From a virus, in IMG/VR virus record IMGVR_UViG_3300022188_000008, positions 31,306 through 95,305 of that record: a stretch of 64,000 bases of DNA; one strand, 5' to 3'. Each line of letters starts with the position of its first letter. Positions within the stretch are counted from its first letter, which is position 1. Shown piece by piece: positions 1 through 64,000 of the stretch. The translations under genes were made by a program, and so were the position numbers. The notes under the pieces were generated by a model, which had not been told where the DNA came from, did not search any database, and was given only the letters and a program-made list of their open reading frames with translations.

Positions 1-1
1 T

Positions 2-460
2 CCATGTTCTTCTAACTCCTGAATGAAACATTCTGAATTTCATAACATTTATAGCGCAATATGTTTTTCCTAATCCCATTTTTATGAATAACCCTGCTGA
101 TGGGAAGATAGTTCCGAAATAAATTGTCAATATTTGATGCCTGTAATAATCTCCTAGTAATTCTATTTTAGATTCGAGCTTTTCTTTTAATTCTAATACT
201 TTATCTTCATCATGTATTAAGTTCTTTATAGCAGTTCCCCACATTTTTTGCTTTATAGAAGCAAGGTATTTCTCTTCTTTTGCTTGTAGTTCTTTAAATC
301 TTGGTTCTCTGGGGAACTGCTCTCCGAGGTCAAAAAGATTTTGAGGTGTAAGGGGGATCTTATAGACCCCCTTTTCTATCACCTTAAAATTGATATTCTT
401 TATTCTTCTATCAGTTTTTACCCAAATCCAGTGTTTATTTCTTTTCAATATTTTTATCAT
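2..460 (-). CDS. SNF2-family (SF2) helicase, N-terminal part; runs off the left edge and is not in the ORF track
   Basis: Manual translation from ATG 460: MIKILKRNKHW...DYYRHQILTIYFGTIFPSAGLFIKMGLGKTYCAINVM. Q-motif-like YRHQ and the SNF2-type Walker A MGLGKT. Confidence 0.75.
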   Translation of the reverse strand, partial: MIKILKRNKHWIWVKTDRRIKNINFKVIEKGVYKIPLTPQNLFDLGEQFPREPRFKELQAKEEKYLASIKQKMWGTAIKNLIHDEDKVLELKEKLESKIELLGDYYRHQILTIYFGTIFPSAGLFIKMGLGKTYCAINVMKFRMFHSGVRRTW

Positions 461-463
461 GAT

Positions 464-820
464 TTATTTCTTATTTTTCTTCCTCATGGTGATTCTTTTG
501 CTCTCTTTTATATCACATTGAGCTTCGATGCCCGCCATAGTTTTCTTATCTAATAGCTTGGAGAGGGCAGTTTTATTAATGGACACTACTTTTAAGAATT
601 TAGGCACGCTTTTTATTGCTTTCCAAACAATTGCGGGATTAAAGACTATCGTATGTACAGTTATGATTTCGATAGGATAATCCTTTTTATTGATATATTT
701 TTCATATTTGAGTAATTCCTCTTTATACTGCTTTTCATATTTAGCGTATTGCTCTTTTAATTTTTTTACCCTGAGGTATTCCCCTACCAGTTTGTCTACT
801 TTTTTCTTTGAAATAGCCAT
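464..820 (-). CDS. Hypothetical basic protein
   Basis: ORF track 464..847; start moved to ATG 820 behind an AGGAGG RBS. Confidence 0.6.
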   Translation of the reverse strand: MAISKKKVDKLVGEYLRVKKLKEQYAKYEKQYKEELLKYEKYINKKDYPIEIITVHTIVFNPAIVWKAIKSVPKFLKVVSINKTALSKLLDKKTMAGIEAQCDIKESKRITMRKKNKK

Positions 821-1164
821 TATGTCCTCCTTATAATTCTGAGACAATTAGTAGCAAAAGGATAAAAAGCTAAGTTCCCTGAGATTAATATGGTAATTTT
901 TCCTTCTGGATCTTTTTCTATATAGATGCTACCTCCCCCATCCATTCTAACCTCGACTTTATTTTCCTTATTGAAGTGAAAGCTTTTCATTTTTGAATAT
1001 ACAACAATATCGGATTTCAGACTTTCATCTTGTTCAATTAATATATCAATCATCTTTCCTTGGGTTTTTACTAATTCTTCTAAATCTTTGATATAGCATT
1101 GTATCCATTTAGGTTGTTTCTTTAACTCTTGTTTCTGCTGTTCACTTTTTATCAGCATTTTCAT
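820..1164 (-). CDS. Hypothetical protein, paralog of the next gene
   Basis: Shares LKKQPKW(I/V)Q, a coiled coil and SDIxV with 1172..1501. Confidence 0.65.
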   Translation of the reverse strand: MKMLIKSEQQKQELKKQPKWIQCYIKDLEELVKTQGKMIDILIEQDESLKSDIVVYSKMKSFHFNKENKVEVRMDGGGSIYIEKDPEGKITILISGNLAFYPFATNCLRIIRRT

Positions 1165-1171
1165 CTCTCCT

Positions 1172-1501
1172 TTAATATTCTTCGCTTTTTACTCTTATAG
1201 AATTCCACGCTCTGGGCAATACCTTTATACAAGTACGGCCTTGTACCACTAGCCTTCGTTCCTTCTCAAAATAAACTTCTATTATTGATATTCCATCTTT
1301 GAATTTTATTCTTACATTATTATTAAGATAAAACCCATTATTACCATCTGTTTGAACCCAAATATCAGATTCACGCTCTTTTTTATTTAAAATTCTTATT
1401 GTCTCTTTTGCTTTCTCCAATTCCTTTTCCAAATCCTCTACCAATTCTTGTACCCATTTTGGTTGTTTTTTTAATTTCTCTCTTTGTGAATTCGTTAGCA
1501 T
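1172..1501 (-). CDS. Hypothetical protein, paralog of the previous gene
   Basis: LKKQPKWVQELVEDLE; RBS AAGGGAG before ATG 1501. Confidence 0.65.
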   Translation of the reverse strand: MLTNSQREKLKKQPKWVQELVEDLEKELEKAKETIRILNKKERESDIWVQTDGNNGFYLNNNVRIKFKDGISIIEVYFEKERRLVVQGRTCIKVLPRAWNSIRVKSEEY

Positions 1502-1514
1502 TTTATTCTCCCTT

Positions 1515-1757
1515 CTAAGCAATTTTAGCTTCTCTTTCAAAGGAACAAATCAGGTTTTTTAACCCATTTTTTGTTCCCCCTAGTGTTTCATATACTTCAA
1601 CTACATCAACTCTTCTCTCAGAATCGTGAGTTATCGCCACTTCTACGCCTATATTTGGGCTAAAAAGACGACACCTAATACCTGAGTCCTTTTTCCCTCT
1701 GAAATGCCCTTCTGTAGCACCAAACCCCTTATAAAACCCATGAAAGTATAATTTCAT
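1515..1757 (-). CDS. Hypothetical phage protein
   Basis: ORF track 1515..1904; AGGAGG RBS supports ATG 1757 (MKLYFHGFYKG). Confidence 0.6.
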   Translation of the reverse strand: MKLYFHGFYKGFGATEGHFRGKKDSGIRCRLFSPNIGVEVAITHDSERRVDVVEVYETLGGTKNGLKNLICSFEREAKIA

Positions 1758-1777
1758 TGCATACCTCCTATATTTGT

Positions 1778-1945
1778 TTATCTTCGAAATAGAAACATCC
1801 GCATCAATGTAAAAACAACAGTATTTATTACGACTGATGCAAGAAATACCCATAGACCTAAGAAGAAATATTTTGGTACTACGGTTGCTAAGAAAATAAA
1901 CCACCCAATAGTTATTAATATCATGATAATAGTAAATATCTTCAT
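1778..1945 (-). CDS. Small two-TM membrane protein (55 aa, not in ORF track)
   Basis: MKIFTIIMILITIGWFIFLATVVPKYFFLGLWVFLASVVINTVVFTLMRMFLFRR; GAGGAGG RBS; start overlaps the upstream stop. Confidence 0.6.
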   Translation of the reverse strand: MKIFTIIMILITIGWFIFLATVVPKYFFLGLWVFLASVVINTVVFTLMRMFLFRR

Positions 1946-2172
1946 TATTCCTCCTCTAAATTACCTGTACCTGTCCAATGCTCACAACCAGGAATGTCTG
2001 GTAATTCCCAATTCTCTCCAATATAACCCATTAATGACAGTTTCCCGCATTCTGAGCACTCATAGACAGTATACCATTTGTCTTGCTCTGTTGGCTCTTC
2101 AAATTCTTTTCTTGCTTCTTCAGGATGTTCCTCCCAGAAATCCGATAATCTACCTCGATATTTCCAACCCAT
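1945..2172 (-). CDS. Small Zn-ribbon-like protein
   Basis: CSECG and CEH; GGAGG RBS upstream. Confidence 0.55.
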   Translation of the reverse strand: MGWKYRGRLSDFWEEHPEEARKEFEEPTEQDKWYTVYECSECGKLSLMGYIGENWELPDIPGCEHWTGTGNLEEE

Positions 2173-2191
2173 ATTTCATACCTCCTTTTCT

Positions 2192-2521
2192 TTAAAGTAT
2201 TTCTTCCCACCACCAAGAATGGGGATTAATTTTACCGTTTCTTACACTAAATCCCATCCTGATTTTATGCTTTCCATCATCAGGGTTTATATGGGTTACT
2301 GTAAAATCATAATACCCATCTGAGGTGGGAATAAAATAGTCCTCGATTATGATATTGGCTATTTCCCATACGTAATCATGGTGATCTATAACTAATTCCC
2401 CGTGGCCTACAATCCCAAATCCATAATCAAGATATTCTTCTTCTACCCTGCAATTGTTTTTAAACCATTCTTGCCAGAAATTATCATTTATTTTCTTGGC
2501 TGCCTCTCCCATGCTTTTCAC
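2192..2521 (-). CDS. Hypothetical acidic protein
   Basis: ORF directly downstream of the promoter at 2537-2565. Confidence 0.6.
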   Translation of the reverse strand: MKSMGEAAKKINDNFWQEWFKNNCRVEEEYLDYGFGIVGHGELVIDHHDYVWEIANIIIEDYFIPTSDGYYDFTVTHINPDDGKHKIRMGFSVRNGKINPHSWWWEEIL

Positions 2522-2536
2522 CCCCTTTCAATTTCG

Positions 2537-2565
2537 ATAATACTATAAATTAACATACTTGTCAA
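2537..2565 (-). promoter_or_regulatory. Sigma70-type promoter
   Basis: TTGACA-17nt-TATTAT on the minus strand; an operator-like TCATAA-N6-TTATAA abuts the -35. Confidence 0.7.
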
Positions 2566-2597
2566 TTATAATAAAAATTATGAAAAAGTTATGATTT

Positions 2598-2942
2598 TTA
2601 TTTCACTAGAAACCTTCTAACTGCAAATACGTTTCCGTTACCATCTTTGATACAATCAAGTCCTGTATCAGGGGCTATTATGTCTTTTCTTCCTTTTATT
2701 TTGTTAAATAGAACCACAGAAACGATATATAAAGTGTTCTCTTTTGGTTCAGGTAAATTGATTATTTCTTTCAATCTTGGCCTACTGGTGGGGATAAATC
2801 CCCCCTCGATTTCTATTGCCCAACCAGGTTCGAATTTTGTTAGTGCTCTGGCTACTTTTCCGCTGGGTGGAAATATAGCAATTATTTTATTATCCTCATT
2901 AATCACTCTTATCGGATGTGCTGTTAAATTCACAATTTTCAC
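2598..2942 (-). CDS. Conserved phage hypothetical protein (NLTxH...PSG..AR...LPEP...YIVS type)
   Basis: Motif pattern recognised from viral hypothetical proteins; function unknown. Confidence 0.6.
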   Translation of the reverse strand: MKIVNLTAHPIRVINEDNKIIAIFPPSGKVARALTKFEPGWAIEIEGGFIPTSRPRLKEIINLPEPKENTLYIVSVVLFNKIKGRKDIIAPDTGLDCIKDGNGNVFAVRRFLVK

Positions 2943-2954
2943 TCTATCCCTCCT

Positions 2955-3161
2955 TCACTGAGATTCTTTTACTTTTTTGATAAATGTCTTCTCAATAGGC
3001 ACATAATAAACATAAGCCTCTTCTTTTTTACCATATGTAAATTCAACTTCCCCGCCTGAAGTTGGTTGAATGCCATAATCAATTATGCAAATCTCGTCAC
3101 ATTTATCGTCATCTTTTGTTGCAGATGTAATAATTCCACCCTCGATTGTTATATAAATCAT
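2955..3161 (-). CDS. Hypothetical protein
   Basis: ORF with the shared GGAGGATTGAATCATG junction. Confidence 0.55.
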   Translation of the reverse strand: MIYITIEGGIITSATKDDDKCDEICIIDYGIQPTSGGEVEFTYGKKEEAYVYYVPIEKTFIKKVKESQ

Positions 3162-3164
3162 GAT

Positions 3165-3377
3165 TCAATCCTCCTTGCTATACATAAATGTATAAATATA
3201 TAGATGTTTTTCTGAGATGTTAGTAAGTTCATTTACTAATTCCTCGAAATTATCATTTGGGTGAACATACACATTAAAACTGTCATAGATGTTTGAAACA
3301 ATTCTAGATTTAAACCCTTTCTCTTTTAACTCTGTATTGATTTGAAGAATTATTTCAGTAAAATTTGTTGTGCCCAC
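3165..3377 (-). CDS. Hypothetical protein
   Basis: ORF with GAGGAGG RBS and GTG start. Confidence 0.55.
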   Translation of the reverse strand: MGTTNFTEIILQINTELKEKGFKSRIVSNIYDSFNVYVHPNDNFEELVNELTNISEKHLYIYTFMYSKED

Positions 3378-3380
3378 GTT

Positions 3381-3683
3381 CTAATCCTCCTTTTTCTTTT
3401 TAATGCTGTTGAAATAGAGTTTTGATATACAATACATTGCAAGATCATCTGGTGTTATTTCTCTTCTAGGCTCTTTTAACCACTGTTCGCAATTTTTTAG
3501 TGCTTTTTCTAACCATCTCTCTTTATTATTTAATGTTCTTCTTTCCTTATGTCTTGTTCTATAAATATCCTCGATTCTATAATATTCTGTTTCTAACATC
3601 TTATAAACACTATCTCTCCAAACATCATATTCCCTAAACACTTTATTAACAAAATCTTTGCATTTAGGATTATACATAATCAT
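3381..3683 (-). CDS. Hypothetical protein
   Basis: ORF with the shared junction RBS. Confidence 0.6.
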   Translation of the reverse strand: MIMYNPKCKDFVNKVFREYDVWRDSVYKMLETEYYRIEDIYRTRHKERRTLNNKERWLEKALKNCEQWLKEPRREITPDDLAMYCISKLYFNSIKKKKED

Positions 3684-3686
3684 GAT

Positions 3687-4133
3687 TCAATCCTCCTCGA
3701 TTTCTGCCAGTATTGAAATTATCCTCGCTTTTCCTATTTCCTTAACCATTTTCTTTAAACCCTCTTTAATCCTATCTTCAGGCTTTGTATCCCTGAACAT
3801 GCTAACTGTTTCACCCTCGGAGAATCTCTCATAAAAGATATAATCTCCCTCGATTTTTCTAAATATTAGATATTGTCTATTTTGATTTTTCCAGCTTCCC
3901 CCTGCTATTTCGATAGGAACATCAAGAGGAATGTTTTCTACAGGTAAATAAGGCTCTTTTCTTCTTTTTGAATCCCTTGTAAATCCATCTAAGAAAGACC
4001 TGTTAAACTTAAATTTAGGATGCAGTCCTGTTATTTCTGCAACCCACCAATTAACAGAAGTATTTATATACATGAAATCATGAAAATTAACGCATTTATA
4101 TCCATCTCTTTCTATTAGTTTCATTTTTTCCAT
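3687..4133 (-). CDS. Conserved phage hypothetical protein (WVAEITG...F.R.FL motif)
   Basis: 148-aa ORF; AAGGAGG RBS. Confidence 0.6.
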   Translation of the reverse strand: MEKMKLIERDGYKCVNFHDFMYINTSVNWWVAEITGLHPKFKFNRSFLDGFTRDSKRRKEPYLPVENIPLDVPIEIAGGSWKNQNRQYLIFRKIEGDYIFYERFSEGETVSMFRDTKPEDRIKEGLKKMVKEIGKARIISILAEIEED

Positions 4134-4149
4134 GTTTAATAGCCTCCTT

Positions 4150-4374
4150 TTAATATCCTGGCCTTAGTTCATTAACAGCTTTTTTAGTTCCCGTCTCTGT
4201 TTCGATCCAACAAAGTACGGCGCCCCAGCGGTTAAAAATAGCTGGTTTCCCCTTCTTTTTGGTAGATTCCAAGACATAACCTTTAAATTCATGTTTTCCT
4301 GATCTACCAATAACTAATTCCCCGATTTGTGGCCTCCAACCTTTAGGTGCTTGGTAATTGATAAAACTTGCCAT
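4150..4374 (-). CDS. Hypothetical SH3-like protein
   Basis: AGGAGG RBS supports ATG 4374; PQIGELVIG...GYVLE beta pattern. Confidence 0.5.
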   Translation of the reverse strand: MASFINYQAPKGWRPQIGELVIGRSGKHEFKGYVLESTKKKGKPAIFNRWGAVLCWIETETGTKKAVNELRPGY

Positions 4375-4393
4375 TTTAATAACCTCCTTTCTA

Positions 4394-4810
4394 TTATTTC
4401 TTAAGGGAATTGATGAAATCAGAAGCAAGTTGACTAAAGGCAATAGGTCTTAAGTTTTTTGCTCTTATCCGCTTTATCTCTCTTATTTTATTATGTATTT
4501 TCTTTTTCTGTTTTTTTACTTTTTCAGCAGCTTGATGAAGTGTTAAATTAGATTCTAAATTGTAATCTAATCCGAAAAGAAATCCCGCTTTTTCCATATA
4601 ACATATAAATTCTGGTAAGCTCATTATTTTATTGCCTAAATATACTTTTGTTTTCCCCTCTCCTGATATGTATAAATCTATTTCAATCCCTTCTTTTTCT
4701 AGTTTTATATCTGTCACTTTGTGAGATAATAGATAACTGTATTCATCTTTTGATAATTTTAAAGCAAAGCCCCCTCCATTATCCATTTTGAGAACCAATT
4801 TCCTTTTCAT
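4394..4810 (-). CDS. Hypothetical protein
   Basis: 138-aa ORF with junction RBS. Confidence 0.6.
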   Translation of the reverse strand: MKRKLVLKMDNGGGFALKLSKDEYSYLLSHKVTDIKLEKEGIEIDLYISGEGKTKVYLGNKIMSLPEFICYMEKAGFLFGLDYNLESNLTLHQAAEKVKKQKKKIHNKIREIKRIRAKNLRPIAFSQLASDFINSLKK

Positions 4811-4813
4811 GAT

Positions 4814-4993
4814 TTAATCCTCCTCTTTTATTTCTACATTAAAAATATAATCCCAATCCAGATTATCAGCGTACCAAACAATTGTCTCAGTAGTTCCAAA
4901 TATATTTTTAACTTCCTCGATCTTTTTAACTGGTCTCCATCTCCCAAATTTAAATTTTGTTAACTGACAGGGTTTCTTTCTTGCGTGTAACAT
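4814..4993 (-). CDS. Hypothetical protein (59 aa, not in ORF track)
   Basis: MLHARKKPCQLTKF...VEIKEED; AAGGGGG RBS; ends EED* like its neighbours. Confidence 0.55.
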   Translation of the reverse strand: MLHARKKPCQLTKFKFGRWRPVKKIEEVKNIFGTTETIVWYADNLDWDYIFNVEIKEED

Positions 4994-5048
4994 TTAATCC
5001 CCCTTTTATTTCGATTATAGAGAGGGCTTTTACCCCCTCAATTTATGA

Positions 5049-5765
5049 TTATCTCATCCAAGGATGCCTTTTATCACTATCAGGCAAGTTCTTTATAAAC
5101 TCCACTACATCTTTAGGGAGTTCAAAGAATACCCATCCAGAACCATATTTATATCCACAAACAGGGCAAGGCTTGTCTAATACCCCTTTTGGATGCTCTG
5201 AAGGGTAAACATGGCCTGAAATTGTTATTTCTTCCTTATCAATCTTATAAAAGTGTCTGTACTTTTCCGGTATTTTATCAAGATTAGGCCAGGTGAAATA
5301 CCAGGGAAGATTTAATAATTCTTGTTCTTCCTTGGTTATCTCAGCTTTCCCTGTCTCTTTGAGGCTTTTTAATGCTTTTTCTTTGATTTTTCTAGTGAGA
5401 GTATATAACTCGGTAGTTCTGTTATATTCTCTCTTTACAATCTTTTCCTTGCCCCATCCAAGCTCCTTTTGATGTTCGCAACAAGGGTTCATATCGTTTA
5501 GATGCCAATTTTCCCATATATCTAGGAATTTCTTTAATTTTTCGGAATCCCATCCAGGGGCATACTCGATAATATATCTTCTTATTGTGTCATAAATTTG
5601 CCCACAACTCCCCTTACAATCTCCGTTGCTAAGTGGGGCTTCTACCCCTGTAATGCTTAGCACAAGTCCTCTTTTTTTCTTCTCATATAACCTTATTTCA
5701 CAAAATACATCTCCTTTAAAGGTCTTGCCTACTCTTACAATCTTCTTGAATACTATTTTTTCCAT
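5049..5765 (-). CDS. Conserved phage hypothetical protein with metal-binding motifs
   Basis: GSCGQI, WHLNDM..CEHQ and CPVCGYKYGSGW motifs. Confidence 0.65.
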   Translation of the reverse strand: MEKIVFKKIVRVGKTFKGDVFCEIRLYEKKKRGLVLSITGVEAPLSNGDCKGSCGQIYDTIRRYIIEYAPGWDSEKLKKFLDIWENWHLNDMNPCCEHQKELGWGKEKIVKREYNRTTELYTLTRKIKEKALKSLKETGKAEITKEEQELLNLPWYFTWPNLDKIPEKYRHFYKIDKEEITISGHVYPSEHPKGVLDKPCPVCGYKYGSGWVFFELPKDVVEFIKNLPDSDKRHPWMR

Positions 5766-5817
5766 AAAAACCCCCTTATAATTTGATTAGAGAGGAGGCA
5801 GAAGCCCCCTCGATTTA

Positions 5818-6057
5818 TTATCTTTTTGTGACTACCAACATTGAGTTAGGCTCTTGGCCTGATTCAATGGTAAGCACAATTTTTCCCTCTTTAGTGACGT
5901 AACCCCGAATATAAGCGCCTATAGCAACCTTTCCCTCTTTTCGTTGCTTTATTACCATTTCAAAGCCCCCGTCTTTTTCCCTAGGGCCAAATGCTATAGG
6001 ATTCTTATATCCATCAATTTTAGCCTCGATCCAAAAATTTCTAACATTTCTTGGCAT
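5818..6057 (-). CDS. Hypothetical protein
   Basis: ORF with AGGAGG RBS (VRNFWIEA.IDG). Confidence 0.6.
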   Translation of the reverse strand: MPRNVRNFWIEAKIDGYKNPIAFGPREKDGGFEMVIKQRKEGKVAIGAYIRGYVTKEGKIVLTIESGQEPNSMLVVTKR

Positions 6058-6112
6058 ACTTTATCCTCCTTTTAATTTGATTAAAGAGAGGGCAAAAGCC
6101 CCTCGATTTATA

Positions 6113-6541
6113 TTAATTATGCCTATAAACTACTATTTCATCCTTACTATTAAATCCCAATTCTTCCATTAAATGATTATTGATCTTTGCCGTCTTTTCA
6201 TATCCGTCATAGTTTGCAAAGGTTTCTTCAGGGCAATCTTTATGCAAGTCTAACCATTCATTAAGGCTTTTAACTTGTGCTTGTCCAGGGCCTGCATATT
6301 GTCCTAGACCCCACTTAATCAGGGTTTCTTCTCCTACAATACAAGCAAATTCTTGAGGGTCATCGTTTGCTAAATCTTCCCAGTATTCCCTTGCTTTTTC
6401 TCCAGCCTCTTTATAGCTTTCTGCGATATACCATTCAGTTCCGTCTTCGAGTTCTATTAAGGGTAAATACCCATAATTTTTAACATCTGTTACTTCTAAA
6501 ACCTCTGTTTCACCTTCGATAAGTATTAACAGCTTTTCCAT
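6113..6541 (-). CDS. Hypothetical acidic protein
   Basis: 142-aa ORF with RBS. Confidence 0.6.
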   Translation of the reverse strand: MEKLLILIEGETEVLEVTDVKNYGYLPLIELEDGTEWYIAESYKEAGEKAREYWEDLANDDPQEFACIVGEETLIKWGLGQYAGPGQAQVKSLNEWLDLHKDCPEETFANYDGYEKTAKINNHLMEELGFNSKDEIVVYRHN

Positions 6542-6555
6542 GATTTACCTCCTTT

Positions 6556-6737
6556 TCAGTTAATAAGTTCTAATTCTTTAAAATCTTTCCAGGGTCTTCT
6601 AATATCGAAGATTGGAAGATCATTTAAACCGTAATTGATAAGTGCTTTTCCCTCTTTTATCTCGTATACCACCCCCTTTTCCATAATGTACCTTTTGGGT
6701 TAGTAATGACCTTCACTTTATCACCTATTTTGAACAT
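6556..6737 (-). CDS. KOW/SH3-like protein split by a -1 frameshift (programmed shift, pseudogene or sequence error)
   Basis: MFKIGDKVKVITNPK, then the -1 frame gives RYIMEKGVVYEIKEGKALINYG...ELIN*; heptamer C CCA AAA at 6699-6693. Confidence 0.5.
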
Positions 6738-6749
6738 TTTATCCCCTTT

Positions 6750-7052
6750 TTAATTGATTATAGGCTTTTTAATATCGCTATCTAATACCCTGCAAAAAGG
6801 CGAATTAATCCAATTATCGCCTTTATTATATATTAACCACTGTCTCGGCCTGTACCCCATTAAAGGTATAAATTTTGAAGGCACTAGATATGCTATAAAT
6901 TCATAATTCCCCGCTTTAAATTCAATTGCAGTTTTAAAAGGTGAATATTCAGGTACATATCTATAGTTATTTATATCTCTGATAGCTTTTTCTAGTGGTT
7001 TTACTATTTTTGGACTATTTACAAAATCAGTATTCTTATAACCAAATGTCAT
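6750..7052 (-). CDS. Hypothetical protein
   Basis: ORF with GAGGGGG RBS. Confidence 0.55.
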   Translation of the reverse strand: MTFGYKNTDFVNSPKIVKPLEKAIRDINNYRYVPEYSPFKTAIEFKAGNYEFIAYLVPSKFIPLMGYRPRQWLIYNKGDNWINSPFCRVLDSDIKKPIIN

Positions 7053-7064
7053 TTTATCCCCCTC

Positions 7065-7316
7065 TTAAATGATATTAAATTCTTTAAGAATATGTTTCAT
7101 TGCTGTTTCGATATTACTATCATTTAAGTATGTATATAATTCCCTAGTATCATAACGGCTTAAGATTAGCATATCCCAACATAACTTTTTTGGACTTGGA
7201 GAAAACTTGTTTATAGCCTCTTTAAGTCTTTCTTTGGTTATTTTCTCAATTGTTTTTTGCATAGTTTGTTTTAATTCTTTGTAGTCTTTTTCTTTTATCT
7301 TTAATCTACCGTCCAT
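7065..7316 (-). CDS. Hypothetical protein
   Basis: LY.YLNDSNIETAMKHI C-terminal motif; RBS present. Confidence 0.6.
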   Translation of the reverse strand: MDGRLKIKEKDYKELKQTMQKTIEKITKERLKEAINKFSPSPKKLCWDMLILSRYDTRELYTYLNDSNIETAMKHILKEFNII

Positions 7317-7326
7317 ATTAACCCCC

Positions 7327-7452
7327 TTATTTTTTGATATAATCTTTACATTTTGTTACAGGAAAATCACATGGTATATGTGCCTTGCATGGTACAGGGC
7401 AATTGTAGTTTTTGCATGTACTGCAGAGGCATTTTTTGCATGTATTTTTCAT
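7327..7452 (-). CDS. Tiny Cys-rich metal-binding protein (41 aa, 8 Cys; not in ORF track)
   Basis: MKNTCKKCLCSTCKNYNCPVPCKAHIPCDFPVTKCKDYIKK; AAGGGGG RBS. Confidence 0.55.
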   Translation of the reverse strand: MKNTCKKCLCSTCKNYNCPVPCKAHIPCDFPVTKCKDYIKK

Positions 7453-7465
7453 AATATCCCCCTTT

Positions 7466-7768
7466 CTATCCATATATTGATATCTCAATTAATCTAGCTA
7501 GTTGAAACAGGTGAAAAAATACTTTGTTTATCTGCTCCCCAAATTCGTCTGATAGTAGATAAGTGAAGTTAAATAAGACCCCCGCTTTGTTCCGTATCTC
7601 AAATATGAGGGCTTTATTTTCGATATTTCTGCTATGATAACAGGCTTTAATTGTTTCCCATATATCTATAATTTCGCTATAAAACCTTTTCTCTAACTCA
7701 TTACTTGAATCTATTTCTAGTTTTTCTATTTCTTTTTTGGTTTTTACAATCAAGCCGTAAATAGTCAT
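7466..7768 (-). CDS. Hypothetical protein
   Basis: ORF with RBS. Confidence 0.55.
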   Translation of the reverse strand: MTIYGLIVKTKKEIEKLEIDSSNELEKRFYSEIIDIWETIKACYHSRNIENKALIFEIRNKAGVLFNFTYLLSDEFGEQINKVFFHLFQLARLIEISIYG

Positions 7769-7791
7769 TTTAAAGCCCCCTGTAATTTCGA

Positions 7792-8355
7792 TTATTCATC
7801 TTTATCTTTTTCTCTTACCCACAGGCTAAACTTAACCTGGAAACAATCAGCGTTGTTTATAAGCCATACATAATCAAATTTTTCCCCTGAATCGATACAC
7901 GAAAAACCTGCTTTTTTGATAAGGCTATAACCCCATGAAGGTACGGCTTTGTCTGTTCGGTTTTTACAAATATCTATCAATAAATTAGGGTTCTCCTCGA
8001 TGCATTCACGGCAAATTAATTCTCCGCACTCGTCATCTATAATAAAATTTGCCTCCCAAAAAGCAGAATCTGGAACGGTAGAAACGATTTTTCCACAGTG
8101 GGAACAAGTGGCAATTTCGTCAAGATAGGTAGGATAGATAAATTCTAACTCGTTATCTATATAATCATAGAGCTTATCAGGAAGGTTATTCCAATTGGCG
8201 GCAATAACAATTTCTTTTCCAGGGAAATCATAATAATGTGCTTTCCCGAATTCATAGTAACCGGATTTTTCATAAATGTATTTTTGTATTCTTCCGGCAA
8301 TTTTAAGCTCCTTTTCCAGTCTCTCATTAATTTCTTTTTCGACTCTCTCTTCCAT
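7792..8355 (-). CDS. Zn-finger-containing hypothetical protein
   Basis: CSHCGK...CRECI; first gene after the promoter at 8391-8419. Confidence 0.6.
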   Translation of the reverse strand: MEERVEKEINERLEKELKIAGRIQKYIYEKSGYYEFGKAHYYDFPGKEIVIAANWNNLPDKLYDYIDNELEFIYPTYLDEIATCSHCGKIVSTVPDSAFWEANFIIDDECGELICRECIEENPNLLIDICKNRTDKAVPSWGYSLIKKAGFSCIDSGEKFDYVWLINNADCFQVKFSLWVREKDKDE

Positions 8356-8390
8356 GTTTAATACCTCCTTTTCTCTGTTGTTTGATTGCT

Positions 8391-8419
8391 ATTATACTAT
8401 AAATTTAATTTTTTGTCAA
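8391..8419 (-). promoter_or_regulatory. Consensus sigma70 promoter
   Basis: TTGACA-17nt-TATAAT; TCATAA-N6-TTATGA palindrome just upstream at 8428-8445. Confidence 0.8.
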
Positions 8420-8470
8420 TTATTTTTTCATAATAAAAATTATGAAATTCTGAAGCCCCGCATAAATTCG

Positions 8471-8530
8471 ATATCAGACAACAATGGCCTCGATCTGAAA
8501 ATGTTCATATCAGACAAGAATGGCCTCGAT
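8471..8530. repeat. Two-copy direct repeat ATATCAGACAA(C/G)AATGGCCTCGAT
   Basis: Seen directly, lying between two TCATAA-N6-TTATGA sites. Confidence 0.7.
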
Positions 8531-8585
8531 ATATATTTCATAATTTTTATTATGAAAAAGAGGGCTAAAATGCCCTCGATTTTTT

Positions 8586-8981
8586 TCATAATAATTCATA
8601 ATAGCTAGCTTTAATCCTTTTTAACTCGATTCCGTAGGATTTAAGCCTTGTTATCATATAATCAAATCTAATGTTAGTTTTAAGCAATTCATGGCCACTT
8701 TCGTCTAATAATATAGCTTTTTTGGCGATTCCCTTGCCGGAATCACCAATAATAAAACCAACCTCAATCCATATATCCGGATCAATTCCTTTGAATCCAG
8801 GAAATTTTTTATATTGATTATTAAGATATTTTTTCTCTTTTTCATAACTTTTATTATGAACCTCGATTTTTTCTATCTGCAGATCATTAAGAATATTCTG
8901 ACAGACAGAAATGACAAAATTGTCCTCAATTTTATGGCCATATACTTCCAGTAATTCGATTTTAGCCTTGATTTCTTGCAT
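8586..8981 (-). CDS. Hypothetical protein
   Basis: ORF track 8586..9005; AAGGAGG RBS supports ATG 8981. Confidence 0.55.
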   Translation of the reverse strand: MQEIKAKIELLEVYGHKIEDNFVISVCQNILNDLQIEKIEVHNKSYEKEKKYLNNQYKKFPGFKGIDPDIWIEVGFIIGDSGKGIAKKAILLDESGHELLKTNIRFDYMITRLKSYGIELKRIKASYYELL

Positions 8982-9042
8982 AATTTTATCCCTCCTTAAA
9001 ATCAATATACGATTATATATCTTGGTATCGGATTGATACCTT

Positions 9043-9258
9043 TTACTTTTCCCATTGGTGAAATACTATAGCTTTTTGTTTTGGACTATAATAAGCTATT
9101 TTATTATTACTTCTATCAATCCACATTGCAGATCTGCAGGTATTATCATTATTATACTCTGTGAACTCACTGTAAACTTGTTTTCCTGTAGCTTTGCAAT
9201 ACTTTTCTACCATGTTTTTGGCTTGATTGTAGTCTTTTATACCAGTAAATGCTTGCAT
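9043..9258 (-). CDS. Hypothetical protein
   Basis: Same AAGGAGGGATAAAAT(T/C)ATGCAAG start context as the adjacent gene. Confidence 0.55.
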   Translation of the reverse strand: MQAFTGIKDYNQAKNMVEKYCKATGKQVYSEFTEYNNDNTCRSAMWIDRSNNKIAYYSPKQKAIVFHQWEK

Positions 9259-9343
9259 GATTTTATCCCTCCTTAAATTCGATATATGATTAATAATCAA
9301 AAATATATCCAGGCATCTTAATGATACCTGGATATGATATATT

Positions 9344-9688
9344 TTATTTCTCTTTTTTTAGTCTTCTATAATATGCTAATTCAAAATTTGCTGTATGAAA
9401 GATATCGTTCATTAGATACCTGGTTTTAAAGTCTAATAGTTCTAGCCTACTTCGATTCTTTCTTACAGGAAAAGTTAATGGATCAAGGCAATATCTTCTG
9501 ATTTGTTTTCGGAATATACGCTTGCTATGCCTTATATATAGCTCATTTTCCAGTTCCTTAGCTAGATTATAGTATTCTGGCACTTTGTCGTTATCAGGCA
9601 TAGCTTTTATAGCTTCATAACAATCATTGATAATATATTCCAGGCTATTATCATCTAATACTTTCTTGTAATATTCTACTTTTTCCAT
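9344..9688 (-). CDS. Hypothetical protein
   Basis: L.YII.DC.EA..AMPD..K...Y helical motif; AGGAGGTG RBS. Confidence 0.6.
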   Translation of the reverse strand: MEKVEYYKKVLDDNSLEYIINDCYEAIKAMPDNDKVPEYYNLAKELENELYIRHSKRIFRKQIRRYCLDPLTFPVRKNRSRLELLDFKTRYLMNDIFHTANFELAYYRRLKKEK

Positions 9689-9712
9689 AACTTCACCTCC
9701 TATTATTAATGT

Positions 9713-9994
9713 TTAATCAATTAATCTTAACTCACAAACCGGTATTAATCCGGTTCTTTGGCTATAATATTCCACATATAAGTTATCTATATCTCCATAT
9801 ATCTTAAAAGACTTATATCTTAAGTTTTTCTTAAGAAATCCCTCTTTTTTTAATGTTTTAATTATCTCTTTGTCGCTTGTATAATCATTAATAGTTATTG
9901 CCATATCTGTCTCAGAAACATTATTAACGTAGTATCCATGTTCGTCACGCCACAAATCATAAGTATAAATTTTATATGTTCTCCTCTTTAACAT
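9713..9994 (-). CDS. Hypothetical protein
   Basis: YDLW.DE.GY.VN motif; RBS present. Confidence 0.6.
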   Translation of the reverse strand: MLKRRTYKIYTYDLWRDEHGYYVNNVSETDMAITINDYTSDKEIIKTLKKEGFLKKNLRYKSFKIYGDIDNLYVEYYSQRTGLIPVCELRLID

Positions 9995-10028
9995 GATTTA
10001 CCCTCCTTAAATTCATAATAGTTAATAA

Positions 10029-10484
10029 TTAAGCAATTCCTAATATTTCTTTGTTTCTCAATTCGGATTGCCTCATTAAATACCAAACTTGCTCCTTGGT
10101 GACTCCTAGTGTATTGTAATAACGATTGCTAGGAGAATACTCTGGACAAGATATATGCAATATATCCTTTTCCTTATCATAATGTATATTTTCCAAGCTA
10201 AAACTATTGTTTTTCCAGGCATTGAATAATCTCAAGGCAAGTTTACGATGTATTCTATTGGCAGGTACGTCAAAGATTAAACAAATCAATCTATGATCTA
10301 GTTTAATGTGGTTTGGTCTTACTCTGTAACCGAAGCTGTTATAAATCCGTGTCCAGTATTTTCTGGACTGTATTTTTTGCAGATCTAACACGATACGTTT
10401 ACCTTGTCGAAAATTTGTGATTGTTAGAACTGGAATAGTGGAAAATTTATCTTTTATAGGTTTAATGTATACTATCTTTTTCAT
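10029..10484 (-). CDS. Hypothetical protein
   Basis: 151-aa ORF with AGGAGG RBS. Confidence 0.55.
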   Translation of the reverse strand: MKKIVYIKPIKDKFSTIPVLTITNFRQGKRIVLDLQKIQSRKYWTRIYNSFGYRVRPNHIKLDHRLICLIFDVPANRIHRKLALRLFNAWKNNSFSLENIHYDKEKDILHISCPEYSPSNRYYNTLGVTKEQVWYLMRQSELRNKEILGIA

Positions 10485-10566
10485 GCTTTATATCCTCCTA
10501 TGTTTCGTAAATGGTTTGAATCATTAACAGTGTATAGTGTTTTTGTAATATTTACAGTAAATTAAA

Positions 10567-10593
10567 TGCCAGGTTGAAAAACCCAACCTGGCA
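10567..10593. terminator. Stem-loop, probable terminator
   Basis: TGCCAGGTTG-6nt-CAACCTGGCA with adjacent A/T tracts. Confidence 0.55.
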
Positions 10594-10601
10594 AAAAATG
10601 T

Positions 10602-11015
10602 TTATTCTTGTTCGGTAAACTCTTTAAGATTCAAGAGCTTACCAAGAAATACTAACTCGGTATCAGTTACCGAGTTAGCAAGATAGTTAATTCTATGTTC
10701 TGTTAAATACTTTAATTTGTAAAGCGATGATCTTAATATTCTTTCCTTACTAATACCCTTCCTACGCTTCGGAAACATCCATATAGGTAAAAATACTTCG
10801 ATACGGTCATAGTATCCAATAAGTCTACTCTCTCCTCCTGTAGAGTACAATTTAATGTTTATTTCTTTTGGCATCCACTCTGTTAATTCTAGGAGTTTAT
10901 CAGCTAAACATAGCTGATCTTGCAGATCTTTAATCTGCCACATTTTATTAGGATATGTTACATTCAGATGTATTACAGTGGCTTCTAGTTCTTTATAGAA
11001 TTCCTCTCTTGTCAT
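10602..11015 (-). CDS. Hypothetical protein
   Basis: 137-aa ORF with AGGAGGTG RBS. Confidence 0.55.
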   Translation of the reverse strand: MTREEFYKELEATVIHLNVTYPNKMWQIKDLQDQLCLADKLLELTEWMPKEINIKLYSTGGESRLIGYYDRIEVFLPIWMFPKRRKGISKERILRSSLYKLKYLTEHRINYLANSVTDTELVFLGKLLNLKEFTEQE

Positions 11016-11032
11016 GCTGCACCTCCTTATGG

Positions 11033-11227
11033 TTAATTAATAACTTCTACCACAAGCCGGTTAGGCTTATGGTATTGGCTTGTAAATTCATGGTAGATAT
11101 TATTAAAGTCATCTACCACACTTTCCAGAGGCTTGCTATGTTCCTTAGCAAGCCTTTCAAGCTGGATTTCGATTGCCTCCAGCTTATCCCGTAAATTTCT
11201 CAATTTTGCAAAGTATTCCACTGTCAC
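11033..11227 (-). CDS. Hypothetical coiled-coil protein
   Basis: ORF in the early operon. Confidence 0.45.
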   Translation of the reverse strand: MTVEYFAKLRNLRDKLEAIEIQLERLAKEHSKPLESVVDDFNNIYHEFTSQYHKPNRLVVEVIN

Positions 11228-11300
11228 CTCCTCTTTGCCGCTGTTATTAATCTGCCTGTACTAGTGCGGCTTAACTGGTACAGACAAAAAGAGGACCACA

Positions 11301-11465
11301 TTATACAGCGTGATCCTCTTTGATTATAGCTATTATTTCGTTTCCCATAGTATCCAGTTCCAAGATACTATTGGGAAACAAATAATCCAATACATCCAAG
11401 TCATCAGAACAAGTTATAGTTGCTCTGATAATTTCATTATTTTCTGTTTGTAACAGATTAATCAT
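11301..11465 (-). CDS. Hypothetical protein, first gene of the leftward operon
   Basis: AGGAGGTGA RBS before ATG 11465. Confidence 0.5.
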   Translation of the reverse strand: MINLLQTENNEIIRATITCSDDLDVLDYLFPNSILELDTMGNEIIAIIKEDHAV

Positions 11466-11503
11466 TTCGTCACCTCCTATGTCAAATTTTACCATTATAT
11501 ATA

Positions 11504-11520
11504 TGCACACACAATGCCAA
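11504..11520 (-). promoter_or_regulatory. Candidate sigma54 (-24/-12) promoter
   Basis: TTGGCATTGTGTGTGCA with GG-N10-GC spacing, about 40 nt upstream of the first early gene. Confidence 0.45.
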
Positions 11521-11589
11521 TTTCATAATTTTTTCATAATTTTTTATTTCTTTAATGATATCGATAACTTAAATTCATATCATGAAAAG

Positions 11590-12172
11590 TGAAATAATTT
11601 TATTGCACTTAATTGCTGTAGCATTTATGCAACACTACTAATCATGATTTTTTGTGTTTATTTAATGATAACAATACTTTAGCTTCATAGTATCAAAAAA
11701 ACAACAATTGTTGTGTTTTTGCTACTATGTAATTTGTTTCCTATTATTTTCTTCGTTTTTCTCGTGTTTTCTCGTTTTTTGGTTATAAGTTATCAATATC
11801 ATTACATTAATCATTACTAGATTTCTGAAAGTGTACTAGGGAATTTTTTTGAGCATTTCTTGTTTTATTAATGATTACAGCAATTTACAAATACTTAAAT
11901 ATCGCCAATTATAGCTGATTACAGGCAAATAAATTTTTTATGTTTCATATTTACCACATATGCAAATATTTTATTGCACTCAGAACCAGGTGCAATTAAT
12001 TTATTGCATATATCACGATGATGCTACTATCATAACTGCTATAAAATTATTGCAGTTATATTACATTCTGCAACAATATCATAATTATGATTATGATATT
12101 ATGCTTTTGTGCGTGATTTGACGCAGAATGCTGCAATAAAAGTATTGCAGTTAGTGCAATAAATTTATGGCA
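11590..12172. promoter_or_regulatory. Six palindromic sites TGCAATA-N4-TATTGCA plus IHF-like boxes
   Basis: Copies at about 11590, 11961, 11991, 12037, 12132 (perfect) and 12155; AATGAT..C.ATAACTTA-like boxes at about 11553, 11664, 11786 (reverse) and 11870. Confidence 0.65.
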
Positions 12173-12244
12173 GTTCTGAGTGTGGGAAAAAAGTATGCCA
12201 AAATGCCAGGTTTTTTGATAAAAGTGGTGGGGGATGTGCGAGCT

Positions 12245-12600
12245 AGCTATACATAAAATTCATAACAAAAATTATGATAATTTTTTAATAGTTGTTATAC
12301 ATAAAATCCATAATTTTTGTTATGATAATTTTTTAACAGTTGTTATACATAAAATTCACAACAATAGTTATAAGTAAAATCCATAACAGAAATTATGATG
12401 TTTTTCTAATAATTACTATGATAATTTTTTAATAATTACTATAATGTTTTTCTAATAATAGTTATAAAAATCATAATAGTTGTTATGATAATTTTTTAAT
12501 AATAGCTATACATAAAATCCATAATAAAAGTTATGATAATTTTTAATAATAACTATAAGTAAAACTCATAACAAAAATCATAATAAAAATTATGATACTT
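12245..12600. repeat. Degenerate tandem array (about 48-bp unit) of CATAA-N6-TTATG palindromes
   Basis: Unit TATACATAAAAT(T/C)CATAA-N6-TTATGATAATTTTTTAATA; cores at about 12260, 12308, 12381, 12471, 12519 and 12578. Confidence 0.8.
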
Positions 12601-12733
12601 TCTTTCTTCAGATATTAATTATATGTTAATTATAACATTATAGGGACGGGGGATTATTTTCCTTCTTCAGGAAAATTATAAAATGACATTAGGGGACTTT
12701 TTATGAATTCCTCATTGTTTGTATATTTGAGGT

Positions 12734-14308
12734 TTAAGCATAAATATCCAAATGAATAGTTTTCGGGTATAAAGTACTTTGGTTAGATATTCCATATTCT
12801 TGCCTTACTGTATTTACAAGATCTATTACTGCATCTCTTAGATCTATATTTTCTGGATATTCTTTTGGATCTATTTCAGATATACTTCCATTGGGATTCT
12901 TTCCTACTAATGCAAATGCACGTGGTTCATAATCTTTATAAGTTATTTGACAATCTGGGTCGCCAAACCTGCAAATTGCTCTACAGATATCATCATCAAC
13001 ACTGCAATCGGGATCATATTCGGACAGCCAATCTATAAACCCAGTTCCATGAATGGTTTTTATTATGTATGCAGATACAGCTATTACAACAGCATAATTG
13101 TCACTATAGATTGCTGCTATTGGAGACAATTCACCTGTTCCGGCTTCCTCTTTACTTCTATAAGCGCCATTAAATTGCCATCCTGATGCGGTAATATCTC
13201 CAACTATACACTGGCAAATATCAGATTTTTGAAAAATATCATAATCTTGTGGGTATCCTTCAGGATACCAAGATGAGATCTCCTCAAATACTCCCTCACC
13301 AATTACTTTATAATAACCAAGAGTTGCATTAGATTGGAAATTTTGGTCATAGGAATCCTCAGCTTGGCAATCGTGTTGTTGTTCAGTGTAGTTGTATATT
13401 AAATATAAATTCAAATAAGTTCCGAAGAAATTAAAGGCTGTTTTTTCACGGTATGCATAGACATGAGCATTTATGTCTGCACAACAGTTATTAAATTCCC
13501 CTCCTTCTTCAAAGTTACAACTTTCTCCAGAAGGCATCCATGTAGTTATATCTTGAGTACAATATTCTACAAAACGTGTAGACCCTGTTTGCAACATCTC
13601 ACAAGGCATGAACCCAGCTTCATAAGGATACCACATACAAAAACTAATTCCACTCCAATAAGTACATTCGACACCTCCATAAGTACCTCTTTCAAATATT
13701 AAATATTCTGGAGGACAAGTTTCAGGATGAGATCGAGATAAATATCTAATGGCATTGTCTGTAGTCTCTCGGTATCCTTCAGGGCACAACCCTATCCTAG
13801 AAAGTCGTGATAAATAGTCGATTAAGATCGGGTCTTGGCTAGAGCAAGGAAAGGTTAGTTTTGGGATATCTACGTAATCATTCAATTCTAAATCCCATAA
13901 TATAACATAACCATCTATATCTATCTTTAAGATTTCACCACATCTCTTTATTTTATCAGGAAATCCTACACAATAATACTCCCCATTTACAGCATATATC
14001 AATACTTTATCATTAACATGAAATGCTGATGCTGGATCTAAGTTCTCAGATTGGCAATTATATATAATCTTAGCACCTGATATCTCAGTTATAGGCTCTA
14101 TATCTAAGTGTTCATATTTCTTGTGCTTCTCCAGCTTTCCATAATCAGTTTCATAGTTCCTAGGATAATAAGGTTCATCTAATACAACATCTACAGTCTT
14201 ATTATCTCTATCTACTGATGTTATTGTTCCTTCTATAACATCATGCATCAGGACTGCTTCTGCAGGATCTAATTGTATTGTATAAGGATTTTCAGTGCTT
14301 TTTGGCAT
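12734..14308 (-). CDS. Orphan tail-tip/spike-like protein (N-terminal OB-fold-like domain, Cys-rich C-terminus)
   Basis: GTITSVDRDNKTVDVVLD...YNC...AFHVNDKVLI...CVGFPDKIKRC resembles phage tail-tip OB-fold segments; acidic, Tyr/Cys-rich body. Confidence 0.55.
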   Translation of the reverse strand: MPKSTENPYTIQLDPAEAVLMHDVIEGTITSVDRDNKTVDVVLDEPYYPRNYETDYGKLEKHKKYEHLDIEPITEISGAKIIYNCQSENLDPASAFHVNDKVLIYAVNGEYYCVGFPDKIKRCGEILKIDIDGYVILWDLELNDYVDIPKLTFPCSSQDPILIDYLSRLSRIGLCPEGYRETTDNAIRYLSRSHPETCPPEYLIFERGTYGGVECTYWSGISFCMWYPYEAGFMPCEMLQTGSTRFVEYCTQDITTWMPSGESCNFEEGGEFNNCCADINAHVYAYREKTAFNFFGTYLNLYLIYNYTEQQHDCQAEDSYDQNFQSNATLGYYKVIGEGVFEEISSWYPEGYPQDYDIFQKSDICQCIVGDITASGWQFNGAYRSKEEAGTGELSPIAAIYSDNYAVVIAVSAYIIKTIHGTGFIDWLSEYDPDCSVDDDICRAICRFGDPDCQITYKDYEPRAFALVGKNPNGSISEIDPKEYPENIDLRDAVIDLVNTVRQEYGISNQSTLYPKTIHLDIYA

Positions 14309-14333
14309 ATTTCAGATACCTCTTTTTTAGGGA

Positions 14334-14363
14334 ATAGTATTTTACTCTTAATGCTAAAGTCAA
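14334..14363 (-). promoter_or_regulatory. Sigma70-type promoter for the orphan gene
   Basis: TTGACT-18nt-TACTAT. Confidence 0.45.
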
Positions 14364-14458
14364 GTTAGGAGTTGAAAATGAGAATCTGATGAGGTATAAT
14401 AGAGAACATGAGTACGTTAGTAGTAAAAACAATTGCAGATGGGGTTGATACCTTTAAT

Positions 14459-14576
14459 AAAAAAAGAGCTGCTACAGGTATCTGCAACAGCTCCTTGACA
14501 AAAAAAGGTAGAAAAACCCTGGGAGAAAGACTGGTGAGGTCAGTACCGGACCCAGTTCGCCCTTCCCAGGTCGTCT
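14459..14576 (-). ncRNA. Candidate small RNA or attenuated leader (about 118 nt)
   Basis: Promoter at 14583-14611; internal CCTGGGA/TCCCAGG stem; 12-bp terminator hairpin at 14466-14493 with two G-U pairs followed by U7. Confidence 0.55.
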
Positions 14577-14582
14577 GCAATC

Positions 14583-14611
14583 ATACTAACATCTCTTATA
14601 TTAATTGTCAA
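14583..14611 (-). promoter_or_regulatory. Sigma70 promoter with extended -10
   Basis: TTGACA-17nt-TAGTAT, with TGn before the -10. Confidence 0.65.
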
Positions 14612-14619
14612 GGAGTTTT

Positions 14620-15185
14620 TGCACAGGGTGGATGCGGTACTGTTGCCAAATCAGGGGTTGACCGGAGTTGGAGGATTTCCTCTAAAAGGGCGCTCCTGGG
14701 TTGGAATAAACCCGATAAACAGCCTATACGACGGATAATGCAATCCTTCAATTATAATTATAAGAGTAGTACGGTTACTGCTGAGACCGAAACAGCAGGA
14801 CAGAGCGCTTGGCCTTGCGATAATAGGCGGCTGATAAAGCGATACTCCTGTTTACCTGAAGTTTTCCTGCCTTTCTCTTCAGGGTTTGTCTTTTTGCTTC
14901 TGGAATCATCTCTTAGAGGTTGCATAAATGCAGCTTTTAAACAACTAAGAGATGTATACAATAAGAGTATAAATATAGATCATAATAAAATTATGATTTA
15001 TAAATTATGGGCATTGTCAATCGCTCTACTACTAACTACACAAAATGCCCATAAATGGATATACATCTACATTCTGTAGATGTATATGCTGACGCATTCT
15101 ATCTTATTGTATTATCCAGAGGTATAACGCCCGAAGTATACTCTTAGAATGAGGATACCTAATAATAGCCTATTATTAGGTATTT
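14620..15185. ncRNA. Candidate structured non-coding element (GC-rich multi-hairpin domain followed by AT-rich long hairpins)
   Basis: Stems at 14698-14713, 14778-14798, 14855-14883, 15005-15054, 15059-15087 and 15155-15183. Confidence 0.4.
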
Positions 15186-15238
15186 TATTATATTTGAGGG
15201 GTTGACAAAGTTCGAATTTATAGTATTAGGGATAATGA

Positions 15239-15267
15239 TTGACAAGCATATAGAAATATAGTACTAT
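15239..15267 (+). promoter_or_regulatory. Sigma70 promoter of the rightward packaging/structural operon
   Basis: TTGACA-17nt-TACTAT; a second TTGACA at 15202. Confidence 0.7.
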
Positions 15268-15296
15268 TATTTCATAATAAGAAATGAGGTAAAATT

Positions 15297-15800
15297 ATGA
15301 ATTTTGATGTTGATATATATAAAGAAGAGAAAAAAGATAAATCCCTTCCTCAAGTAGTAAGGTTGGGAAAAGTTAAATTAATGCTAGATAAAGGACATTC
15401 TGTTGCAGAAATTGCTGAGAAATTAGGTATCAGCAAAACTACTGTATATAAAGATGTGCAGTTTTTAAAAAATATAGAAATAGGGGGTATTGATGAAGAA
15501 ACGAAAAATTTAAGAAGAATAGAGATAGACGAAGAAATACTAAATCAAATAAAAATAGGTAAAGAGATTATTGAGCTTCATATGTATAAAAAACCCCATG
15601 TTGTAGGGGATATTATGAAAGTTATTTGCAATCTGTTAGAGCTAAGAATGAAATTATGGAAAATGGATGCTCAAACAGTATTATCTGCTTCAGAAACAGT
15701 ACTTGATGGTGAAGAATTATTGCCTGAAGATGTTAAAGATCAGATAGGGGATATGCTAGTAAAACACCTAAGCAAAAAAGAGGTGAAAATAAGTGTCTAA
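15297..15800 (+). CDS. HTH protein, probable terminase small subunit
   Basis: G.SVAEIAEKLGISKTTVYKD HTH, helical middle and LLELRMKLW; first gene of the packaging operon. Confidence 0.6.
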   Translation: MNFDVDIYKEEKKDKSLPQVVRLGKVKLMLDKGHSVAEIAEKLGISKTTVYKDVQFLKNIEIGGIDEETKNLRRIEIDEEILNQIKIGKEIIELHMYKKPHVVGDIMKVICNLLELRMKLWKMDAQTVLSASETVLDGEELLPEDVKDQIGDMLVKHLSKKEVKISV

Positions 15801-16329
15801 AAAATACAATATTATCTATGTAGATCCTCCTTGGCCTATAAAACTAATATCAAGAAAGGTGAGACCAAAGCAACTTGATATGCCTTATAGTGTTATGACA
15901 TATGAAGACATATGCAACTTACCTGTGCAGAATATTTGTGACAAAAACGAATGCCATTTATTTCTATGGACAACTCATAAGTGGCTGCCTAAAGCATTTT
16001 ATGTGATGGAATGTTGGGGTTTTAAGTATAATTGCATAATAACTTGGGACAAAACATATGGTTTTACACCATTTAGTTTTATGTGGAGTACAGAGTTTTT
16101 GTTATATGGACAATTGAAAGGGAAATGGAAAAGGCCAAGAGGGGTAGGCAAATTCAAAACATGTTATCAGCATAAGCCAATAGGACACAGCATAAAACCT
16201 CATCTTTTCAGGCAGGTTATTGTAGGATTTTGTGGTGATTTGCCACGTATCGAGCTTTTTGCTCGACAGAAAACACTAGGATGGGATGTGTGGGGGAACG
16301 AGGTAGAATCAGATATAGAGCTAATATGA
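15793..16329 (+). CDS. MT-A70 family N6-adenine methyltransferase
   Basis: IYVDPPW, LFLWTT, HSIKP, RIELFARQ...GWDVWGNEV. Confidence 0.9.
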   Translation: MSKKYNIIYVDPPWPIKLISRKVRPKQLDMPYSVMTYEDICNLPVQNICDKNECHLFLWTTHKWLPKAFYVMECWGFKYNCIITWDKTYGFTPFSFMWSTEFLLYGQLKGKWKRPRGVGKFKTCYQHKPIGHSIKPHLFRQVIVGFCGDLPRIELFARQKTLGWDVWGNEVESDIELI

Positions 16330-16347
16330 GGAAGGAGGTGAAAGTAA

Positions 16348-16623
16348 GTGTCTGATATATTCAAGGATATACAGGATAAATGCAGATATTTTAATAACCT
16401 CGCAATTATTGATGCTTATATTCCTGAAGGAGAAGAGAAAAAGGAATATATTGTTATTTTATTGCATTTATTAAGCGAGAAATTACCTTCTTCAGAGCTT
16501 ATGGCAATATGTGAGGATGCTAAAATAGGAGCTGGGTGTTTGTATAATAGTATATTTTTTGAACATTTTGAAGTATTAAAAGAGGAGATATTTGGCGATG
16601 GGAGTATACAAGATACCTTATGA
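16348..16623 (+). CDS. Hypothetical protein
   Basis: AGGAGGTG RBS. Confidence 0.55.
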   Translation: MSDIFKDIQDKCRYFNNLAIIDAYIPEGEEKKEYIVILLHLLSEKLPSSELMAICEDAKIGAGCLYNSIFFEHFEVLKEEIFGDGSIQDTL

Positions 16624-16810
16624 AACATTAATAAAAGTTATAAACCCCGATATAAAACTAATAATAGATGCTATTCTTGAAAATAATGATAGTTTTGAGT
16701 TCAGTAGAGATCCAGTCACAAAGGATATTATTATAAGATGTAAAAATAAACCTAGGGATTCATCAATTTATGGCATTTGTTTTAAGGAGTTAAAGAGATA
16801 TTCAGTATAA
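16592..16810 (+). CDS. Hypothetical protein
   Basis: ORF in the operon. Confidence 0.45.
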   Translation: MAMGVYKIPYETLIKVINPDIKLIIDAILENNDSFEFSRDPVTKDIIIRCKNKPRDSSIYGICFKELKRYSV

Positions 16811-16827
16811 AGAAAAAAGATAAAATT

Positions 16828-17082
16828 ATGAAAAATTATGAAAACAAACCTGAAGAGCTAAAAGACCTTGTTTTTTGTGAAGATTGTATGCATTTTCGTG
16901 TTAAACAAGATTATGTAGGTGCAGGGTTAGCCTATGAAACTGAAATATGTGAGGCAATTATAAAACTAAAACATAATCATAGAACATATTGGGAAGAATA
17001 TGGAGACCCAAAGGAAATAAATAAGGATAATAAATGCCCATATTTTGAACCTAAAAAACATAAAAAATGGAGGTTTAAATAA
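16828..17082 (+). CDS. Small Cys-motif protein
   Basis: FCEDCMHF...C...NKDNKCPYFE. Confidence 0.6.
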   Translation: MKNYENKPEELKDLVFCEDCMHFRVKQDYVGAGLAYETEICEAIIKLKHNHRTYWEEYGDPKEINKDNKCPYFEPKKHKKWRFK

Positions 17083-17915
17083 TGTTAACTTTTTACCATA
17101 ATATTGATTTAGATGGAAAATGTTCAGGATATGTTGTTAAAAGAGCACATCCTGATTGTAATTTATATGGAATAGACTACGGAGATGACTTTCCTTGGGA
17201 TATCGTTGAAAAACATAATACTATTGTTATGGTTGATTTCTCTCTTCAGCCATTTTCAGAAATGGAGAAATTAGCCAATAAATGCGAAAAACTTATATGG
17301 ATAGATCATCATAAATCAGCTATTGATGAATATTTGAAAACTACAATCACTACTGAGGGAATATTGAGGGATGGTATTGGTGCCTGTCAGCTCTGTTGGG
17401 AGTATTTCTTTCCTACAGAATCAGTTCCTTATTTTATTAAGCTATTAGCAGAATATGATGTCTGGTGGTTCAGGAATCCAGACACCCTTCCTTTTCAGTA
17501 TGGTCTTAGGTTAGAAAATACCAACCCTTATAATTTACCTCTTTGGGAGTCTCTTTTTGAACGGCCTATAGTGAGAGAAGTTATAAAGAGAGGTGAAACA
17601 GTATTGAGGTATGAAGAAATAATAAATGAAAGATATGTAAAATCCAGAGGATTTGAATTGGAATGGGAAGGATTGAAGTTTATTTGTTGTAATAAAGGAC
17701 TTACAAATTCAAAATTATTCGATTCTATCTGGGATACAACTAAATATGATGCGATGATGACTTTTTGCATGTTAGATCCAGAAAGAGGATGGACTGTATC
17801 TCTTTACTCAGATAAGTCTGATGTTGATGTTTCAAAGATAGCTAAAAAATATGGTGGTGGAGGACATAAAGGAGCAGCAGGTTTTCAATGCAAAACTCTA
17901 CCATTTGTACAATAA
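17082..17915 (+). CDS. DHH/DHHA1 family phosphoesterase
   Basis: YHNIDLDG, VDFS, WIDHH, GGGGHKGAAGF. Confidence 0.92.
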   Translation: MLTFYHNIDLDGKCSGYVVKRAHPDCNLYGIDYGDDFPWDIVEKHNTIVMVDFSLQPFSEMEKLANKCEKLIWIDHHKSAIDEYLKTTITTEGILRDGIGACQLCWEYFFPTESVPYFIKLLAEYDVWWFRNPDTLPFQYGLRLENTNPYNLPLWESLFERPIVREVIKRGETVLRYEEIINERYVKSRGFELEWEGLKFICCNKGLTNSKLFDSIWDTTKYDAMMTFCMLDPERGWTVSLYSDKSDVDVSKIAKKYGGGGHKGAAGFQCKTLPFVQ

Positions 17916-17925
17916 GAGGAAGTAT

Positions 17926-18483
17926 ATGGATATAGAACAAAAATATAAACTCCTAAAAAAACGATTCGGGGAGAAATATACAAACAGACTAATTAGAGCA
18001 TATGAAGGCAAGGAAACTATAACTTCTATAGCTAAGGACTATAATAAATCCAGACAGGCTGTTTCAGCAGTTATAATACGTTATTTAGGATATAAAAAAA
18101 GAGCTAATTCTCTTACTAGAGAAGAAAGAATAAACAGATTCATAGATCAAAAATTAAAAGTTTACCCCTCTCTTTGGGAGCAACTGCTTCTGTTAAAAGA
18201 TGTATTATTATCTATAGAAGAGGGAAAATTAAAAAAAGTAAAACAGGGAACAGCTTTTGTAGTTAAAGATAAGGAATTTCGTTTTAAATTTAGATCCAGT
18301 TTGAAAAACTTCAATTGGTTATCTTTATGGGTTACAAAGCCTGAATTAGCAGATTATTACATTATTACTACTTTTAAAGGAATCGCAATTAAATTCCTTT
18401 CCTTTAGAAATACATCCATGAATGCCAAAGAATTTAGTATGAATAAAGAAAGAATAATTAGATTATTGTATGAGGTTAAATGA
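17926..18483 (+). CDS. HTH DNA-binding protein
   Basis: TITSIAKDYNKSRQAVSAVI HTH; AGAGGA RBS supports ATG 17926. Confidence 0.6.
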   Translation: MDIEQKYKLLKKRFGEKYTNRLIRAYEGKETITSIAKDYNKSRQAVSAVIIRYLGYKKRANSLTREERINRFIDQKLKVYPSLWEQLLLLKDVLLSIEEGKLKKVKQGTAFVVKDKEFRFKFRSSLKNFNWLSLWVTKPELADYYIITTFKGIAIKFLSFRNTSMNAKEFSMNKERIIRLLYEVK

Positions 18484-18962
18484 CAGTAAAAAGACGTAAA
18501 GACAAAACTAATTTACTTGATTGTTTTAAGTTAAAAACTTGGGATAAGAAGTATTATTATCATGTTTTTGTATGGAAAGATTTAAATAGCCTTAGAGCTA
18601 ATTCTCTTGACTCAGAGGATGCTATTGCAGTTGTTAATCATGAACCTGAAATTTTTAGGATATACAAAGATAAGCCTGATGAGAAAATTATAAGACCTAA
18701 GCTAGGAGAAGTACATATAACTATCGAATACTTTGATGAAGGTGTTGTTGCTCATGAATTACTTCATGCAATGTTTAATAGGATTAGAACTATAAATAAT
18801 CCTACATATAAGCAATTAGAGGAACAAGAATATATAAAAGTTGGTGATACAGATTATATGTGTGAAGAAATAATATGTTATGAATTCAGTGATTGGTTTA
18901 TCAAGACTTATAGAAGGATTTTTGATTTGTGGAAAGAACATAAGGAGTATATAAATGATTAA
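18480..18962 (+). CDS. HEXXH zincin-like protein
   Basis: VVAHELLHAMF...EEIICY. Confidence 0.6.
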   Translation: MTVKRRKDKTNLLDCFKLKTWDKKYYYHVFVWKDLNSLRANSLDSEDAIAVVNHEPEIFRIYKDKPDEKIIRPKLGEVHITIEYFDEGVVAHELLHAMFNRIRTINNPTYKQLEEQEYIKVGDTDYMCEEIICYEFSDWFIKTYRRIFDLWKEHKEYIND

Positions 18963-19491
18963 ACAACGTATTATTGTTTGTGGCATCGACCCTGGTTTTG
19001 ATGGTGGTATTTCTGTAATATCTGAAACGCCAAGAAATAAACATAAAATAATTTATTCTTCTGTTATGCCTATTATCAAAGAGAAGAGCAGAAGGAAATT
19101 GGATTATCATAAATTAATTATGATTTTTAAAACATATTTACCAACTTTAACAGTTATAGAGAAAGCACAAACAATGCCTAAACAAGGTATAGCTTCTACA
19201 GGTAGATCTATGTATAATGCGGGGGTAATTCATGGTATTCTTTTAGGTCTTAGTCTTCCATTTATTAGAGTAAGACCACAAGAATGGAAAAAAGTTATGT
19301 TAAAAGGCACAAAGAAACAAAAAATAGATGCTATTGAAAAAGTTAGTTGCCTTTTTCCTGATTTATCATTAAAAAAATCCAAAAGAGCAAAAAAACCACA
19401 TGATGGGATTGCAGAGTCAGTCCTTATCGGGTTATATGGATTTACATGTTTAAATCAGGAAAGCCTAAATTATCACAACGAAAAATCCTAA
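18955..19491 (+). CDS. RuvC-like Holliday junction resolvase
   Basis: GIDPGFDGGI, VIEK, VRPQEWKK, HDGIAESVLIG. Confidence 0.88.
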   Translation: MIKQRIIVCGIDPGFDGGISVISETPRNKHKIIYSSVMPIIKEKSRRKLDYHKLIMIFKTYLPTLTVIEKAQTMPKQGIASTGRSMYNAGVIHGILLGLSLPFIRVRPQEWKKVMLKGTKKQKIDAIEKVSCLFPDLSLKKSKRAKKPHDGIAESVLIGLYGFTCLNQESLNYHNEKS

Positions 19492-20999
19492 GAGAGGTAT
19501 TCTCTTCAAGAATAGACTCTTTTGCAGCTACTATTTTACCTCATTATTTCACAATTCCTTTCTCACCTCTTCATTATTATCTTTTTAGTAACTTCAGAGA
19601 TAGGATAGGAACAAATGCACGAGAGGCAATAGCTGCCCCTCGTGGATTTGGCAAATCCACTGTTACTACACTTGCATGGCCTTTATGGATTATATGTGAG
19701 TCTGCACGAAGAAATAAAAATCTCTACCATTATATAGTTATCCTTTCAGACGTATTCTCTCAGGCTAGTGACTTCTTAGCAGATATAAAGAGGGAGTTGG
19801 AAACAAATGAAATGATCCAATACTTCTATCCTGAAGTATTTGGGAAAGGGCCTAAATGGAGGGATGAATTCATAATAACAAGAAATGATATTATGATTCG
19901 TGCTCTTGGTTCTATGGGTAAAGTTAGAGGTAGAAGATTTAAACAACACCGTGTTGGCTTAGTAATAGCTGATGATCTAGAAAATAGGAATGCTATTATA
20001 TCAGAAACATATAGAGAACATATAACTGATTGGTTTTCTAAAGATGTATTAAAAACTGGCGGCCCTAATCGACCTGTAGATATATTTGTTGTTGGTACGA
20101 TTTTACATCCTTTCAGTTTATTAAATAAACTTTTGACTACTCCAGAATTCTCTGCTTTTCATGGTAAGAAGTTCAAAGCTGTACTGTCTTTCGCTAAAAA
20201 TCAAGACTTGTGGGATGAATGGAAAACCATCTATCAAAATAGATTTGATAAAAGGAGAGAGAAAAATGCGTATATTTTCTATAAAAAGCATGAGGCTGAA
20301 ATGTTGTCGGGTGTTTCTCTCATGTGGCCTGAAGGTTCTTCATATTATGATTTAATGGTAGAGCTTATTGGAGAGGGCACTGCCTCCTTTTATTCTGAAA
20401 AACAGAACGAACCGTTTGACCCATCAACACTTCTCTTCCCTGAAAGTATATTTAGCTTTTATAATGAAGAAGATATTAAAGCTCTTATTGATGATAGTGA
20501 GATATATATTTATTTAGATCCTACTGTTAATAAGAATAAGAAATCAGACTATTATGCCCTTATAGTATTAATGAGACATATAGATTCTGGGTATATTTTT
20601 GTGCTTCATGCTGATGTTGAAAAGAAGCCCCCTTCTTATCAAAAAAGCGAATTAAAGAAGTATTCATTAAAATATTTAGATAAAATAAGGTATGTTGGAA
20701 TAGAGTCTAATGGCTTTCAAGCATTGATTACTGAAGACTTCAAACGAGAATTAAGAGAAGAAGGCATATATGTTCCTATTACTGCTGTTCAGAATAATTT
20801 ATCTAAAAAAGCACGTATCTCTAAGTTAGAACCATTGATAAAAGATGGTACTATTCGCTTTAATAAGAATCATTTGACTTTATATACACAACTACATCTA
20901 TATGGAATTGTAGGTAATGATGATGGCCCTGATGCTCTTGCAGGAGCAGTAGAATTGATAAATAAGAAAAGATTTAAGCTACTCACATACGGGGGATAA
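19446..20999 (+). CDS. terL: Terminase large subunit
   Basis: APRGFGKST Walker A, VIADDLE Walker B, VGT motif; nuclease LDP...SDY...IESNGFQ...DDGPDALA. Confidence 0.95.
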   Translation: MFKSGKPKLSQRKILREVFSSRIDSFAATILPHYFTIPFSPLHYYLFSNFRDRIGTNAREAIAAPRGFGKSTVTTLAWPLWIICESARRNKNLYHYIVILSDVFSQASDFLADIKRELETNEMIQYFYPEVFGKGPKWRDEFIITRNDIMIRALGSMGKVRGRRFKQHRVGLVIADDLENRNAIISETYREHITDWFSKDVLKTGGPNRPVDIFVVGTILHPFSLLNKLLTTPEFSAFHGKKFKAVLSFAKNQDLWDEWKTIYQNRFDKRREKNAYIFYKKHEAEMLSGVSLMWPEGSSYYDLMVELIGEGTASFYSEKQNEPFDPSTLLFPESIFSFYNEEDIKALIDDSEIYIYLDPTVNKNKKSDYYALIVLMRHIDSGYIFVLHADVEKKPPSYQKSELKKYSLKYLDKIRYVGIESNGFQALITEDFKRELREEGIYVPITAVQNNLSKKARISKLEPLIKDGTIRFNKNHLTLYTQLHLYGIVGNDDGPDALAGAVELINKKRFKLLTYGG

Positions 21000-21004
21000 G
21001 GTCT

Positions 21005-22591
21005 GTGGCTATAACTGATAGGCAGCATCCTTTATATGAAGATCATAGTGAAGAATGGTTATTTTTTTTAGAAGCATATGAGGGAGGAAGTGAATATATA
21101 GGTAGTGATAACTTATTTACTCATCGCTTAGAATTAGATGATGATTTTGAGAATAGAAAGAAGAGGGCATATTATCTCAATTATTGTTCTGCAGTAATAG
21201 AAAGTTATACAAATTTCATATTTTCCAAGGAAATTATAAGACCCTCTAATGAGATATTTACACCTTTTTTGAGAAATGTAACAGGCTCTGGTGATGATAT
21301 TGATACTTTTATGCGAAAAGTATCTAATTATTCAGGAGCATGTGGATTTGTTTATGTTTTGTTTAATTTTCGTGATTTATCATTATTTCCTTCTTCAGAA
21401 GATAATAAAGTTCCCCTAAGTGTAGTAAAAGAGTATAATCTCTATCCTTATCTTACCATGCACACTCCTGCTGAAGTTGTAGATTTTTCTGTAGATACAC
21501 ATGGTAATTTTGATTGGATACTTCTTGAAGAGGATATTTATGAAGATTCTGACCCTACAGTTGATAGGGAAATAGTTACTGTAAGAAATCTTATTACACG
21601 TGATTATTGGGTGAAGTATGATAAGGAGACAGGAGAACAAATAGGGGAGAAGATAGATAATCCTTTTGGAATTGTGCCTGTTGTTCTAGTGAAAAATATG
21701 GGGGAATCTTATGAAGGATTAAGTCTTTCTACTATTAAGGATATAGCCTATGTGAATAGAGCTATATTTAATTGGTGTTCAAATATTGATGAAATGATAG
21801 AGAGGCAAACTTTCTCACAGTTAACCTGTCCTGATGATGGTTCTTTAGCAGAACAAGCTGAGGCTAAAAAACATACGGGTGAAGATCCATTAGTAAAAGT
21901 TGGGACTGCTGCTATTTTCACTTTTCCTGCAAATGCAGGCCATCCACCTAGATTTATTTCCCCAGATACTTCACAAATAGAAGTAATATGGGAAATGGTG
22001 CTTTCTCATATAAAACAGATATACATTATGGCAGGTCTTGCAGGTACTGCTGTAGATGTTTCTGCTTCTTCAGGGAGAGCAAAACAACAACAATTCTATT
22101 CTATAGAAGCAAATTTAACAGCAAAAGCTGCTAATCTTGAAAAGGCAGAAACAGAAATTCTGAAGATGTATTATGAAATCATGACAGGTAAACCTGTTTC
22201 TGATGAATCTATTTATCAAGTTACTTATCCTCGTTCTTTTGATGTTCTTAATTTTGTAGATTATCTGAAATATACATTTGATGTTATTTCTAAGAATATT
22301 TCTGAAAAACTAGTAAAATATTTAGCTAAAGAAGCAGCACTTAAATTACTGAAATCAGCACCTGATAAGATCAAAGAGGAGGTGATAGATGAGATAGATA
22401 ATAAAGATTCTGAAGAAATTGTGAAAAATGTGAGGGCTGGTAATGTAAAAATGACATTTGGACAAAGTGTTATAGGGTCATCAGATTATAAATCCCCCTC
22501 AGATAGAGCTTATAATGAAAAAGAGGAAGATTCTCTGAGTATAAAAAAAGATACTGGAGAGGGTAGACCTATTGTTAACAAACAAGAATGA
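21005..22591 (+). CDS. Portal protein (SPP1 gp6-like)
   Basis: Follows TerL; 528 aa; HP.Y...W...AYEGG, NPFGIVPVV, DIAYVNRAIFN, SGRAKQ. Confidence 0.88.
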   Translation: MAITDRQHPLYEDHSEEWLFFLEAYEGGSEYIGSDNLFTHRLELDDDFENRKKRAYYLNYCSAVIESYTNFIFSKEIIRPSNEIFTPFLRNVTGSGDDIDTFMRKVSNYSGACGFVYVLFNFRDLSLFPSSEDNKVPLSVVKEYNLYPYLTMHTPAEVVDFSVDTHGNFDWILLEEDIYEDSDPTVDREIVTVRNLITRDYWVKYDKETGEQIGEKIDNPFGIVPVVLVKNMGESYEGLSLSTIKDIAYVNRAIFNWCSNIDEMIERQTFSQLTCPDDGSLAEQAEAKKHTGEDPLVKVGTAAIFTFPANAGHPPRFISPDTSQIEVIWEMVLSHIKQIYIMAGLAGTAVDVSASSGRAKQQQFYSIEANLTAKAANLEKAETEILKMYYEIMTGKPVSDESIYQVTYPRSFDVLNFVDYLKYTFDVISKNISEKLVKYLAKEAALKLLKSAPDKIKEEVIDEIDNKDSEEIVKNVRAGNVKMTFGQSVIGSSDYKSPSDRAYNEKEEDSLSIKKDTGEGRPIVNKQE

Positions 22592-22607
22592 TATGGAGGA
22601 ATAAGAT

Positions 22608-23492
22608 ATGCCGCCTGAATTAGATAAAGATGTAAACAAAGACCAAAACCTTGATGATGATAAGGACAAGGATAAAAATAAAGATAAGGACAAAAATGGT
22701 GATGTTAAATTCTCTAAATCTTATATTGAGAGTATCATAAGAGATAGAGATAGAACTAAGAAACGTCTTAAAGAGCTTGAAGAGAAATTATCAAAATATG
22801 AAGAAGTAGTAAAAACAGCTCCTCCTAAAGATAAAGTTGAAAAAATGAAGGAGGAACTGGAAGAGCTTAGAAAGTTTAGGGAAGAAATAAAGAAGAAACA
22901 ACAAGAAGCAGAACTTAAAGATAAATCAGAATCCGAGAGACTTAAGATTCAGCTTCAATCTGTTAATGAAGAATATCAAGCTAAACTGAAAGAATTAGAA
23001 GAAGAACTCAATACTACTAAGCAGACTTTTGAACAAAAACTTCAAGAGAAAGAACAACTTCTCAGTACTTTGTATGAGCAAGTTCTTGAAGGTAGAATCA
23101 GGAAAATAGCCATTGAAGAAAAGGCTTATTCTCCTGAACAGATAGTTCTTATGACTAAACACTTTTTTAAGAGAAATGAAGATGGTGAATATTACGCCAT
23201 TAATAAAAAAGGTAAAGAAGTCACTGTTGAGGAATTTGTATCCGACTTCCTTAAAGACCCAGCTAATTCCAATTTAGTGGCGGTTACCTTGCCTCCAGGG
23301 GATGGAGACAAAAATAAACGGAGACCACCAAAGAAGGAAACAGGGGATGATGACGAGATTGATGTCTCAAAAGCTACTCCTGCTGATTATGCTTCTGCCA
23401 GAATTGCTGGGATGGATATAAAGCAGTGGCTGAAGATCCAAAAGATAAAAAAAGAAGTACTTGAAATGAAAAAACAACAAACTGGAGGATAA
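22608..23492 (+). CDS. Capsid scaffolding protein
   Basis: Charged coiled coil between portal and capsid genes; K.SESERL motif. Confidence 0.8.
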   Translation: MPPELDKDVNKDQNLDDDKDKDKNKDKDKNGDVKFSKSYIESIIRDRDRTKKRLKELEEKLSKYEEVVKTAPPKDKVEKMKEELEELRKFREEIKKKQQEAELKDKSESERLKIQLQSVNEEYQAKLKELEEELNTTKQTFEQKLQEKEQLLSTLYEQVLEGRIRKIAIEEKAYSPEQIVLMTKHFFKRNEDGEYYAINKKGKEVTVEEFVSDFLKDPANSNLVAVTLPPGDGDKNKRRPPKKETGDDDEIDVSKATPADYASARIAGMDIKQWLKIQKIKKEVLEMKKQQTGG

Positions 23493-23495
23493 ACT

Positions 23496-23879
23496 ATGAG
23501 TAAATACGTACAGGTTGGAACAAATGAAGCTGTAATTGAAGTTCCTGCTGCTAGTGGTTTGACACCTAGTGACAGGGGCGGGGCTTTTATAACTATTATT
23601 GATGGTAAAGCTGTCCTAGCTACCGGAGACGTAGATATTTTTGGTTGGGCGGTTAGACCTGCTGGGGATATTTCTGAGGGTGATCCTATTCTTGTGGAGA
23701 GCGTCCTTGGTAAAACTTATAGAATGCCTAAAACTGGAAGTGGAACTCCTGCAATAGGATCTCGTTTTGGTCTTACAGTGTCTGCTGGTGTTCAGTATGT
23801 GGATACAGATGATACTACTTATGTCAAAGTAGAAGTAGTAGGAATTGATGGCGATGATCTTATTGTTAGAGTAATATAA
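23496..23879 (+). CDS. Capsid decoration/cement protein
   Basis: Small Gly-rich beta protein just before the major capsid gene. Confidence 0.65.
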   Translation: MSKYVQVGTNEAVIEVPAASGLTPSDRGGAFITIIDGKAVLATGDVDIFGWAVRPAGDISEGDPILVESVLGKTYRMPKTGSGTPAIGSRFGLTVSAGVQYVDTDDTTYVKVEVVGIDGDDLIVRVI

Positions 23880-23913
23880 CAGGTTTATGAGCTAATAATT
23901 GGAGGTATAAGAT

Positions 23914-24885
23914 ATGAGTGTAACTAGAACTGATTTTACGGAAAAACTAAAGGTTAATGCCTATAGATGGTTTTGGGAGGCAGCTACCAGTAATTATGAC
24001 ACTTGGACGGAGTTATTCGCAGAGGATACGGATTTTCCAGAAGATGCTTCATATACCATGACTACATCAGCCCTGGGATTGGGAGATCTTACGGAGAAGA
24101 AAGAAGGCGATAAGCTGGAATTTGATTCTCCTATGGAAGGGTATACAGTACTTGGTGCTCCTAAGACCTTTGGTAGGCAGATTTCGTTCTCCTTGGAACT
24201 CTATTCTGATACCCAGGTAGAAGGTCTTTTCAGAAAGACTGTAGCAAGCTGGAGAGATGCCTATGAGAGAACCAGGGATAAAACTTTTGCTAAAGTGTTT
24301 AATTATGGTGCTTTTACAGCAGGGCACACTATTTTCAATAACTCTATCCCTGGTGTAATTACTGATCCTTCAGGGGATTTTATTTATGATGGTAAGCCTC
24401 TGTTTGCTGCATCAGGTAATGAGCATGTATCCAAAAATGGTGGTACATATTTTAATTATCAGGCTCTTCCTCTTACAGCAGAGAACTTGAAAACTGTCTA
24501 TACAGCTATGACTACTACAAATGCGAAAGATGAGAGGGATGAGGATATTGATATTATTCCTGATATTTTGCTTGTTCCGCCTGGATTGAAATTTACTGCC
24601 GAGGAAATTCTTAAATCTACTTCTCTTGACTCTGCAAATCCTGGCGTAACTAATGTTCTCAGAGATATTGTGAGACCTGTTGTCTGGAGAAGGTTGACTG
24701 ATTCTGATGGCTGGATTCTTATGCAGTCTAAGAAGGGAATTTATGTAATTAATAAACTTGATCCTGTGATTGATTTCTGGGTAGATCCTGAAACTAAAGA
24801 TTACAGAGCTTCTATTATTTGTAGATTTGGTATCTACGTCCAGAATTGGAGATTTGTATACGGATGTAATCTTGCCCAGTCTTAA
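23914..24885 (+). CDS. Major capsid protein (HK97 fold, Mu gpT-like)
   Basis: DGKPLFAAS..H, PDILLVPPGL...AEEIL, RFG...NWR; followed by a terminator. Confidence 0.88.
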   Translation: MSVTRTDFTEKLKVNAYRWFWEAATSNYDTWTELFAEDTDFPEDASYTMTTSALGLGDLTEKKEGDKLEFDSPMEGYTVLGAPKTFGRQISFSLELYSDTQVEGLFRKTVASWRDAYERTRDKTFAKVFNYGAFTAGHTIFNNSIPGVITDPSGDFIYDGKPLFAASGNEHVSKNGGTYFNYQALPLTAENLKTVYTAMTTTNAKDERDEDIDIIPDILLVPPGLKFTAEEILKSTSLDSANPGVTNVLRDIVRPVVWRRLTDSDGWILMQSKKGIYVINKLDPVIDFWVDPETKDYRASIICRFGIYVQNWRFVYGCNLAQS

Positions 24886-24895
24886 GATTTGAGTT

Positions 24896-24920
24896 AGGGG
24901 GCTAGAAGCCCCCTCTTTTT
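24896..24920 (+). terminator. Intrinsic terminator after the major capsid gene
   Basis: AGGGGGCT-AGA-AGCCCCCT-CTTTTT. Confidence 0.8.
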
Positions 24921-24933
24921 AAAAGGAGGAATT

Positions 24934-25164
24934 ATGCCGAGACCTAAGAAAACTGTTAAGAAAATAGAAGATGTGAAAAATGTTGAACTTGATAAAGAAG
25001 CTCCTAAAGTTGCGGTTTCTAAGAAACCAGCTAAAAGGACTAAGTTGATATTGGATAGAACTAAGATAGAAGAAGTGGAAAAATACGTAAGAGAGGGGAA
25101 GAAAGTACACGTCAAAGGCAGAGGGGCTGAAAAGAAGTACATTGTGTTTCTTGAAGGAGATTAG
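24934..25164 (+). CDS. Small basic protein
   Basis: AGGAGG RBS; Lys-rich. Confidence 0.6.
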   Translation: MPRPKKTVKKIEDVKNVELDKEAPKVAVSKKPAKRTKLILDRTKIEEVEKYVREGKKVHVKGRGAEKKYIVFLEGD

Positions 25165-25166
25165 CA

Positions 25167-25436
25167 ATGGCGATAAAAAGACGAAAGAAAAGAACCACCA
25201 AGAAGAAGAAATGGATTCCTAAAAACATTAAAAAAGGCGCTCTCAAGAAACAACTTGGTTACAAAGAAAATCAGACTATTCCTACGTCTATCTTGAATAA
25301 AATCCTGAAAGCTAAGGTAGGAAGTAAGATTACTGTTAAGGGTAAGATTATAACAGTAACTGCCACTTTGAAAAGAAGAGCTAATCTTGCTCGTAACTTC
25401 AGAAAAATGCGAAAACGAGGACGTAAAAGAAAATAA
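25167..25436 (+). CDS. Very basic putative DNA-condensing virion protein
   Basis: KKWI..IKKGALKKQLG...IP...LKRRANLARNF; very K/R-rich. Confidence 0.6.
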   Translation: MAIKRRKKRTTKKKKWIPKNIKKGALKKQLGYKENQTIPTSILNKILKAKVGSKITVKGKIITVTATLKRRANLARNFRKMRKRGRKRK

Positions 25437-25453
25437 TTTTCGAGGATTGGTAG

Positions 25454-26452
25454 ATGAGCTTAAATACTTTACAAGGCACTATAGATGCAGAATCTTATAT
25501 TTCTGTTTCAGAAGCTGATGCTCTTTTAGCAGCAGATACAACCTGGTTGGCCTATGATTCTTATATCAAAGAGAATGCTTTGCGATTGGCTACACAATTG
25601 ATTGATAGCGTCAATTTTTATGGCGAAAAGTTAATATCAGCTCAAGCTCTTGAATTCCCTCGTAACTATTTTGATTACATTACAATAACCCCTACTTCTA
25701 TCTTTCAGGGTACAGAAGCAACTATTACGGACACTGCTACTGCTGGAGATATGTCTATTTCTAAGACCCTTAATACCATTGTTAGGCAAGGTAGTGTTGA
25801 AATAACTGTCTACTTGTTGATAGATGGAACTTCAACTCAAGTTATTCTTAGGGATACAAGCTCATCTGCCAATCCTTTTTATAATCCTATTTATGTGTCC
25901 TCTTCTAGTCTCGATTATGATACAGGTGATCTTTTCATAACTTTTAATTATGAAATAGATGATTCTGAAAATTATACTATTTCATATCGTTATCATGCTT
26001 CTATCCAATATGATAGTTTTACATCTTCTTCTGTATCAGAATCTTCTATAGATGAATACAAACAATATGAAGAGAACGCTGCTTTTATAATAATTGATGG
26101 AGTTAATGCGGGTATAGGTAAGAAAGTTGAGAAATTGGATATTTATAATGGTTTAATTATTACAGAGCCTTTTACAATAGATGTTGGAAGTGATGACACT
26201 TTATATCTGATTCCTCAACTTCCTTATAATATACGTCTTACTACGGCTAAACAAGCAGTACATTTAGCTGCTAATTCTGTTACTCAGGATTTAATAAAAA
26301 GACATGCTGGAATAATTCAGTATAAAATAGGTGATGTTTTTGCATCATATTCAAGTGATCCAATAACTCTAAAGAGTCTTTTTTGCCCTGATGCTTTTTA
26401 TTACCTGAATGAATACATAGGTAAAAAAGTATTAGGTTTAGGTAGAGCATAA
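25454..26452 (+). CDS. Head-tail adaptor with inserted beta domains
   Basis: ESYISVSEAD...ALRLATQLID...QALEFPR N-terminus; P..IRL...QA and YKIGD C-terminus. Confidence 0.75.
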   Translation: MSLNTLQGTIDAESYISVSEADALLAADTTWLAYDSYIKENALRLATQLIDSVNFYGEKLISAQALEFPRNYFDYITITPTSIFQGTEATITDTATAGDMSISKTLNTIVRQGSVEITVYLLIDGTSTQVILRDTSSSANPFYNPIYVSSSSLDYDTGDLFITFNYEIDDSENYTISYRYHASIQYDSFTSSSVSESSIDEYKQYEENAAFIIIDGVNAGIGKKVEKLDIYNGLIITEPFTIDVGSDDTLYLIPQLPYNIRLTTAKQAVHLAANSVTQDLIKRHAGIIQYKIGDVFASYSSDPITLKSLFCPDAFYYLNEYIGKKVLGLGRA

Positions 26453-26784
26453 TGCTAGAAGGTTATACTCCGCATACTGTAGATATTTATTCTTTTTCTC
26501 AAGATGGTTTCGGACAGGAAACCAAAACTGAAATCAAAACTGGTATAAAATGTCGTTTTGTTAGAGGAATCGAAGTTACAAGGGATTATATACCTGATTA
26601 CAGATCTCAGGAAAATATAGTTTATAAAGCTGTTTGTTATATTCCATATTCAGAGATTTCTGATATATCTATAGATTATGGATATATTGTGAAGCATAAT
26701 GATACCGAATATAAAGTTATGGATATTTACGAGGGCACTGATTTTGGTGGTAATATAGATTTTCTCAAATTGGGATTAGTCTAA
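26452..26784 (+). CDS. Head closure protein
   Basis: DGFGQE, IKCRF; expected synteny. Confidence 0.65.
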   Translation: MLEGYTPHTVDIYSFSQDGFGQETKTEIKTGIKCRFVRGIEVTRDYIPDYRSQENIVYKAVCYIPYSEISDISIDYGYIVKHNDTEYKVMDIYEGTDFGGNIDFLKLGLV

Positions 26785-27533
26785 TGCCTGAATTAATGGA
26801 GTTTGATGATAAATTTGAGAAAGAATTACAAAGAATAGGCTATACTTCTGCCCTTAGATTAGGTTTATATGAAATAAAAGGCAAATATATGGATTCAAAA
26901 AGAGGGCTTTTTGCTAATAAGCCTCTTCCCACATTCATAACAAAAGATTGGCAAATAGCTGGAGGTAAGATAAGAGCAGGTTTTGATATCCTTCTAAAAA
27001 AGATAATATCTGCTGTTACAGCTACCAGTGTTAAGATTGCTCTATCACGTATGTATAAAGTTATGAGGGATGTTTATGAAACTTCTATAAGCTATGCTCC
27101 TTTTGATACAGGAACTTTAAGAAGTTCTGCTAAATTACGATTTAATAGCAAGGTAGTAGGTACTTGTAATGCTGATGGATTGGGTCATTTTACAACTCAG
27201 TTTGCAGATATAGGTGGTTTTTTACAAACTGCACAAGCATATAAATTAAAAAGAAGTACATTTGCTATAACTTTTCATAGAGTAAAAGGTGAAATTATAG
27301 AAGATTTTCCTAAGTCAGGTAGAAGACCTGAACAATTCGATATTGCTATGTTTTTACATGAAAGATTAGACTGGAATCCTAGATATGCTTCTTGGCCTGT
27401 AGGTCCCAAGTGGTTGGAAAGGGCGATGGTACAACATAGTGGTGATTTTAAATATATTCTAAGCAAGATTCTTCCAGAACTAAAGAAAGATAGCAATATT
27501 ATTTTCAGGAGATTTGACCAAAGAGTTAAATAA
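26784..27533 (+). CDS. HK97 gp10-like neck protein
   Basis: APFDTGTLRSSA, AMFLHE, GPKWLERA. Confidence 0.7.
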   Translation: MPELMEFDDKFEKELQRIGYTSALRLGLYEIKGKYMDSKRGLFANKPLPTFITKDWQIAGGKIRAGFDILLKKIISAVTATSVKIALSRMYKVMRDVYETSISYAPFDTGTLRSSAKLRFNSKVVGTCNADGLGHFTTQFADIGGFLQTAQAYKLKRSTFAITFHRVKGEIIEDFPKSGRRPEQFDIAMFLHERLDWNPRYASWPVGPKWLERAMVQHSGDFKYILSKILPELKKDSNIIFRRFDQRVK

Positions 27534-27974
27534 ATGGGCTTTGTTGAGGATTTAAGGACATTTTTTGAAGATATTCATAATATATCTGAAAATGATATAG
27601 GTTCTAAATTCATATCTATTTGGGGAGAAGAATTAGTTTTAGGCACAAATCTGTTCTTTTTCTTCTTTCCAGAAACTCCTGATGATGTAATTATTATAAT
27701 GCCAAGATCGAGACCAAATAGGCTTAGAAATACACCTTGTTATAATCCAGCATTTGACTTTATAGTGCGTTCTATTGATAAATTAAAAGCATTTAAAACT
27801 GCTGAATTATTGACATTTATATTTGATAAAAGAGGTGGTATTTTATCGCCCAATTCTATGTCTTATATAGGTAGTGGTACTCCGACTGCTTACTATTTAG
27901 ATGAGAGAGGCAGGCAAACTTTTACTAATTATGTATGGTTTAATAGTATAATTTATAATGTTGAAGATTTATAA
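27534..27974 (+). CDS. Tail terminator protein
   Basis: GTNLF...PETPD, P...IVR, LDERGR..F.. Confidence 0.7.
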   Translation: MGFVEDLRTFFEDIHNISENDIGSKFISIWGEELVLGTNLFFFFFPETPDDVIIIMPRSRPNRLRNTPCYNPAFDFIVRSIDKLKAFKTAELLTFIFDKRGGILSPNSMSYIGSGTPTAYYLDERGRQTFTNYVWFNSIIYNVEDL

Positions 27975-28014
27975 AATCATAATAATTCATAAATCTAAGT
28001 TTTTGAAAGGATGA

Positions 28015-28272
28015 ATTACGACAAAAATAAAGAGTGAGGCAGATTGGCAGGCTGAGGATGATGCGAGGGTACTAATAAATGCAGAAGCCATCAAGAGAGA
28101 TAAAAAAAGGTTAAAAAGAGCTTTAAAAAAAGTAGATGAGCGTATTAAAGAAGAGCAACGAGTTTTACAATCAGCCAAACAAGTAAAAACAAAAATTAAA
28201 ACAACTACTAAGAAGAAACGTCCTAAAAGAAAGACCACTAAAAAGACTACACGAAGAAAGAAAAAATCATAA
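28015..28272 (+). CDS. Basic protein lacking an ATG/GTG/TTG start (not in ORF track)
   Basis: 85 open codons, ITTKIKSEADWQAEDDARVLINAEAIKRDKKRLKRA...KKTTRRKKKS, after GAAAGGA; an in-frame TGA lies immediately upstream. Confidence 0.6.
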   Translation: MTTKIKSEADWQAEDDARVLINAEAIKRDKKRLKRALKKVDERIKEEQRVLQSAKQVKTKIKTTTKKKRPKRKTTKKTTRRKKKS

Positions 28273-28353
28273 CGAAAAATTATGATTTCAAACTATTGAA
28301 TATATTAAACATATAGTCTCTTGGATTCAACAAACTAAACGGAGGTAATAAAT

Positions 28354-29214
28354 ATGGCTTCAAAAAATACAAATAACTATTCCCTTGGAATGCCTCTATT
28401 GTACTTTTATAGTACTTCAGGGGCTTCGGGATTGACTATTCTTGAGAATGCGTATGCAGGTACTGGTACTTATAATGCTAAGTATTACTACCTTGGCAAT
28501 GCAGCGGATATGTCACTAACACTTGGTACAGATTCATTAGACCATTTTACAGTTACTGCTGGTAAAAAACAGAAAGATAAATCAATTATCATTGAGCAGA
28601 CAATTAGTCTTTCTATGACTTTTGATGAGTTTGATGCTGATAATATGAGAAGGTTTTTCTATGGTGCTAATCAGACTAAGACTGTAGCAGACGAGGATTC
28701 TGGTATTGTCCCAGATGGTACTGAGACTCATTTTGAGTTTACTTTGGATAATATTCCAGTATCTCCTACTACAGTTACAGTGACTGCTACAATTAGTTCT
28801 TCGGATGTTGATATGACTGATGACGGTGGTGGGACTCTTTCCCCTGCAAGTGGTAGTAGTACTGGGACTATTGATTATGGTTCAGGTACTATAGTGTTAG
28901 ATTATGAAAACCCACCTGATAATGGATCTAATATCACTGTGGATTATACCTGTATTGTAGGTATAACGGTATTCGATGAGAACGCAATTACTGCAGAAGG
29001 TGCTATGTTGATGGTATTCCCGACTACAGTTGGTAGGCAGTGGAAATATCATATTCCCAAATGTTCCATTAAGCCTTCAGGTGATCTTGGTTTTGGTGCT
29101 GAAGATTGGATGTCTGGTACTTTTGAGGTTGAAATTCTTAAAGATGAAACCTTTAGCCATACTTTTGATACTTCTGAAGTTGATTGCCCGTATGGCTACA
29201 TTGATTTCTTTTAA
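28354..29214 (+). CDS. Major tail tube protein with inserted beta-sandwich domain
   Basis: NY.LG, YLGN, TFDE...N, P.C.IKPSGD; followed by a terminator. Confidence 0.82.
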   Translation: MASKNTNNYSLGMPLLYFYSTSGASGLTILENAYAGTGTYNAKYYYLGNAADMSLTLGTDSLDHFTVTAGKKQKDKSIIIEQTISLSMTFDEFDADNMRRFFYGANQTKTVADEDSGIVPDGTETHFEFTLDNIPVSPTTVTVTATISSSDVDMTDDGGGTLSPASGSSTGTIDYGSGTIVLDYENPPDNGSNITVDYTCIVGITVFDENAITAEGAMLMVFPTTVGRQWKYHIPKCSIKPSGDLGFGAEDWMSGTFEVEILKDETFSHTFDTSEVDCPYGYIDFF

Positions 29215-29226
29215 TAGTTAATTTCG

Positions 29227-29247
29227 GGGGCTTTTAGCCCCTTTTTT
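29227..29247 (+). terminator. Intrinsic terminator after the tail tube gene
   Basis: GGGGCT-TTT-AGCCCC-TTTTTT. Confidence 0.8.
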
Positions 29248-29271
29248 AAATAATATAATGAGGTGTAAAAT

Positions 29272-29673
29272 ATGTCTAAAAAGGAGAAAGTAACTGAAGC
29301 AGATAAAGAATTTTCTGAAGATATTAAAACACAATTAACAAGAGAAGTTGTAGTTGAGGATGTTAAGATAAAGCCTTACACTTTCGGTCAATTCATAGAA
29401 TTGACACCTATACTTGAAAGGATATATAAAGAGATTGAGGAAAAAGAACTTTTTAAAGATGGATTCCCTGAGAAATTAGAATTTAAAGGGGATTTCATTA
29501 AATTATATATGATAGCAGCAAAAGATATGATTAAACTCATATCTCTTGCTTGCCCAGAAGTTACTGATGATGAGATTAAAGAATGGCCTATAGAAAAAGG
29601 GATGCTAATATTAGCTACTATTTTCTACATTAATTTAGGCTTCCTAAAAAATATTTCAGCTCTCTTTACCTAA
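29272..29673 (+). CDS. Tail assembly chaperone (lambda gpG-like)
   Basis: Lies between tail tube and tape measure genes; slippery A AAA AAT at 29646-29652. Confidence 0.75.
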   Translation: MSKKEKVTEADKEFSEDIKTQLTREVVVEDVKIKPYTFGQFIELTPILERIYKEIEEKELFKDGFPEKLEFKGDFIKLYMIAAKDMIKLISLACPEVTDDEIKEWPIEKGMLILATIFYINLGFLKNISALFT

Positions 29674-30089
29674 AAAAAGCACCTGGAGGTAAGAGAGAGC
29701 AATATACATTATTACTAACAGATATATTCCAGGTGCTGATATCAAACGGGCATTCCTACCATGATATTTTAAATACCTACTCTATTTCGCAAACCTATGC
29801 TTTTTATGATTCTATAATAAGGCACGAATCACGAAAAAAATATGATTTCTTTGCTACTTTAGCAACTACAATAGGTTCAGCGATATCATTACAATTAGCA
29901 TCTACAAGTAAAAAGGCTTTTAAGGAAGCTGCAAAAAGATGGGATAAATTAGTACGATTTTTTAATAAGCAGAGTATAGAGACAATAAAGAAGAAAGAGA
30001 AGAAAGAAGATAAAGCAAGGAAAGTGCTAAATCAATTATTATCTTTAGTTCCTGTAGTACCGGAGAGTAAGAAAAATGACGGTAGCTGA
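29646..30089 (+). CDS. Tail assembly chaperone gpGT extension via -1 frameshift
   Basis: The -1 frame is open from the heptamer into ORF 29733..30089 (LISNGHSY.DI..YS..Q). Confidence 0.75.
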   Translation, partial: KKYFSSLYLKKAPGGKREQYTLLLTDIFQVLISNGHSYHDILNTYSISQTYAFYDSIIRHESRKKYDFFATLATTIGSAISLQLASTSKKAFKEAAKRWDKLVRFFNKQSIETIKKKEKKEDKARKVLNQLLSLVPVVPESKKNDGS

Positions 30090-33000
30090 ACTCATAGCAA
30101 CATTAGCATTAGATTTTGAAGATCAGGCATCTGCAAAGGCTTCTAAAGCAGCTAGATCATTAGAAGCATCTCTGAGAGGCATAAATATAGAAGGCGCAAT
30201 CAAAGGCGATCCTTTCAGTAGAACCTATAAGTATGTCAATGCTTTTAGGGATCAATTTAGAGTGTTATCTAAAGAACTGACGGCAGGTTTAGATCTTAAG
30301 ATTAAAGGAAAGCAGCTCCCAGGCGTAAAAACCTTAATAAACAACATAGAAAAAATAGATAATAACTATGTAAGAGCAAAGACATCCTTAGATGTTTTTA
30401 ACAATGCTATAAAAGAAGCTACCTCATTATATGCTGATTTTGGACAATCAGGAGTTATGTCTAGCGAGGAGATAGATGAGGCCCTAGGAAGATTGGCATA
30501 TGATTTAAGAGAAGTAAAAGCTAACCTCTCTAGCGTCAGAATATCTCCAGAATTAAATAAAGAGATACGAGGATCTATTTTACCTGCTGTGGAAGAAATG
30601 ATAAAAGCATTTGATAAAGGAGGGGTTTCTTCTAAAACGGCCTTTGAAAAAGCAGTAGAAGGTATAAAAGATTTTGATTTGATAAATAAAGTAGCTCTTA
30701 CTGGTCTTCAGAAATTAATACAAGAGATTGATCTTCTTAATAAGAAAACTGAACAGTTTTATACAAAGAAGAATATAATGGCTACTCCTACTACACAATT
30801 AGGAGGGGCTTATACTGATATTCTGTCAAAGTTAGGGAAAACCCGTTCTGAATTATCTCAATTATTAGGGCTATTAAGTTCTGAATTTGAATATGTTCCA
30901 AGAATGGCAGAAAGAGTTCGATCTCAAGTAGCTGCTCTTGCGAAATCAGGGTATGACCTGAGTAACATAGAGGTAAGAAATATTAAGAAAGTAGTACAAT
31001 ATAGGGATATTGAACTACAATCTCTACAGGTAAAAGCCAATCTTTTAAGAGCAGGCTTAGTATCAGAACAAGAAGCAGTCAATATCATAAAACAGGCTTC
31101 AAATTATGCTCAGAAATATAATCTCGAATTAAAAGATGTATTAACTACCCTTAATATGTCTACAAAAGATTGGGCAACATTCTATATTGCTTCTCTTAAA
31201 TCAGATGCTGCTGTTCAGAAGATACGTACTGAGTTGGATACAGTTAACTTGTTGTTGAGAGAGGCTTGGACTCTTGGGAAATCAATTAATAGCGAGGTAT
31301 TGATAGCTCTTAGGAGAAGACAAAAAGAGTTGGAATTGGAAGCAAAACTGATTGAATTTGAAGATAAAAGAGTTTTTTCTGTAGCAGAAGTTGTTAAATA
31401 TTACGATTTAATAGTAGAAAAAGTCCGTGCTTCTCTAGGTATTGATATAAGTAAGAATCTTAAGCAAGCTATTTTTACTATTGCTGAGATTAATACACAA
31501 TTAGAGAGCCAATATAATATAGAATCTAATATTGCAAAATTAAGAAAAATAATTGCTGATTCATATATTAAAGATTTTGATATTATTAAATTAATAGAAA
31601 CATCAGGACTGACGAGAGAGAAGATAGAAGAATCTATAGCTATTGCAAGAGAACAATCCATAAAATCATTACAACTTCAATATGAACTTGGAATACTTAA
31701 TGAATCTTCTCAAGCTAAGTTACGAGATGAGTTACTACAACAAACTGAACTTACAAGAGAGCAGCAGGTTTTATTGGGAAAATTAAATACTGAACTAAGT
31801 ATAGAGAAATCTGCATATTCCAACTTATTAGCAGAACAGGAAAGATTAAATAATCTCCTAAAAGCGCAGAAACAATATCTCAGTAATCTCAAAGTAACAA
31901 GTGGAAGTAGTGAGGATATAAAAGATGCCGAAAGAATCCTTTCATTAATTAAGGAGAGGAAACGAGTTGTAGATGAGACCCTTTCAGTTACTCAACAATT
32001 AACTGATTTATCAGATAGGAATGTCAAAGATGTAGAAAGAGAAGTACGTTCACGAGTTGAGGCAGAAAAAGTACTACGCTCTATAACTAAAGAGAAGATA
32101 AACCAGCTCACTACAGATATAGAAAGTTTAAAATCAGTTTCTGAACTTAGAGCAAAAGAACAGCAGATATTAAATATCCTGAAAACAACTACTAAATTTG
32201 TAACTGCTAATGGTAAACTTACAAAGGAATGGAGGGATAGAACTAAGAAATTAGAAGAAACTCTAGGCATAGTTAGGGAAAAACTAAGAAAGATCGAAGC
32301 AGAAACATCAAGAACTCAGAAAACAATATCTGGTGCAAGAAGTATTCTTTCTGGTTTTTTTAATATTAGATTAGTAGGCGTTTTTATGCTCTATCGTACT
32401 TTATGGGAATTACGTAGAGCTTTCTCAGATTTAGCTAAGTCAGCTATGGAAGTCGAAGACAAAATGAAGAAATTTGAAACAATAACTCTTGCTACTACAG
32501 AGTCTGTTTCTTTAGCAACAGATACTGTAAAGGATCTATCTACTAAATATGCCTTAGCAGCTACAGATATTGCAGATGCACTTATTAAGATTGGACAAGC
32601 TGGGTATACTGCTCAAGAATCTATTTCTTTGATAAGTTCTACATCGCAATTAGCTGTAGCTACAGGTTCAGAATTAGGGGATACTGTAAATCTTATGTTA
32701 TCTGCAATGCAGGCATGGGATTTGGAAACCTCAAAATCTGTAGATATAGCTAATATTTTTACTTCTGCTATAAATAGTACACGACTAACTGTAGATAGAT
32801 TAAATACGTCTTTTAACTACATTACAGGTATTGCCCCGCAATTAAATATCACGTTGGAAGAAACTGCTGCTATTCTTGGTACAATGGCAGATGCTGGTAT
32901 TAGAGCTTCTACGTCTGGTACTTCTATGCGGGCAATGTTTGCTGAATTATTAAAGCCTTCCAATAGATTGATTGATACATTAAGTGATTTGGGATTAACA

Positions 33001-35856
33001 ATAGAAGATGTAGACCCACAATTGCACACAGTAACTGATATTTTAATTACCCTCAAAAAAGCAGGCTTTTCTGCTGCTGATGCTTTCAGAGCTTTTGGTA
33101 GAAGAGGGGCTTCTGGGATTGCTGTTTTAGTAGCTAATGCAGATAAAGTAGCACAATTGAGCACTTCTTTTAATAATTATGCTCGTGCTGCTTCTCTTGC
33201 AGCTATTGCGAGTGAGAGTTTACAAGCTAGATTAACTATCTTTTGGAATAGTTTAAGAGCCGAGGTAATGAATGTAGTCCCTGCCATAACCCATTTTATT
33301 GATGCTATTTCTGGATTAAGGGATATAAAAATTACTTCTACTGGTATAGAATTTACTAAGACTGTTGGAGAAATTGTACTTTCTTCAGAATCAGCATCCA
33401 AACGCTTAAATGATCTCACCCTTTCTATGCAGAGATTTAATGATGCTGTTGCAGAGGTACGAGGTTTAGAGCAGGCTGGATTGCTTATTCAGGCAATTTC
33501 TAAAGCATATAAAACAGGATTAGTACCTCTTGCTGAATATAATAAGTTGATGAAAGAATATAATGAAAGATTAGCAAAAGGTACTGATATCACGGATACT
33601 TTCAGGAAAGCTCAAGATCTTCTAAATGGCACTATAAAGCGCAATATAGAATTAGAAAAAGTTAGAAGAATAATAGAATTTACTGATGCTATTGAAAAGC
33701 AGGCCGCTGCGGAACGAAAAGTCAGAGAGGCATTTAGAGATCAAAATAAAGAAATAACTAGAGTATTGACTACGTGGCAAGATTATCAAAAAGCTGTATC
33801 TAAAACGTCTCCTTTAGAAGCATTAGGAGAAGTTGGTCTTGGGTTAACTCCGCAAATAGATGAACTGGAAAGGACTATTGCTAATGTACAGAAATTACTT
33901 GGTTCTCCTTTATCTTCAGAATGGTTGAAGTCTTTAAAATCTCAGAGTGAACAATTAACAGGAATTACAAAAGATGCAAGCAATCAGCTCTATAAGTTCA
34001 TTAAAGTAATTGAATTAGCAGGTCCTGAATTTGCAAAGAAATTAGTAACATCAGGTAAAGATATAGACGAGTACAGCAAATCCTTACAGAATTTTATAAA
34101 TATGCTTAAAAAGCAAGGTAGCTTAAAAGATATCTCACTTGTAGACACAAAAAATATAAGAGAATTAGCAAAATACCCTAAGTTATTTACCGAGTTAGCT
34201 ATACAGTCTGTAAGGACGTCTGAGGATATAGATGCTTTAAGAGCAGCATTTAAAGCTCTTATAGATGATGGAATATTACCTGTAACAGAAGGTGGAATAG
34301 TACAGGAATTTGTTAATAAACTTAATTCTTCTGATATACAGACTAAATCCTTATCAACATCTATTAATATTCTTCAGCAGCGATTTGATGATCTGTATAA
34401 AACACTCTCTAGAGCTACATCTAATTTCAAAGATACAGTTAAGCCTTTGCAAGAAGTTCAAACTATTACTCTTAAATATGCTCAGACTCTAGAAAGGTTA
34501 AATCTAGTACGAGAATTAGCCCATGCAGGAATTACTGATTATTCTAAGAAACTGTCTGAATTAACAAATGTTCAGAAAATACAAATAGATCAACAAAAAG
34601 CTCTTCAAGCTAAACAAACATATTTGATAGATAAGCAATCTATAACTACCGGATTGCAGCTATTAGAGCAGACTTATAAGAGGCAATTAGAATTAGCTAA
34701 AGGCAATGCAGATAAAATAAGACAGATTAATTCTTGGAGAGCTGAAAATGAAACCAGGCTATACTCCGATATGAGTGTAGCAGCTCTTAAATATAAAAAT
34801 ACAATAGATAGATTAGTTAAGGAAGAAACCTCTGCTCTTCAGAGACTCTATCAACAGTTAAATAATGTTAATACCCAGTTACAGCAAAATGAAATCTCTT
34901 TGGAATTATCTTTAAAGAATTTTGATGCCGCTGTTAAAACTAAATTAGAAAAGATGAGCGGCACTACTAAGAATACTTTTGATAGATTAAAGAAGGAAGC
35001 TAGAAGTATAAGCTCTCTTATAAGCGAGGCAAGACTTTATGCTGATGAGGCTAAAGGTAAAGTATACCTCCAACAGGCAGAGCAGAAACTAAATGCTCTT
35101 AAATCTGCATTTTTATCTACAAATAAACTAAGCGAAGACCAAGTACGTTCTTTATCTCATCGTATAAAGGCTCTTATGAAAGATCTTGCAGAAGTTAAGG
35201 ATTCTGTGCTTGAAGATCAAAAGACTACTTTAGAAGCTCAGATAAATATGATGCGTAAGTCTCTTGATTCCCTTGTTACAGAAATGAAATCCTCAATGGA
35301 TGCTGTTAGGAAAAGTCTACAAAAACAAGGAGAGCTGAAGATAAAGGATAATATTGATACTGAAATAGTACCTAGGTTTAATGACCTCATTGAGAAGATA
35401 ACAGACTCTAAACCTGAATTAAAAATAAAGCATAATTTAGGAGATGTTAAATCAGATTTGGAGGATATAAATGATTTATTAGATGATATTTCTCATAAAG
35501 GTAAAATTAATATTTCTGTATCAGGAGGTGGAGGTAAATCAATAGGTGGTTATATACCTGGTTATGGTGGTGGAGATATAGTTCCTACGTGGTTAGAGCC
35601 AGGAGAATTTGTTATTAGGAAGGAAGTTGTTAGGGATTTTGGGGTAGATTTCTTTAGAAATATTAATGAAGGGGTGGCTTTTAATACTTCATTTCCCAAA
35701 ATGCAATATGGGGGAATGATTCCAGAAGTAAAAGCTAAAGATATAGTTAATGTAAATCTTAATTTAGGTAGTTCACAATTTCCTTTGTTTGGAGAGAGGG
35801 AAGTTGTTGAGATGTTAGTGTCCAGACTTCAAAAAGAGAGGTTGATGTCGATATGA
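30076..35856 (+). CDS. Tape measure protein (1926 aa)
   Basis: TP901-type core (GQAGY, LAVATG, GIRASTSGTSMR, FGRRGA); C-terminal GG.IPGYGGGD.VP..LEPGEFVI. Confidence 0.93.
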   Translation: MTVAELIATLALDFEDQASAKASKAARSLEASLRGINIEGAIKGDPFSRTYKYVNAFRDQFRVLSKELTAGLDLKIKGKQLPGVKTLINNIEKIDNNYVRAKTSLDVFNNAIKEATSLYADFGQSGVMSSEEIDEALGRLAYDLREVKANLSSVRISPELNKEIRGSILPAVEEMIKAFDKGGVSSKTAFEKAVEGIKDFDLINKVALTGLQKLIQEIDLLNKKTEQFYTKKNIMATPTTQLGGAYTDILSKLGKTRSELSQLLGLLSSEFEYVPRMAERVRSQVAALAKSGYDLSNIEVRNIKKVVQYRDIELQSLQVKANLLRAGLVSEQEAVNIIKQASNYAQKYNLELKDVLTTLNMSTKDWATFYIASLKSDAAVQKIRTELDTVNLLLREAWTLGKSINSEVLIALRRRQKELELEAKLIEFEDKRVFSVAEVVKYYDLIVEKVRASLGIDISKNLKQAIFTIAEINTQLESQYNIESNIAKLRKIIADSYIKDFDIIKLIETSGLTREKIEESIAIAREQSIKSLQLQYELGILNESSQAKLRDELLQQTELTREQQVLLGKLNTELSIEKSAYSNLLAEQERLNNLLKAQKQYLSNLKVTSGSSEDIKDAERILSLIKERKRVVDETLSVTQQLTDLSDRNVKDVEREVRSRVEAEKVLRSITKEKINQLTTDIESLKSVSELRAKEQQILNILKTTTKFVTANGKLTKEWRDRTKKLEETLGIVREKLRKIEAETSRTQKTISGARSILSGFFNIRLVGVFMLYRTLWELRRAFSDLAKSAMEVEDKMKKFETITLATTESVSLATDTVKDLSTKYALAATDIADALIKIGQAGYTAQESISLISSTSQLAVATGSELGDTVNLMLSAMQAWDLETSKSVDIANIFTSAINSTRLTVDRLNTSFNYITGIAPQLNITLEETAAILGTMADAGIRASTSGTSMRAMFAELLKPSNRLIDTLSDLGLTIEDVDPQLHTVTDILITLKKAGFSAADAFRAFGRRGASGIAVLVANADKVAQLSTSFNNYARAASLAAIASESLQARLTIFWNSLRAEVMNVVPAITHFIDAISGLRDIKITSTGIEFTKTVGEIVLSSESASKRLNDLTLSMQRFNDAVAEVRGLEQAGLLIQAISKAYKTGLVPLAEYNKLMKEYNERLAKGTDITDTFRKAQDLLNGTIKRNIELEKVRRIIEFTDAIEKQAAAERKVREAFRDQNKEITRVLTTWQDYQKAVSKTSPLEALGEVGLGLTPQIDELERTIANVQKLLGSPLSSEWLKSLKSQSEQLTGITKDASNQLYKFIKVIELAGPEFAKKLVTSGKDIDEYSKSLQNFINMLKKQGSLKDISLVDTKNIRELAKYPKLFTELAIQSVRTSEDIDALRAAFKALIDDGILPVTEGGIVQEFVNKLNSSDIQTKSLSTSINILQQRFDDLYKTLSRATSNFKDTVKPLQEVQTITLKYAQTLERLNLVRELAHAGITDYSKKLSELTNVQKIQIDQQKALQAKQTYLIDKQSITTGLQLLEQTYKRQLELAKGNADKIRQINSWRAENETRLYSDMSVAALKYKNTIDRLVKEETSALQRLYQQLNNVNTQLQQNEISLELSLKNFDAAVKTKLEKMSGTTKNTFDRLKKEARSISSLISEARLYADEAKGKVYLQQAEQKLNALKSAFLSTNKLSEDQVRSLSHRIKALMKDLAEVKDSVLEDQKTTLEAQINMMRKSLDSLVTEMKSSMDAVRKSLQKQGELKIKDNIDTEIVPRFNDLIEKITDSKPELKIKHNLGDVKSDLEDINDLLDDISHKGKINISVSGGGGKSIGGYIPGYGGGDIVPTWLEPGEFVIRKEVVRDFGVDFFRNINEGVAFNTSFPKMQYGGMIPEVKAKDIVNVNLNLGSSQFPLFGEREVVEMLVSRLQKERLMSI

Positions 35857-36233
35857 GTATAATACTAGGTGGGATTACGTTATCTAATGATATGGTTATA
35901 GAGAATAACTTCTCTTTTGAGCCTTTTTCTGGTTATATAACTAGAACATTAGGAGGTAGAATATGTTATTATGCTACTGAAGGAACTGCTGGGAAACCTA
36001 TTAATTTAGTAGCTACAAAAGAAAGTGGTTGGATAACATATTCTACTTATAAACAATTGAAGGACTTAATAGATGTTAATAACCCTATTACATTAGAATA
36101 TGGAGATATAACTTATACCGTTATTTTCCGATTTGATGATCCCCCTGTTTTAGATTTTAAACCCCTTATAAATAGAAATAACTTACAGGATGATGATTAT
36201 ATGTATGGAACTATAAAATTATTGGAGGTTTAA
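35853..36233 (+). CDS. Distal-tail-like protein
   Basis: Follows the tape measure gene; RTLGG, G.PI.L, GWI motifs. Confidence 0.65.
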   Translation: MSIILGGITLSNDMVIENNFSFEPFSGYITRTLGGRICYYATEGTAGKPINLVATKESGWITYSTYKQLKDLIDVNNPITLEYGDITYTVIFRFDDPPVLDFKPLINRNNLQDDDYMYGTIKLLEV

Positions 36234-36235
36234 TT

Positions 36236-36493
36236 ATGGTTATAGAAGATACAAGACGTGGTATGGAATTCCATTTCGATTTAACAAAAGATAACAGAAT
36301 TAGAAAAGTAGAAATTATATTTGCAGAACCAAAGGACTTCTCATGTATTCTTAGACCAGAAGGATTATTTGCAGCTTGTGGTGGTATGATGCGTATGCCT
36401 TCTCCAGCTCCGCAACCTATACCTGTACAACCAAGACAAGTTCCACCACAAAACCCTTTTAATGCAAAACAAACTAATGAAGAAAAGAAATAG
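36236..36493 (+). CDS. Hypothetical protein, Pro-rich C-terminus
   Basis: GGAGG RBS. Confidence 0.5.
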   Translation: MVIEDTRRGMEFHFDLTKDNRIRKVEIIFAEPKDFSCILRPEGLFAACGGMMRMPSPAPQPIPVQPRQVPPQNPFNAKQTNEEKK

Positions 36494-36502
36494 GAGTAGA
36501 AA

Positions 36503-37525
36503 ATGCCAGTATCTACATCAGAAGTAGTTCTTTTCAAAGCCTCAGTAAACTCGGATGCTTCAAATAATGGGGGTAGAGAGAGTTATACTCAGGTAACAGA
36601 TAATACATTATATAATGTTTTCCCAAGAGTTACTAATGCAGAGAGGATAGCAGGGATAACTCGTTACAGGAAAGTATTTGTTCATAATATAGATGATGAA
36701 CAGGATACTTTGTACAATGCAGCCTTTTTTATTGATAAATTGAGCACAGGGGATGATTATTATCGTATAGCTACAGGTACAGCTACTGATACTCAGAATG
36801 ATATTGGTAGTTATGATTTCTACGGTACAGGTAGATTAAATTCCGCAGCTACAGCAGGAAGTACCTCTATAGAGGTTAATTTTTTTCAGACAGACCTTAA
36901 TAGTGTGCTTTCTGCAGGGGATAAACTTTATATAACTAACTTAGAAGACGAATCAGATACTACACATCATAGTGAGTTTAATGAAATAAGTGCTATATCG
37001 TGGTCAGGCAGTGTTGCTACTATAACTCTTGCAGACCAATTACAGTATGATTATCTCACATCTTATACAAGTGGCAGTGATACTATTTATACAAGAGTTG
37101 CCGTCTACTTAGAGTTAGGAGATCTACATGCTTATACCGATTCAGTAACTGCAACTACAGCAGGCGATGGTGATTTTGATGATTCCAATTATCCAATAAC
37201 AGGGGATAATCAAGGATCGGTAAGAGACTTCATAACATTGACTTTTACTTCTGCAACTGCTTTTGATGCTTCGGGAAATTACTTAGGAAGTTTAGGTTCT
37301 GGGAATACTACTTCCGATTTTTCACCTACTAACCCTAATACTTCAACCCCATATTTCACAATTCCATCTTCAGGTTGGACAGGGACTTGGGCAAGTGGAG
37401 ATACTCTCACTTTTGAATTATATCCTGCAAGTGCGGCAGTGTGGATAAAAGAAGTAGTTCCAGCAGGAGCAAATAGTAAAGCCAATAATACAGTTATTGT
37501 CGGTATTTATGGGGAATCAGCTTAA
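36503..37525 (+). CDS. Tail structural protein
   Basis: NGGR...NVFPRV...ER.AG.TRYRKVF, PNT.TPYFTIP..GW.GTW, WIK.VVPAG. Confidence 0.7.
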   Translation: MPVSTSEVVLFKASVNSDASNNGGRESYTQVTDNTLYNVFPRVTNAERIAGITRYRKVFVHNIDDEQDTLYNAAFFIDKLSTGDDYYRIATGTATDTQNDIGSYDFYGTGRLNSAATAGSTSIEVNFFQTDLNSVLSAGDKLYITNLEDESDTTHHSEFNEISAISWSGSVATITLADQLQYDYLTSYTSGSDTIYTRVAVYLELGDLHAYTDSVTATTAGDGDFDDSNYPITGDNQGSVRDFITLTFTSATAFDASGNYLGSLGSGNTTSDFSPTNPNTSTPYFTIPSSGWTGTWASGDTLTFELYPASAAVWIKEVVPAGANSKANNTVIVGIYGESA

Positions 37526-37536
37526 GGAGGTAAATA

Positions 37537-38034
37537 ATGGCCTTAGAATGGAGATATACATACTCAGGCACTGATAATGGAGATCCCAATGAATCTCTTG
37601 GAGGTGATATGAGTGCTACACAATTAAGTTCCACGCCTATGAATAATTTATTTGATAACATTACTCCAGATGAAGCAGATGTAGGCGAATCTGAGTATAG
37701 GTGCTTAGTATTATATGCAAATGGTGGGGATTATACTGATATATCTATTTATATGAATCCAGAGACTTCTTCTCCCGATACGCAAATAGATATGGCTTTA
37801 GAAGGAATTAATCCTAGTTCTCCTACTACAATCACTGATGAGGATACTGCTCCAGATCAAACAGGTTGGACAGAAACTAGTTTTTTTCATAGGACATCTT
37901 CTAATAAATTAAATATATCTAGTTTGAATGATGGAGATAAGGCATATATATGGTTTAAAAGGACAGTATCTGCTGGAGCAACGGCTACATCTGAAGACAG
38001 TGGAACTATAAATGTGGATTATGTACCAGCATAA
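37537..38034 (+). CDS. Tail structural protein, related to the previous gene's ends
   Basis: DPN.SLGG, NLFDN...EA..G..EYRC, IW.KRTV.AG. Confidence 0.65.
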   Translation: MALEWRYTYSGTDNGDPNESLGGDMSATQLSSTPMNNLFDNITPDEADVGESEYRCLVLYANGGDYTDISIYMNPETSSPDTQIDMALEGINPSSPTTITDEDTAPDQTGWTETSFFHRTSSNKLNISSLNDGDKAYIWFKRTVSAGATATSEDSGTINVDYVPA

Positions 38035-38048
38035 TCTAGGAGGTTAAT

Positions 38049-39524
38049 ATGGCAATTTACTGGGTAGATCCTGATGCTACAGATGACACTGGGGATGGCT
38101 CTAAATCAAATCCTTGGAAGACTACAAACCATGCAATATCTGCTGGGGATGTTATACAAATAAAGAAAAGTCCTCTTACTACTATGAGTTGGACTGTTTC
38201 AGGTACTTATGGTCAGAGAGATTTTATTGCCTCTGATGATCCTTCAGGGGATATAACTGTTAATGATGTTATTTTAGTAGATGGTGAATATTACATTGTT
38301 ATAGGTATATCAGGATATACGATACAGACATTCAAACCTTTCTTAGGTACTACAAGTAGTGGTTTAACTTGTTATAAAGTAGGTGTATTCGATATTGATA
38401 CGATTGTTTGGGAAGTATTTTCTAGTGGAAATAGCAGTGGTTATACTTATTATAGAGGAGGCTTTGATTGGACTACTGAAGTTCAAGATGGGTATACTTT
38501 TATAAAAGGAGCATCTTCACAGGTATTTAAGATAGATACAAAAGAATATTTTAAAGTAGGTAGAATATGTCCTGTATATACTAGTAATTCTTATGGATAT
38601 CCATTTTATGCTTATGGGCTTTCTAATTGCGAAATATATGGTGTGATTAGTGGCTCAGGTGACTATTATGGTTTGAATATATCCTCTAGCTATGCTGATA
38701 GAAATATCTATATTCATGATTTAGAAGCCCAAGGAAGATGTGTTATTATTAATGGTGGAAATTCTACGGTGTTAGAAAATATAGATATTTGGTTATATGG
38801 AAGTAGTTTTGCAGACTTGAGGAGTTCAGATCACGACAGGATGGTTTGTACAAATATTAGAATAAATGGCTCTGAGCATTTTTCTTATAGTTTAGTAGTT
38901 GGAGGTTTGGCCTGTTTTTTCTCCAATTTAAAATTAGGAGAAGTTTTACCTAATACAGTTAATTCTGTGTTTTTATATACATCTCCTACTTTTTTAAGAT
39001 GTATAAATTCTAATATAGATTTGGAAAATGTTTATATAGAGTCTGCAAAAGATTCAAAAATAATAAGTTTAAACCATGATGGAGCCAGTGGAGATGATAG
39101 GACTGGGATGTATGGATGGTTCAATGCAAGTTATAAAAATGGTATAATTCAAAAGGATTCTTCTTTATACAATACTACGTCCCCTTCTTTAAAATTCACA
39201 CCACTGCATGATACATATCCTCTTATTCAGAGATTTCAGGTCCCTGTAGAAAGTGGTATTAAACGGATCTCTATGTATCTAAGGAAGGATAGTTTATACA
39301 ATGGATCCTATCGTCCTAAGATGATAGTTAGATACTTTGAAGGATCGACAACTGCAACTTGGAAAGAGGTTGAGACAGAGATGTCAGATGTAGATGATTC
39401 TTGGGAGCAAGTATATATAGATGTAGTTGTTGATCTAGATCAAGTAGTAGAGGTAGAGATTAGAGGTCTGGGAACTACAGGTAATTTTTGGTGTGATGAT
39501 ATAGCAGTAAGTGATATTTCTTAG
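38049..39524 (+). CDS. Tail spike/fibre-like protein (beta-helix plus C-terminal CBM-like domain), no signal peptide
   Basis: YWVDP...GDGS..NPWKT; C-terminal W.Q...FWCDDI. Confidence 0.6.
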   Translation: MAIYWVDPDATDDTGDGSKSNPWKTTNHAISAGDVIQIKKSPLTTMSWTVSGTYGQRDFIASDDPSGDITVNDVILVDGEYYIVIGISGYTIQTFKPFLGTTSSGLTCYKVGVFDIDTIVWEVFSSGNSSGYTYYRGGFDWTTEVQDGYTFIKGASSQVFKIDTKEYFKVGRICPVYTSNSYGYPFYAYGLSNCEIYGVISGSGDYYGLNISSSYADRNIYIHDLEAQGRCVIINGGNSTVLENIDIWLYGSSFADLRSSDHDRMVCTNIRINGSEHFSYSLVVGGLACFFSNLKLGEVLPNTVNSVFLYTSPTFLRCINSNIDLENVYIESAKDSKIISLNHDGASGDDRTGMYGWFNASYKNGIIQKDSSLYNTTSPSLKFTPLHDTYPLIQRFQVPVESGIKRISMYLRKDSLYNGSYRPKMIVRYFEGSTTATWKEVETEMSDVDDSWEQVYIDVVVDLDQVVEVEIRGLGTTGNFWCDDIAVSDIS

Positions 39525-39544
39525 TGTGACGAAGGATAAGATAG

Positions 39545-41491
39545 ATGCAAGATTTTAAGTTTTGGGGCACAGAAGGGACTTATACCCCACCATCTTCTTT
39601 AGATATAAATGGTATGTCTTTTACATATATCTATTGGAGATGGGCTAGTGGAACTGGTGGTACTTCCATATCCACGATGTTAAATGATATTAGTTGGAAA
39701 ATAATAGGTGTAAAAAAGAATGTTATATCTTGGAGGATAGGTGGTATTTTGTCTTTTGATATTACATGGAAAGTAGGTTTATTAGAAATTTTATCTCCCA
39801 CATCTTGGAGGATAGGAGGTATTTTTAGTTCAGAAATTGCTTGGTTGATTTTTAATAAGATTTCTAATGACATTACTTGGAGTATTCAACAAAGGATATA
39901 TCATAATTATGACTTAATAAATTCTTTATCGCTTGAAGTTTATTCTACTTTAAGAAATCTAATTCAAAGTATTAGATTTTATGATGTGAAAAATTCTTTA
40001 CTTATGGGATATATTTTTAGTTTAATTAATGATTTTTTAGAAGGTAATTTGGAACTATTAACTGTACTTAATAAATTAGGTTTTGATGATGTTGAAAAGT
40101 ATTATAAACTTAAAAATAGCCTTAATTATGATGAATTATTAAAGATAACAACTTTATTGAATTCCTTAGACCAGGATGTATTCACAACTATAGATTTAGT
40201 TAATTATATAGGTGAAGAACTCAAAAAGAATATAACACTGATAAATGATTTATTAGCTAATAATCCCCTATTAAAAGACTATTTCTTAGTTACTACTCTT
40301 GGCAAATCAGATCCTCTTCATTTAGGAGATTTTGATTCTGTAGCTGATGAGGGAGCAAGTGCAACTACAGGTGATTATGATGTATTTTTAGATGGGCAAT
40401 CCATAAAAGACTGTGTAGAAAGCGTAACAATAACCATTTCAGAAAGCTATTATACTAATTCTTTTGATATGGAAATATCTGATTTGTCATTATGGTCATT
40501 ATTAGAACCCGATGGTTCTGAAACATTAAGAATACGTATAAAAATAGGTACTGATAATTATTATTTCTTGTTAGAGAAACGTGAATTTAGTGCTTCCTAT
40601 GGTAAAAGAACTATAAAAATATGGGGTAGAAGCAAGACAGCTATACTCTCAGAGCCATATTCTACAAAATTAAGCGATGAATATGCTCCTTCAGGGATGG
40701 CTAGCGATGTTATTGCAAATTATGCAAATGGTTTTACTATAGAATATAATGCTTTTGATTATTACATTCCTGAAAATACTTTAGAGGTGTCAGGTAAAAC
40801 AAAAATCCAAGTAATAGATGAAATTGCTAAGGCTGGAGGTGGGATTGTAAGATGTGGAAAGCAGGGAGAATTGATAATTAGATATAAACGACCTTATGAC
40901 CCTGATTCCATAGAAAGTGAAACAACTGATTATGATTTTGATTATTATGATAATATCCTTTCATTAAATGAAAATGAAATACAAGAAAGTGGCTATAATG
41001 CAGTATTAGTTGAAACAGACACTTCTAATAAGCAGGGCAGTAATGTAAGTGGGACTATAATACTAGATCCTGATAAGTCTCCTTCTAATCCTGTTCCAGG
41101 AGATCCTATCTATATTCGTGTTTATCTTACTGCTATTCCTGATTATACAGAATCAGGATATCCTGATTCTTTTTATGAATTTAGAACTACAGATGGTTCA
41201 TTATCTTATCAAGGTACAATTACAGAGGAAGTAACAGAAGATGTAGAAATTGTATCTTCTAAAGGGAATACACAATATCCAATCCTTAATATTGTATCCT
41301 ATGAATGGAAAGGGTTAAACCCAGGCACTTTAGAAGTAGACCCTGAAAGAGAAAATACTTTAAAACTAATTCCTTCAGGGGATAGAACTGAAGGCATTGT
41401 TTCTATAACTTATAATACTGTTTATGACCTATGGTATGCAGAGGGATTAACAGAAGATTCAATTTTGTTTGTTGCAGCTAAGGAGATTTAA
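39545..41491 (+). CDS. Tail tip/hub protein
   Basis: N-terminal xxWxI/xxxN repeats; IWGRSKTA.L..PY; IA.AGGGIV. Confidence 0.65.
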   Translation: MQDFKFWGTEGTYTPPSSLDINGMSFTYIYWRWASGTGGTSISTMLNDISWKIIGVKKNVISWRIGGILSFDITWKVGLLEILSPTSWRIGGIFSSEIAWLIFNKISNDITWSIQQRIYHNYDLINSLSLEVYSTLRNLIQSIRFYDVKNSLLMGYIFSLINDFLEGNLELLTVLNKLGFDDVEKYYKLKNSLNYDELLKITTLLNSLDQDVFTTIDLVNYIGEELKKNITLINDLLANNPLLKDYFLVTTLGKSDPLHLGDFDSVADEGASATTGDYDVFLDGQSIKDCVESVTITISESYYTNSFDMEISDLSLWSLLEPDGSETLRIRIKIGTDNYYFLLEKREFSASYGKRTIKIWGRSKTAILSEPYSTKLSDEYAPSGMASDVIANYANGFTIEYNAFDYYIPENTLEVSGKTKIQVIDEIAKAGGGIVRCGKQGELIIRYKRPYDPDSIESETTDYDFDYYDNILSLNENEIQESGYNAVLVETDTSNKQGSNVSGTIILDPDKSPSNPVPGDPIYIRVYLTAIPDYTESGYPDSFYEFRTTDGSLSYQGTITEEVTEDVEIVSSKGNTQYPILNIVSYEWKGLNPGTLEVDPERENTLKLIPSGDRTEGIVSITYNTVYDLWYAEGLTEDSILFVAAKEI

Positions 41492-41968
41492 ATGGCTGAG
41501 AAAATATTAGCAACTTATGTTTTAGAATTTGATGATGGCAGTACAGGAAGTTTAACTTTAACTGTAGAATCAGAAGATAATGATGGAAGAACCAGTTTCT
41601 ACCCAGGAGATGTTATACATTTAAGATTATATGCTGCTCCTAGTAGCTTGTTAAGTTCAGTAAGTATTCATGCTACTAAAGGGTCTATTAATCACTCTGC
41701 TGTTACTACAGATACTTTCGAAGAAGATGTAGTTTTTACAAATGGTGAGGGCAGCGTAAGTCATACTATAGAAACAGCTTCTATAGAATGGTATGGCACA
41801 GATTTGGGGTCTATTTCATATAATGCAGGAATCTCATCTTCTATTACTTCTCAGACTAAAAGTATGGGAATAGGCAAAGTAACATATACAGCGAAGTATT
41901 TACCTATAACTTATTCTAGTGTCTCAGGTGATTTTGATCCTGTATTAATATGGGTGGAGGCTGAATAA
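41492..41968 (+). CDS. Tail tip protein, paralogous to the 42579 N-terminus
   Basis: LATYV..FD...N.G..SF.PGD.I shared with 42579..43346. Confidence 0.6.
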   Translation: MAEKILATYVLEFDDGSTGSLTLTVESEDNDGRTSFYPGDVIHLRLYAAPSSLLSSVSIHATKGSINHSAVTTDTFEEDVVFTNGEGSVSHTIETASIEWYGTDLGSISYNAGISSSITSQTKSMGIGKVTYTAKYLPITYSSVSGDFDPVLIWVEAE

Positions 41969-42295
41969 ATGGCTGTTTCTATTGTAGTGCAAAAAATAGG
42001 TTCTGGAGATGAAAAACGCAAAACTACTATATCTAGTCCTCTTATCACTACAGAACCGCAAGCCATTACTGTAGGAAAGCAAGAACTCTATAATTGGTAT
42101 TATAGATATAAGCAATATAAACTTTTAGTGCCTTATAGAGGGTTAATGGATGGAGATATTGTTGGTATTTATTGTGATAACCCAGAAGTTAATTCTAAGT
42201 ATAAAATAAATTCAATGACAATAAATATTACTAAGAATAAAGGTGTGTCAGTAGCTATGAATGTAGAAGGCGAATATATCGACCCATTTAATTAG
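41969..42295 (+). CDS. Tail tip protein
   Basis: GD......I.SPLI.T..QA...G..EL. Confidence 0.55.
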   Translation: MAVSIVVQKIGSGDEKRKTTISSPLITTEPQAITVGKQELYNWYYRYKQYKLLVPYRGLMDGDIVGIYCDNPEVNSKYKINSMTINITKNKGVSVAMNVEGEYIDPFN

Positions 42296-42336
42296 ATTTC
42301 ATAATTTTTGTTATGATTTTTTGAGAGGTAACTATA

Positions 42337-42579
42337 ATGCAATTAACACGGGTTTTAACGGATATTTTTAAAACTTCTCCTACAAAAGAAGGTACAATAG
42401 TAGATATTGTTGGCAGTGATTATTTAGTGAAATTGAATACTGAAGAAATGATTAAAGCTAAGGTACAAGATGATATTAATGTTAAAAAAGGGGATACGGG
42501 TATAGTTATAATTGGTACTCCTAACGTTTTTATACCCCTTTCTACAAAAAATCTAGTTACTAAAAAGGTATACGTATAA
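42337..42579 (+). CDS. Small OB-fold-like tail protein
   Basis: EGTIVDI...Y.V...VKKGD. Confidence 0.5.
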   Translation: MQLTRVLTDIFKTSPTKEGTIVDIVGSDYLVKLNTEEMIKAKVQDDINVKKGDTGIVIIGTPNVFIPLSTKNLVTKKVYV

Positions 42580-43346
42580 TGAGTACATTAGCTACTTATG
42601 TAATAAATTTTGATACGGAAAAGCAAGGTAATGAAGGCTATTTATATATAGAAATAGACCCTGATAAAAATAATGGGAAAATGAGTTTCTCTCCAGGAGA
42701 TCCTATTACATTATCAATAATGTCTTCTTCAATAATCAAGGAAACATGGACTTCTGCTGGGAATCTATCTGCTTCAGGTAATTCTACAAAAACCATTACA
42801 GAATATTTTGCAATAGATAACAAATATTCTGAAACTACAGAAGTTAGCTTACGTTATGATCCTCTTTCTATAAAAGAACGGAAATGGCTAGGGCAACAAA
42901 ATGGAAATGTAACTTTTGATGGAAGACGAATTCTATTACCTTCAGGGAGCTATTTTGGATATTATAAAGTTACATATACATATAATGTATATTATTATAA
43001 TTTGACATCCATCTCTAGTGATTATTCAGAAACTAACGTATGTGTCTTTTTTGTTAATGATGAAGAAGTTGTGATTAATCAAATAATAACTTTAATGACA
43101 GATGACGAGGAAGACGAGGATAATCCAGAAGTGAGTATTATTGTGAAAGATTATGTAGCTGAAACTGTAGTACCTGGGACAGTTGTACAGGTAGATGGGG
43201 AAACAGTAGGAGTTACTGATGATAATGGCTATTGCTACATAGGTAAACTGACACGAGGACGTCATGATTTGAAATTAATTCCCCCATCTCCATACTTACA
43301 GAGTGATCAAGATGGTTTAGCTAATGATTGGTTTACAATAGATTAA
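42579..43346 (+). CDS. Tail protein with C-terminal PEGA/CarboxypepD-like domain
   Basis: V.VDG..VG.TD.NG...G.H.LK. Confidence 0.6.
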   Translation: MSTLATYVINFDTEKQGNEGYLYIEIDPDKNNGKMSFSPGDPITLSIMSSSIIKETWTSAGNLSASGNSTKTITEYFAIDNKYSETTEVSLRYDPLSIKERKWLGQQNGNVTFDGRRILLPSGSYFGYYKVTYTYNVYYYNLTSISSDYSETNVCVFFVNDEEVVINQIITLMTDDEEDEDNPEVSIIVKDYVAETVVPGTVVQVDGETVGVTDDNGYCYIGKLTRGRHDLKLIPPSPYLQSDQDGLANDWFTID

Positions 43347-43354
43347 GGTAGGAA

Positions 43355-44392
43355 ATGGCTAAAGAAACTATATTAACTACATATGTACACCCAAAAGGTT
43401 ATTGCCCTGTAAGGGGAGCATGTACTGTTTCTACTCCTGGAGAAGAAGGAAGTACTACTACTGAGAACAATATTTCCAGAAGATTTGCTTTACGAGGTTA
43501 TATTAATAATATTTATAGCCATGTTATTAGAATAAATAATTGGGCTAAATCTGTATTTCATACTGCTGATAATTTGGAAAATAAATTATTGGGGTTAACA
43601 TATAAATGGTTAAGCGAATACTATTTTTGGATGCAGGGTACAAAATATTTCATAGATGATAATTTGAGGTATAAGATTTGGAAAGAAACCGCTGAACTGA
43701 TCTCTAATCTGAGAGAAGAATACAATAAATTATCTTCTAGCAGTGAATCTATGTATAGAAATAATTTTGATTATGAAATACAGCAGCTAGAAGAGTTGCA
43801 TAAAAAAGCTAAAAAAGAAGCATTACAGGTTCAATTAGTTGCATATATAACAGATCCAGAACATGATGTTATAGAAGATGATGAATATGAAAATATTACA
43901 GGAAATATTCTCCATGCCCTTCCTAGGCTAGGGGTTGATGTTTTTAAAATAGGTTTCTTCCCAAAAGCTGAAACAAGTGAAAATGAACGAAATGTAACTG
44001 CTTTTGTAACAAGTAGAACGTATTTTAATGATTTAGGTTGTACTATTTATATGAAATATACTACAGAAACTACAGAAATTTATGATAAAGTACCTTCTTT
44101 ACATGTAAAAGCTACCTTTCCCCCTGAAGAAGAAAAATGTGGGGATATGTATCAATATTGGTTCTTGGTGGGACCCCAACCTTTTTATAAATTACATTTT
44201 CAGGTAATAGGAGGAAGTGTTACAGCACATAAAATACTTATCTTAGGAGGCCGTAAACTTCAGTATGTTTGGTCAAGGATGTATAGTGCTGCTCCTATCC
44301 CAGGAGTAACAACTTCTTCATTAATAATAGAGGATTATTTTAAAAACGTATTATATTATATAGTTGATACTGTGGAGAAGGATAATGGCTGA
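43355..44392 (+). CDS. Hypothetical tail-module protein
   Basis: 345-aa ORF in the tail operon. Confidence 0.55.
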   Translation: MAKETILTTYVHPKGYCPVRGACTVSTPGEEGSTTTENNISRRFALRGYINNIYSHVIRINNWAKSVFHTADNLENKLLGLTYKWLSEYYFWMQGTKYFIDDNLRYKIWKETAELISNLREEYNKLSSSSESMYRNNFDYEIQQLEELHKKAKKEALQVQLVAYITDPEHDVIEDDEYENITGNILHALPRLGVDVFKIGFFPKAETSENERNVTAFVTSRTYFNDLGCTIYMKYTTETTEIYDKVPSLHVKATFPPEEEKCGDMYQYWFLVGPQPFYKLHFQVIGGSVTAHKILILGGRKLQYVWSRMYSAAPIPGVTTSSLIIEDYFKNVLYYIVDTVEKDNG

Positions 44393-44669
44393 GAAAGAAT
44401 ATATTCCAGCGCCTGTGAGCAGTGTTCAATTTTACTATTCAACTATAAAATCTATAGAAAATGAAGATAATATTAATAAGAAAATAATTTTAGAAGACAA
44501 CACAGAAGTTCAGCCTACTGATTTTTATAATTATAAAGTAGGTGATAAAGTATTTGTTTTTAGTGGTTCGGCTACAAAAGCCAAATTACCTATATGGTAT
44601 AAAAATGAATTTGATGGAACTCCAAGAGTAATACCTGTAAAGATATCTAACTATGGATTAGGAAGTTAA
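44364..44669 (+). CDS. Small OB-fold-like tail protein
   Basis: TI.SI...PTDF.NYKVGDKVFV. Confidence 0.5.
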   Translation: MILWRRIMAEKEYIPAPVSSVQFYYSTIKSIENEDNINKKIILEDNTEVQPTDFYNYKVGDKVFVFSGSATKAKLPIWYKNEFDGTPRVIPVKISNYGLGS

Positions 44670-44730
44670 AGATTTGACTTTATTTTTTGTATTTTGTTAT
44701 CTATGAATAGAAACAAAAGGAGAGAGTATC

Positions 44731-45213
44731 ATGAAAAAAGCATTATTAGGTATCGTGATTTTGTTATTATTTTCTATATCCCCATGTTTTGCCCTTCTTG
44801 GAAATTATACAATTGGTTCAGGAACATGGTCTCCTACCAATCCACAAGCTGGATTACATTATTATGGCAATAATAGATATAAACTCACACTTGAAGCTAC
44901 TTCTAATGGAGATGGAGACGCCTCCATCACTATCAGAGACCTGGGGATGCTGGACATTGCGGGGTACTCATGCATTACGGTGGAGCCAGATGGAACGGAC
45001 ATCCCCACGGACGGCTTTGACTTGAGCATTAAGGACGGCCTCGGGAGGGAGCTCATTACTGGTGGGCAAGGCACAAACCTGAGCAACAGCTCTGCAACAA
45101 GCATCTATCTGGATTGGACACATGTCTGGGACAGCATGACAATCTCCCTCTCAGGAATGGGAGACTCGAAGAAGGCAACTATTACGATTGTGTTTGATGT
45201 TTACTACCCGTAG
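44731..45213 (+). CDS. Signal-peptide protein with a virion-decoration-like beta domain
   Basis: MKKALLGIVILLLFSISPCFA signal; PTD.FDL.I.D..G..L..G.G.N motif. Confidence 0.7.
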   Translation: MKKALLGIVILLLFSISPCFALLGNYTIGSGTWSPTNPQAGLHYYGNNRYKLTLEATSNGDGDASITIRDLGMLDIAGYSCITVEPDGTDIPTDGFDLSIKDGLGRELITGGQGTNLSNSSATSIYLDWTHVWDSMTISLSGMGDSKKATITIVFDVYYP

Positions 45214-45251
45214 CAAATTGTTTGCTGACAATTTGCTTGGTGGAGGCTTAG

Positions 45252-47045
45252 ATGAAGAGAACGTTTTTTCTCGTAACCTTGATGATGCTTTTGCTGTTGC
45301 CTGCGATGGGGTGGGCAGCAGACTGGTATGTCCGTCCTGCAGGAGGAGACTATGGCAATGAGGATGGCACAAGCTATGAGAACGCTTTTGATGGATTTTC
45401 CAATGTCTCTGGCCTTAGCAGTGGCGATACATTATGGGTTTGCGGAACACACAGAGAAACATTGACCATTAATTGGAGCAACGCAATAGTTCGACTGGAC
45501 TATCCATCAGATCCAGGGGTTATCTGTGGCTCAGATCGGATAGATGGTGATGACAGTGGTTGGTCAGGCCCAGATGCCAATGGTGAATACAGTATCTCAT
45601 TAAGCACTGAGTGCAATGTGGTAATCAAAGACGGAATAGTGATGTTGAAGGGTACTGTCGGTTCTCTAAGTCCGAATGAATGGGATTGGGATTCAAACAC
45701 ACTTTATATTGGTAGTGATCCTAGCGGGCACACCTTTGAAGTTGGACAACGAAACTTTCTTATACAGTTCCCTGATTCAGCTGTGTCTAATTTTACTATC
45801 ATAGGTGATGGAGAGCATAAACAGCTTTGTTACGCCAATCGCAATGCTATATCGGCGTCTTGGGATGGGAATACACAATCGTATGGGGACCTTACAGTAG
45901 AGAATATCTGGTTTGATGCCAATGCGAGCCAATGTATTCACTCAGACGGCTCGTATACCTTTGACACAGTGATAGTTCGTAACTGTAAGATAACTCAAAA
46001 CGGCGGTGAAGGTATTTACCTAAAAAATAATATCAACACTAAAGCAATTATTGAGAATAACATTATAGGCTCAGGAACATATGATAACTTTGGCTGGAAT
46101 GGAGGTGGTACAGCATATGACGGTGACGGTATCGACTTAGGACATGGTTACGAGATTACAATTCGCAACAATATTATTCAGAACATAAATGGCACAGGAA
46201 TTCTTGCACAGTCAGGAGATGCGCTAATTGAAGATAATACCATTATTGAGCCTGGGATTGACCGCACTACTAAGTGCGGAATATACATTGACCCGCAGGA
46301 AAGTACTGACGAGGTCATTGTAAGAAGAAATAGAATACTCATGAATTCAAGTAACGCAGACGGAATCCAAGCCAGAGCAGTAAGCGGTAATGAGATTCGA
46401 AAAGAGATATCGTACAACTTGGTAGTATTGCCGATGTCATCTGCAAAAGCATGTGTCACAAATCCAGTATACAACACGAGATATTTTAAGATTCTCAACA
46501 ACACTCTGATTGGCGGAACACATGGTGTTTATATGGATGGAGAGAATCCAATATCATGTGAAATTAAAAATAATATAATCAAAAACAGTACACATAATTT
46601 GTATTTTACTCAGTCTGGGTTATCTGGTATTCAGGTTACCCATAACGCTTTTTATCCAGTCGGTAGTTCCAACGACTTTTATGTTGCTGGTACTACTTAT
46701 ACCACATTGTCAGCGTTTGAGTCTGCAATTAGTACAGCATTAAACAATATGGATGATGATCCAAGGTTATTATCCACCTACCACCTCTCCCACAACTCCC
46801 CCTGCATCAACGCAGGAACAACTATCTCAGGCTTCTACGAGACAGCTCTAGACCTAGACAAGCAACCAATCATCGGAACGCCTGACATTGGATGTGACGA
46901 GAGGAAGGCATTGTGGTGGGATGGGAGGAGATGGCACATGCAGAAATTAATGGTTGAATACAAACCACACAATTCCAACGTGCAAGACGAAGGAACAAAC
47001 GACATTCTAGACGAGAGTGGCAGCAACATCTTGGATGAAAGCTAA
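45252..47045 (+). CDS. Secreted right-handed beta-helix protein
   Basis: Signal ending GWA; parallel beta-helix repeats; SPCINAG...PDIG; C-terminal (I/V)xDExG repeats. Confidence 0.75.
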   Translation: MKRTFFLVTLMMLLLLPAMGWAADWYVRPAGGDYGNEDGTSYENAFDGFSNVSGLSSGDTLWVCGTHRETLTINWSNAIVRLDYPSDPGVICGSDRIDGDDSGWSGPDANGEYSISLSTECNVVIKDGIVMLKGTVGSLSPNEWDWDSNTLYIGSDPSGHTFEVGQRNFLIQFPDSAVSNFTIIGDGEHKQLCYANRNAISASWDGNTQSYGDLTVENIWFDANASQCIHSDGSYTFDTVIVRNCKITQNGGEGIYLKNNINTKAIIENNIIGSGTYDNFGWNGGGTAYDGDGIDLGHGYEITIRNNIIQNINGTGILAQSGDALIEDNTIIEPGIDRTTKCGIYIDPQESTDEVIVRRNRILMNSSNADGIQARAVSGNEIRKEISYNLVVLPMSSAKACVTNPVYNTRYFKILNNTLIGGTHGVYMDGENPISCEIKNNIIKNSTHNLYFTQSGLSGIQVTHNAFYPVGSSNDFYVAGTTYTTLSAFESAISTALNNMDDDPRLLSTYHLSHNSPCINAGTTISGFYETALDLDKQPIIGTPDIGCDERKALWWDGRRWHMQKLMVEYKPHNSNVQDEGTNDILDESGSNILDES

Positions 47046-47057
47046 CAGGAGGTATAG

Positions 47058-48059
47058 ATGAAAAAGATATCTTGGATTTTAGTAGTCTTGTTATTTGTAG
47101 CGTCAGTTGTGCTCGCCGGCAAGATGTCAGATTACTCTGATTTGTCTGCGGGCAACATCGCTGACGGAGACATGTTTCTGCTTCGTGACGTGAGCGACAC
47201 AACGTTAGGTTCAACGGGCACACAGAAAGAATATAGTTGGGCTGCGATGAAAGCAGACCTATTCAGTGCTGGGTTTATGAAAGACTTGGTAGATGATACT
47301 AGCCCACAGCTTGGAGGGAACCTTGATAGCAATAACTTCAACGTTTACATAGGCGATGGTACCTACTCGTGGGATCATAGCCCTATACTTGGGTGTGAGG
47401 GAGTTGTTGAGATAGATGGAACACTCTATGCTGACGGCGGAATCCAGACAGGAGCCAGTGCTCAACCTGGAGTGACTGGGGATGACTCAGACACCACAGC
47501 TAGCCCTGATTGGAAGATTTATGGAGATGCTACAGATCCCACAGCAGGTAGCGAAGATGTTGACTTGTTTATCCAGACCTTGGTGGATGGATCAATGACT
47601 ACGTTGCTTCAGTTTGATGCTGATGGGAACATTGAGGTAGCTAAGGACATTAATCTTGCATCAGGCAAGAAGTACAAGATCAATGGTAGTCAGATCAGTT
47701 CTGATGACCTTTCTGACTCCACAACAATAAACACAAACCTTTTAGAATTTATAAACAAGGACTTGACTACGCTTCATAGTGGTAAGGATGAATGGGTTTA
47801 CATCCCTACTACTTGTTCTTGGACTAGTGTTCATGTTGGCTATGATGGTACGGTAACAGACCTAGTCTTTACAGTTTATAGCGCTGACAGCCCGTATGGA
47901 ACTGCTACCACCGTTGGAACTATTGATCCTGATAACTCTCCATCGGTATCAGGGTGGGGTAATATAACTGCGGGCAAATGGGTGAAGATGGAAGTGACAA
48001 CGGCAAGCACTGGCGATGCTACGGCATGTCAGGTTGCTTTTGTGCTGACTAATCAATAG
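47058..48059 (+). CDS. Signal-peptide tail-fibre-like protein
   Basis: Signal ending VLA; KMS.Y..L...D.FL.RD.SDTT...GT.K; DDTSPQLGGNLD; LASGKKYKING fibre motifs. Confidence 0.72.
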   Translation: MKKISWILVVLLFVASVVLAGKMSDYSDLSAGNIADGDMFLLRDVSDTTLGSTGTQKEYSWAAMKADLFSAGFMKDLVDDTSPQLGGNLDSNNFNVYIGDGTYSWDHSPILGCEGVVEIDGTLYADGGIQTGASAQPGVTGDDSDTTASPDWKIYGDATDPTAGSEDVDLFIQTLVDGSMTTLLQFDADGNIEVAKDINLASGKKYKINGSQISSDDLSDSTTINTNLLEFINKDLTTLHSGKDEWVYIPTTCSWTSVHVGYDGTVTDLVFTVYSADSPYGTATTVGTIDPDNSPSVSGWGNITAGKWVKMEVTTASTGDATACQVAFVLTNQ

Positions 48060-48070
48060 TGAGGGAGAGT

Positions 48071-48814
48071 ATGAAGAAAGTAACATTAATTTTTGGTTTT
48101 ACGCTATGCCTTATCTTAAGTGCCGTAGTGGTGCTTAATGCGGGGTGGTGGGTTTATACTGTAACGGAGCCAGCTTCTAGCTCTTGTTCAACACCTTCTT
48201 ATGGGGATGAATTAAATGAGGGTTTTCTTGGCACTGGATATGAGAATACTTGGGCGGAAAGCGGCAGTTCAGCAACAATAGATGAAGATACCTCTCTTAG
48301 TGGTTCTCCGCCAACTGCATGTTGTAATGAAGGATTAGCCATAACACTAAGCGGAACGGGCACATCAAATACATATTGGGATAGAGGCAGTACAATTTCC
48401 TATTCGACATCTACAGACATAGTATTCTGGATATATTTTACTACATTGAATTTTTCAGATGACTATGAAGCTACCAATCTCGTTGAATGGAATAGCGCAA
48501 CTACACACTATGATGTTTCGAATTGTACAGGTTGGGTTGATGTTATGAAGACAAATACAGGTACATATGTGATGCGTGGTAGAGGTTCTACTTCTTCATC
48601 AAATATATCAATCACCACAGAAACCTGGTATAAAGTTAAATTGCATTTAGATTCGGTAGCGTCCGATTCATACTTACAGATTGATGACGGAACACAATAT
48701 TTTTTTACTAGGAAGGATGTAGACGGCAGGTACCTGTCCATTGGTACAAATGCTCTAGAAACCGGAGATGAATTGGCATATCAAATAGGATATATTTATG
48801 TTGATACACCATAA
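48071..48814 (+). CDS. Secreted ConA/LamG-like lectin-fold protein
   Basis: Signal ending LNA; EGF.GTGYENTW; TWY.V.L; paired Cys. Confidence 0.65.
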   Translation: MKKVTLIFGFTLCLILSAVVVLNAGWWVYTVTEPASSSCSTPSYGDELNEGFLGTGYENTWAESGSSATIDEDTSLSGSPPTACCNEGLAITLSGTGTSNTYWDRGSTISYSTSTDIVFWIYFTTLNFSDDYEATNLVEWNSATTHYDVSNCTGWVDVMKTNTGTYVMRGRGSTSSSNISITTETWYKVKLHLDSVASDSYLQIDDGTQYFFTRKDVDGRYLSIGTNALETGDELAYQIGYIYVDTP

Positions 48815-50111
48815 AGATAGGATTTTATTAGTGCTTCTATTTGTTATACTAATCTTGGTACATACCCATGTATTGGCTTGGACCAAGAGTGGAGATAAAT
48901 ATTATACGGATGGTAGTCAATCAGATGTCCAATCAGCCATAGACGATTCTTCTGTAGGGGAGATAATTCATGTGCCAGGAGGCACATTCACATGGGATAG
49001 AGTATCTATATCTCATGAAATTGTCTTAGAGGGAGAGGGTGTAAATAGTACCACTATTCTTAACAGTCGTACTATCAGTTGTTCGGCTATGTTGCTGTGT
49101 AGCATTTCTACTGATACATCTAACTCTCTGCGCATAACAGGCTTTACATTTAAACCAGCACCGCCTGGCGGGTATTCACCTACACATATACAGATTAACG
49201 GGGATTCCGAGTTTAGAATTGACCACTGTGAATTTACTGGTGTAGATAATTCAGACGATATATGTAATGCAATAATAATTGTTGGTTACAATACGTATGG
49301 AGTCATAGATAGTAATATCTTCTATGACGCAACCAACGAAGTAATACAAGTCAAGGCTGATAACACCACATGGTCAGAGGATGACAAACTAGGAACAGAT
49401 GAGTTTGTATTTATAGAAGATAATATTTTTGATAGTAGTAGCGTTTCTATAGGCACACACGCAGTTACTTCTATTTATGGAGCCAGAGTATGTTTTCGTT
49501 ATAATACGTTATATGGACTTGACTGTGATGCACATGGCCATGGTTCTGAGGTAGGACATCAAGGAACTAGAGTGGTTGAGTACTACAAAAATAAATTGTA
49601 CACTGACGGTCGATGGACATCTGGAATGGTTATAAGGGGTGGTACTGGTGTTATATGGGGAAATGAGTTTTATGACCAAGGTACAGATCAGGGATGGAAT
49701 GACTGTGTGAAGTTAACTGAATATAGAGTTTCCAGAGATACTCCTAATGATGGTTGTTGCCCAATTGCAAGTGGTGGTGAAGGGTATCCGTGTTACGATC
49801 AAATAGGGCGAGGCAAAAATCAACAGAGTTCACCATTGTACATTTGGGGGAATATGCTGGATAGTGATGGAGATGGAATATTAGATAGCAATGCTAGTGT
49901 TAATGTTAGGACTATAACACCAGATGAATGTAATGCAGAACTTTGCACAGACTATATAAAAACTGTAGCCCACAATGGACAAATATTGCCTGATTATTAC
50001 ATTGATATTCAGAAGCCTGGATATTCACCATACACTTATCCTCACCCCTTAAGAGGATGGTTTAAAGGATTCAAAGGAATGACATTTTCAGGAGGTATCT
50101 CAACGCAATGA
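48798..50111 (+). CDS. Secreted beta-helix (pectate-lyase-like fold) protein
   Basis: Signal ending VLA; DVQSAID...P.GTFTW, RIDHC, DAHG, RGGTG, YTYPHPLR; ends FSGGISTQ. Confidence 0.72.
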   Translation: MLIHHKDRILLVLLFVILILVHTHVLAWTKSGDKYYTDGSQSDVQSAIDDSSVGEIIHVPGGTFTWDRVSISHEIVLEGEGVNSTTILNSRTISCSAMLLCSISTDTSNSLRITGFTFKPAPPGGYSPTHIQINGDSEFRIDHCEFTGVDNSDDICNAIIIVGYNTYGVIDSNIFYDATNEVIQVKADNTTWSEDDKLGTDEFVFIEDNIFDSSSVSIGTHAVTSIYGARVCFRYNTLYGLDCDAHGHGSEVGHQGTRVVEYYKNKLYTDGRWTSGMVIRGGTGVIWGNEFYDQGTDQGWNDCVKLTEYRVSRDTPNDGCCPIASGGEGYPCYDQIGRGKNQQSSPLYIWGNMLDSDGDGILDSNASVNVRTITPDECNAELCTDYIKTVAHNGQILPDYYIDIQKPGYSPYTYPHPLRGWFKGFKGMTFSGGISTQ

Positions 50112-50143
50112 AAAACAACAAGTATATATTTTGGAGGCATTTA

Positions 50144-50734
50144 ATGAAGAAATGGCTAACTTTAACATTGCTTTTGTTCTGCATCCCTGCTCTAGTGTGG
50201 GGATGGGGGACGGTGATTATTAGTGGGAATGCGAGTAGTGAAACTATTTGCAATACATTAGCCCTTAGCTATGAATCATCTGGTGATGATGATTGGACAT
50301 TCGGATACGGTTTTACGGATTGTGTAGCAACAGATTTTACGACCACAAATCAGCTTTCAGTATGTAAAGTAGCTGTTTATATCCGTAAAACTGGAACACT
50401 ATCTGGAAATGTAAGGGTGGGCTTTCAATCTGATGCATCTGGTAGCCCGTCAGGGATATGGTTAGCTGTAAGCGAGTGGGTATCGTGGAGTGATATTGGC
50501 ACTACATACGATTGGGTAAATTTCACTTTTCCTACGAATGTATCTTTATCCGCTTCTACTACTTATTGGTTAGTTATAGATACGGATACGGAGTTAAGTG
50601 CAGACCAAGCCTATTGGTACCGAAACAAAACAAGTGGTCCTGGGAGTAATGCTGTGTGTGGTGAGATAGATTGTGACTGTTCATCTTGGAATACCGCCAG
50701 TGGTAGGACTGCATATTATAGGATTTATGAATAA
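50144..50734 (+). CDS. Secreted beta-sandwich (CBM-like) protein
   Basis: Signal MKKWLTLTLLLFCIPALVWG; D.SG.P, W..F.F...V.L...TTYWLV. Confidence 0.65.
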   Translation: MKKWLTLTLLLFCIPALVWGWGTVIISGNASSETICNTLALSYESSGDDDWTFGYGFTDCVATDFTTTNQLSVCKVAVYIRKTGTLSGNVRVGFQSDASGSPSGIWLAVSEWVSWSDIGTTYDWVNFTFPTNVSLSASTTYWLVIDTDTELSADQAYWYRNKTSGPGSNAVCGEIDCDCSSWNTASGRTAYYRIYE

Positions 50735-50765
50735 AAACTGCATATTATAGGATTTATGAATAAAA
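50708..50765. repeat. Perfect 29-bp tandem duplication
   Basis: ACTGCATATTATAGGATTTATGAATAAAA twice. Confidence 0.95.
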
Positions 50766-52168
50766 TGAGAAACCTTAGAATTTTATTTTTCATTATGACA
50801 TGGATCATTTTTGTGCTCTTACATAGTTTGAGCCTAGCTGCTTGTCACTATGTACGTCCTCCAGGCGGTGATTACGGCAACGAGGACGGAACCGACTGGA
50901 ATAATGCGTATGATGGCTTGCCCACAACACTGGTAAGGGGTGATGTTTACTATGTTGCTGCTGGAGTTTACAATAACGGTTGGTATTTGGACGACCCAGA
51001 ATCCGGAACATCTGTCATAACTATAAAAAAGGCCAATGCTTCTGAGTGTGCAAGCGTTCAAGGTTGGCTGTCTGAATTTGAGACTGGCCAGGTAGTGGTT
51101 TATAATGGCTCTGATACAACCTACGGAGCAGCTATTACAATAACCCGTGGATATTATATTATCGACGGCGTTACGGGAACGGGTACCTCCGGTTATGGCA
51201 TCAAACTCCGATATGCTCACTTAAATCAAGACAATACAGGTATCCTTATCAGGGATAATGCCGTATCAAGTTTGACCGTGAGACATGTTGAGTTTGACAT
51301 GCCAGGAAGTTCTTATAATTACGCCCAGTGGGGAATATATCGTGTATCAGGTTCGTTTTCAAATGCGCATGTCGATCATTGCTACGCACACAATTTTAAT
51401 GTTTTTATGAAAGATGATGGTGGAGGAGGGACAATCATTGAAAACTGCTATTTCAAAAACCAATGGTCATCTTCCAACCATCACGGAGAATTAATTTCTA
51501 TTGTCTGCACAGATGGCCTGATCTTTCGGTACAATATTGTCGAAAATGCTGTAAACGGAACTGGGGGTATAATTGTTTTAGGTGATTATGAAACATACGA
51601 ATGTAGTGTCGATGACGTGGAAATTTATGGAAATGTGTTTTTTGATTGTTCTGGTGGTGGGAATGGAATAATAGGAACGGGAAGTAGTTACTGCTCACTA
51701 GGTGCCAAAAACTGGAAAATTTACAATAACACTATTGTTGATTCAGGTTCAGTGTTTGTTTATTTCCCGATGCGAGAGTGTGCAGCTGGAGGTGAACCTG
51801 CAAGTAATTTTCTTATTAAGAACAATCTGATATTCAATAGCAGCGCCTATATAGATGCGAATTCAGCAACCGTAGACCATAATTATTTCAATTCTGAAAC
51901 AAGTGTGGGACCAGATGGAAAGGGGACAAACCAAGTTAATTCTACCCAAACATCAGCACAAACTTTTGTAGACTATGAGAATGATAGATTTGAGTTAAAG
52001 AGTGGATCTGATGCAATAGATACAGGCGTTGATCTTGGGACACCGTATAATATTGATATACTAAGTGTTTCTCGACCTCAAGGCTCAGCTTGGGACATCG
52101 GGGCTTATGAATATGTATGGGGAAATTTCCTTGGCATTTCATTTTCAGGAGGCATCTCAACACAATAG
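50756..52168 (+). CDS. Secreted right-handed beta-helix protein
   Basis: Signal ending SLA; YVRP.GGDYGNEDGT shared with 45252; RPQGSAWDIGAYEY; ends FSGGISTQ. Confidence 0.75.
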   Translation: MNKMRNLRILFFIMTWIIFVLLHSLSLAACHYVRPPGGDYGNEDGTDWNNAYDGLPTTLVRGDVYYVAAGVYNNGWYLDDPESGTSVITIKKANASECASVQGWLSEFETGQVVVYNGSDTTYGAAITITRGYYIIDGVTGTGTSGYGIKLRYAHLNQDNTGILIRDNAVSSLTVRHVEFDMPGSSYNYAQWGIYRVSGSFSNAHVDHCYAHNFNVFMKDDGGGGTIIENCYFKNQWSSSNHHGELISIVCTDGLIFRYNIVENAVNGTGGIIVLGDYETYECSVDDVEIYGNVFFDCSGGGNGIIGTGSSYCSLGAKNWKIYNNTIVDSGSVFVYFPMRECAAGGEPASNFLIKNNLIFNSSAYIDANSATVDHNYFNSETSVGPDGKGTNQVNSTQTSAQTFVDYENDRFELKSGSDAIDTGVDLGTPYNIDILSVSRPQGSAWDIGAYEYVWGNFLGISFSGGISTQ

Positions 52169-52200
52169 GAAAATAACATACCACACAGAAGGAGGAAACA

Positions 52201-52557
52201 ATGAGAAAGCTAAGTAAGACATTATTAACCATCATGGCTATGGTAGCAATCGCAGTGGCCTGCACAACTACCAATACAGGATACAGGTTCGATTGGGATA
52301 AGCTACCTCCCAAGACACGGGCTACGCTGGCGATGGACATCTACAACCAGGAATATCAGAACTATAAGCTCCAAGCCTTAGCCCCAGACCTGACAAATCA
52401 TGAAAGGGATGTTCTGAGGAAGAAGAAGGAGGCACTTATCCAACTACACGATGTTATCCAGCTTTATAACGGGTACATCATGAAGGGAGAGGTTCCACCG
52501 GACTTACTGGAAAAGAAACTGGTAGAAGCGTTGAATGCAATCTTAGATGCAGTATAG
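52201..52557 (+). CDS. Lipoprotein
   Basis: MRKLSKTLLTIMAMVAIAVAC lipobox-like signal; helical body. Confidence 0.7.
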   Translation: MRKLSKTLLTIMAMVAIAVACTTTNTGYRFDWDKLPPKTRATLAMDIYNQEYQNYKLQALAPDLTNHERDVLRKKKEALIQLHDVIQLYNGYIMKGEVPPDLLEKKLVEALNAILDAV

Positions 52558-52566
52558 GAGGACAAC

Positions 52567-52737
52567 ATGGACGACACAACAAGAAGCCTGGTAGAAGAAT
52601 TGACCAAATTAGTGATATATGGCGCTGTTTCCTATTTGAGAATCGCAGGAAAGAGTGATGAGGAGATAGACCAGCTTTTCAATGAAGCGCTGGAGAAGTT
52701 TAGGGCGAACAAACCAGAGGATTTGCCGAATGTGTAA
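52567..52737 (+). CDS. Small protein (56 aa, not in ORF track)
   Basis: MDDTTRSLVEELTKLVIYGAVSYLRIAGKSDEEIDQLF...PEDLPNV; AGGAGG RBS. Confidence 0.6.
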   Translation: MDDTTRSLVEELTKLVIYGAVSYLRIAGKSDEEIDQLFNEALEKFRANKPEDLPNV

Positions 52738-52779
52738 GCAGCGGAAAAGATATAAACCACGAATCGCAAGGAGGGTAAA

Positions 52780-52944
52780 ATGACACAAGTTGGGAGTTGT
52801 CCTAAATGTGGTGCACCAATTTATGCTCCATCTGTATGGCATGGGATTACTCCACCACCGCCAATGTTTACTTGCGGTTGCAACTCTGTAATTAATACTG
52901 TTGTAACTAGCAATACGTATACAGTTCGGGTAGAAGATAAATAG
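52780..52944 (+). CDS. Small Zn-binding protein (54 aa, not in ORF track)
   Basis: GSCPKCGAPIY...PPPP..TCGC; AGGAGG RBS. Confidence 0.6.
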   Translation: MTQVGSCPKCGAPIYAPSVWHGITPPPPMFTCGCNSVINTVVTSNTYTVRVEDK

Positions 52945-53034
52945 ATGTGGGTTTAGTCAGCGAGCATTCTATAGTACTATTTAATGTAAGTGATTTTTTT
53001 GAACGTGATGGGTTGCTATCAACTAAATTAAAAA

Positions 53035-53442
53035 ATGTTATATCATGGAACAAAAGTTTTTCCTAATGAAGTTTTAATTACTGGTTTAAAGCCAATTGAC
53101 GTGGAGCAAACCATAAATAATGTAATAGAGAAATATGCTTTTTGTGGCCAACTAAAATGTAAATTTAAGAAGAGAATTTCTGAATATGTCCAAGCAAAGT
53201 TAAAGCATTTACACGTCTATCTGACGGATGATTTTAACATGGCTATTAGTTATGCAAAGTATGGTAGTAATTTCATAGGCCTCCTTGAAATAGAGGCTTG
53301 TGATTTGCTTGGTAAAACTTGGAAACCAAATAAAATCGGATATGTATATTTTGTAAATTTGCAAGGAAAGGATGAAGTGAAAGTACCTTATGTCCATCCT
53401 AGATTAATCACTGGGTGGGTAAAGATTGATTTTTCTGCATAG
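53035..53442 (+). CDS. ADP-ribosyltransferase-fold protein (H-Y type, Tpt1/KptA- or Arr-like)
   Basis: LYHGT...GL.P...VYLT....A.SYA...G.VY.V...VHP..I. Confidence 0.65.
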   Translation: MLYHGTKVFPNEVLITGLKPIDVEQTINNVIEKYAFCGQLKCKFKKRISEYVQAKLKHLHVYLTDDFNMAISYAKYGSNFIGLLEIEACDLLGKTWKPNKIGYVYFVNLQGKDEVKVPYVHPRLITGWVKIDFSA

Positions 53443-53454
53443 TATAAGGTAGAA

Positions 53455-53521
53455 GCGGGTTCGGTCAGCGAGCATCCCCAACCAACGGGATGAGCAGGGG
53501 CAGTTCCTGCAACCCGCTCCA
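53455..53521 (+). ncRNA. D-armless tRNA-like RNA ending in CCA
   Basis: GCGGGTT/AACCCGC acceptor stem plus TCCA; GCAGG-GGCAGTT-CCTGC T-arm; CATCCC-8nt-GGGATG arm. Confidence 0.65.
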
Positions 53522-53532
53522 AGGGGAGTACC

Positions 53533-53808
53533 ATGAGAAAGTTTAGAAAGAAACCGGTTGTTATAGAAGCAGAACAATGGTTTAAAATTGGTGATGTTAA
53601 AGCCGCTGGAATAATCCCGTGGACTGTGAATTGCGATAATATATGCCTAAAATGTGGCAAACCATTAAAACACCACGGATTATGTCCAACATTGGAAGGA
53701 AATCATATAGTTTGTCCAGGAGATTGGATAATTAAAGGTGTGGCTGGGGAATTTTATCCCTGTAAACCTGATATTTTTGAAGAAACGTATGAGGAATGGA
53801 CTGGCTAG
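53533..53808 (+). CDS. Conserved phage protein (KKPVVIEA.Q...TLEG...GDWII.G..GEFYPCKPDIF..TY family) with a CxxC insert
   Basis: Motif recognised; function unknown. Confidence 0.75.
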   Translation: MRKFRKKPVVIEAEQWFKIGDVKAAGIIPWTVNCDNICLKCGKPLKHHGLCPTLEGNHIVCPGDWIIKGVAGEFYPCKPDIFEETYEEWTG

Positions 53809-53884
53809 ACCCTAGTGGTCGGGAATCCCCATCAGTGGAAGCAAAAGGCCGGCGTCCCGTGGGTTTGCAACCACTGGCCAGTCC
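53798..53884 (+). ncRNA. Cloverleaf-like structured RNA
   Basis: GGACTGGC/GCCAGTCC closing stem enclosing GACC/GGTC, GGGA/TCCC and GTGG/CCAC arms. Confidence 0.5.
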
Positions 53885-53914
53885 TAATCAAGGAGTGAGA
53901 GCAGTTCTATAGAT

Positions 53915-54142
53915 ATGCAACAAGCAGCAATAAAACCCAGAGCACAAAGGCGATACAACAGACAGCGACTGATGAAGCGATTAGCTAGGGAAATCACTTG
54001 GTATTCGCCAAGCGAGAAGGAACTAAGCATCCTAGTGAACAGCAGGCCAAGGTGTTCTTGTTGGATGTGCGGGAATCCAAGAAGACACTTTGGTCAGAGG
54101 ACGGTGCAGGAGAGAAAGCAATATGGCAGCAACACCAGATGA
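53915..54142 (+). CDS. Small basic protein with CSCxxCGNPRR motif
   Basis: CSCWMCGNPRRHFGQRTVQERK. Confidence 0.65.
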   Translation: MQQAAIKPRAQRRYNRQRLMKRLAREITWYSPSEKELSILVNSRPRCSCWMCGNPRRHFGQRTVQERKQYGSNTR

Positions 54143-54305
54143 GAGCATGAATGTAATAGCCTATACCACTACGACACGTCATGGAGATATTTGGGAAGAA
54201 CCTAAAATTATGCAATATCCCAACACAAAACCAATTGTTAAAGTTAAAAGTAAAAGGATGCGACGTAGAGTGGTAATTAGCAAGATAAAAAGGAGAACAA
54301 GATGA
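54123..54305 (+). CDS. Small basic hypothetical protein
   Basis: ORF track 54090..54305; GGAGA RBS near the ATG at about 54123. Confidence 0.4.
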   Translation: MAATPDESMNVIAYTTTTRHGDIWEEPKIMQYPNTKPIVKVKSKRMRRRVVISKIKRRTR

Positions 54306-54466
54306 AAAACGTAGGCATAGCAACATGTGACCAATGCGGGCAGGAGAAAGAGTGCATTCAGATCAGCATCTTGGTGGAGAGCTTCTTCTTCACCAAAACG
54401 AAGACATACAACCTTTGCGAAACATGCCTCTCGAAAGCGCTGAGGATGTGTAAGAGGGAGCAATGA
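54302..54466 (+). CDS. Small Zn-finger protein (54 aa, not in ORF track)
   Basis: CDQCG...LCETCL.KAL; AGGAG RBS; ATGA overlaps on both sides. Confidence 0.6.
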   Translation: MKNVGIATCDQCGQEKECIQISILVESFFFTKTKTYNLCETCLSKALRMCKREQ

Positions 54467-54819
54467 AACTGATCGTTGAAGAGTGGAACGACAACACTGG
54501 GTTTGAGTATCGAGGGAGTATCCCCAATCCTCAATTTGATGCTCAAGTGTGGTTGGATAACGAGCTTTCAATAATAGTTAGGGCACTGTTCGAAGGGGAG
54601 GTAGTTGCAGCACTCCAGTTCAACAATTCTTTTGACCACGGTGATGAAATATTGGTTTATGGCCGACTTGTGAAGCCGAAACCAATTTATGAAACATATG
54701 CCAGGTGGAGAATTGCAAAGATGAAACAACCAACTTCCAAGACACAAATTAAGAGTCACTCTTTCTTTAAAGGGGAGCATTTTCTTTTTAGGATAATAAG
54801 ATGGTTTGCAAGGAACTGA
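54463..54819 (+). CDS. Hypothetical protein
   Basis: ORF coupled to the previous gene. Confidence 0.5.
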   Translation: MKLIVEEWNDNTGFEYRGSIPNPQFDAQVWLDNELSIIVRALFEGEVVAALQFNNSFDHGDEILVYGRLVKPKPIYETYARWRIAKMKQPTSKTQIKSHSFFKGEHFLFRIIRWFARN

Positions 54820-55349
54820 AGACAACAAACTTTGAACGGCTAAAACCTAAGATGACAACAGGCATGTGTATCCTTTGGAGGGGGAACTTCCTTATCTCGG
54901 AGGTAATACGACAGTGGACTGAATACAGTCATGTATCCTTAATTGTCAGATTCAATAGATACCCCCTACTCAAGGATAAGGTCTTCCTCATTGAGGCGTA
55001 TGAGCACGGCTTGGAGTTCAACGATTTGGAAGAGAGACTTGAGGAAGAGCCAGGGAGGGTTGACCTCTTCGTTCCGTATGACCTCGACAAGTGGAAAGCA
55101 CTGACCATCTTCAAGAACGCATTCCTCTTCTTGGCACACAATACTGGCTACGATTATGCAGGACTCTTCAAGAGTGCATTTACTCACCCAGATAGAGACC
55201 CAACCAGGTTCTTCTGCTCGGAGTTCGTGGATTATATCTGGATAACCAATGGGTTGAAACGCAAAGTCAACAACACATTGGCGGCCTGGCCTGGAGACAT
55301 TCCTAAGTGGTGGGATGGGCAGCTTTATACGATTAAGGAGGATGGATGA
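54801..55349 (+). CDS. Permuted papain-like NlpC/P60 (YaeF/YiiX-like) enzyme
   Basis: YSHV, LIEA, GYDY, FFCSEFV; His precedes the catalytic Cys. Confidence 0.8.
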   Translation: MVCKELKTTNFERLKPKMTTGMCILWRGNFLISEVIRQWTEYSHVSLIVRFNRYPLLKDKVFLIEAYEHGLEFNDLEERLEEEPGRVDLFVPYDLDKWKALTIFKNAFLFLAHNTGYDYAGLFKSAFTHPDRDPTRFFCSEFVDYIWITNGLKRKVNNTLAAWPGDIPKWWDGQLYTIKEDG

Positions 55350-55561
55350 AAACATATTTATTTGATGACAAAAGGTCAATTTGGCACGCAGTACTTGGCT
55401 TTTTTGTTGGTGTATTTCCGTGGTATTTAGCTGTACCTGTAGTATTGGGATATACCGTATATGAGGTAAGGGAACCGGAAGACCCAACAGCCACCGTGGG
55501 CGATATGGTTGAATTTGTCGTTGGGTTCATAATCGGCATCATCATACGTATAGGAGGATAA
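55346..55561 (+). CDS. Small membrane protein
   Basis: H...GF, YE..E, GD..EF..G with hydrophobic segments. Confidence 0.6.
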   Translation: MKTYLFDDKRSIWHAVLGFFVGVFPWYLAVPVVLGYTVYEVREPEDPTATVGDMVEFVVGFIIGIIIRIGG

Positions 55562-55562
55562 G

Positions 55563-55784
55563 ATGGAAACAACCAAAGAAATCATTGCTGGCATTGTAGA
55601 AACTACCAAAGAAGTCATCATTGGGGTTAATGAAACCCTGAAGAATGACAAGTTTCTTGGCTTCTTGGCAGTTGTTATCCTTGCGTTTGTGGTCAAGGAT
55701 GCTTCACCAGAATCAATGGAATGGTACAAGATGGCCTTGAGTGGGCTGTTTGGTGCGATCGTGGGGCACTCAATGAAGAGGTAG
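55563..55784 (+). CDS. Holin-like two-TM protein
   Basis: Two hydrophobic segments; N-terminal ETTKE(I/V)I duplication. Confidence 0.5.
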   Translation: METTKEIIAGIVETTKEVIIGVNETLKNDKFLGFLAVVILAFVVKDASPESMEWYKMALSGLFGAIVGHSMKR

Positions 55785-55787
55785 GAA

Positions 55788-56102
55788 ATGACGGATTGGA
55801 TAGTCACCGGAGCACTCGGGATTATTTCGCTTTTCATTACAATCGCAACCCTTCTCAAGCGAACATTTGTCTTCAAGGAGGAATGCAGGAATATGAGACA
55901 AGCCACAGAAGCACTACACACAAAGGATCTGAAATTAAGAGACCAAATGATAGAGATGTTAGAGCGGAAGTTTGAAGAGTTTCGCAAGGACATCAAGGCA
56001 GAAATGACAGCTACCAGGGATGAGTTACGGGAAGAGATGAACGGAGTCAAAGGCATTCTTCAAACAATCCTAGCAAAGGTAGACGGCAAGGGGTCATTAT
56101 GA
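55788..56102 (+). CDS. Single-TM coiled-coil protein (holin or lysis accessory)
   Basis: N-terminal TM plus coiled coil, just before the endolysin. Confidence 0.55.
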   Translation: MTDWIVTGALGIISLFITIATLLKRTFVFKEECRNMRQATEALHTKDLKLRDQMIEMLERKFEEFRKDIKAEMTATRDELREEMNGVKGILQTILAKVDGKGSL

Positions 56103-56722
56103 ACCAGACAGAGAAACATCACGTCAGGAACACCACCCAAGGGCTGAAGATGGTGTGTCGGAAGCTCACCAAGGCTAGAAACAAGCACCAAGAGTCGGCA
56201 AAGGAAATAAACGATGCCATCTCAGATATTGAGTTTTTTGCAAGGAGGCTAGAGAATAGCATGAAGGGACGGGCACAAGAAAAACACATTGCAGTTTTCA
56301 ACCGGTACAGCGATCTTGAGTTGCTAACCATGCTGCTAATCGGAGAAGCGGAGGGAGAACCCTGGGAGAGCAAGGTGGGGGTTGGACTCACGGTCAGGAA
56401 CAGGGTCTTGACGAGAAAGAAGTACTTTGGCTTGGGATGGCGGGGCGTTATGTTGGCGACAACGTCTAGCGGGGCACCGCAGTTCTCTTGCTTTGCATCG
56501 AAATCTAGAATTAAGTCTATGATTACTCACTGGAAGAAACAAGATGTACTTTGGCAAGAACATCAAGGTATTGCGCTAAACGTATACTTGGGGCTGTTTA
56601 GGGATTTTGTTGGTAATCCTCTTTACTATCATGCAGTTGGATTTAAGCCCCGTGGTTGGTGGTTGAAATTAAAGAAATTAGGTAGGTTTGGAAATCATAT
56701 TTTTTATACAGAAAAGTCTTGA
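56099..56722 (+). CDS. SleB/Hydrolase_2-family cell wall hydrolase (endolysin)
   Basis: GEAEGE...V.NRV, QFSCF, YYHA, P..W, G.HIFY. Confidence 0.85.
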   Translation: MNQTEKHHVRNTTQGLKMVCRKLTKARNKHQESAKEINDAISDIEFFARRLENSMKGRAQEKHIAVFNRYSDLELLTMLLIGEAEGEPWESKVGVGLTVRNRVLTRKKYFGLGWRGVMLATTSSGAPQFSCFASKSRIKSMITHWKKQDVLWQEHQGIALNVYLGLFRDFVGNPLYYHAVGFKPRGWWLKLKKLGRFGNHIFYTEKS

Positions 56723-56859
56723 TTTTTATAAATTAATATGTTAAGCAATCATCGAAGTAATAAATAAGGAAGGAATAGCAATTATGAGTGAAGGAATGAC
56801 AAGTTATATAAACGACAATAACTCAGATAAACTGAGTTTTTGTGCTATTCCTTCTTACA

Positions 56860-56898
56860 GCCCTCTAAGCATCACTCACTTAGGGGGTTTTCTTTTTT
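56860..56898 (+). terminator. Intrinsic terminator ending the late operon
   Basis: GCCCTCTAAG-9nt-CTTAGGGGGT-TTTCTTTTTT. Confidence 0.75.
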
Positions 56899-56976
56899 CT
56901 ACACATACCCTACTATCTGGTATCCCCTCTAAAGGCTTTGAGGATATAACTATATCTCTTTTGAGATATATTTGTA

Positions 56977-57190
56977 TATGAGCCGAGGCTGGCGTCTCCT
57001 CGCTGGAAAAGTGGCGCTACCCAGATTTGACCTTCAGGAGGTCACCCCGTCCTGGTGCTGGTAGGCAGGGGATAGGCTGGGGATTCGTTGTTGGGGGTAT
57101 GCAACAACGAATGGCCGGTAAAGCCAGACCTGGGCGGTCACACCACCCCAGTTCAGCCCGAGGAGGGCTGATTCCGACGATGGCTCCATA
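56977..57190 (+). ncRNA. Candidate GC-rich multibranch ncRNA
   Basis: Nested stems 57077-82/57146-51, 57083-93/57102-12, TGGC/GCCA, GACC/GGTC and 57153-59/57165-71; the ends pair (TATGAGCC/GGCTCCATA). Confidence 0.6.
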
Positions 57191-57286
57191 CGGTAGAAAA
57201 AAATCATAATTTTTCATAATAATCAAATTTCATAATTTTTGTTATGATTTTTCTCATAATGTAGAAAACACTTATGCCATCCCAGA

Positions 57287-57624
57287 CATAACGTCTAATA
57301 TATAAATTTCATAATAATTATTATGAAATTTATATTATATAGGAACTATCTCTCTTATGTACTATTACTAGGTATAATATCTGGTAATAGTATATAGGGG
57401 GATAGTTCCTCTGATTCACCACCGGTAGAGATCTACCACTATTATGATAAATTATGAAATCTAGAATCATGATATCGTTAGATATCGTGATAGTAGATGA
57501 GATAATCAAGATATCTACAGATATGATGATATCTTGATAAGATGTTACAGATTAAGAGAGATAATGTGTAGTTATTACCTGTTATTATGAATTTATTATG
57601 ATTTTATATATATTAGACGTTATG
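57287..57624 (+). repeat. 338-bp element bounded by 18-bp inverted repeats, with internal long hairpins
   Basis: CATAACGTCTAATATATA / TATATATTAGACGTTATG; 36-bp perfect palindrome at 57300-57335; 30-bp hairpin at 57341-57410. Confidence 0.75.
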
Positions 57625-57695
57625 CCAGTTATGAAATAACGGAGATTTAGATAGAGAATTTTTTCTGTTTGGTATTTTCATTATAATGGCTATTT

Positions 57696-58013
57696 TTATT
57701 TTGCAGCAGATTGTATCCATCTTTTATATTTTTCTAATTCTAATTCAACTCTAGTTTTTAACTTGGTGATATCAGAAGCTGTTAAATTATATTTATTCCC
57801 ACCAATTGATTTCAATATAAACGTATCTTTGTATATTCCTCGTTTGAATTTATTGAGTATATTATTAATAGTCTCATCTACAACATTAAAATGTATATAA
57901 ATGGTATATCCTAATGGTGATACCCAACCATCTCCAGTTTTATTTACTGAAATATGATAATTTATATTGTTTGAATTACAATATTTTATAACTTCAGTTA
58001 ATTCCCTTTTCAT
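57696..58013 (-). CDS. Hypothetical protein
   Basis: ORF with AAGGA RBS. Confidence 0.5.
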   Translation of the reverse strand: MKRELTEVIKYCNSNNINYHISVNKTGDGWVSPLGYTIYIHFNVVDETINNILNKFKRGIYKDTFILKSIGGNKYNLTASDITKLKTRVELELEKYKRWIQSAAK

Positions 58014-58052
58014 AGCCTATTAGTTCCTTTTTTAGAATTTTCATAATTTTTG

Positions 58053-58409
58053 TTATGATTTTTTCTTAGAGGAAAAGAAACTTAATGTGATAATAGCACC
58101 ATCATCATCTATATATGTTAAATAAAGATCTAAATCAGTTATATCTTTCCAGCTAAATTCCTTTCCTTTAGTTGTTATTAGTTTAATTTCTTTCACAGAT
58201 TCTTGTCGTATATCTCTACTTGGGAACGTATATAGGTCTTTCCTCCAGATTGGTAATTCATGTGTGTTTTCTTTCCAGAATTTATCTAAATCTTTTTTGG
58301 CTTTTCTGGCATGTCTCAAAAACAATAAATTTGCAATAATACATATTAAAGCCCATACTAAAACTCCAACTATAACAGCCATCACTACTTTATGATATAT
58401 TATAAGCAT
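58053..58409 (-). CDS. Membrane-anchored hypothetical protein
   Basis: N-terminal TM segment. Confidence 0.55.
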   Translation of the reverse strand: MLIIYHKVVMAVIVGVLVWALICIIANLLFLRHARKAKKDLDKFWKENTHELPIWRKDLYTFPSRDIRQESVKEIKLITTKGKEFSWKDITDLDLYLTYIDDDGAIITLSFFSSKKKS

Positions 58410-58568
58410 TTTTATCCCTTGTTATAAGATTTAGGAATGTATGTATTATTATAGTCCTTCTTCAGGAACTTGTAGATGATGAATACCTTATTATTTTCAT
58501 GTATTAGATATTTGCTCCATAAGGGGTCTGATAATAAGTCCCTGAAGAGGTTTTTATGTATTTCTATT

Positions 58569-58916
58569 CTAGCTTTCAATACATCCTCCTTCCAGCCACC
58601 TTAATAAATTAGCCCCCTCTTTTATACATTTTATCCCCCCGATATCTCTAAAAACACAACAACATTTCCGTTCTCCAATAATCTCCCATTTATCATCTAT
58701 CCATTCCCATGCGATTCTATTCATTTTGCAAAGTTGGCATACTCGAAGAAGAGGAAAGCATTGCCTTACAGACAAAAGCAGGATAGGCTTACGATAAACC
58801 AAGCTATTTATATTTCTCATGTAACCCCAAAATCTAGTTATATACCTGCCGTCCTAAAGTGCTAGCCATACCCATTGCATTTTACCTACTGATTTCAGCT
58901 TTTTATTTATTTTCAT
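58569..58916 (-). pseudogene. Paralog of 61151..61483 interrupted by an in-frame TAG
   Basis: MKINKKLKSVGKMQWVWLAL*DGRY..., versus LRSIAKMQWVWLALEEDHRW in the paralog; both end WLE.GC; AAGGAG RBS at ATG 58916. Confidence 0.7.
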
Positions 58917-58979
58917 TTCAGACTCCTTAACTAATAATTGAGTTGTAAATTTTACTTCTCAGGATAGCATTATTGATTA

Positions 58980-59462
58980 TTATTTTTCTATTAAATATAT
59001 CTCTCCACCACATATAGGACATTGATATACTCTCTTTCTTAATTCTGCTAAGATTTTGGGATGTATTATGTGATCTATCCTAACTCTTTCTTTATCATCT
59101 TTGTTCTCTTCGAACCAATCAATAAATAGTTTCTCATCACCACTAAAAGAGAAAAAAGCTATAAATCCATGACAACCATATTTGATATATACTTTCTCTC
59201 TTTCTATTATGAAATTAACAGTACATCCATTTGGATGTAGCTTTGTAACGCTTAATAGCACGTCTTCTAATGTTCTTTTTTCTTGCAGGACTATTTTTCT
59301 TTCTTTTTTATTTTTGATAGATTCGAGATATTCTTCCCTCAGTTCTCTAGCTTTAAAGGCTTTTCGGGCTTCTTCTTCAATTTCCATCATATCTCTGGGA
59401 TATTTTAAAAGATCTTCATTATCTGCTGGTTCTAATAGCATATCTTTTGGTTGTATTTTCAT
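58980..59462 (-). CDS. Hypothetical Zn-binding protein
   Basis: H.NGC...C H...CPICGG. Confidence 0.55.
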   Translation of the reverse strand: MKIQPKDMLLEPADNEDLLKYPRDMMEIEEEARKAFKARELREEYLESIKNKKERKIVLQEKRTLEDVLLSVTKLHPNGCTVNFIIEREKVYIKYGCHGFIAFFSFSGDEKLFIDWFEENKDDKERVRIDHIIHPKILAELRKRVYQCPICGGEIYLIEK

Positions 59463-59484
59463 ATTCTGTACTCCTCTTCTCTAT

Positions 59485-59796
59485 TTAACTCTTTTCCTTC
59501 CAGTTATTCCATTTTATTTCTGCTAATTCCCATCCTAAATCAAGCGTTAAGAAGAAACAGCATCTCCTACCTATATAACCTAATTCGCAGAATAGGCATT
59601 TTTCATAATTATCTTCCTCATTATTCTCTATCAGAAATTGCTGCAAATCATATGTGCCTTCTTCATAATTTTCATAGTTCTCATTTATGAACCGATGCAT
59701 CCTTAGCTTTGCTATAGAGCAGAAAGGATTATGCTCTTTTACAATGTACCCATCAAAAGCCATTCCAACTATCGACCAAAAAATATCATTTTGCAT
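59485..59796 (-). CDS. Cys-motif hypothetical protein
   Basis: PFC...CLFC...CC. Confidence 0.55.
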   Translation of the reverse strand: MQNDIFWSIVGMAFDGYIVKEHNPFCSIAKLRMHRFINENYENYEEGTYDLQQFLIENNEEDNYEKCLFCELGYIGRRCCFFLTLDLGWELAEIKWNNWKEKS

Positions 59797-59815
59797 ATAC
59801 TATTCCTCTTTTTTA

Positions 59816-60268
59816 TTAAGGATTTGGTTCAAAAAATTCAATAACGATATAAGTTGCTTTGGGGGCTAATTCTTTGAATTCCTCAAAAGTAAATCCCGAG
59901 TATGGGTGTGGATGCCAGCTTTCTCTATTAAAACTCAGTTTAATATTTTCTATATTTTTCCACTCCCATTCTACGTTTCCTTCTTTAGTAGTTACTTTCA
60001 TAGATACATTCCCATCAGAAATTTCGGCTTCTGCACTGTCTCTTCCTTCTTCACCAGATTCATTATTCGCTGTAAGCTCTAATTTCCTACCTAATTCTTT
60101 TTCAGCTTTTGCCAACAAATACCTTGTATATGCTAATTCTTTGGCTAGATCTTTTGGGTTGTAATCAAATTCTTTTAATTCAATATCTCCTTCAGATATC
60201 GAAAGGTTTTCAAATTTAGAAGCATGTAACAAATAAGAGTTTCTGTTAAAAATACATGGTTTAGGCAT
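59816..60268 (-). CDS. Hypothetical protein
   Basis: AGGAGGAG RBS. Confidence 0.55.
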   Translation of the reverse strand: MPKPCIFNRNSYLLHASKFENLSISEGDIELKEFDYNPKDLAKELAYTRYLLAKAEKELGRKLELTANNESGEEGRDSAEAEISDGNVSMKVTTKEGNVEWEWKNIENIKLSFNRESWHPHPYSGFTFEEFKELAPKATYIVIEFFEPNP

Positions 60269-60284
60269 TTTATACTCCTCCTAT

Positions 60285-60674
60285 TTACAATATTCCTTCC
60301 TTCTTCAGACGTATTAAATCATCTGGGCTAACTTTATCCAACAATTTCAGCAAATCTTGTATCTCTGTAGCATTCTTATTTGCAGAAATCTCTTTTTCTA
60401 ATTTTTTATGTAGCTCTTCTATCTTATATTCATATTCTATTTTTTGTGTTTCTAATTTTTCAATTAGAGGCTCTATAAATTCTGTAAGTAAATCACAGTC
60501 TACAGAAGCATACATAGAGCCGTCTTTATAAAAATATATAGGCCATAACCCATCACTTCTTATTTCTGAGGGAACAATTATCTTTCCTCTATACTCAGAC
60601 TTGTATTTCTCATTTGCAGTCATGTTGTAATCTATAGCTTCTCCTTCTTTCAGGTATATAATGTATTCACCCAT
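60285..60674 (-). CDS. Hypothetical protein
   Basis: AGGAGG RBS; C-terminal coiled coil. Confidence 0.55.
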   Translation of the reverse strand: MGEYIIYLKEGEAIDYNMTANEKYKSEYRGKIIVPSEIRSDGLWPIYFYKDGSMYASVDCDLLTEFIEPLIEKLETQKIEYEYKIEELHKKLEKEISANKNATEIQDLLKLLDKVSPDDLIRLKKEGIL

Positions 60675-60988
60675 TATTTAATCCTCCTTCTTGTTAATAA
60701 AATGGCTAATCCTTGTTTATATTGTATCATTTGTAGAATGTTTAATTCATACATGTGTCTCCATTGATTCAACATTGTCTGCAACTTTGTGGTATTTCCA
60801 GTTATGATTTTATATTCAACCTTTTCTTGCTGTTTGATATTGCTATTCATAACAACCATCAATGCCTCCATTTTAGGATCTAATTGTTGATACTTTTCTT
60901 CTACAGGATAATGTTTACATCCAGTAATGTAACCATTCTCAGTATCTATGATTTCTTTTCCACAAAATTCACAAATGAAACTACTCAT
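60674..60988 (-). CDS. Zn-ribbon hypothetical protein
   Basis: MSSFICEFCG..I.D...GY.TGC.HYP. Confidence 0.6.
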   Translation of the reverse strand: MSSFICEFCGKEIIDTENGYITGCKHYPVEEKYQQLDPKMEALMVVMNSNIKQQEKVEYKIITGNTTKLQTMLNQWRHMYELNILQMIQYKQGLAILLTRRRIK

Positions 60989-61158
60989 TCTTTATCCTTA
61001 TAAGGCTCAATTGTTAGTGTCCTGAATAGAGAACCACAACTTCTACATCTATACCTGAACCACAGTGGAAGACCAAATTCATTATGGTCCTCAATATCTA
61101 TACTTTTACAGATAGAACAAATAATAATGTCATTGTCTTTTATTTTTCGTTTAATCAC
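60985..61158 (-). CDS. Small Zn-ribbon protein (57 aa, not in ORF track)
   Basis: CSICKS...YRCRSCG; GTG start with GAGGGG RBS. Confidence 0.55.
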   Translation of the reverse strand: MIKRKIKDNDIIICSICKSIDIEDHNEFGLPLWFRYRCRSCGSLFRTLTIEPYKDKE

Positions 61159-61483
61159 ACCCCCTCTCCAACCAAGCCCACAGTTTTGTTATAATTTCAT
61201 CACTACAGTATCTATCCAAAACACAACTACACCCTGCAAACTTGTAACCTTCTCTTTTATCTGCCCATTGACTATGCCAGTAGTGCATTCTGCAAAAGAC
61301 ACAATCCCTACTGGTGCGGAAAAAGCGTAAATGAGCTTCAGAAACTAGATTGCTATAAAAAAGAAAATCCCACCAGGGAGCTTTATTTGCATTGACAAAT
61401 TTTCTCCAGCGATGGTCTTCTTCTAACGCTAGCCATACCCATTGCATCTTAGCTATTGATCGTAAACATCCAGTATTTCCCAT
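61151..61483 (-). CDS. Cys-motif hypothetical protein
   Basis: MQWVWLAL...CVFC...CSC...C. Confidence 0.6.
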   Translation of the reverse strand: MGNTGCLRSIAKMQWVWLALEEDHRWRKFVNANKAPWWDFLFYSNLVSEAHLRFFRTSRDCVFCRMHYWHSQWADKREGYKFAGCSCVLDRYCSDEIITKLWAWLERGCD

Positions 61484-61748
61484 TACGCATCTTCTCCCAT
61501 TCTTCTTGCAATTCCAAGAACTTCTTCACAACATCCTTACAATCACACTTTTCACATACAAATGGATTTCCGTGCTTGAAGCCTGTACCATTCAGGTATA
61601 CCCATCTGGCTACATCGCCCTCCTTGAAAAAGCGACCACACAGCCCACACCTGAAGTATCTACCATCACGATATCCTCCCCAAGGACGCTTCAGGTCTTC
61701 TTTGGTGACCACAAAGGGCTTTTGGTTGGTGAAATCTCGTTTACTCAT
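61449..61748 (-). CDS. Zn-finger hypothetical protein
   Basis: FRCGLCG..F..GD..RW...N..VC..CD. Confidence 0.65.
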   Translation of the reverse strand: MSKRDFTNQKPFVVTKEDLKRPWGGYRDGRYFRCGLCGRFFKEGDVARWVYLNGTGFKHGNPFVCEKCDCKDVVKKFLELQEEWEKMRNGKYWMFTINS

Positions 61749-61969
61749 CTTCTTTTCTCCATCTTTTTAGGAGCATTAAATAATAGGCCATACAACGCCA
61801 TCAATTTAGGACGAATTTCTGCTATTGTAGAATCGAGTCTGTTCAAGTGTTCTAATGCTTCATCCCATTTTTGCTCATCTGCCGCAATGCTCATACTGCT
61901 AACTGTGGAGCTTGCTTTGGTAATTAGCTTATCTGTTTCGTCTAATAATTTGCTGATTTCATTCTTCAT
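61745..61969 (-). CDS. Helical hypothetical protein
   Basis: Likely start ATG 61969 (MKNEISKLL). Confidence 0.5.
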   Translation of the reverse strand: MKNEISKLLDETDKLITKASSTVSSMSIAADEQKWDEALEHLNRLDSTIAEIRPKLMALYGLLFNAPKKMEKRR

Positions 61970-62414
61970 CTTCTTCTTCCAGCCCTGGCGGTAGCTCGCC
62001 CTTGAAGGGGGCGACCTCGTCAAAAACACACTTTCCTTTGTCTTGATAGTGACACCAAAAACGCTCACCATCCTTTTGCCAATATCTAACTAGAACCCAA
62101 TATCCGCCTCTAACTCTTCCCCAAACCCACTCGTTTCTCTTCGGCTTCCAAGGCCGAGGTGGAAGGTTCTTCGGGTCGAGGACATCTACTGGGGCATAGA
62201 GGAAATAAGGCACTTTATCCGAATGGTGTATAGTTCCATTTCGTGTGATTTCTACTGCTTGTTTAGCATCGTCTGAGACAACCCATATAGGATAGAAATC
62301 ATCACTTAAATTCCCACGATCTACAGTCCTTACTGTGTATTCTTTATTACCTTCTAAAAAATTGTACAACTTATCCCCAACCTGTACATCTGCTAAATAA
62401 GATTTATCACTCAT
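61959..62414 (-). CDS. Hypothetical protein
   Basis: VQVGDKLY...YPI; W.PK..EWVW...PF.GELP. Confidence 0.6.
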   Translation of the reverse strand: MSDKSYLADVQVGDKLYNFLEGNKEYTVRTVDRGNLSDDFYPIWVVSDDAKQAVEITRNGTIHHSDKVPYFLYAPVDVLDPKNLPPRPWKPKRNEWVWGRVRGGYWVLVRYWQKDGERFWCHYQDKGKCVFDEVAPFKGELPPGLEEEDEE

Positions 62415-62454
62415 TACTTTTCTCCTTTTTTAATATTACTCTTTATTTCATTTA

Positions 62455-62751
62455 TTATGGTTTCAACTTCATTAAAGCATAAAATTCTGGATTTAATATT
62501 CTTGGTATAGCCTCAAGAAAGAAAATAAGCATAAATGCAAAAGTGAAAACTCCAAAAATTGTTAAAAGCACAGTAATTATACAACTATCTTGCTCTTTCT
62601 TCTTTCCCCATAATAATGTCATAATGAAAGCAGATAGGAAGATAAAAACCCCTATTCCTGAGATCCATACTTCTATCCAAGTTTGGTGTATTGCTAATTT
62701 CCAAGCCTGTGGAGCAAATTCTTTAAGCCATTGTATTACTTCTTTATCCAT
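62455..62751 (-). CDS. Two-TM membrane protein
   Basis: AP..W...Q, two TMs, NPEFYAL. Confidence 0.6.
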   Translation of the reverse strand: MDKEVIQWLKEFAPQAWKLAIHQTWIEVWISGIGVFIFLSAFIMTLLWGKKKEQDSCIITVLLTIFGVFTFAFMLIFFLEAIPRILNPEFYALMKLKP

Positions 62752-63179
62752 TACCCTCTCCTTTCAGTCCATCTTCTTTCTTTGCTATTCCATTTATATC
62801 CTAATTTCTTCAATTTCTGAGAAACATAAGAAGCACTAAACCCTAATTCTGCTCCCAAATCTTTAGGTCTGAAATTACCAAATTTATGTATTACTTCTTT
62901 GACCCCTCCTCTTTCTTCTATTGCTTTCTGAAGACCTGTTTTAGTGCCTGCCCATCCTTTAGGCTTTAAAGGTATTTTCATATATATAAGTGCTCTGTAG
63001 ATTGTACAGGGGTCATATCCCCACCTTCTAGCCATCTCTTTTGTAGATGTTTCATAATATTCTTTCCTAAGAGCTTGCTTTGTTTTCTCTAAGTCGTAGC
63101 TATTCTTTTCGAATGCTAAGGCTAAGAATGTACCTTTCCTAAAGGGAATTTTTATGCCATTCTTTTTTCTTTCGGTCAT
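62751..63179 (-). CDS. Double-HTH protein, paralog of the next gene
   Basis: AL.KEYYET.T..MA..WGY...TIY..L shared; second HTH LGAELGFSASYVS. Confidence 0.7.
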   Translation of the reverse strand: MTERKKNGIKIPFRKGTFLALAFEKNSYDLEKTKQALRKEYYETSTKEMARRWGYDPCTIYRALIYMKIPLKPKGWAGTKTGLQKAIEERGGVKEVIHKFGNFRPKDLGAELGFSASYVSQKLKKLGYKWNSKERRWTERRG

Positions 63180-63555
63180 ATTTATAACCTCTTCTTGCTA
63201 AGCTCCTGCTTAGATATGTCTGAGATATTCCTAATTCTGATGATATTTCTTTTATGGTCTTCCCCTTGTGCATCTTTATTATCTTCTGAATTCCACCTTG
63301 TTCTTTTACAATTCTATCAAACATAGAATCTTTAGAAGCCCAACCTTTATGAATAAATTTGACGCCGAGCCTTTTAAGAGTTACATATATTGTCTGGGAG
63401 TGATACCCCCACTTTTTTGCCATTATCATAGTATTTGTCTCATAATATTCTTTCTTGAGAGCTTCTACTGTTTTATCCCAATCCCAGTTGTTTACCTGCA
63501 AAGCTAGCTCTAAGAAAGATCCTGCTTGTATTCGTCTTCCTTTAATGATACGCAT
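63139..63555 (-). CDS. Double-HTH protein, paralog of the previous gene
   Basis: Same motifs; TIKEISSELGISQTYLS. Confidence 0.7.
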   Translation of the reverse strand: MRIIKGRRIQAGSFLELALQVNNWDWDKTVEALKKEYYETNTMIMAKKWGYHSQTIYVTLKRLGVKFIHKGWASKDSMFDRIVKEQGGIQKIIKMHKGKTIKEISSELGISQTYLSRSLARRGYKYDRKKKEWHKNSL

Positions 63556-63890
63556 AATTCTGTGACCTCAGCATCAAACCAATTTTCAACAGCAGAAATT
63601 ACTGCGGGTTTAGAGAATTTCTTACAAGATGTAATATCTATGTAGAATTCTCCTGTTTCAGGCCATGTATGTAGTTGTGCTCCACTTTCCAAGTAAACAC
63701 ATCCTATCGAAATACCTGGAGCTTTACCATTCCAACTAGCCCCTCCAATTAAATGTGCTGTTCTCCCTATTTCTGTAACATCTAATGTTTTCACTAAATA
63801 ATCCATAAATCTACTACAATAATTCAAATCACTGAGAAGTTTAGAGTGCTTTGTAGTACAATTAAGTGGAAGCCTGTACAACTCAACCAT
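63510..63890 (-). CDS. speD: S-adenosylmethionine decarboxylase proenzyme-like protein
   Basis: GIS...LES...LHTWPE.G...IDI.SCK; ES autocleavage site. Confidence 0.8.
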   Translation of the reverse strand: MVELYRLPLNCTTKHSKLLSDLNYCSRFMDYLVKTLDVTEIGRTAHLIGGASWNGKAPGISIGCVYLESGAQLHTWPETGEFYIDITSCKKFSKPAVISAVENWFDAEVTELCVSLKEDEYKQDLS

Positions 63891-64000
63891 TTTCTCTTCC
63901 CTCCAGAATTTGATTAAAGATTATATCAACTAACTCATAATTCCCTTTTTCTATAGTTTCTATTATTTCCTTATCTAAATCATAACTATAAGAATTGTAA

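What the first reader, a model, noticed from the sequence alone, without database searches (positions are those of the whole stretch)
44731..52557. Array of eight consecutive exported proteins, several with virion-fibre motifs: candidate periplasm-assembled modular phage fibre system
Seen: every ORF from 44731 to 52557 starts with a signal peptide (basic N-terminus, hydrophobic core, small-residue cleavage site; the last is a lipobox). None of the upstream structural genes has one, including the similar beta-helix spike at 38049. The block is visibly more GC-rich than the head and tail genes, and several mature domains are Cys-rich. Known: virion proteins normally fold and assemble in the cytoplasm without signal peptides, yet 47058 carries tail-fibre motifs (K.S.L...D..L..D.SDTT...T.K, DTSPQLGGNLD) and 44731 resembles capsid-associated decoration proteins. 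Inference: these fibre, lectin and depolymerase subunits are exported, disulfide-folded in the periplasm and docked onto virions at lysis. The alternative is a phage-encoded cell-surface appendage anchored by the lipoprotein.
Basis: partly seen in the sequence, partly recalled or inferred. Interest (0 to 1): 0.88.

Follow-up and report, generated by a model that had tools for sequence, protein, structure and literature searches.

The report
Exported fibre-and-enzyme cassette in a phage
A hydrothermal-vent phage carries a swappable block of eight late genes (a fibre, sugar-binding-like proteins, sugar-cutting-type enzymes and a lipoprotein) that all start with bacterial export signals, so this host-surface gear should fold outside the cytoplasm where tailed-phage particles are built, a route I found described in no paper searched.

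Summary
All eight ORFs from 44731 to 52557 have a basic N-terminus, a hydrophobic core and a small-residue cleavage site. P8, and possibly P7, has a lipobox. Almost no other gene of the 95-kb phage has such an N-terminus. GC3 is 0.37 in the block against 0.21 in head and tail genes. P2, P5, P6 and P7 are Cys-rich.

The block lies in the late operon between tail and lysis genes, with no terminator-like site inside. It is a mobile mosaic. Other vent phages with different or related backbones carry versions in which leader-coding 5' ends, C-terminal tags, P3 and P8 are 90-96% identical but the enzyme bodies are swapped.

P1 belongs to a large, phage-only, unnamed family, mostly leader-bearing. 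Some members are leaderless and start exactly at the predicted cleavage site. Others are fused to fibres. Many lie between capsid and head-tail adaptor genes. P5 keeps all invariant polar residues of a widespread secreted beta-helix family.

Export is well supported. Docking onto virions is not shown. The best precedent is analogous, not homologous: leader-bearing proteins of Cellulophaga phages phi10:1 and phi18:3, annotated as virion proteins from MS/MS.

This scan has noted the same pattern in other phages. The open-access papers I searched do not describe it.

The parts
44731..45213 (+). P1: leader-bearing 160-aa jelly-roll protein, lectin/CBM-like or decoration-like, the first gene of the cassette
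   Evidence: The leader is kept in 13/13 relatives. AF2 model has pLDDT 74.7. Foldseek best hits are CBM32 and F-type lectin modules (2j22, E 4e-6); the HFTV1 head turret scores 2e-4. Profile search finds 2,489 cluster representatives. Nearest ESM Atlas clusters are all viral. P1 is 78-83% identical in L003 and L004.
45252..47045 (+). P2: leader-bearing 597-aa right-handed beta-helix protein with a conserved C-terminal 90 aa and an acidic tail
   Evidence: Pfam Beta_helix scores 52.9 bits against a cut-off of 25.9. The leader (45252-45329) and C-terminus (from 46776) are 92-94% identical in L001 while the body is replaced. L003 has the same leader on another body.
47058..48059 (+). P3: leader-bearing 333-aa tail-fibre-type protein with a conserved N-terminal module, the DTSPQLGGNLD motif, a central domain and a variable C-terminal domain
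   Evidence: Homologues P0002-P0007 all have leaders and differ in their C-terminal domains. ESM Atlas neighbours are viral, with Mtd_N, PTL_trimer and Peptidase_S74 families, score 0.90. P3 is 96% identical in L001. The AF2 monomer model was unusable (pLDDT 41).
48059..48814 (+). P4: leader- or anchor-bearing 251-aa protein with no family match; I read it as lectin-like from its sequence
   Evidence: Relatives with leaders occupy the same position in L003 (247 aa) and L002 (278 aa). In L001 the same leader is joined to a P6-like body. No Pfam family matched.
48798..50111 (+). P5: leader-bearing 437-aa beta-helix enzyme of a widespread secreted family, ending in the motif YTYPHPL followed by the C-terminal tag ...FSGGISTQ
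   Evidence: 351 homologues were found; 100 of the 120 listed have leaders, including chromosomal ones from Nitrospira, Nitrosomonas and CPR bacteria. P5 keeps every residue that is at least 95% conserved in the family: E207, R234, N236, H246, E261, N265, R280, N289.
50108..50734 (+). P6: leader-bearing 208-aa choice-of-anchor R / DUF4082-like beta-sandwich protein
   Evidence: NCBIfam NF041539 scores 34.3 bits against a cut-off of 30. The L001 209-aa protein is a relative.
50756..52168 (+). P7: 470-aa beta-helix protein with a choice-of-anchor Q domain, a leader with a lipobox-like LAAC, and the C-terminal tag ...FSGGISTQ
   Evidence: NF041518 scores 39.6 bits against a cut-off of 25. Its N-terminus is a paralogue of P2's, and the L002 533-aa protein is a relative.
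52201..52557 (+). P8: 118-aa lipoprotein (lipobox AVAC, Cys21)
   Evidence: Lipobox. P8 is 97% identical in L001. It is absent from L003. Similarity to a lipoprotein in L002 is weak (E 3e-4).
50076..50109 (+). First copy of the tag repeat (the 3' end of P5). The second copy is at 52133-52166 (the 3' end of P7).
   Evidence: Direct repeat D2, 85% identical. L001 has a single tag where the window has P6 and P7 between two tags.
46776..48186 (+). Segment shared at 94% nucleotide identity with an otherwise unrelated phage contig (L001)
   Evidence: blastn result. Contig loose ends in other vent runs fall at 45252, 45329, 46774-46816 and 47007.
55346..56722 (+). Lysis cassette downstream of the block: two small membrane proteins, a membrane-anchored coiled-coil protein, and a Hydrolase_2 endolysin
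   Evidence: The endolysin is 67% identical to that of L004. The first terminator-like site on the + strand downstream of the block start (44731) is at 56820.

Best explanation
The eight genes form a mobile, mosaic late-gene cassette of host-surface-directed proteins that mature outside the cytoplasm. They are transcribed with the tail and lysis genes. Each product is taken across the cytoplasmic membrane by the host Sec system. Its leader is removed by signal peptidase I, or by signal peptidase II with lipidation for P8 and perhaps P7. The mature protein folds in the periplasm, or in the wall zone if the host has a single membrane, where its cysteines can form disulfides.

The products wait there until the holin and endolysin open the cell, and only then meet the finished particles. 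I think the phage-specific members then bind the particle as add-ons, in the way capsid decoration proteins and side fibres bind finished particles. These members are P1, a small lectin-like jelly roll that in other phages is encoded among head genes or fused to the base of fibres, and P3, a tail-fibre-type protein. The beta-helix enzymes (P2, P5, P7) and lectin-like proteins (P4, P6) cut or bind a host surface polysaccharide, either riding on that scaffold or released free.

Conserved leader-coding 5' ends and short C-terminal tags act as homology arms through which enzyme bodies are exchanged between phages of the same host.

Shown: leader grammar and its conservation, late-operon position, mosaicism and foreign composition, the family assignments, and intact conserved residues in P5. 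Inferred: actual export and cleavage, disulfide formation, enzyme substrates, and above all attachment to the virion.
For: Leaders. Their conservation despite sequence drift.

Leaderless members of the P1 family begin M-AG(T/S)(V/I)TQ, exactly where leader-bearing members are predicted to be cleaved (AxA|AGS/T...). So the leader is a discrete add-on, and the mature domain also works when made in the cytoplasm. A second family shows the same dimorphism (L039 and L065 leaderless, L040 with leader).

The P1 gene lies between the major head protein and head-tail adaptor genes in at least 13 contigs. The P1 domain is fused to the N-terminus of leader-bearing fibres (P0221, P0303, P0312, P0347).

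P3 resembles tail fibres.

There is no terminator-like site on the + strand from the block start to 56820, and promoter-like sites are no more frequent than in shuffled sequence.

Mosaic exchange has breakpoints at the leader and tag boundaries. GC3 is shifted.

The same gene order (P1-like, fibre, small lectin-like, beta-helix), next to an endolysin, recurs in unrelated IMG/VR contigs.

Cultured-phage analogy, checked here: Cellulophaga phage phi10:1 gp091-095 and phi18:3 gp085-087 are runs of leader-bearing proteins between tail and lysis genes. The GenBank records call them structural protein, pectate lyase and tail fiber protein 'based on experimental MS/MS proteomics analysis'.
Against: No datum places any of these eight proteins on a particle. 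The Cellulophaga proteins share no detectable similarity with them, and MS/MS of purified phage can pick up co-purifying proteins.

P2, P5 and P7 start their beta-helix directly after the leader, like cellular secreted enzymes, with no adaptor domain.

The phage already has a leaderless spike and a full tail-tip set.

The block occurs in phages with unrelated head and tail genes, and I found no shared docking partner.

Small partners and enzymes are shuffled between loci, which argues against fixed heteromers.

The host is unknown, so 'periplasm' is itself an assumption.
Confidence: 0.45

Rival explanations
1. These are free exported enzymes and lectins, not virion parts. The cassette is an extension of the lysis and egress machinery, or a receptor-destroying set. 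Depolymerases placed in the periplasm or outside the wall late in infection degrade capsule, EPS or O-antigen-like polymer as it is made. This frees progeny, prevents re-adsorption to debris, and may block superinfection. P8 would be a small envelope lipoprotein of the Llp/Cor kind.
For: P5, P6 and P7 belong to families of cellular secreted or surface proteins (choice-of-anchor Q and R; the P5 family with chromosomal members). P5 keeps the conserved polar residues. The enzymes have no adaptor domain. The cassette sits close to the lysis cassette here and in L002, L008, L026, L033 and L040. The cassette and lysis genes share the foreign composition. The phage has its own leaderless spike.
Against: This does not explain why a tail-fibre-type protein (P3) and a phage-specific protein encoded in head modules (P1) carry leaders and lead the cassette. 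It does not explain why P1 is fused to fibres. Leaderless P1 members speak against a job that must be done in the periplasm before lysis. The analogous Cellulophaga proteins are annotated as found in virions.
Confidence: 0.33
2. This is a moron or auxiliary cargo that benefits the host: captured bacterial surface or secreted proteins (adhesins, polysaccharide-degrading enzymes) used for lysogenic conversion or nutrient acquisition, unrelated to particle or lysis function.
For: Composition is foreign. Some members belong to cellular families. Some carriers are temperate: L033 has an integrase-like gene downstream (N-terminal sequence read by eye, not scanned against a family library).
Against: No promoter or terminator of its own was found, and the genes overlap and run into each other inside the late operon. 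No integrase, resolvase or reverse transcriptase was found in the 95-kb record, which is 86% complete. P1 and P3 look phage-specific. The gene order is conserved across unrelated phages.
Confidence: 0.08
3. The hydrophobic N-termini are not cleaved export signals. They are membrane anchors, for example holding fibres at the inner membrane, or start-codon or annotation artefacts.
For: P4 and P6 have long hydrophobic cores (about 19 residues or more) that could be signal anchors. No predictor or experiment was available.
Against: Leaderless relatives start exactly at the predicted cleavage site. AxA-type sites are present in most. The same grammar is kept across hundreds of relatives with diverged sequences. 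The positive-inside rule would still put the bulk of the protein outside the cytoplasm.
Confidence: 0.06

Closest known systems
Leader-bearing virion proteins of cultured Cellulophaga baltica phages: phi10:1 gp091-gp095 (NC_021802) and phi18:3 gp085-gp087 (NC_021794)
   Same: These are runs of three to five consecutive late genes between leaderless tail genes and holin-like and endolysin genes. Every product has a Sec-type leader while other structural proteins have none. They include 'pectate lyase' and 'tail fiber protein'. The record notes cite MS/MS of virions.
   Different: No sequence similarity to the window's proteins. The host is Bacteroidota, with leaders ending ...AQ|T. There is no P1-family gene. 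I found no paper that discusses the leaders.
Multi-depolymerase receptor-binding sets of tailed phages (CBA120 TSP1-4, G7C gp63.1/gp66, Klebsiella phage PhiK64-1), from my own knowledge
   Same: Several beta-helix enzymes and fibres are encoded in tandem after the tail genes. They evolve as mosaics with conserved ends and swapped bodies and determine which surface glycans are attacked.
   Different: Those proteins are made and assembled in the cytoplasm. They attach through N-terminal adaptor domains and have no leaders. Here the enzymes lack adaptor domains, and the conserved ends are a leader and a short C-terminal tag.
Exported phage proteins encoded beside tail-fibre or lysis genes: T5 Llp, Cor of T1/phi80/N15, lambda Lom and Bor; Sec-exported endolysins (fOg44 Lys44, SAR endolysins of P1 and 21), from my own knowledge
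   Same: These are phage proteins that use the host Sec or lipoprotein pathway. They are encoded next to receptor-binding or lysis genes, and they act in the envelope.
   Different: They are single small genes that block a receptor or cut the wall. None is a fibre, lectin or beta-helix array. P8 is not adjacent to the coiled-coil membrane protein and does not look like an o-spanin.
Capsid decoration proteins that bind finished particles (lambda gpD, phage L Dec, T4 Hoc/Soc; turret of Haloferax tailed virus 1, PDB 8qpg)
   Same: They are small beta-rich add-ons that bind after capsid maturation. P1-family genes sit at the decoration-gene position after the major head protein in many phages. The P1 model matches the HFTV1 turret weakly (E 2e-4, TM 0.38).
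   Different: Known decoration proteins have no leader. The P1 fold match is generic (a CBM or lectin jelly roll). In this window P1 lies after the tail genes.
Cellular 'choice-of-anchor' Q and R surface proteins (NCBIfam NF041518, NF041539) and the unnamed secreted beta-helix family of P5
   Same: P7, P6 and P5 meet the family thresholds or keep the invariant residues. They have leaders like their cellular relatives.
   Different: The cellular proteins end in sorting domains (T9SS tail PF18962, Fn3, others). The phage versions end in an 11-residue tag and lie in a phage late operon.

Membership tests
Sec (signal peptidase I) secretory proteins | Positively charged n-region, uncharged hydrophobic core, small residues at -3/-1 | tested here: met
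   n-region charge is +1 to +5 and an uncharged core is present in all eight. Clear AxA-type sites are listed for P2, P3, P4 and P5, and P7 and P8 have a lipobox. For P1 (CFA|LL) and P6 (VWG|WG) the sites are my manual reading, not in the list. The cores of P4 and P6 are long, so a signal anchor is possible. No SignalP run.
Sec (signal peptidase I) secretory proteins | Leader is a separable extension removed at a defined site | tested here: met
   For the P1 family only: about 17 of the 147 best relatives lack the leader and begin M-AG(T/S)(V/I)TQ, the residues that follow AxA| in leader-bearing members. Actual cleavage was not tested.
Bacterial lipoproteins (lipobox, PROSITE PS51257-type rule) | [LVI..][ASTVI..][AGS]-C within residues 15-35, after a basic N-terminus and an uncharged stretch | tested here: met
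   P8 has AVAC with Cys21. P7 has LAAC with Cys30. Lipidation is not testable here.
Right-handed parallel beta-helix proteins (Pfam PF13229) | Score above the gathering threshold | tested here: met
   P2 scores 52.9 bits against 25.9. P5 and P7 did not reach it directly. P5 relatives carry PF13229, PF22842 or PF12708.
choice-of-anchor Q / R domain proteins (NF041518 / NF041539) | Score above the NCBIfam cut-off | tested here: met
   P7 scores 39.6 against 25. P6 scores 34.3 against 30. P2 scores 13.9, below the cut-off.
Phage tail fibre proteins | Homology to a described tail-fibre family or structure | tested here: inconclusive
   P3 has no Pfam, PHROG or PDB match. It shares only a motif with leaderless fibre-like proteins. 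ESM Atlas neighbours are viral fibre families at score 0.90, which is lead level. The AF2 model failed.
Virion structural proteins | Presence in purified particles | not testable with these tools
   Only an analogy is available: the MS/MS notes for non-homologous Cellulophaga phage proteins.
Morons (independently transcribed cargo genes) | Own promoter and terminator, with deviant composition | tested here: not met
   Composition is deviant. But no terminator-like site on the + strand lies between the block start (44731) and 56820, promoter-like sites are at chance level, and the genes overlap. The scan is crude.
Two-component spanin (P8 as o-spanin) | Small lipoprotein gene embedded in, overlapping or next to the i-spanin gene | tested here: not met
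   P8 lies 3.2 kb upstream of the coiled-coil membrane protein at 55788. No lipobox ORF was found in 55300-57000.
Diversity-generating retroelement targets | Reverse transcriptase and template repeat nearby | tested here: not met
   No RVT_1 match in the 95-kb record. Variation is by cassette exchange.

The most novel reading that the evidence does not exclude
Tailed phages have a second, so far undescribed assembly route. A set of outer parts (a capsid- or tail-binding jelly-roll base of the P1 family, fibres, lectins and depolymerases) is exported by the host Sec system and oxidatively folded in the periplasm. These parts are loaded onto finished particles only in the moments after lysis. 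The P1 family (at least 2,489 sequence clusters, with leader-bearing and leaderless versions) would be the common base of this add-on system. The leader-and-tag flanks would make it a plug-in cassette that moves between unrelated phages of one host.
Probability: 0.4. Interest if true: 0.85.

Novelty: new variant of a known kind. Interest (0 to 1): 0.72.

Why it matters
Textbook tailed-phage morphogenesis is entirely cytoplasmic. Receptor-binding proteins and depolymerases are searched for, annotated and engineered on that assumption.

If fibres, lectins and depolymerases are routinely exported, three things follow. First, host-range determinants may need periplasmic folding, which matters for producing them recombinantly. 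Second, a share of phage 'hypothetical' late genes gets a place: the P1 family alone has thousands of clusters and no name. Third, lysis timing and particle completion become coupled in a new way.

Even under the rival reading, with free enzymes, the cassette would be a new kind of egress or receptor-destroying module that travels with lysis genes.

The case is directly testable in cultured Cellulophaga phages that show the analogous arrangement.

Tried and rejected
I could not see the contexts of P0003 (96.9-kb contig), P0004 or the P5 relatives.
2. P3 in IMG/VR found no relative. P3, P5, P7 and the block DNA against GenBank phages gave nothing, or for P3 only motif-level hits.
3. Sequence search of PDB with P1, P3, P5 and P7 gave nothing usable.
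4. The AF2 model of P3 was unusable (pLDDT 41).
5. Complex prediction with three copies of mature P1 returned no verdict (score 0.17). I drew no conclusion from it. I sent no heteromer job because small partners and enzymes are shuffled between loci, so no pair had a good prior.
6. Host identification failed. The P1 scan of GTDB genomes found nothing. The endolysin scan found only a 2.3-kb contig binned with a Thermoplasmatales MAG, probably a mis-binned phage fragment. Kin cannot be drawn for a virus record. The terminase is at most 36% identical to Clostridia, Faecalibacterium, Helicobacter and Campylobacter phages.
7. No RNA holder was listed for the stretch.
8. An apparent joint 58000->42297 in the laid contigs turned out to be an artefact of a 26-nt repeat.
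9. I considered P8 as an o-spanin and rejected it.
10. I considered a DGR and rejected it.
11. Literature searches for exported tail fibres, for phage signal peptides on structural proteins, and for vent phages found no description of this arrangement.

Full report
**Setting.** The window is the right two-thirds of a single 95,305-bp virus record, which IMG/VR classes as linear and CheckV estimates as 86% complete. It is a tailed phage with a long non-contractile-type tail. PHROG matches identify the large terminase (19446), portal (21005), major head protein (23914) and a 1,926-aa tape measure (30076-35856). Tail-tip genes run to 44669. A lysis cassette lies at 55346-56722: two small membrane proteins, a membrane-anchored coiled-coil protein and a Hydrolase_2 endolysin. 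No integrase, resolvase or reverse transcriptase was found. The stretch occurs in hydrothermal-vent metagenomes. Five runs hold all of it and five more hold 25-47% of its sampled words. The host could not be named.

**The observation.** I scanned 141 non-overlapping ORFs of the whole record for an N-terminal hydrophobic segment. All eight consecutive ORFs from 44731 to 52557 have one, with a peak 10-residue hydropathy of 2.8-4.0. No head or tail gene does, and only about three other credible genes do; those are small membrane proteins. At that background rate, eight in a row is not chance. Each has a net positive n-region and an uncharged core. Each has a site with small or aliphatic residues at -3/-1 or a lipobox, read by hand for P1 and P6. 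P8 fits the lipobox rule, and P7 has a lipobox-like LAAC that aligns with the cleavage region of its paralogue P2.

The block is GC-richer than the head and tail genes (0.416 against 0.338). The difference is larger at third codon positions (0.365 against 0.209), so it reflects codon usage and not amino-acid content. The deviant composition continues through the lysis genes, where GC3 is 0.454. P2, P5, P6 and P7 have 7-12 cysteines each, while most head and tail proteins have 0-4. Two corrections apply: the GC-rich stretch is longer than the block, and P7 may also be a lipoprotein.

**What the proteins are.**
- P2 is a right-handed beta-helix protein.
- P7 carries a choice-of-anchor Q domain and P6 a choice-of-anchor R domain, both above the NCBIfam cut-offs. 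These are domains of bacterial surface and secreted proteins.
- P5 belongs to an unnamed but widespread family. I found 351 relatives, including chromosomal genes of Nitrospira, Nitrosomonas and CPR bacteria. Of the 120 listed, 100 have leaders. P5 keeps every position that is at least 95% conserved in that family (E207, R234, N236, H246, E261, N265, R280, N289) and the terminal YTYPHPL motif. It therefore looks like an active enzyme.
- P1 gave a usable model (pLDDT 74.7). It is a jelly roll whose best matches are carbohydrate-binding modules and F-type lectins. It also matches small viral proteins, and more weakly the head turret of Haloferax tailed virus 1.
- P3 has no family or structure match, and its monomer model failed. 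Its six close relatives all have leaders. They share its N-terminal module and central domain but differ in the C-terminal domain, which is the classical layout of a receptor-binding fibre. Its DTSPQLGGNLD motif recurs, often several times, in leaderless phage fibre-like proteins. Its nearest ESM Atlas clusters are viral and carry tail-fibre families (lead level).
- P4 has leader-bearing relatives at the same position in two other loci.

**The block is a mobile mosaic.** Four related loci show this.
- L001 is a 23-kb vent contig with its own terminase, portal and capsid genes and 42% GC. It carries the block at 90-96% nucleotide identity, but only in pieces: the 78-nt leader of P2, the last 90 codons of P2 with all of P3 and the leader of P4, the C-terminal tag, and P8 with its downstream region. 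The bodies of P2, P4 and P5 are different genes. P6 and P7 are absent. The window has P6 and P7 between two copies of the tag where L001 has one tag.
- L003 is a 96-kb relative with the same tail genes (63-89% identity). It keeps P1 (83%) and the P2 leader. After them come another beta-helix body, a 985-aa leader-bearing fibre, a P4-like protein and a 747-aa leader-bearing protein. It has no P8.
- L004 is a lambda-like phage with 47.5% GC. It has P1 (78%) flanked by a leader-bearing beta-helix protein and a leader-bearing Fn3 protein. These sit among leaderless spike and fibre genes. Its endolysin is 67% identical to the window's.
- L002 is a further backbone. It has a P1-like gene, a 2,514-aa leader-bearing fibre that contains the P3 central domain, a P4-like protein and two leader-bearing beta-helix proteins, directly followed by lysis genes.

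Contigs from other vent runs break off exactly at 45252 and 45329, the two ends of the P2 leader, and near 46774-47007. Every variant of every cassette member has a leader. The conserved leader-coding and tag-coding ends are where exchange happens.

**The pattern is general.** Twenty-nine IMG/VR contigs encode P5 relatives. Nineteen of these relatives have leaders, and many lie in runs of two to four leader-bearing ORFs. Where I read them, the order was P1-like, then a fibre whose mature end starts IPPxPP, then a small lectin-like protein, then a beta-helix protein, next to an endolysin (L007, L008, L011, L026, L031, L033).

A profile of the P1 family finds 2,489 cluster representatives at E <= 1e-3 among 1.84 billion proteins, and 326 at E <= 1e-10. 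The family has no Pfam or PHROG name, and its nearest Atlas clusters are all viral. Of the 147 best hits, 126 have a canonical leader ending AxA|AG(S/T)(V/C)TQ. About 17 have none and begin M-AG(T/S)(V/I)TQ, exactly at the predicted mature end. A few are fused as the N-terminal domain of leader-bearing fibres of 393 to 1,279 aa.

In 40 further IMG/VR contigs the P1 gene usually lies in the head module. In L039 the order is head protease, major head protein, two unknowns, P1, head-tail adaptor, head closure protein. In at least 13 contigs the adaptor or the capsid genes flank P1. When leader-bearing fibres and enzymes are present, they are inserted between P1 and the adaptor. A neighbouring family shows the same dimorphism, with a leader in L040 and none in L039, L065 and L007.

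**How it most likely works.** Export is the well-supported step. The leaders follow the rules. They are kept while their sequences drift. They are attached both to phage-type proteins (P1, P3) and to captured cellular types. The cysteine content fits extracytoplasmic folding. The genes overlap or abut, and the first terminator-like site after the block follows the endolysin. So the products are made late and would sit outside the cytoplasm until lysis.

What happens next is open. I favour loading onto particles at lysis, at least for P1 and P3, for four reasons.
- P1 sits at the decoration-gene position in many phages and is fused to fibre bases.
- Leaderless P1 versions exist, so the mature domain serves a target that can be reached from either compartment. 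This fits a particle better than a periplasmic target.
- P3 is built like a fibre with a conserved attachment end.
- Two cultured Cellulophaga phages have the same arrangement, with leaderless tail genes, then three to five leader-bearing proteins, then holin-like and endolysin genes. Their GenBank records call those proteins structural, 'pectate lyase' and 'tail fiber protein' on the basis of virion MS/MS. I confirmed the leaders myself. This lead came from earlier notes of this scan.

It is an analogy only, because there is no sequence similarity.

The main rival is that the enzymes and lectins act free, as an egress or receptor-destroying set that travels with the lysis genes. In its favour:
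- The enzymes have a cellular-enzyme look and no adaptor domain.
- The phage has its own leaderless spike.
- The block occurs in phages with unrelated virion genes and no shared partner.
- The cassette and the lysis genes share the foreign composition.

The two readings may both be partly true. A cargo (moron) reading fits poorly with the operon structure and with the phage-specific members. A reading in which the N-termini are not export signals is contradicted by the leaderless relatives.

**Comparison with what is known.** Tandem, mosaic sets of depolymerase spikes and fibres are well known, but they are cytoplasmic and attach by N-terminal adaptors. Exported phage proteins are also known (Llp, Cor, Lom, Bor, Sec- or SAR-type endolysins), but as single small genes with other jobs. 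Decoration proteins can bind finished capsids, but have no leaders. The closest thing on record is the unremarked set of leader-bearing MS-detected proteins in Cellulophaga phages. I found no paper describing exported fibre, lectin and enzyme cassettes or the P1 family. This scan has noted the same pattern repeatedly on other phage DNA. I class it as a new variant of a known kind. If post-lysis loading is real, it is a new assembly route for tailed phages.

**Limits.**
- No signal-peptide predictor, proteome or transcriptome was available.
- The host and its envelope type are unknown.
- Gene calls in related loci are my own simple ORF calls.

Noticed in passing
window 50708-50765: A 29-nt sequence is duplicated exactly in tandem (50708-50736 and 50737-50765). 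The first copy holds the stop codon of P6 and the second holds the start codon of P7. Without the duplication the two genes would overlap in the ATGA manner seen between P5 and P6. It may be a recent slip or the scar of a cassette junction.
   Followed up: partly
window 12254-12279(-), 12572-12597(-), 42297-42322(+), 57228-57253(+), 58039-58064(+): Five copies of a 26-nt motif containing the palindrome TCATAA-N6-TTATGA, where none is expected by chance. They lie at the early/late divergence region, inside the tail operon just before gene 42337, and after the late-operon terminator. It looks like an operator for a dimeric regulator.
   Followed up: partly
L001 12700-13045: The P5-like gene of the related contig has an in-frame TGA. 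After it, 68 more codons stay in frame and end in the conserved YTYPHPL...GGISTQ tail. This could be a nonsense variant, a sequencing error or read-through. I did not resolve it.
   Followed up: no
window 44700-57000: The whole right end of the late operon (cassette, several small genes and the lysis cassette) has foreign codon usage: GC3 is 0.37-0.45 against 0.21. Its endolysin is 67% identical to that of a lambda-like phage with 47.5% GC (L004). The host-envelope-directed genes seem to have been acquired together.
   Followed up: partly
L039:4313-5182, L040:6975-7940, L065:6198-7220, L007 311-aa ORF: A second phage family, encoded just before P1 in head modules, has the N-terminal motif (T)Y.PK(V/I)Y.K.GG. 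It occurs without a leader in three contigs and behind a canonical leader in one.
   Followed up: partly
L002 1-3477: Upstream of its exported cassette, this contig encodes a protein made of SESA repeats (more than 250 aa), a 740-aa glycosyltransferase-like/methyltransferase-like fusion, and a further methyltransferase-like gene (read from sequence, no family scan). This might be a glycosylation module for a Ser-rich protein.
   Followed up: no
window 38049-41491 versus L003 2721-6788: The leaderless beta-helix spike (38049) and the N-terminal 86 residues of the next tail protein are replaced in the close relative L003. There the N-terminal roughly 790 residues of a single 1,355-aa protein take their place, and from their sequence these look like a lectin-like domain and a repeat domain. 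The virion's own spike is therefore also a swappable cassette.
   Followed up: partly
window 52942-53521: Direct repeat D7 (52942-52967 and 53450-53475, 85% identical) brackets ORF 53035-53442. Another first-stage note reads a tRNA-like element there. ARAGORN finds no tRNA in the window.
   Followed up: no
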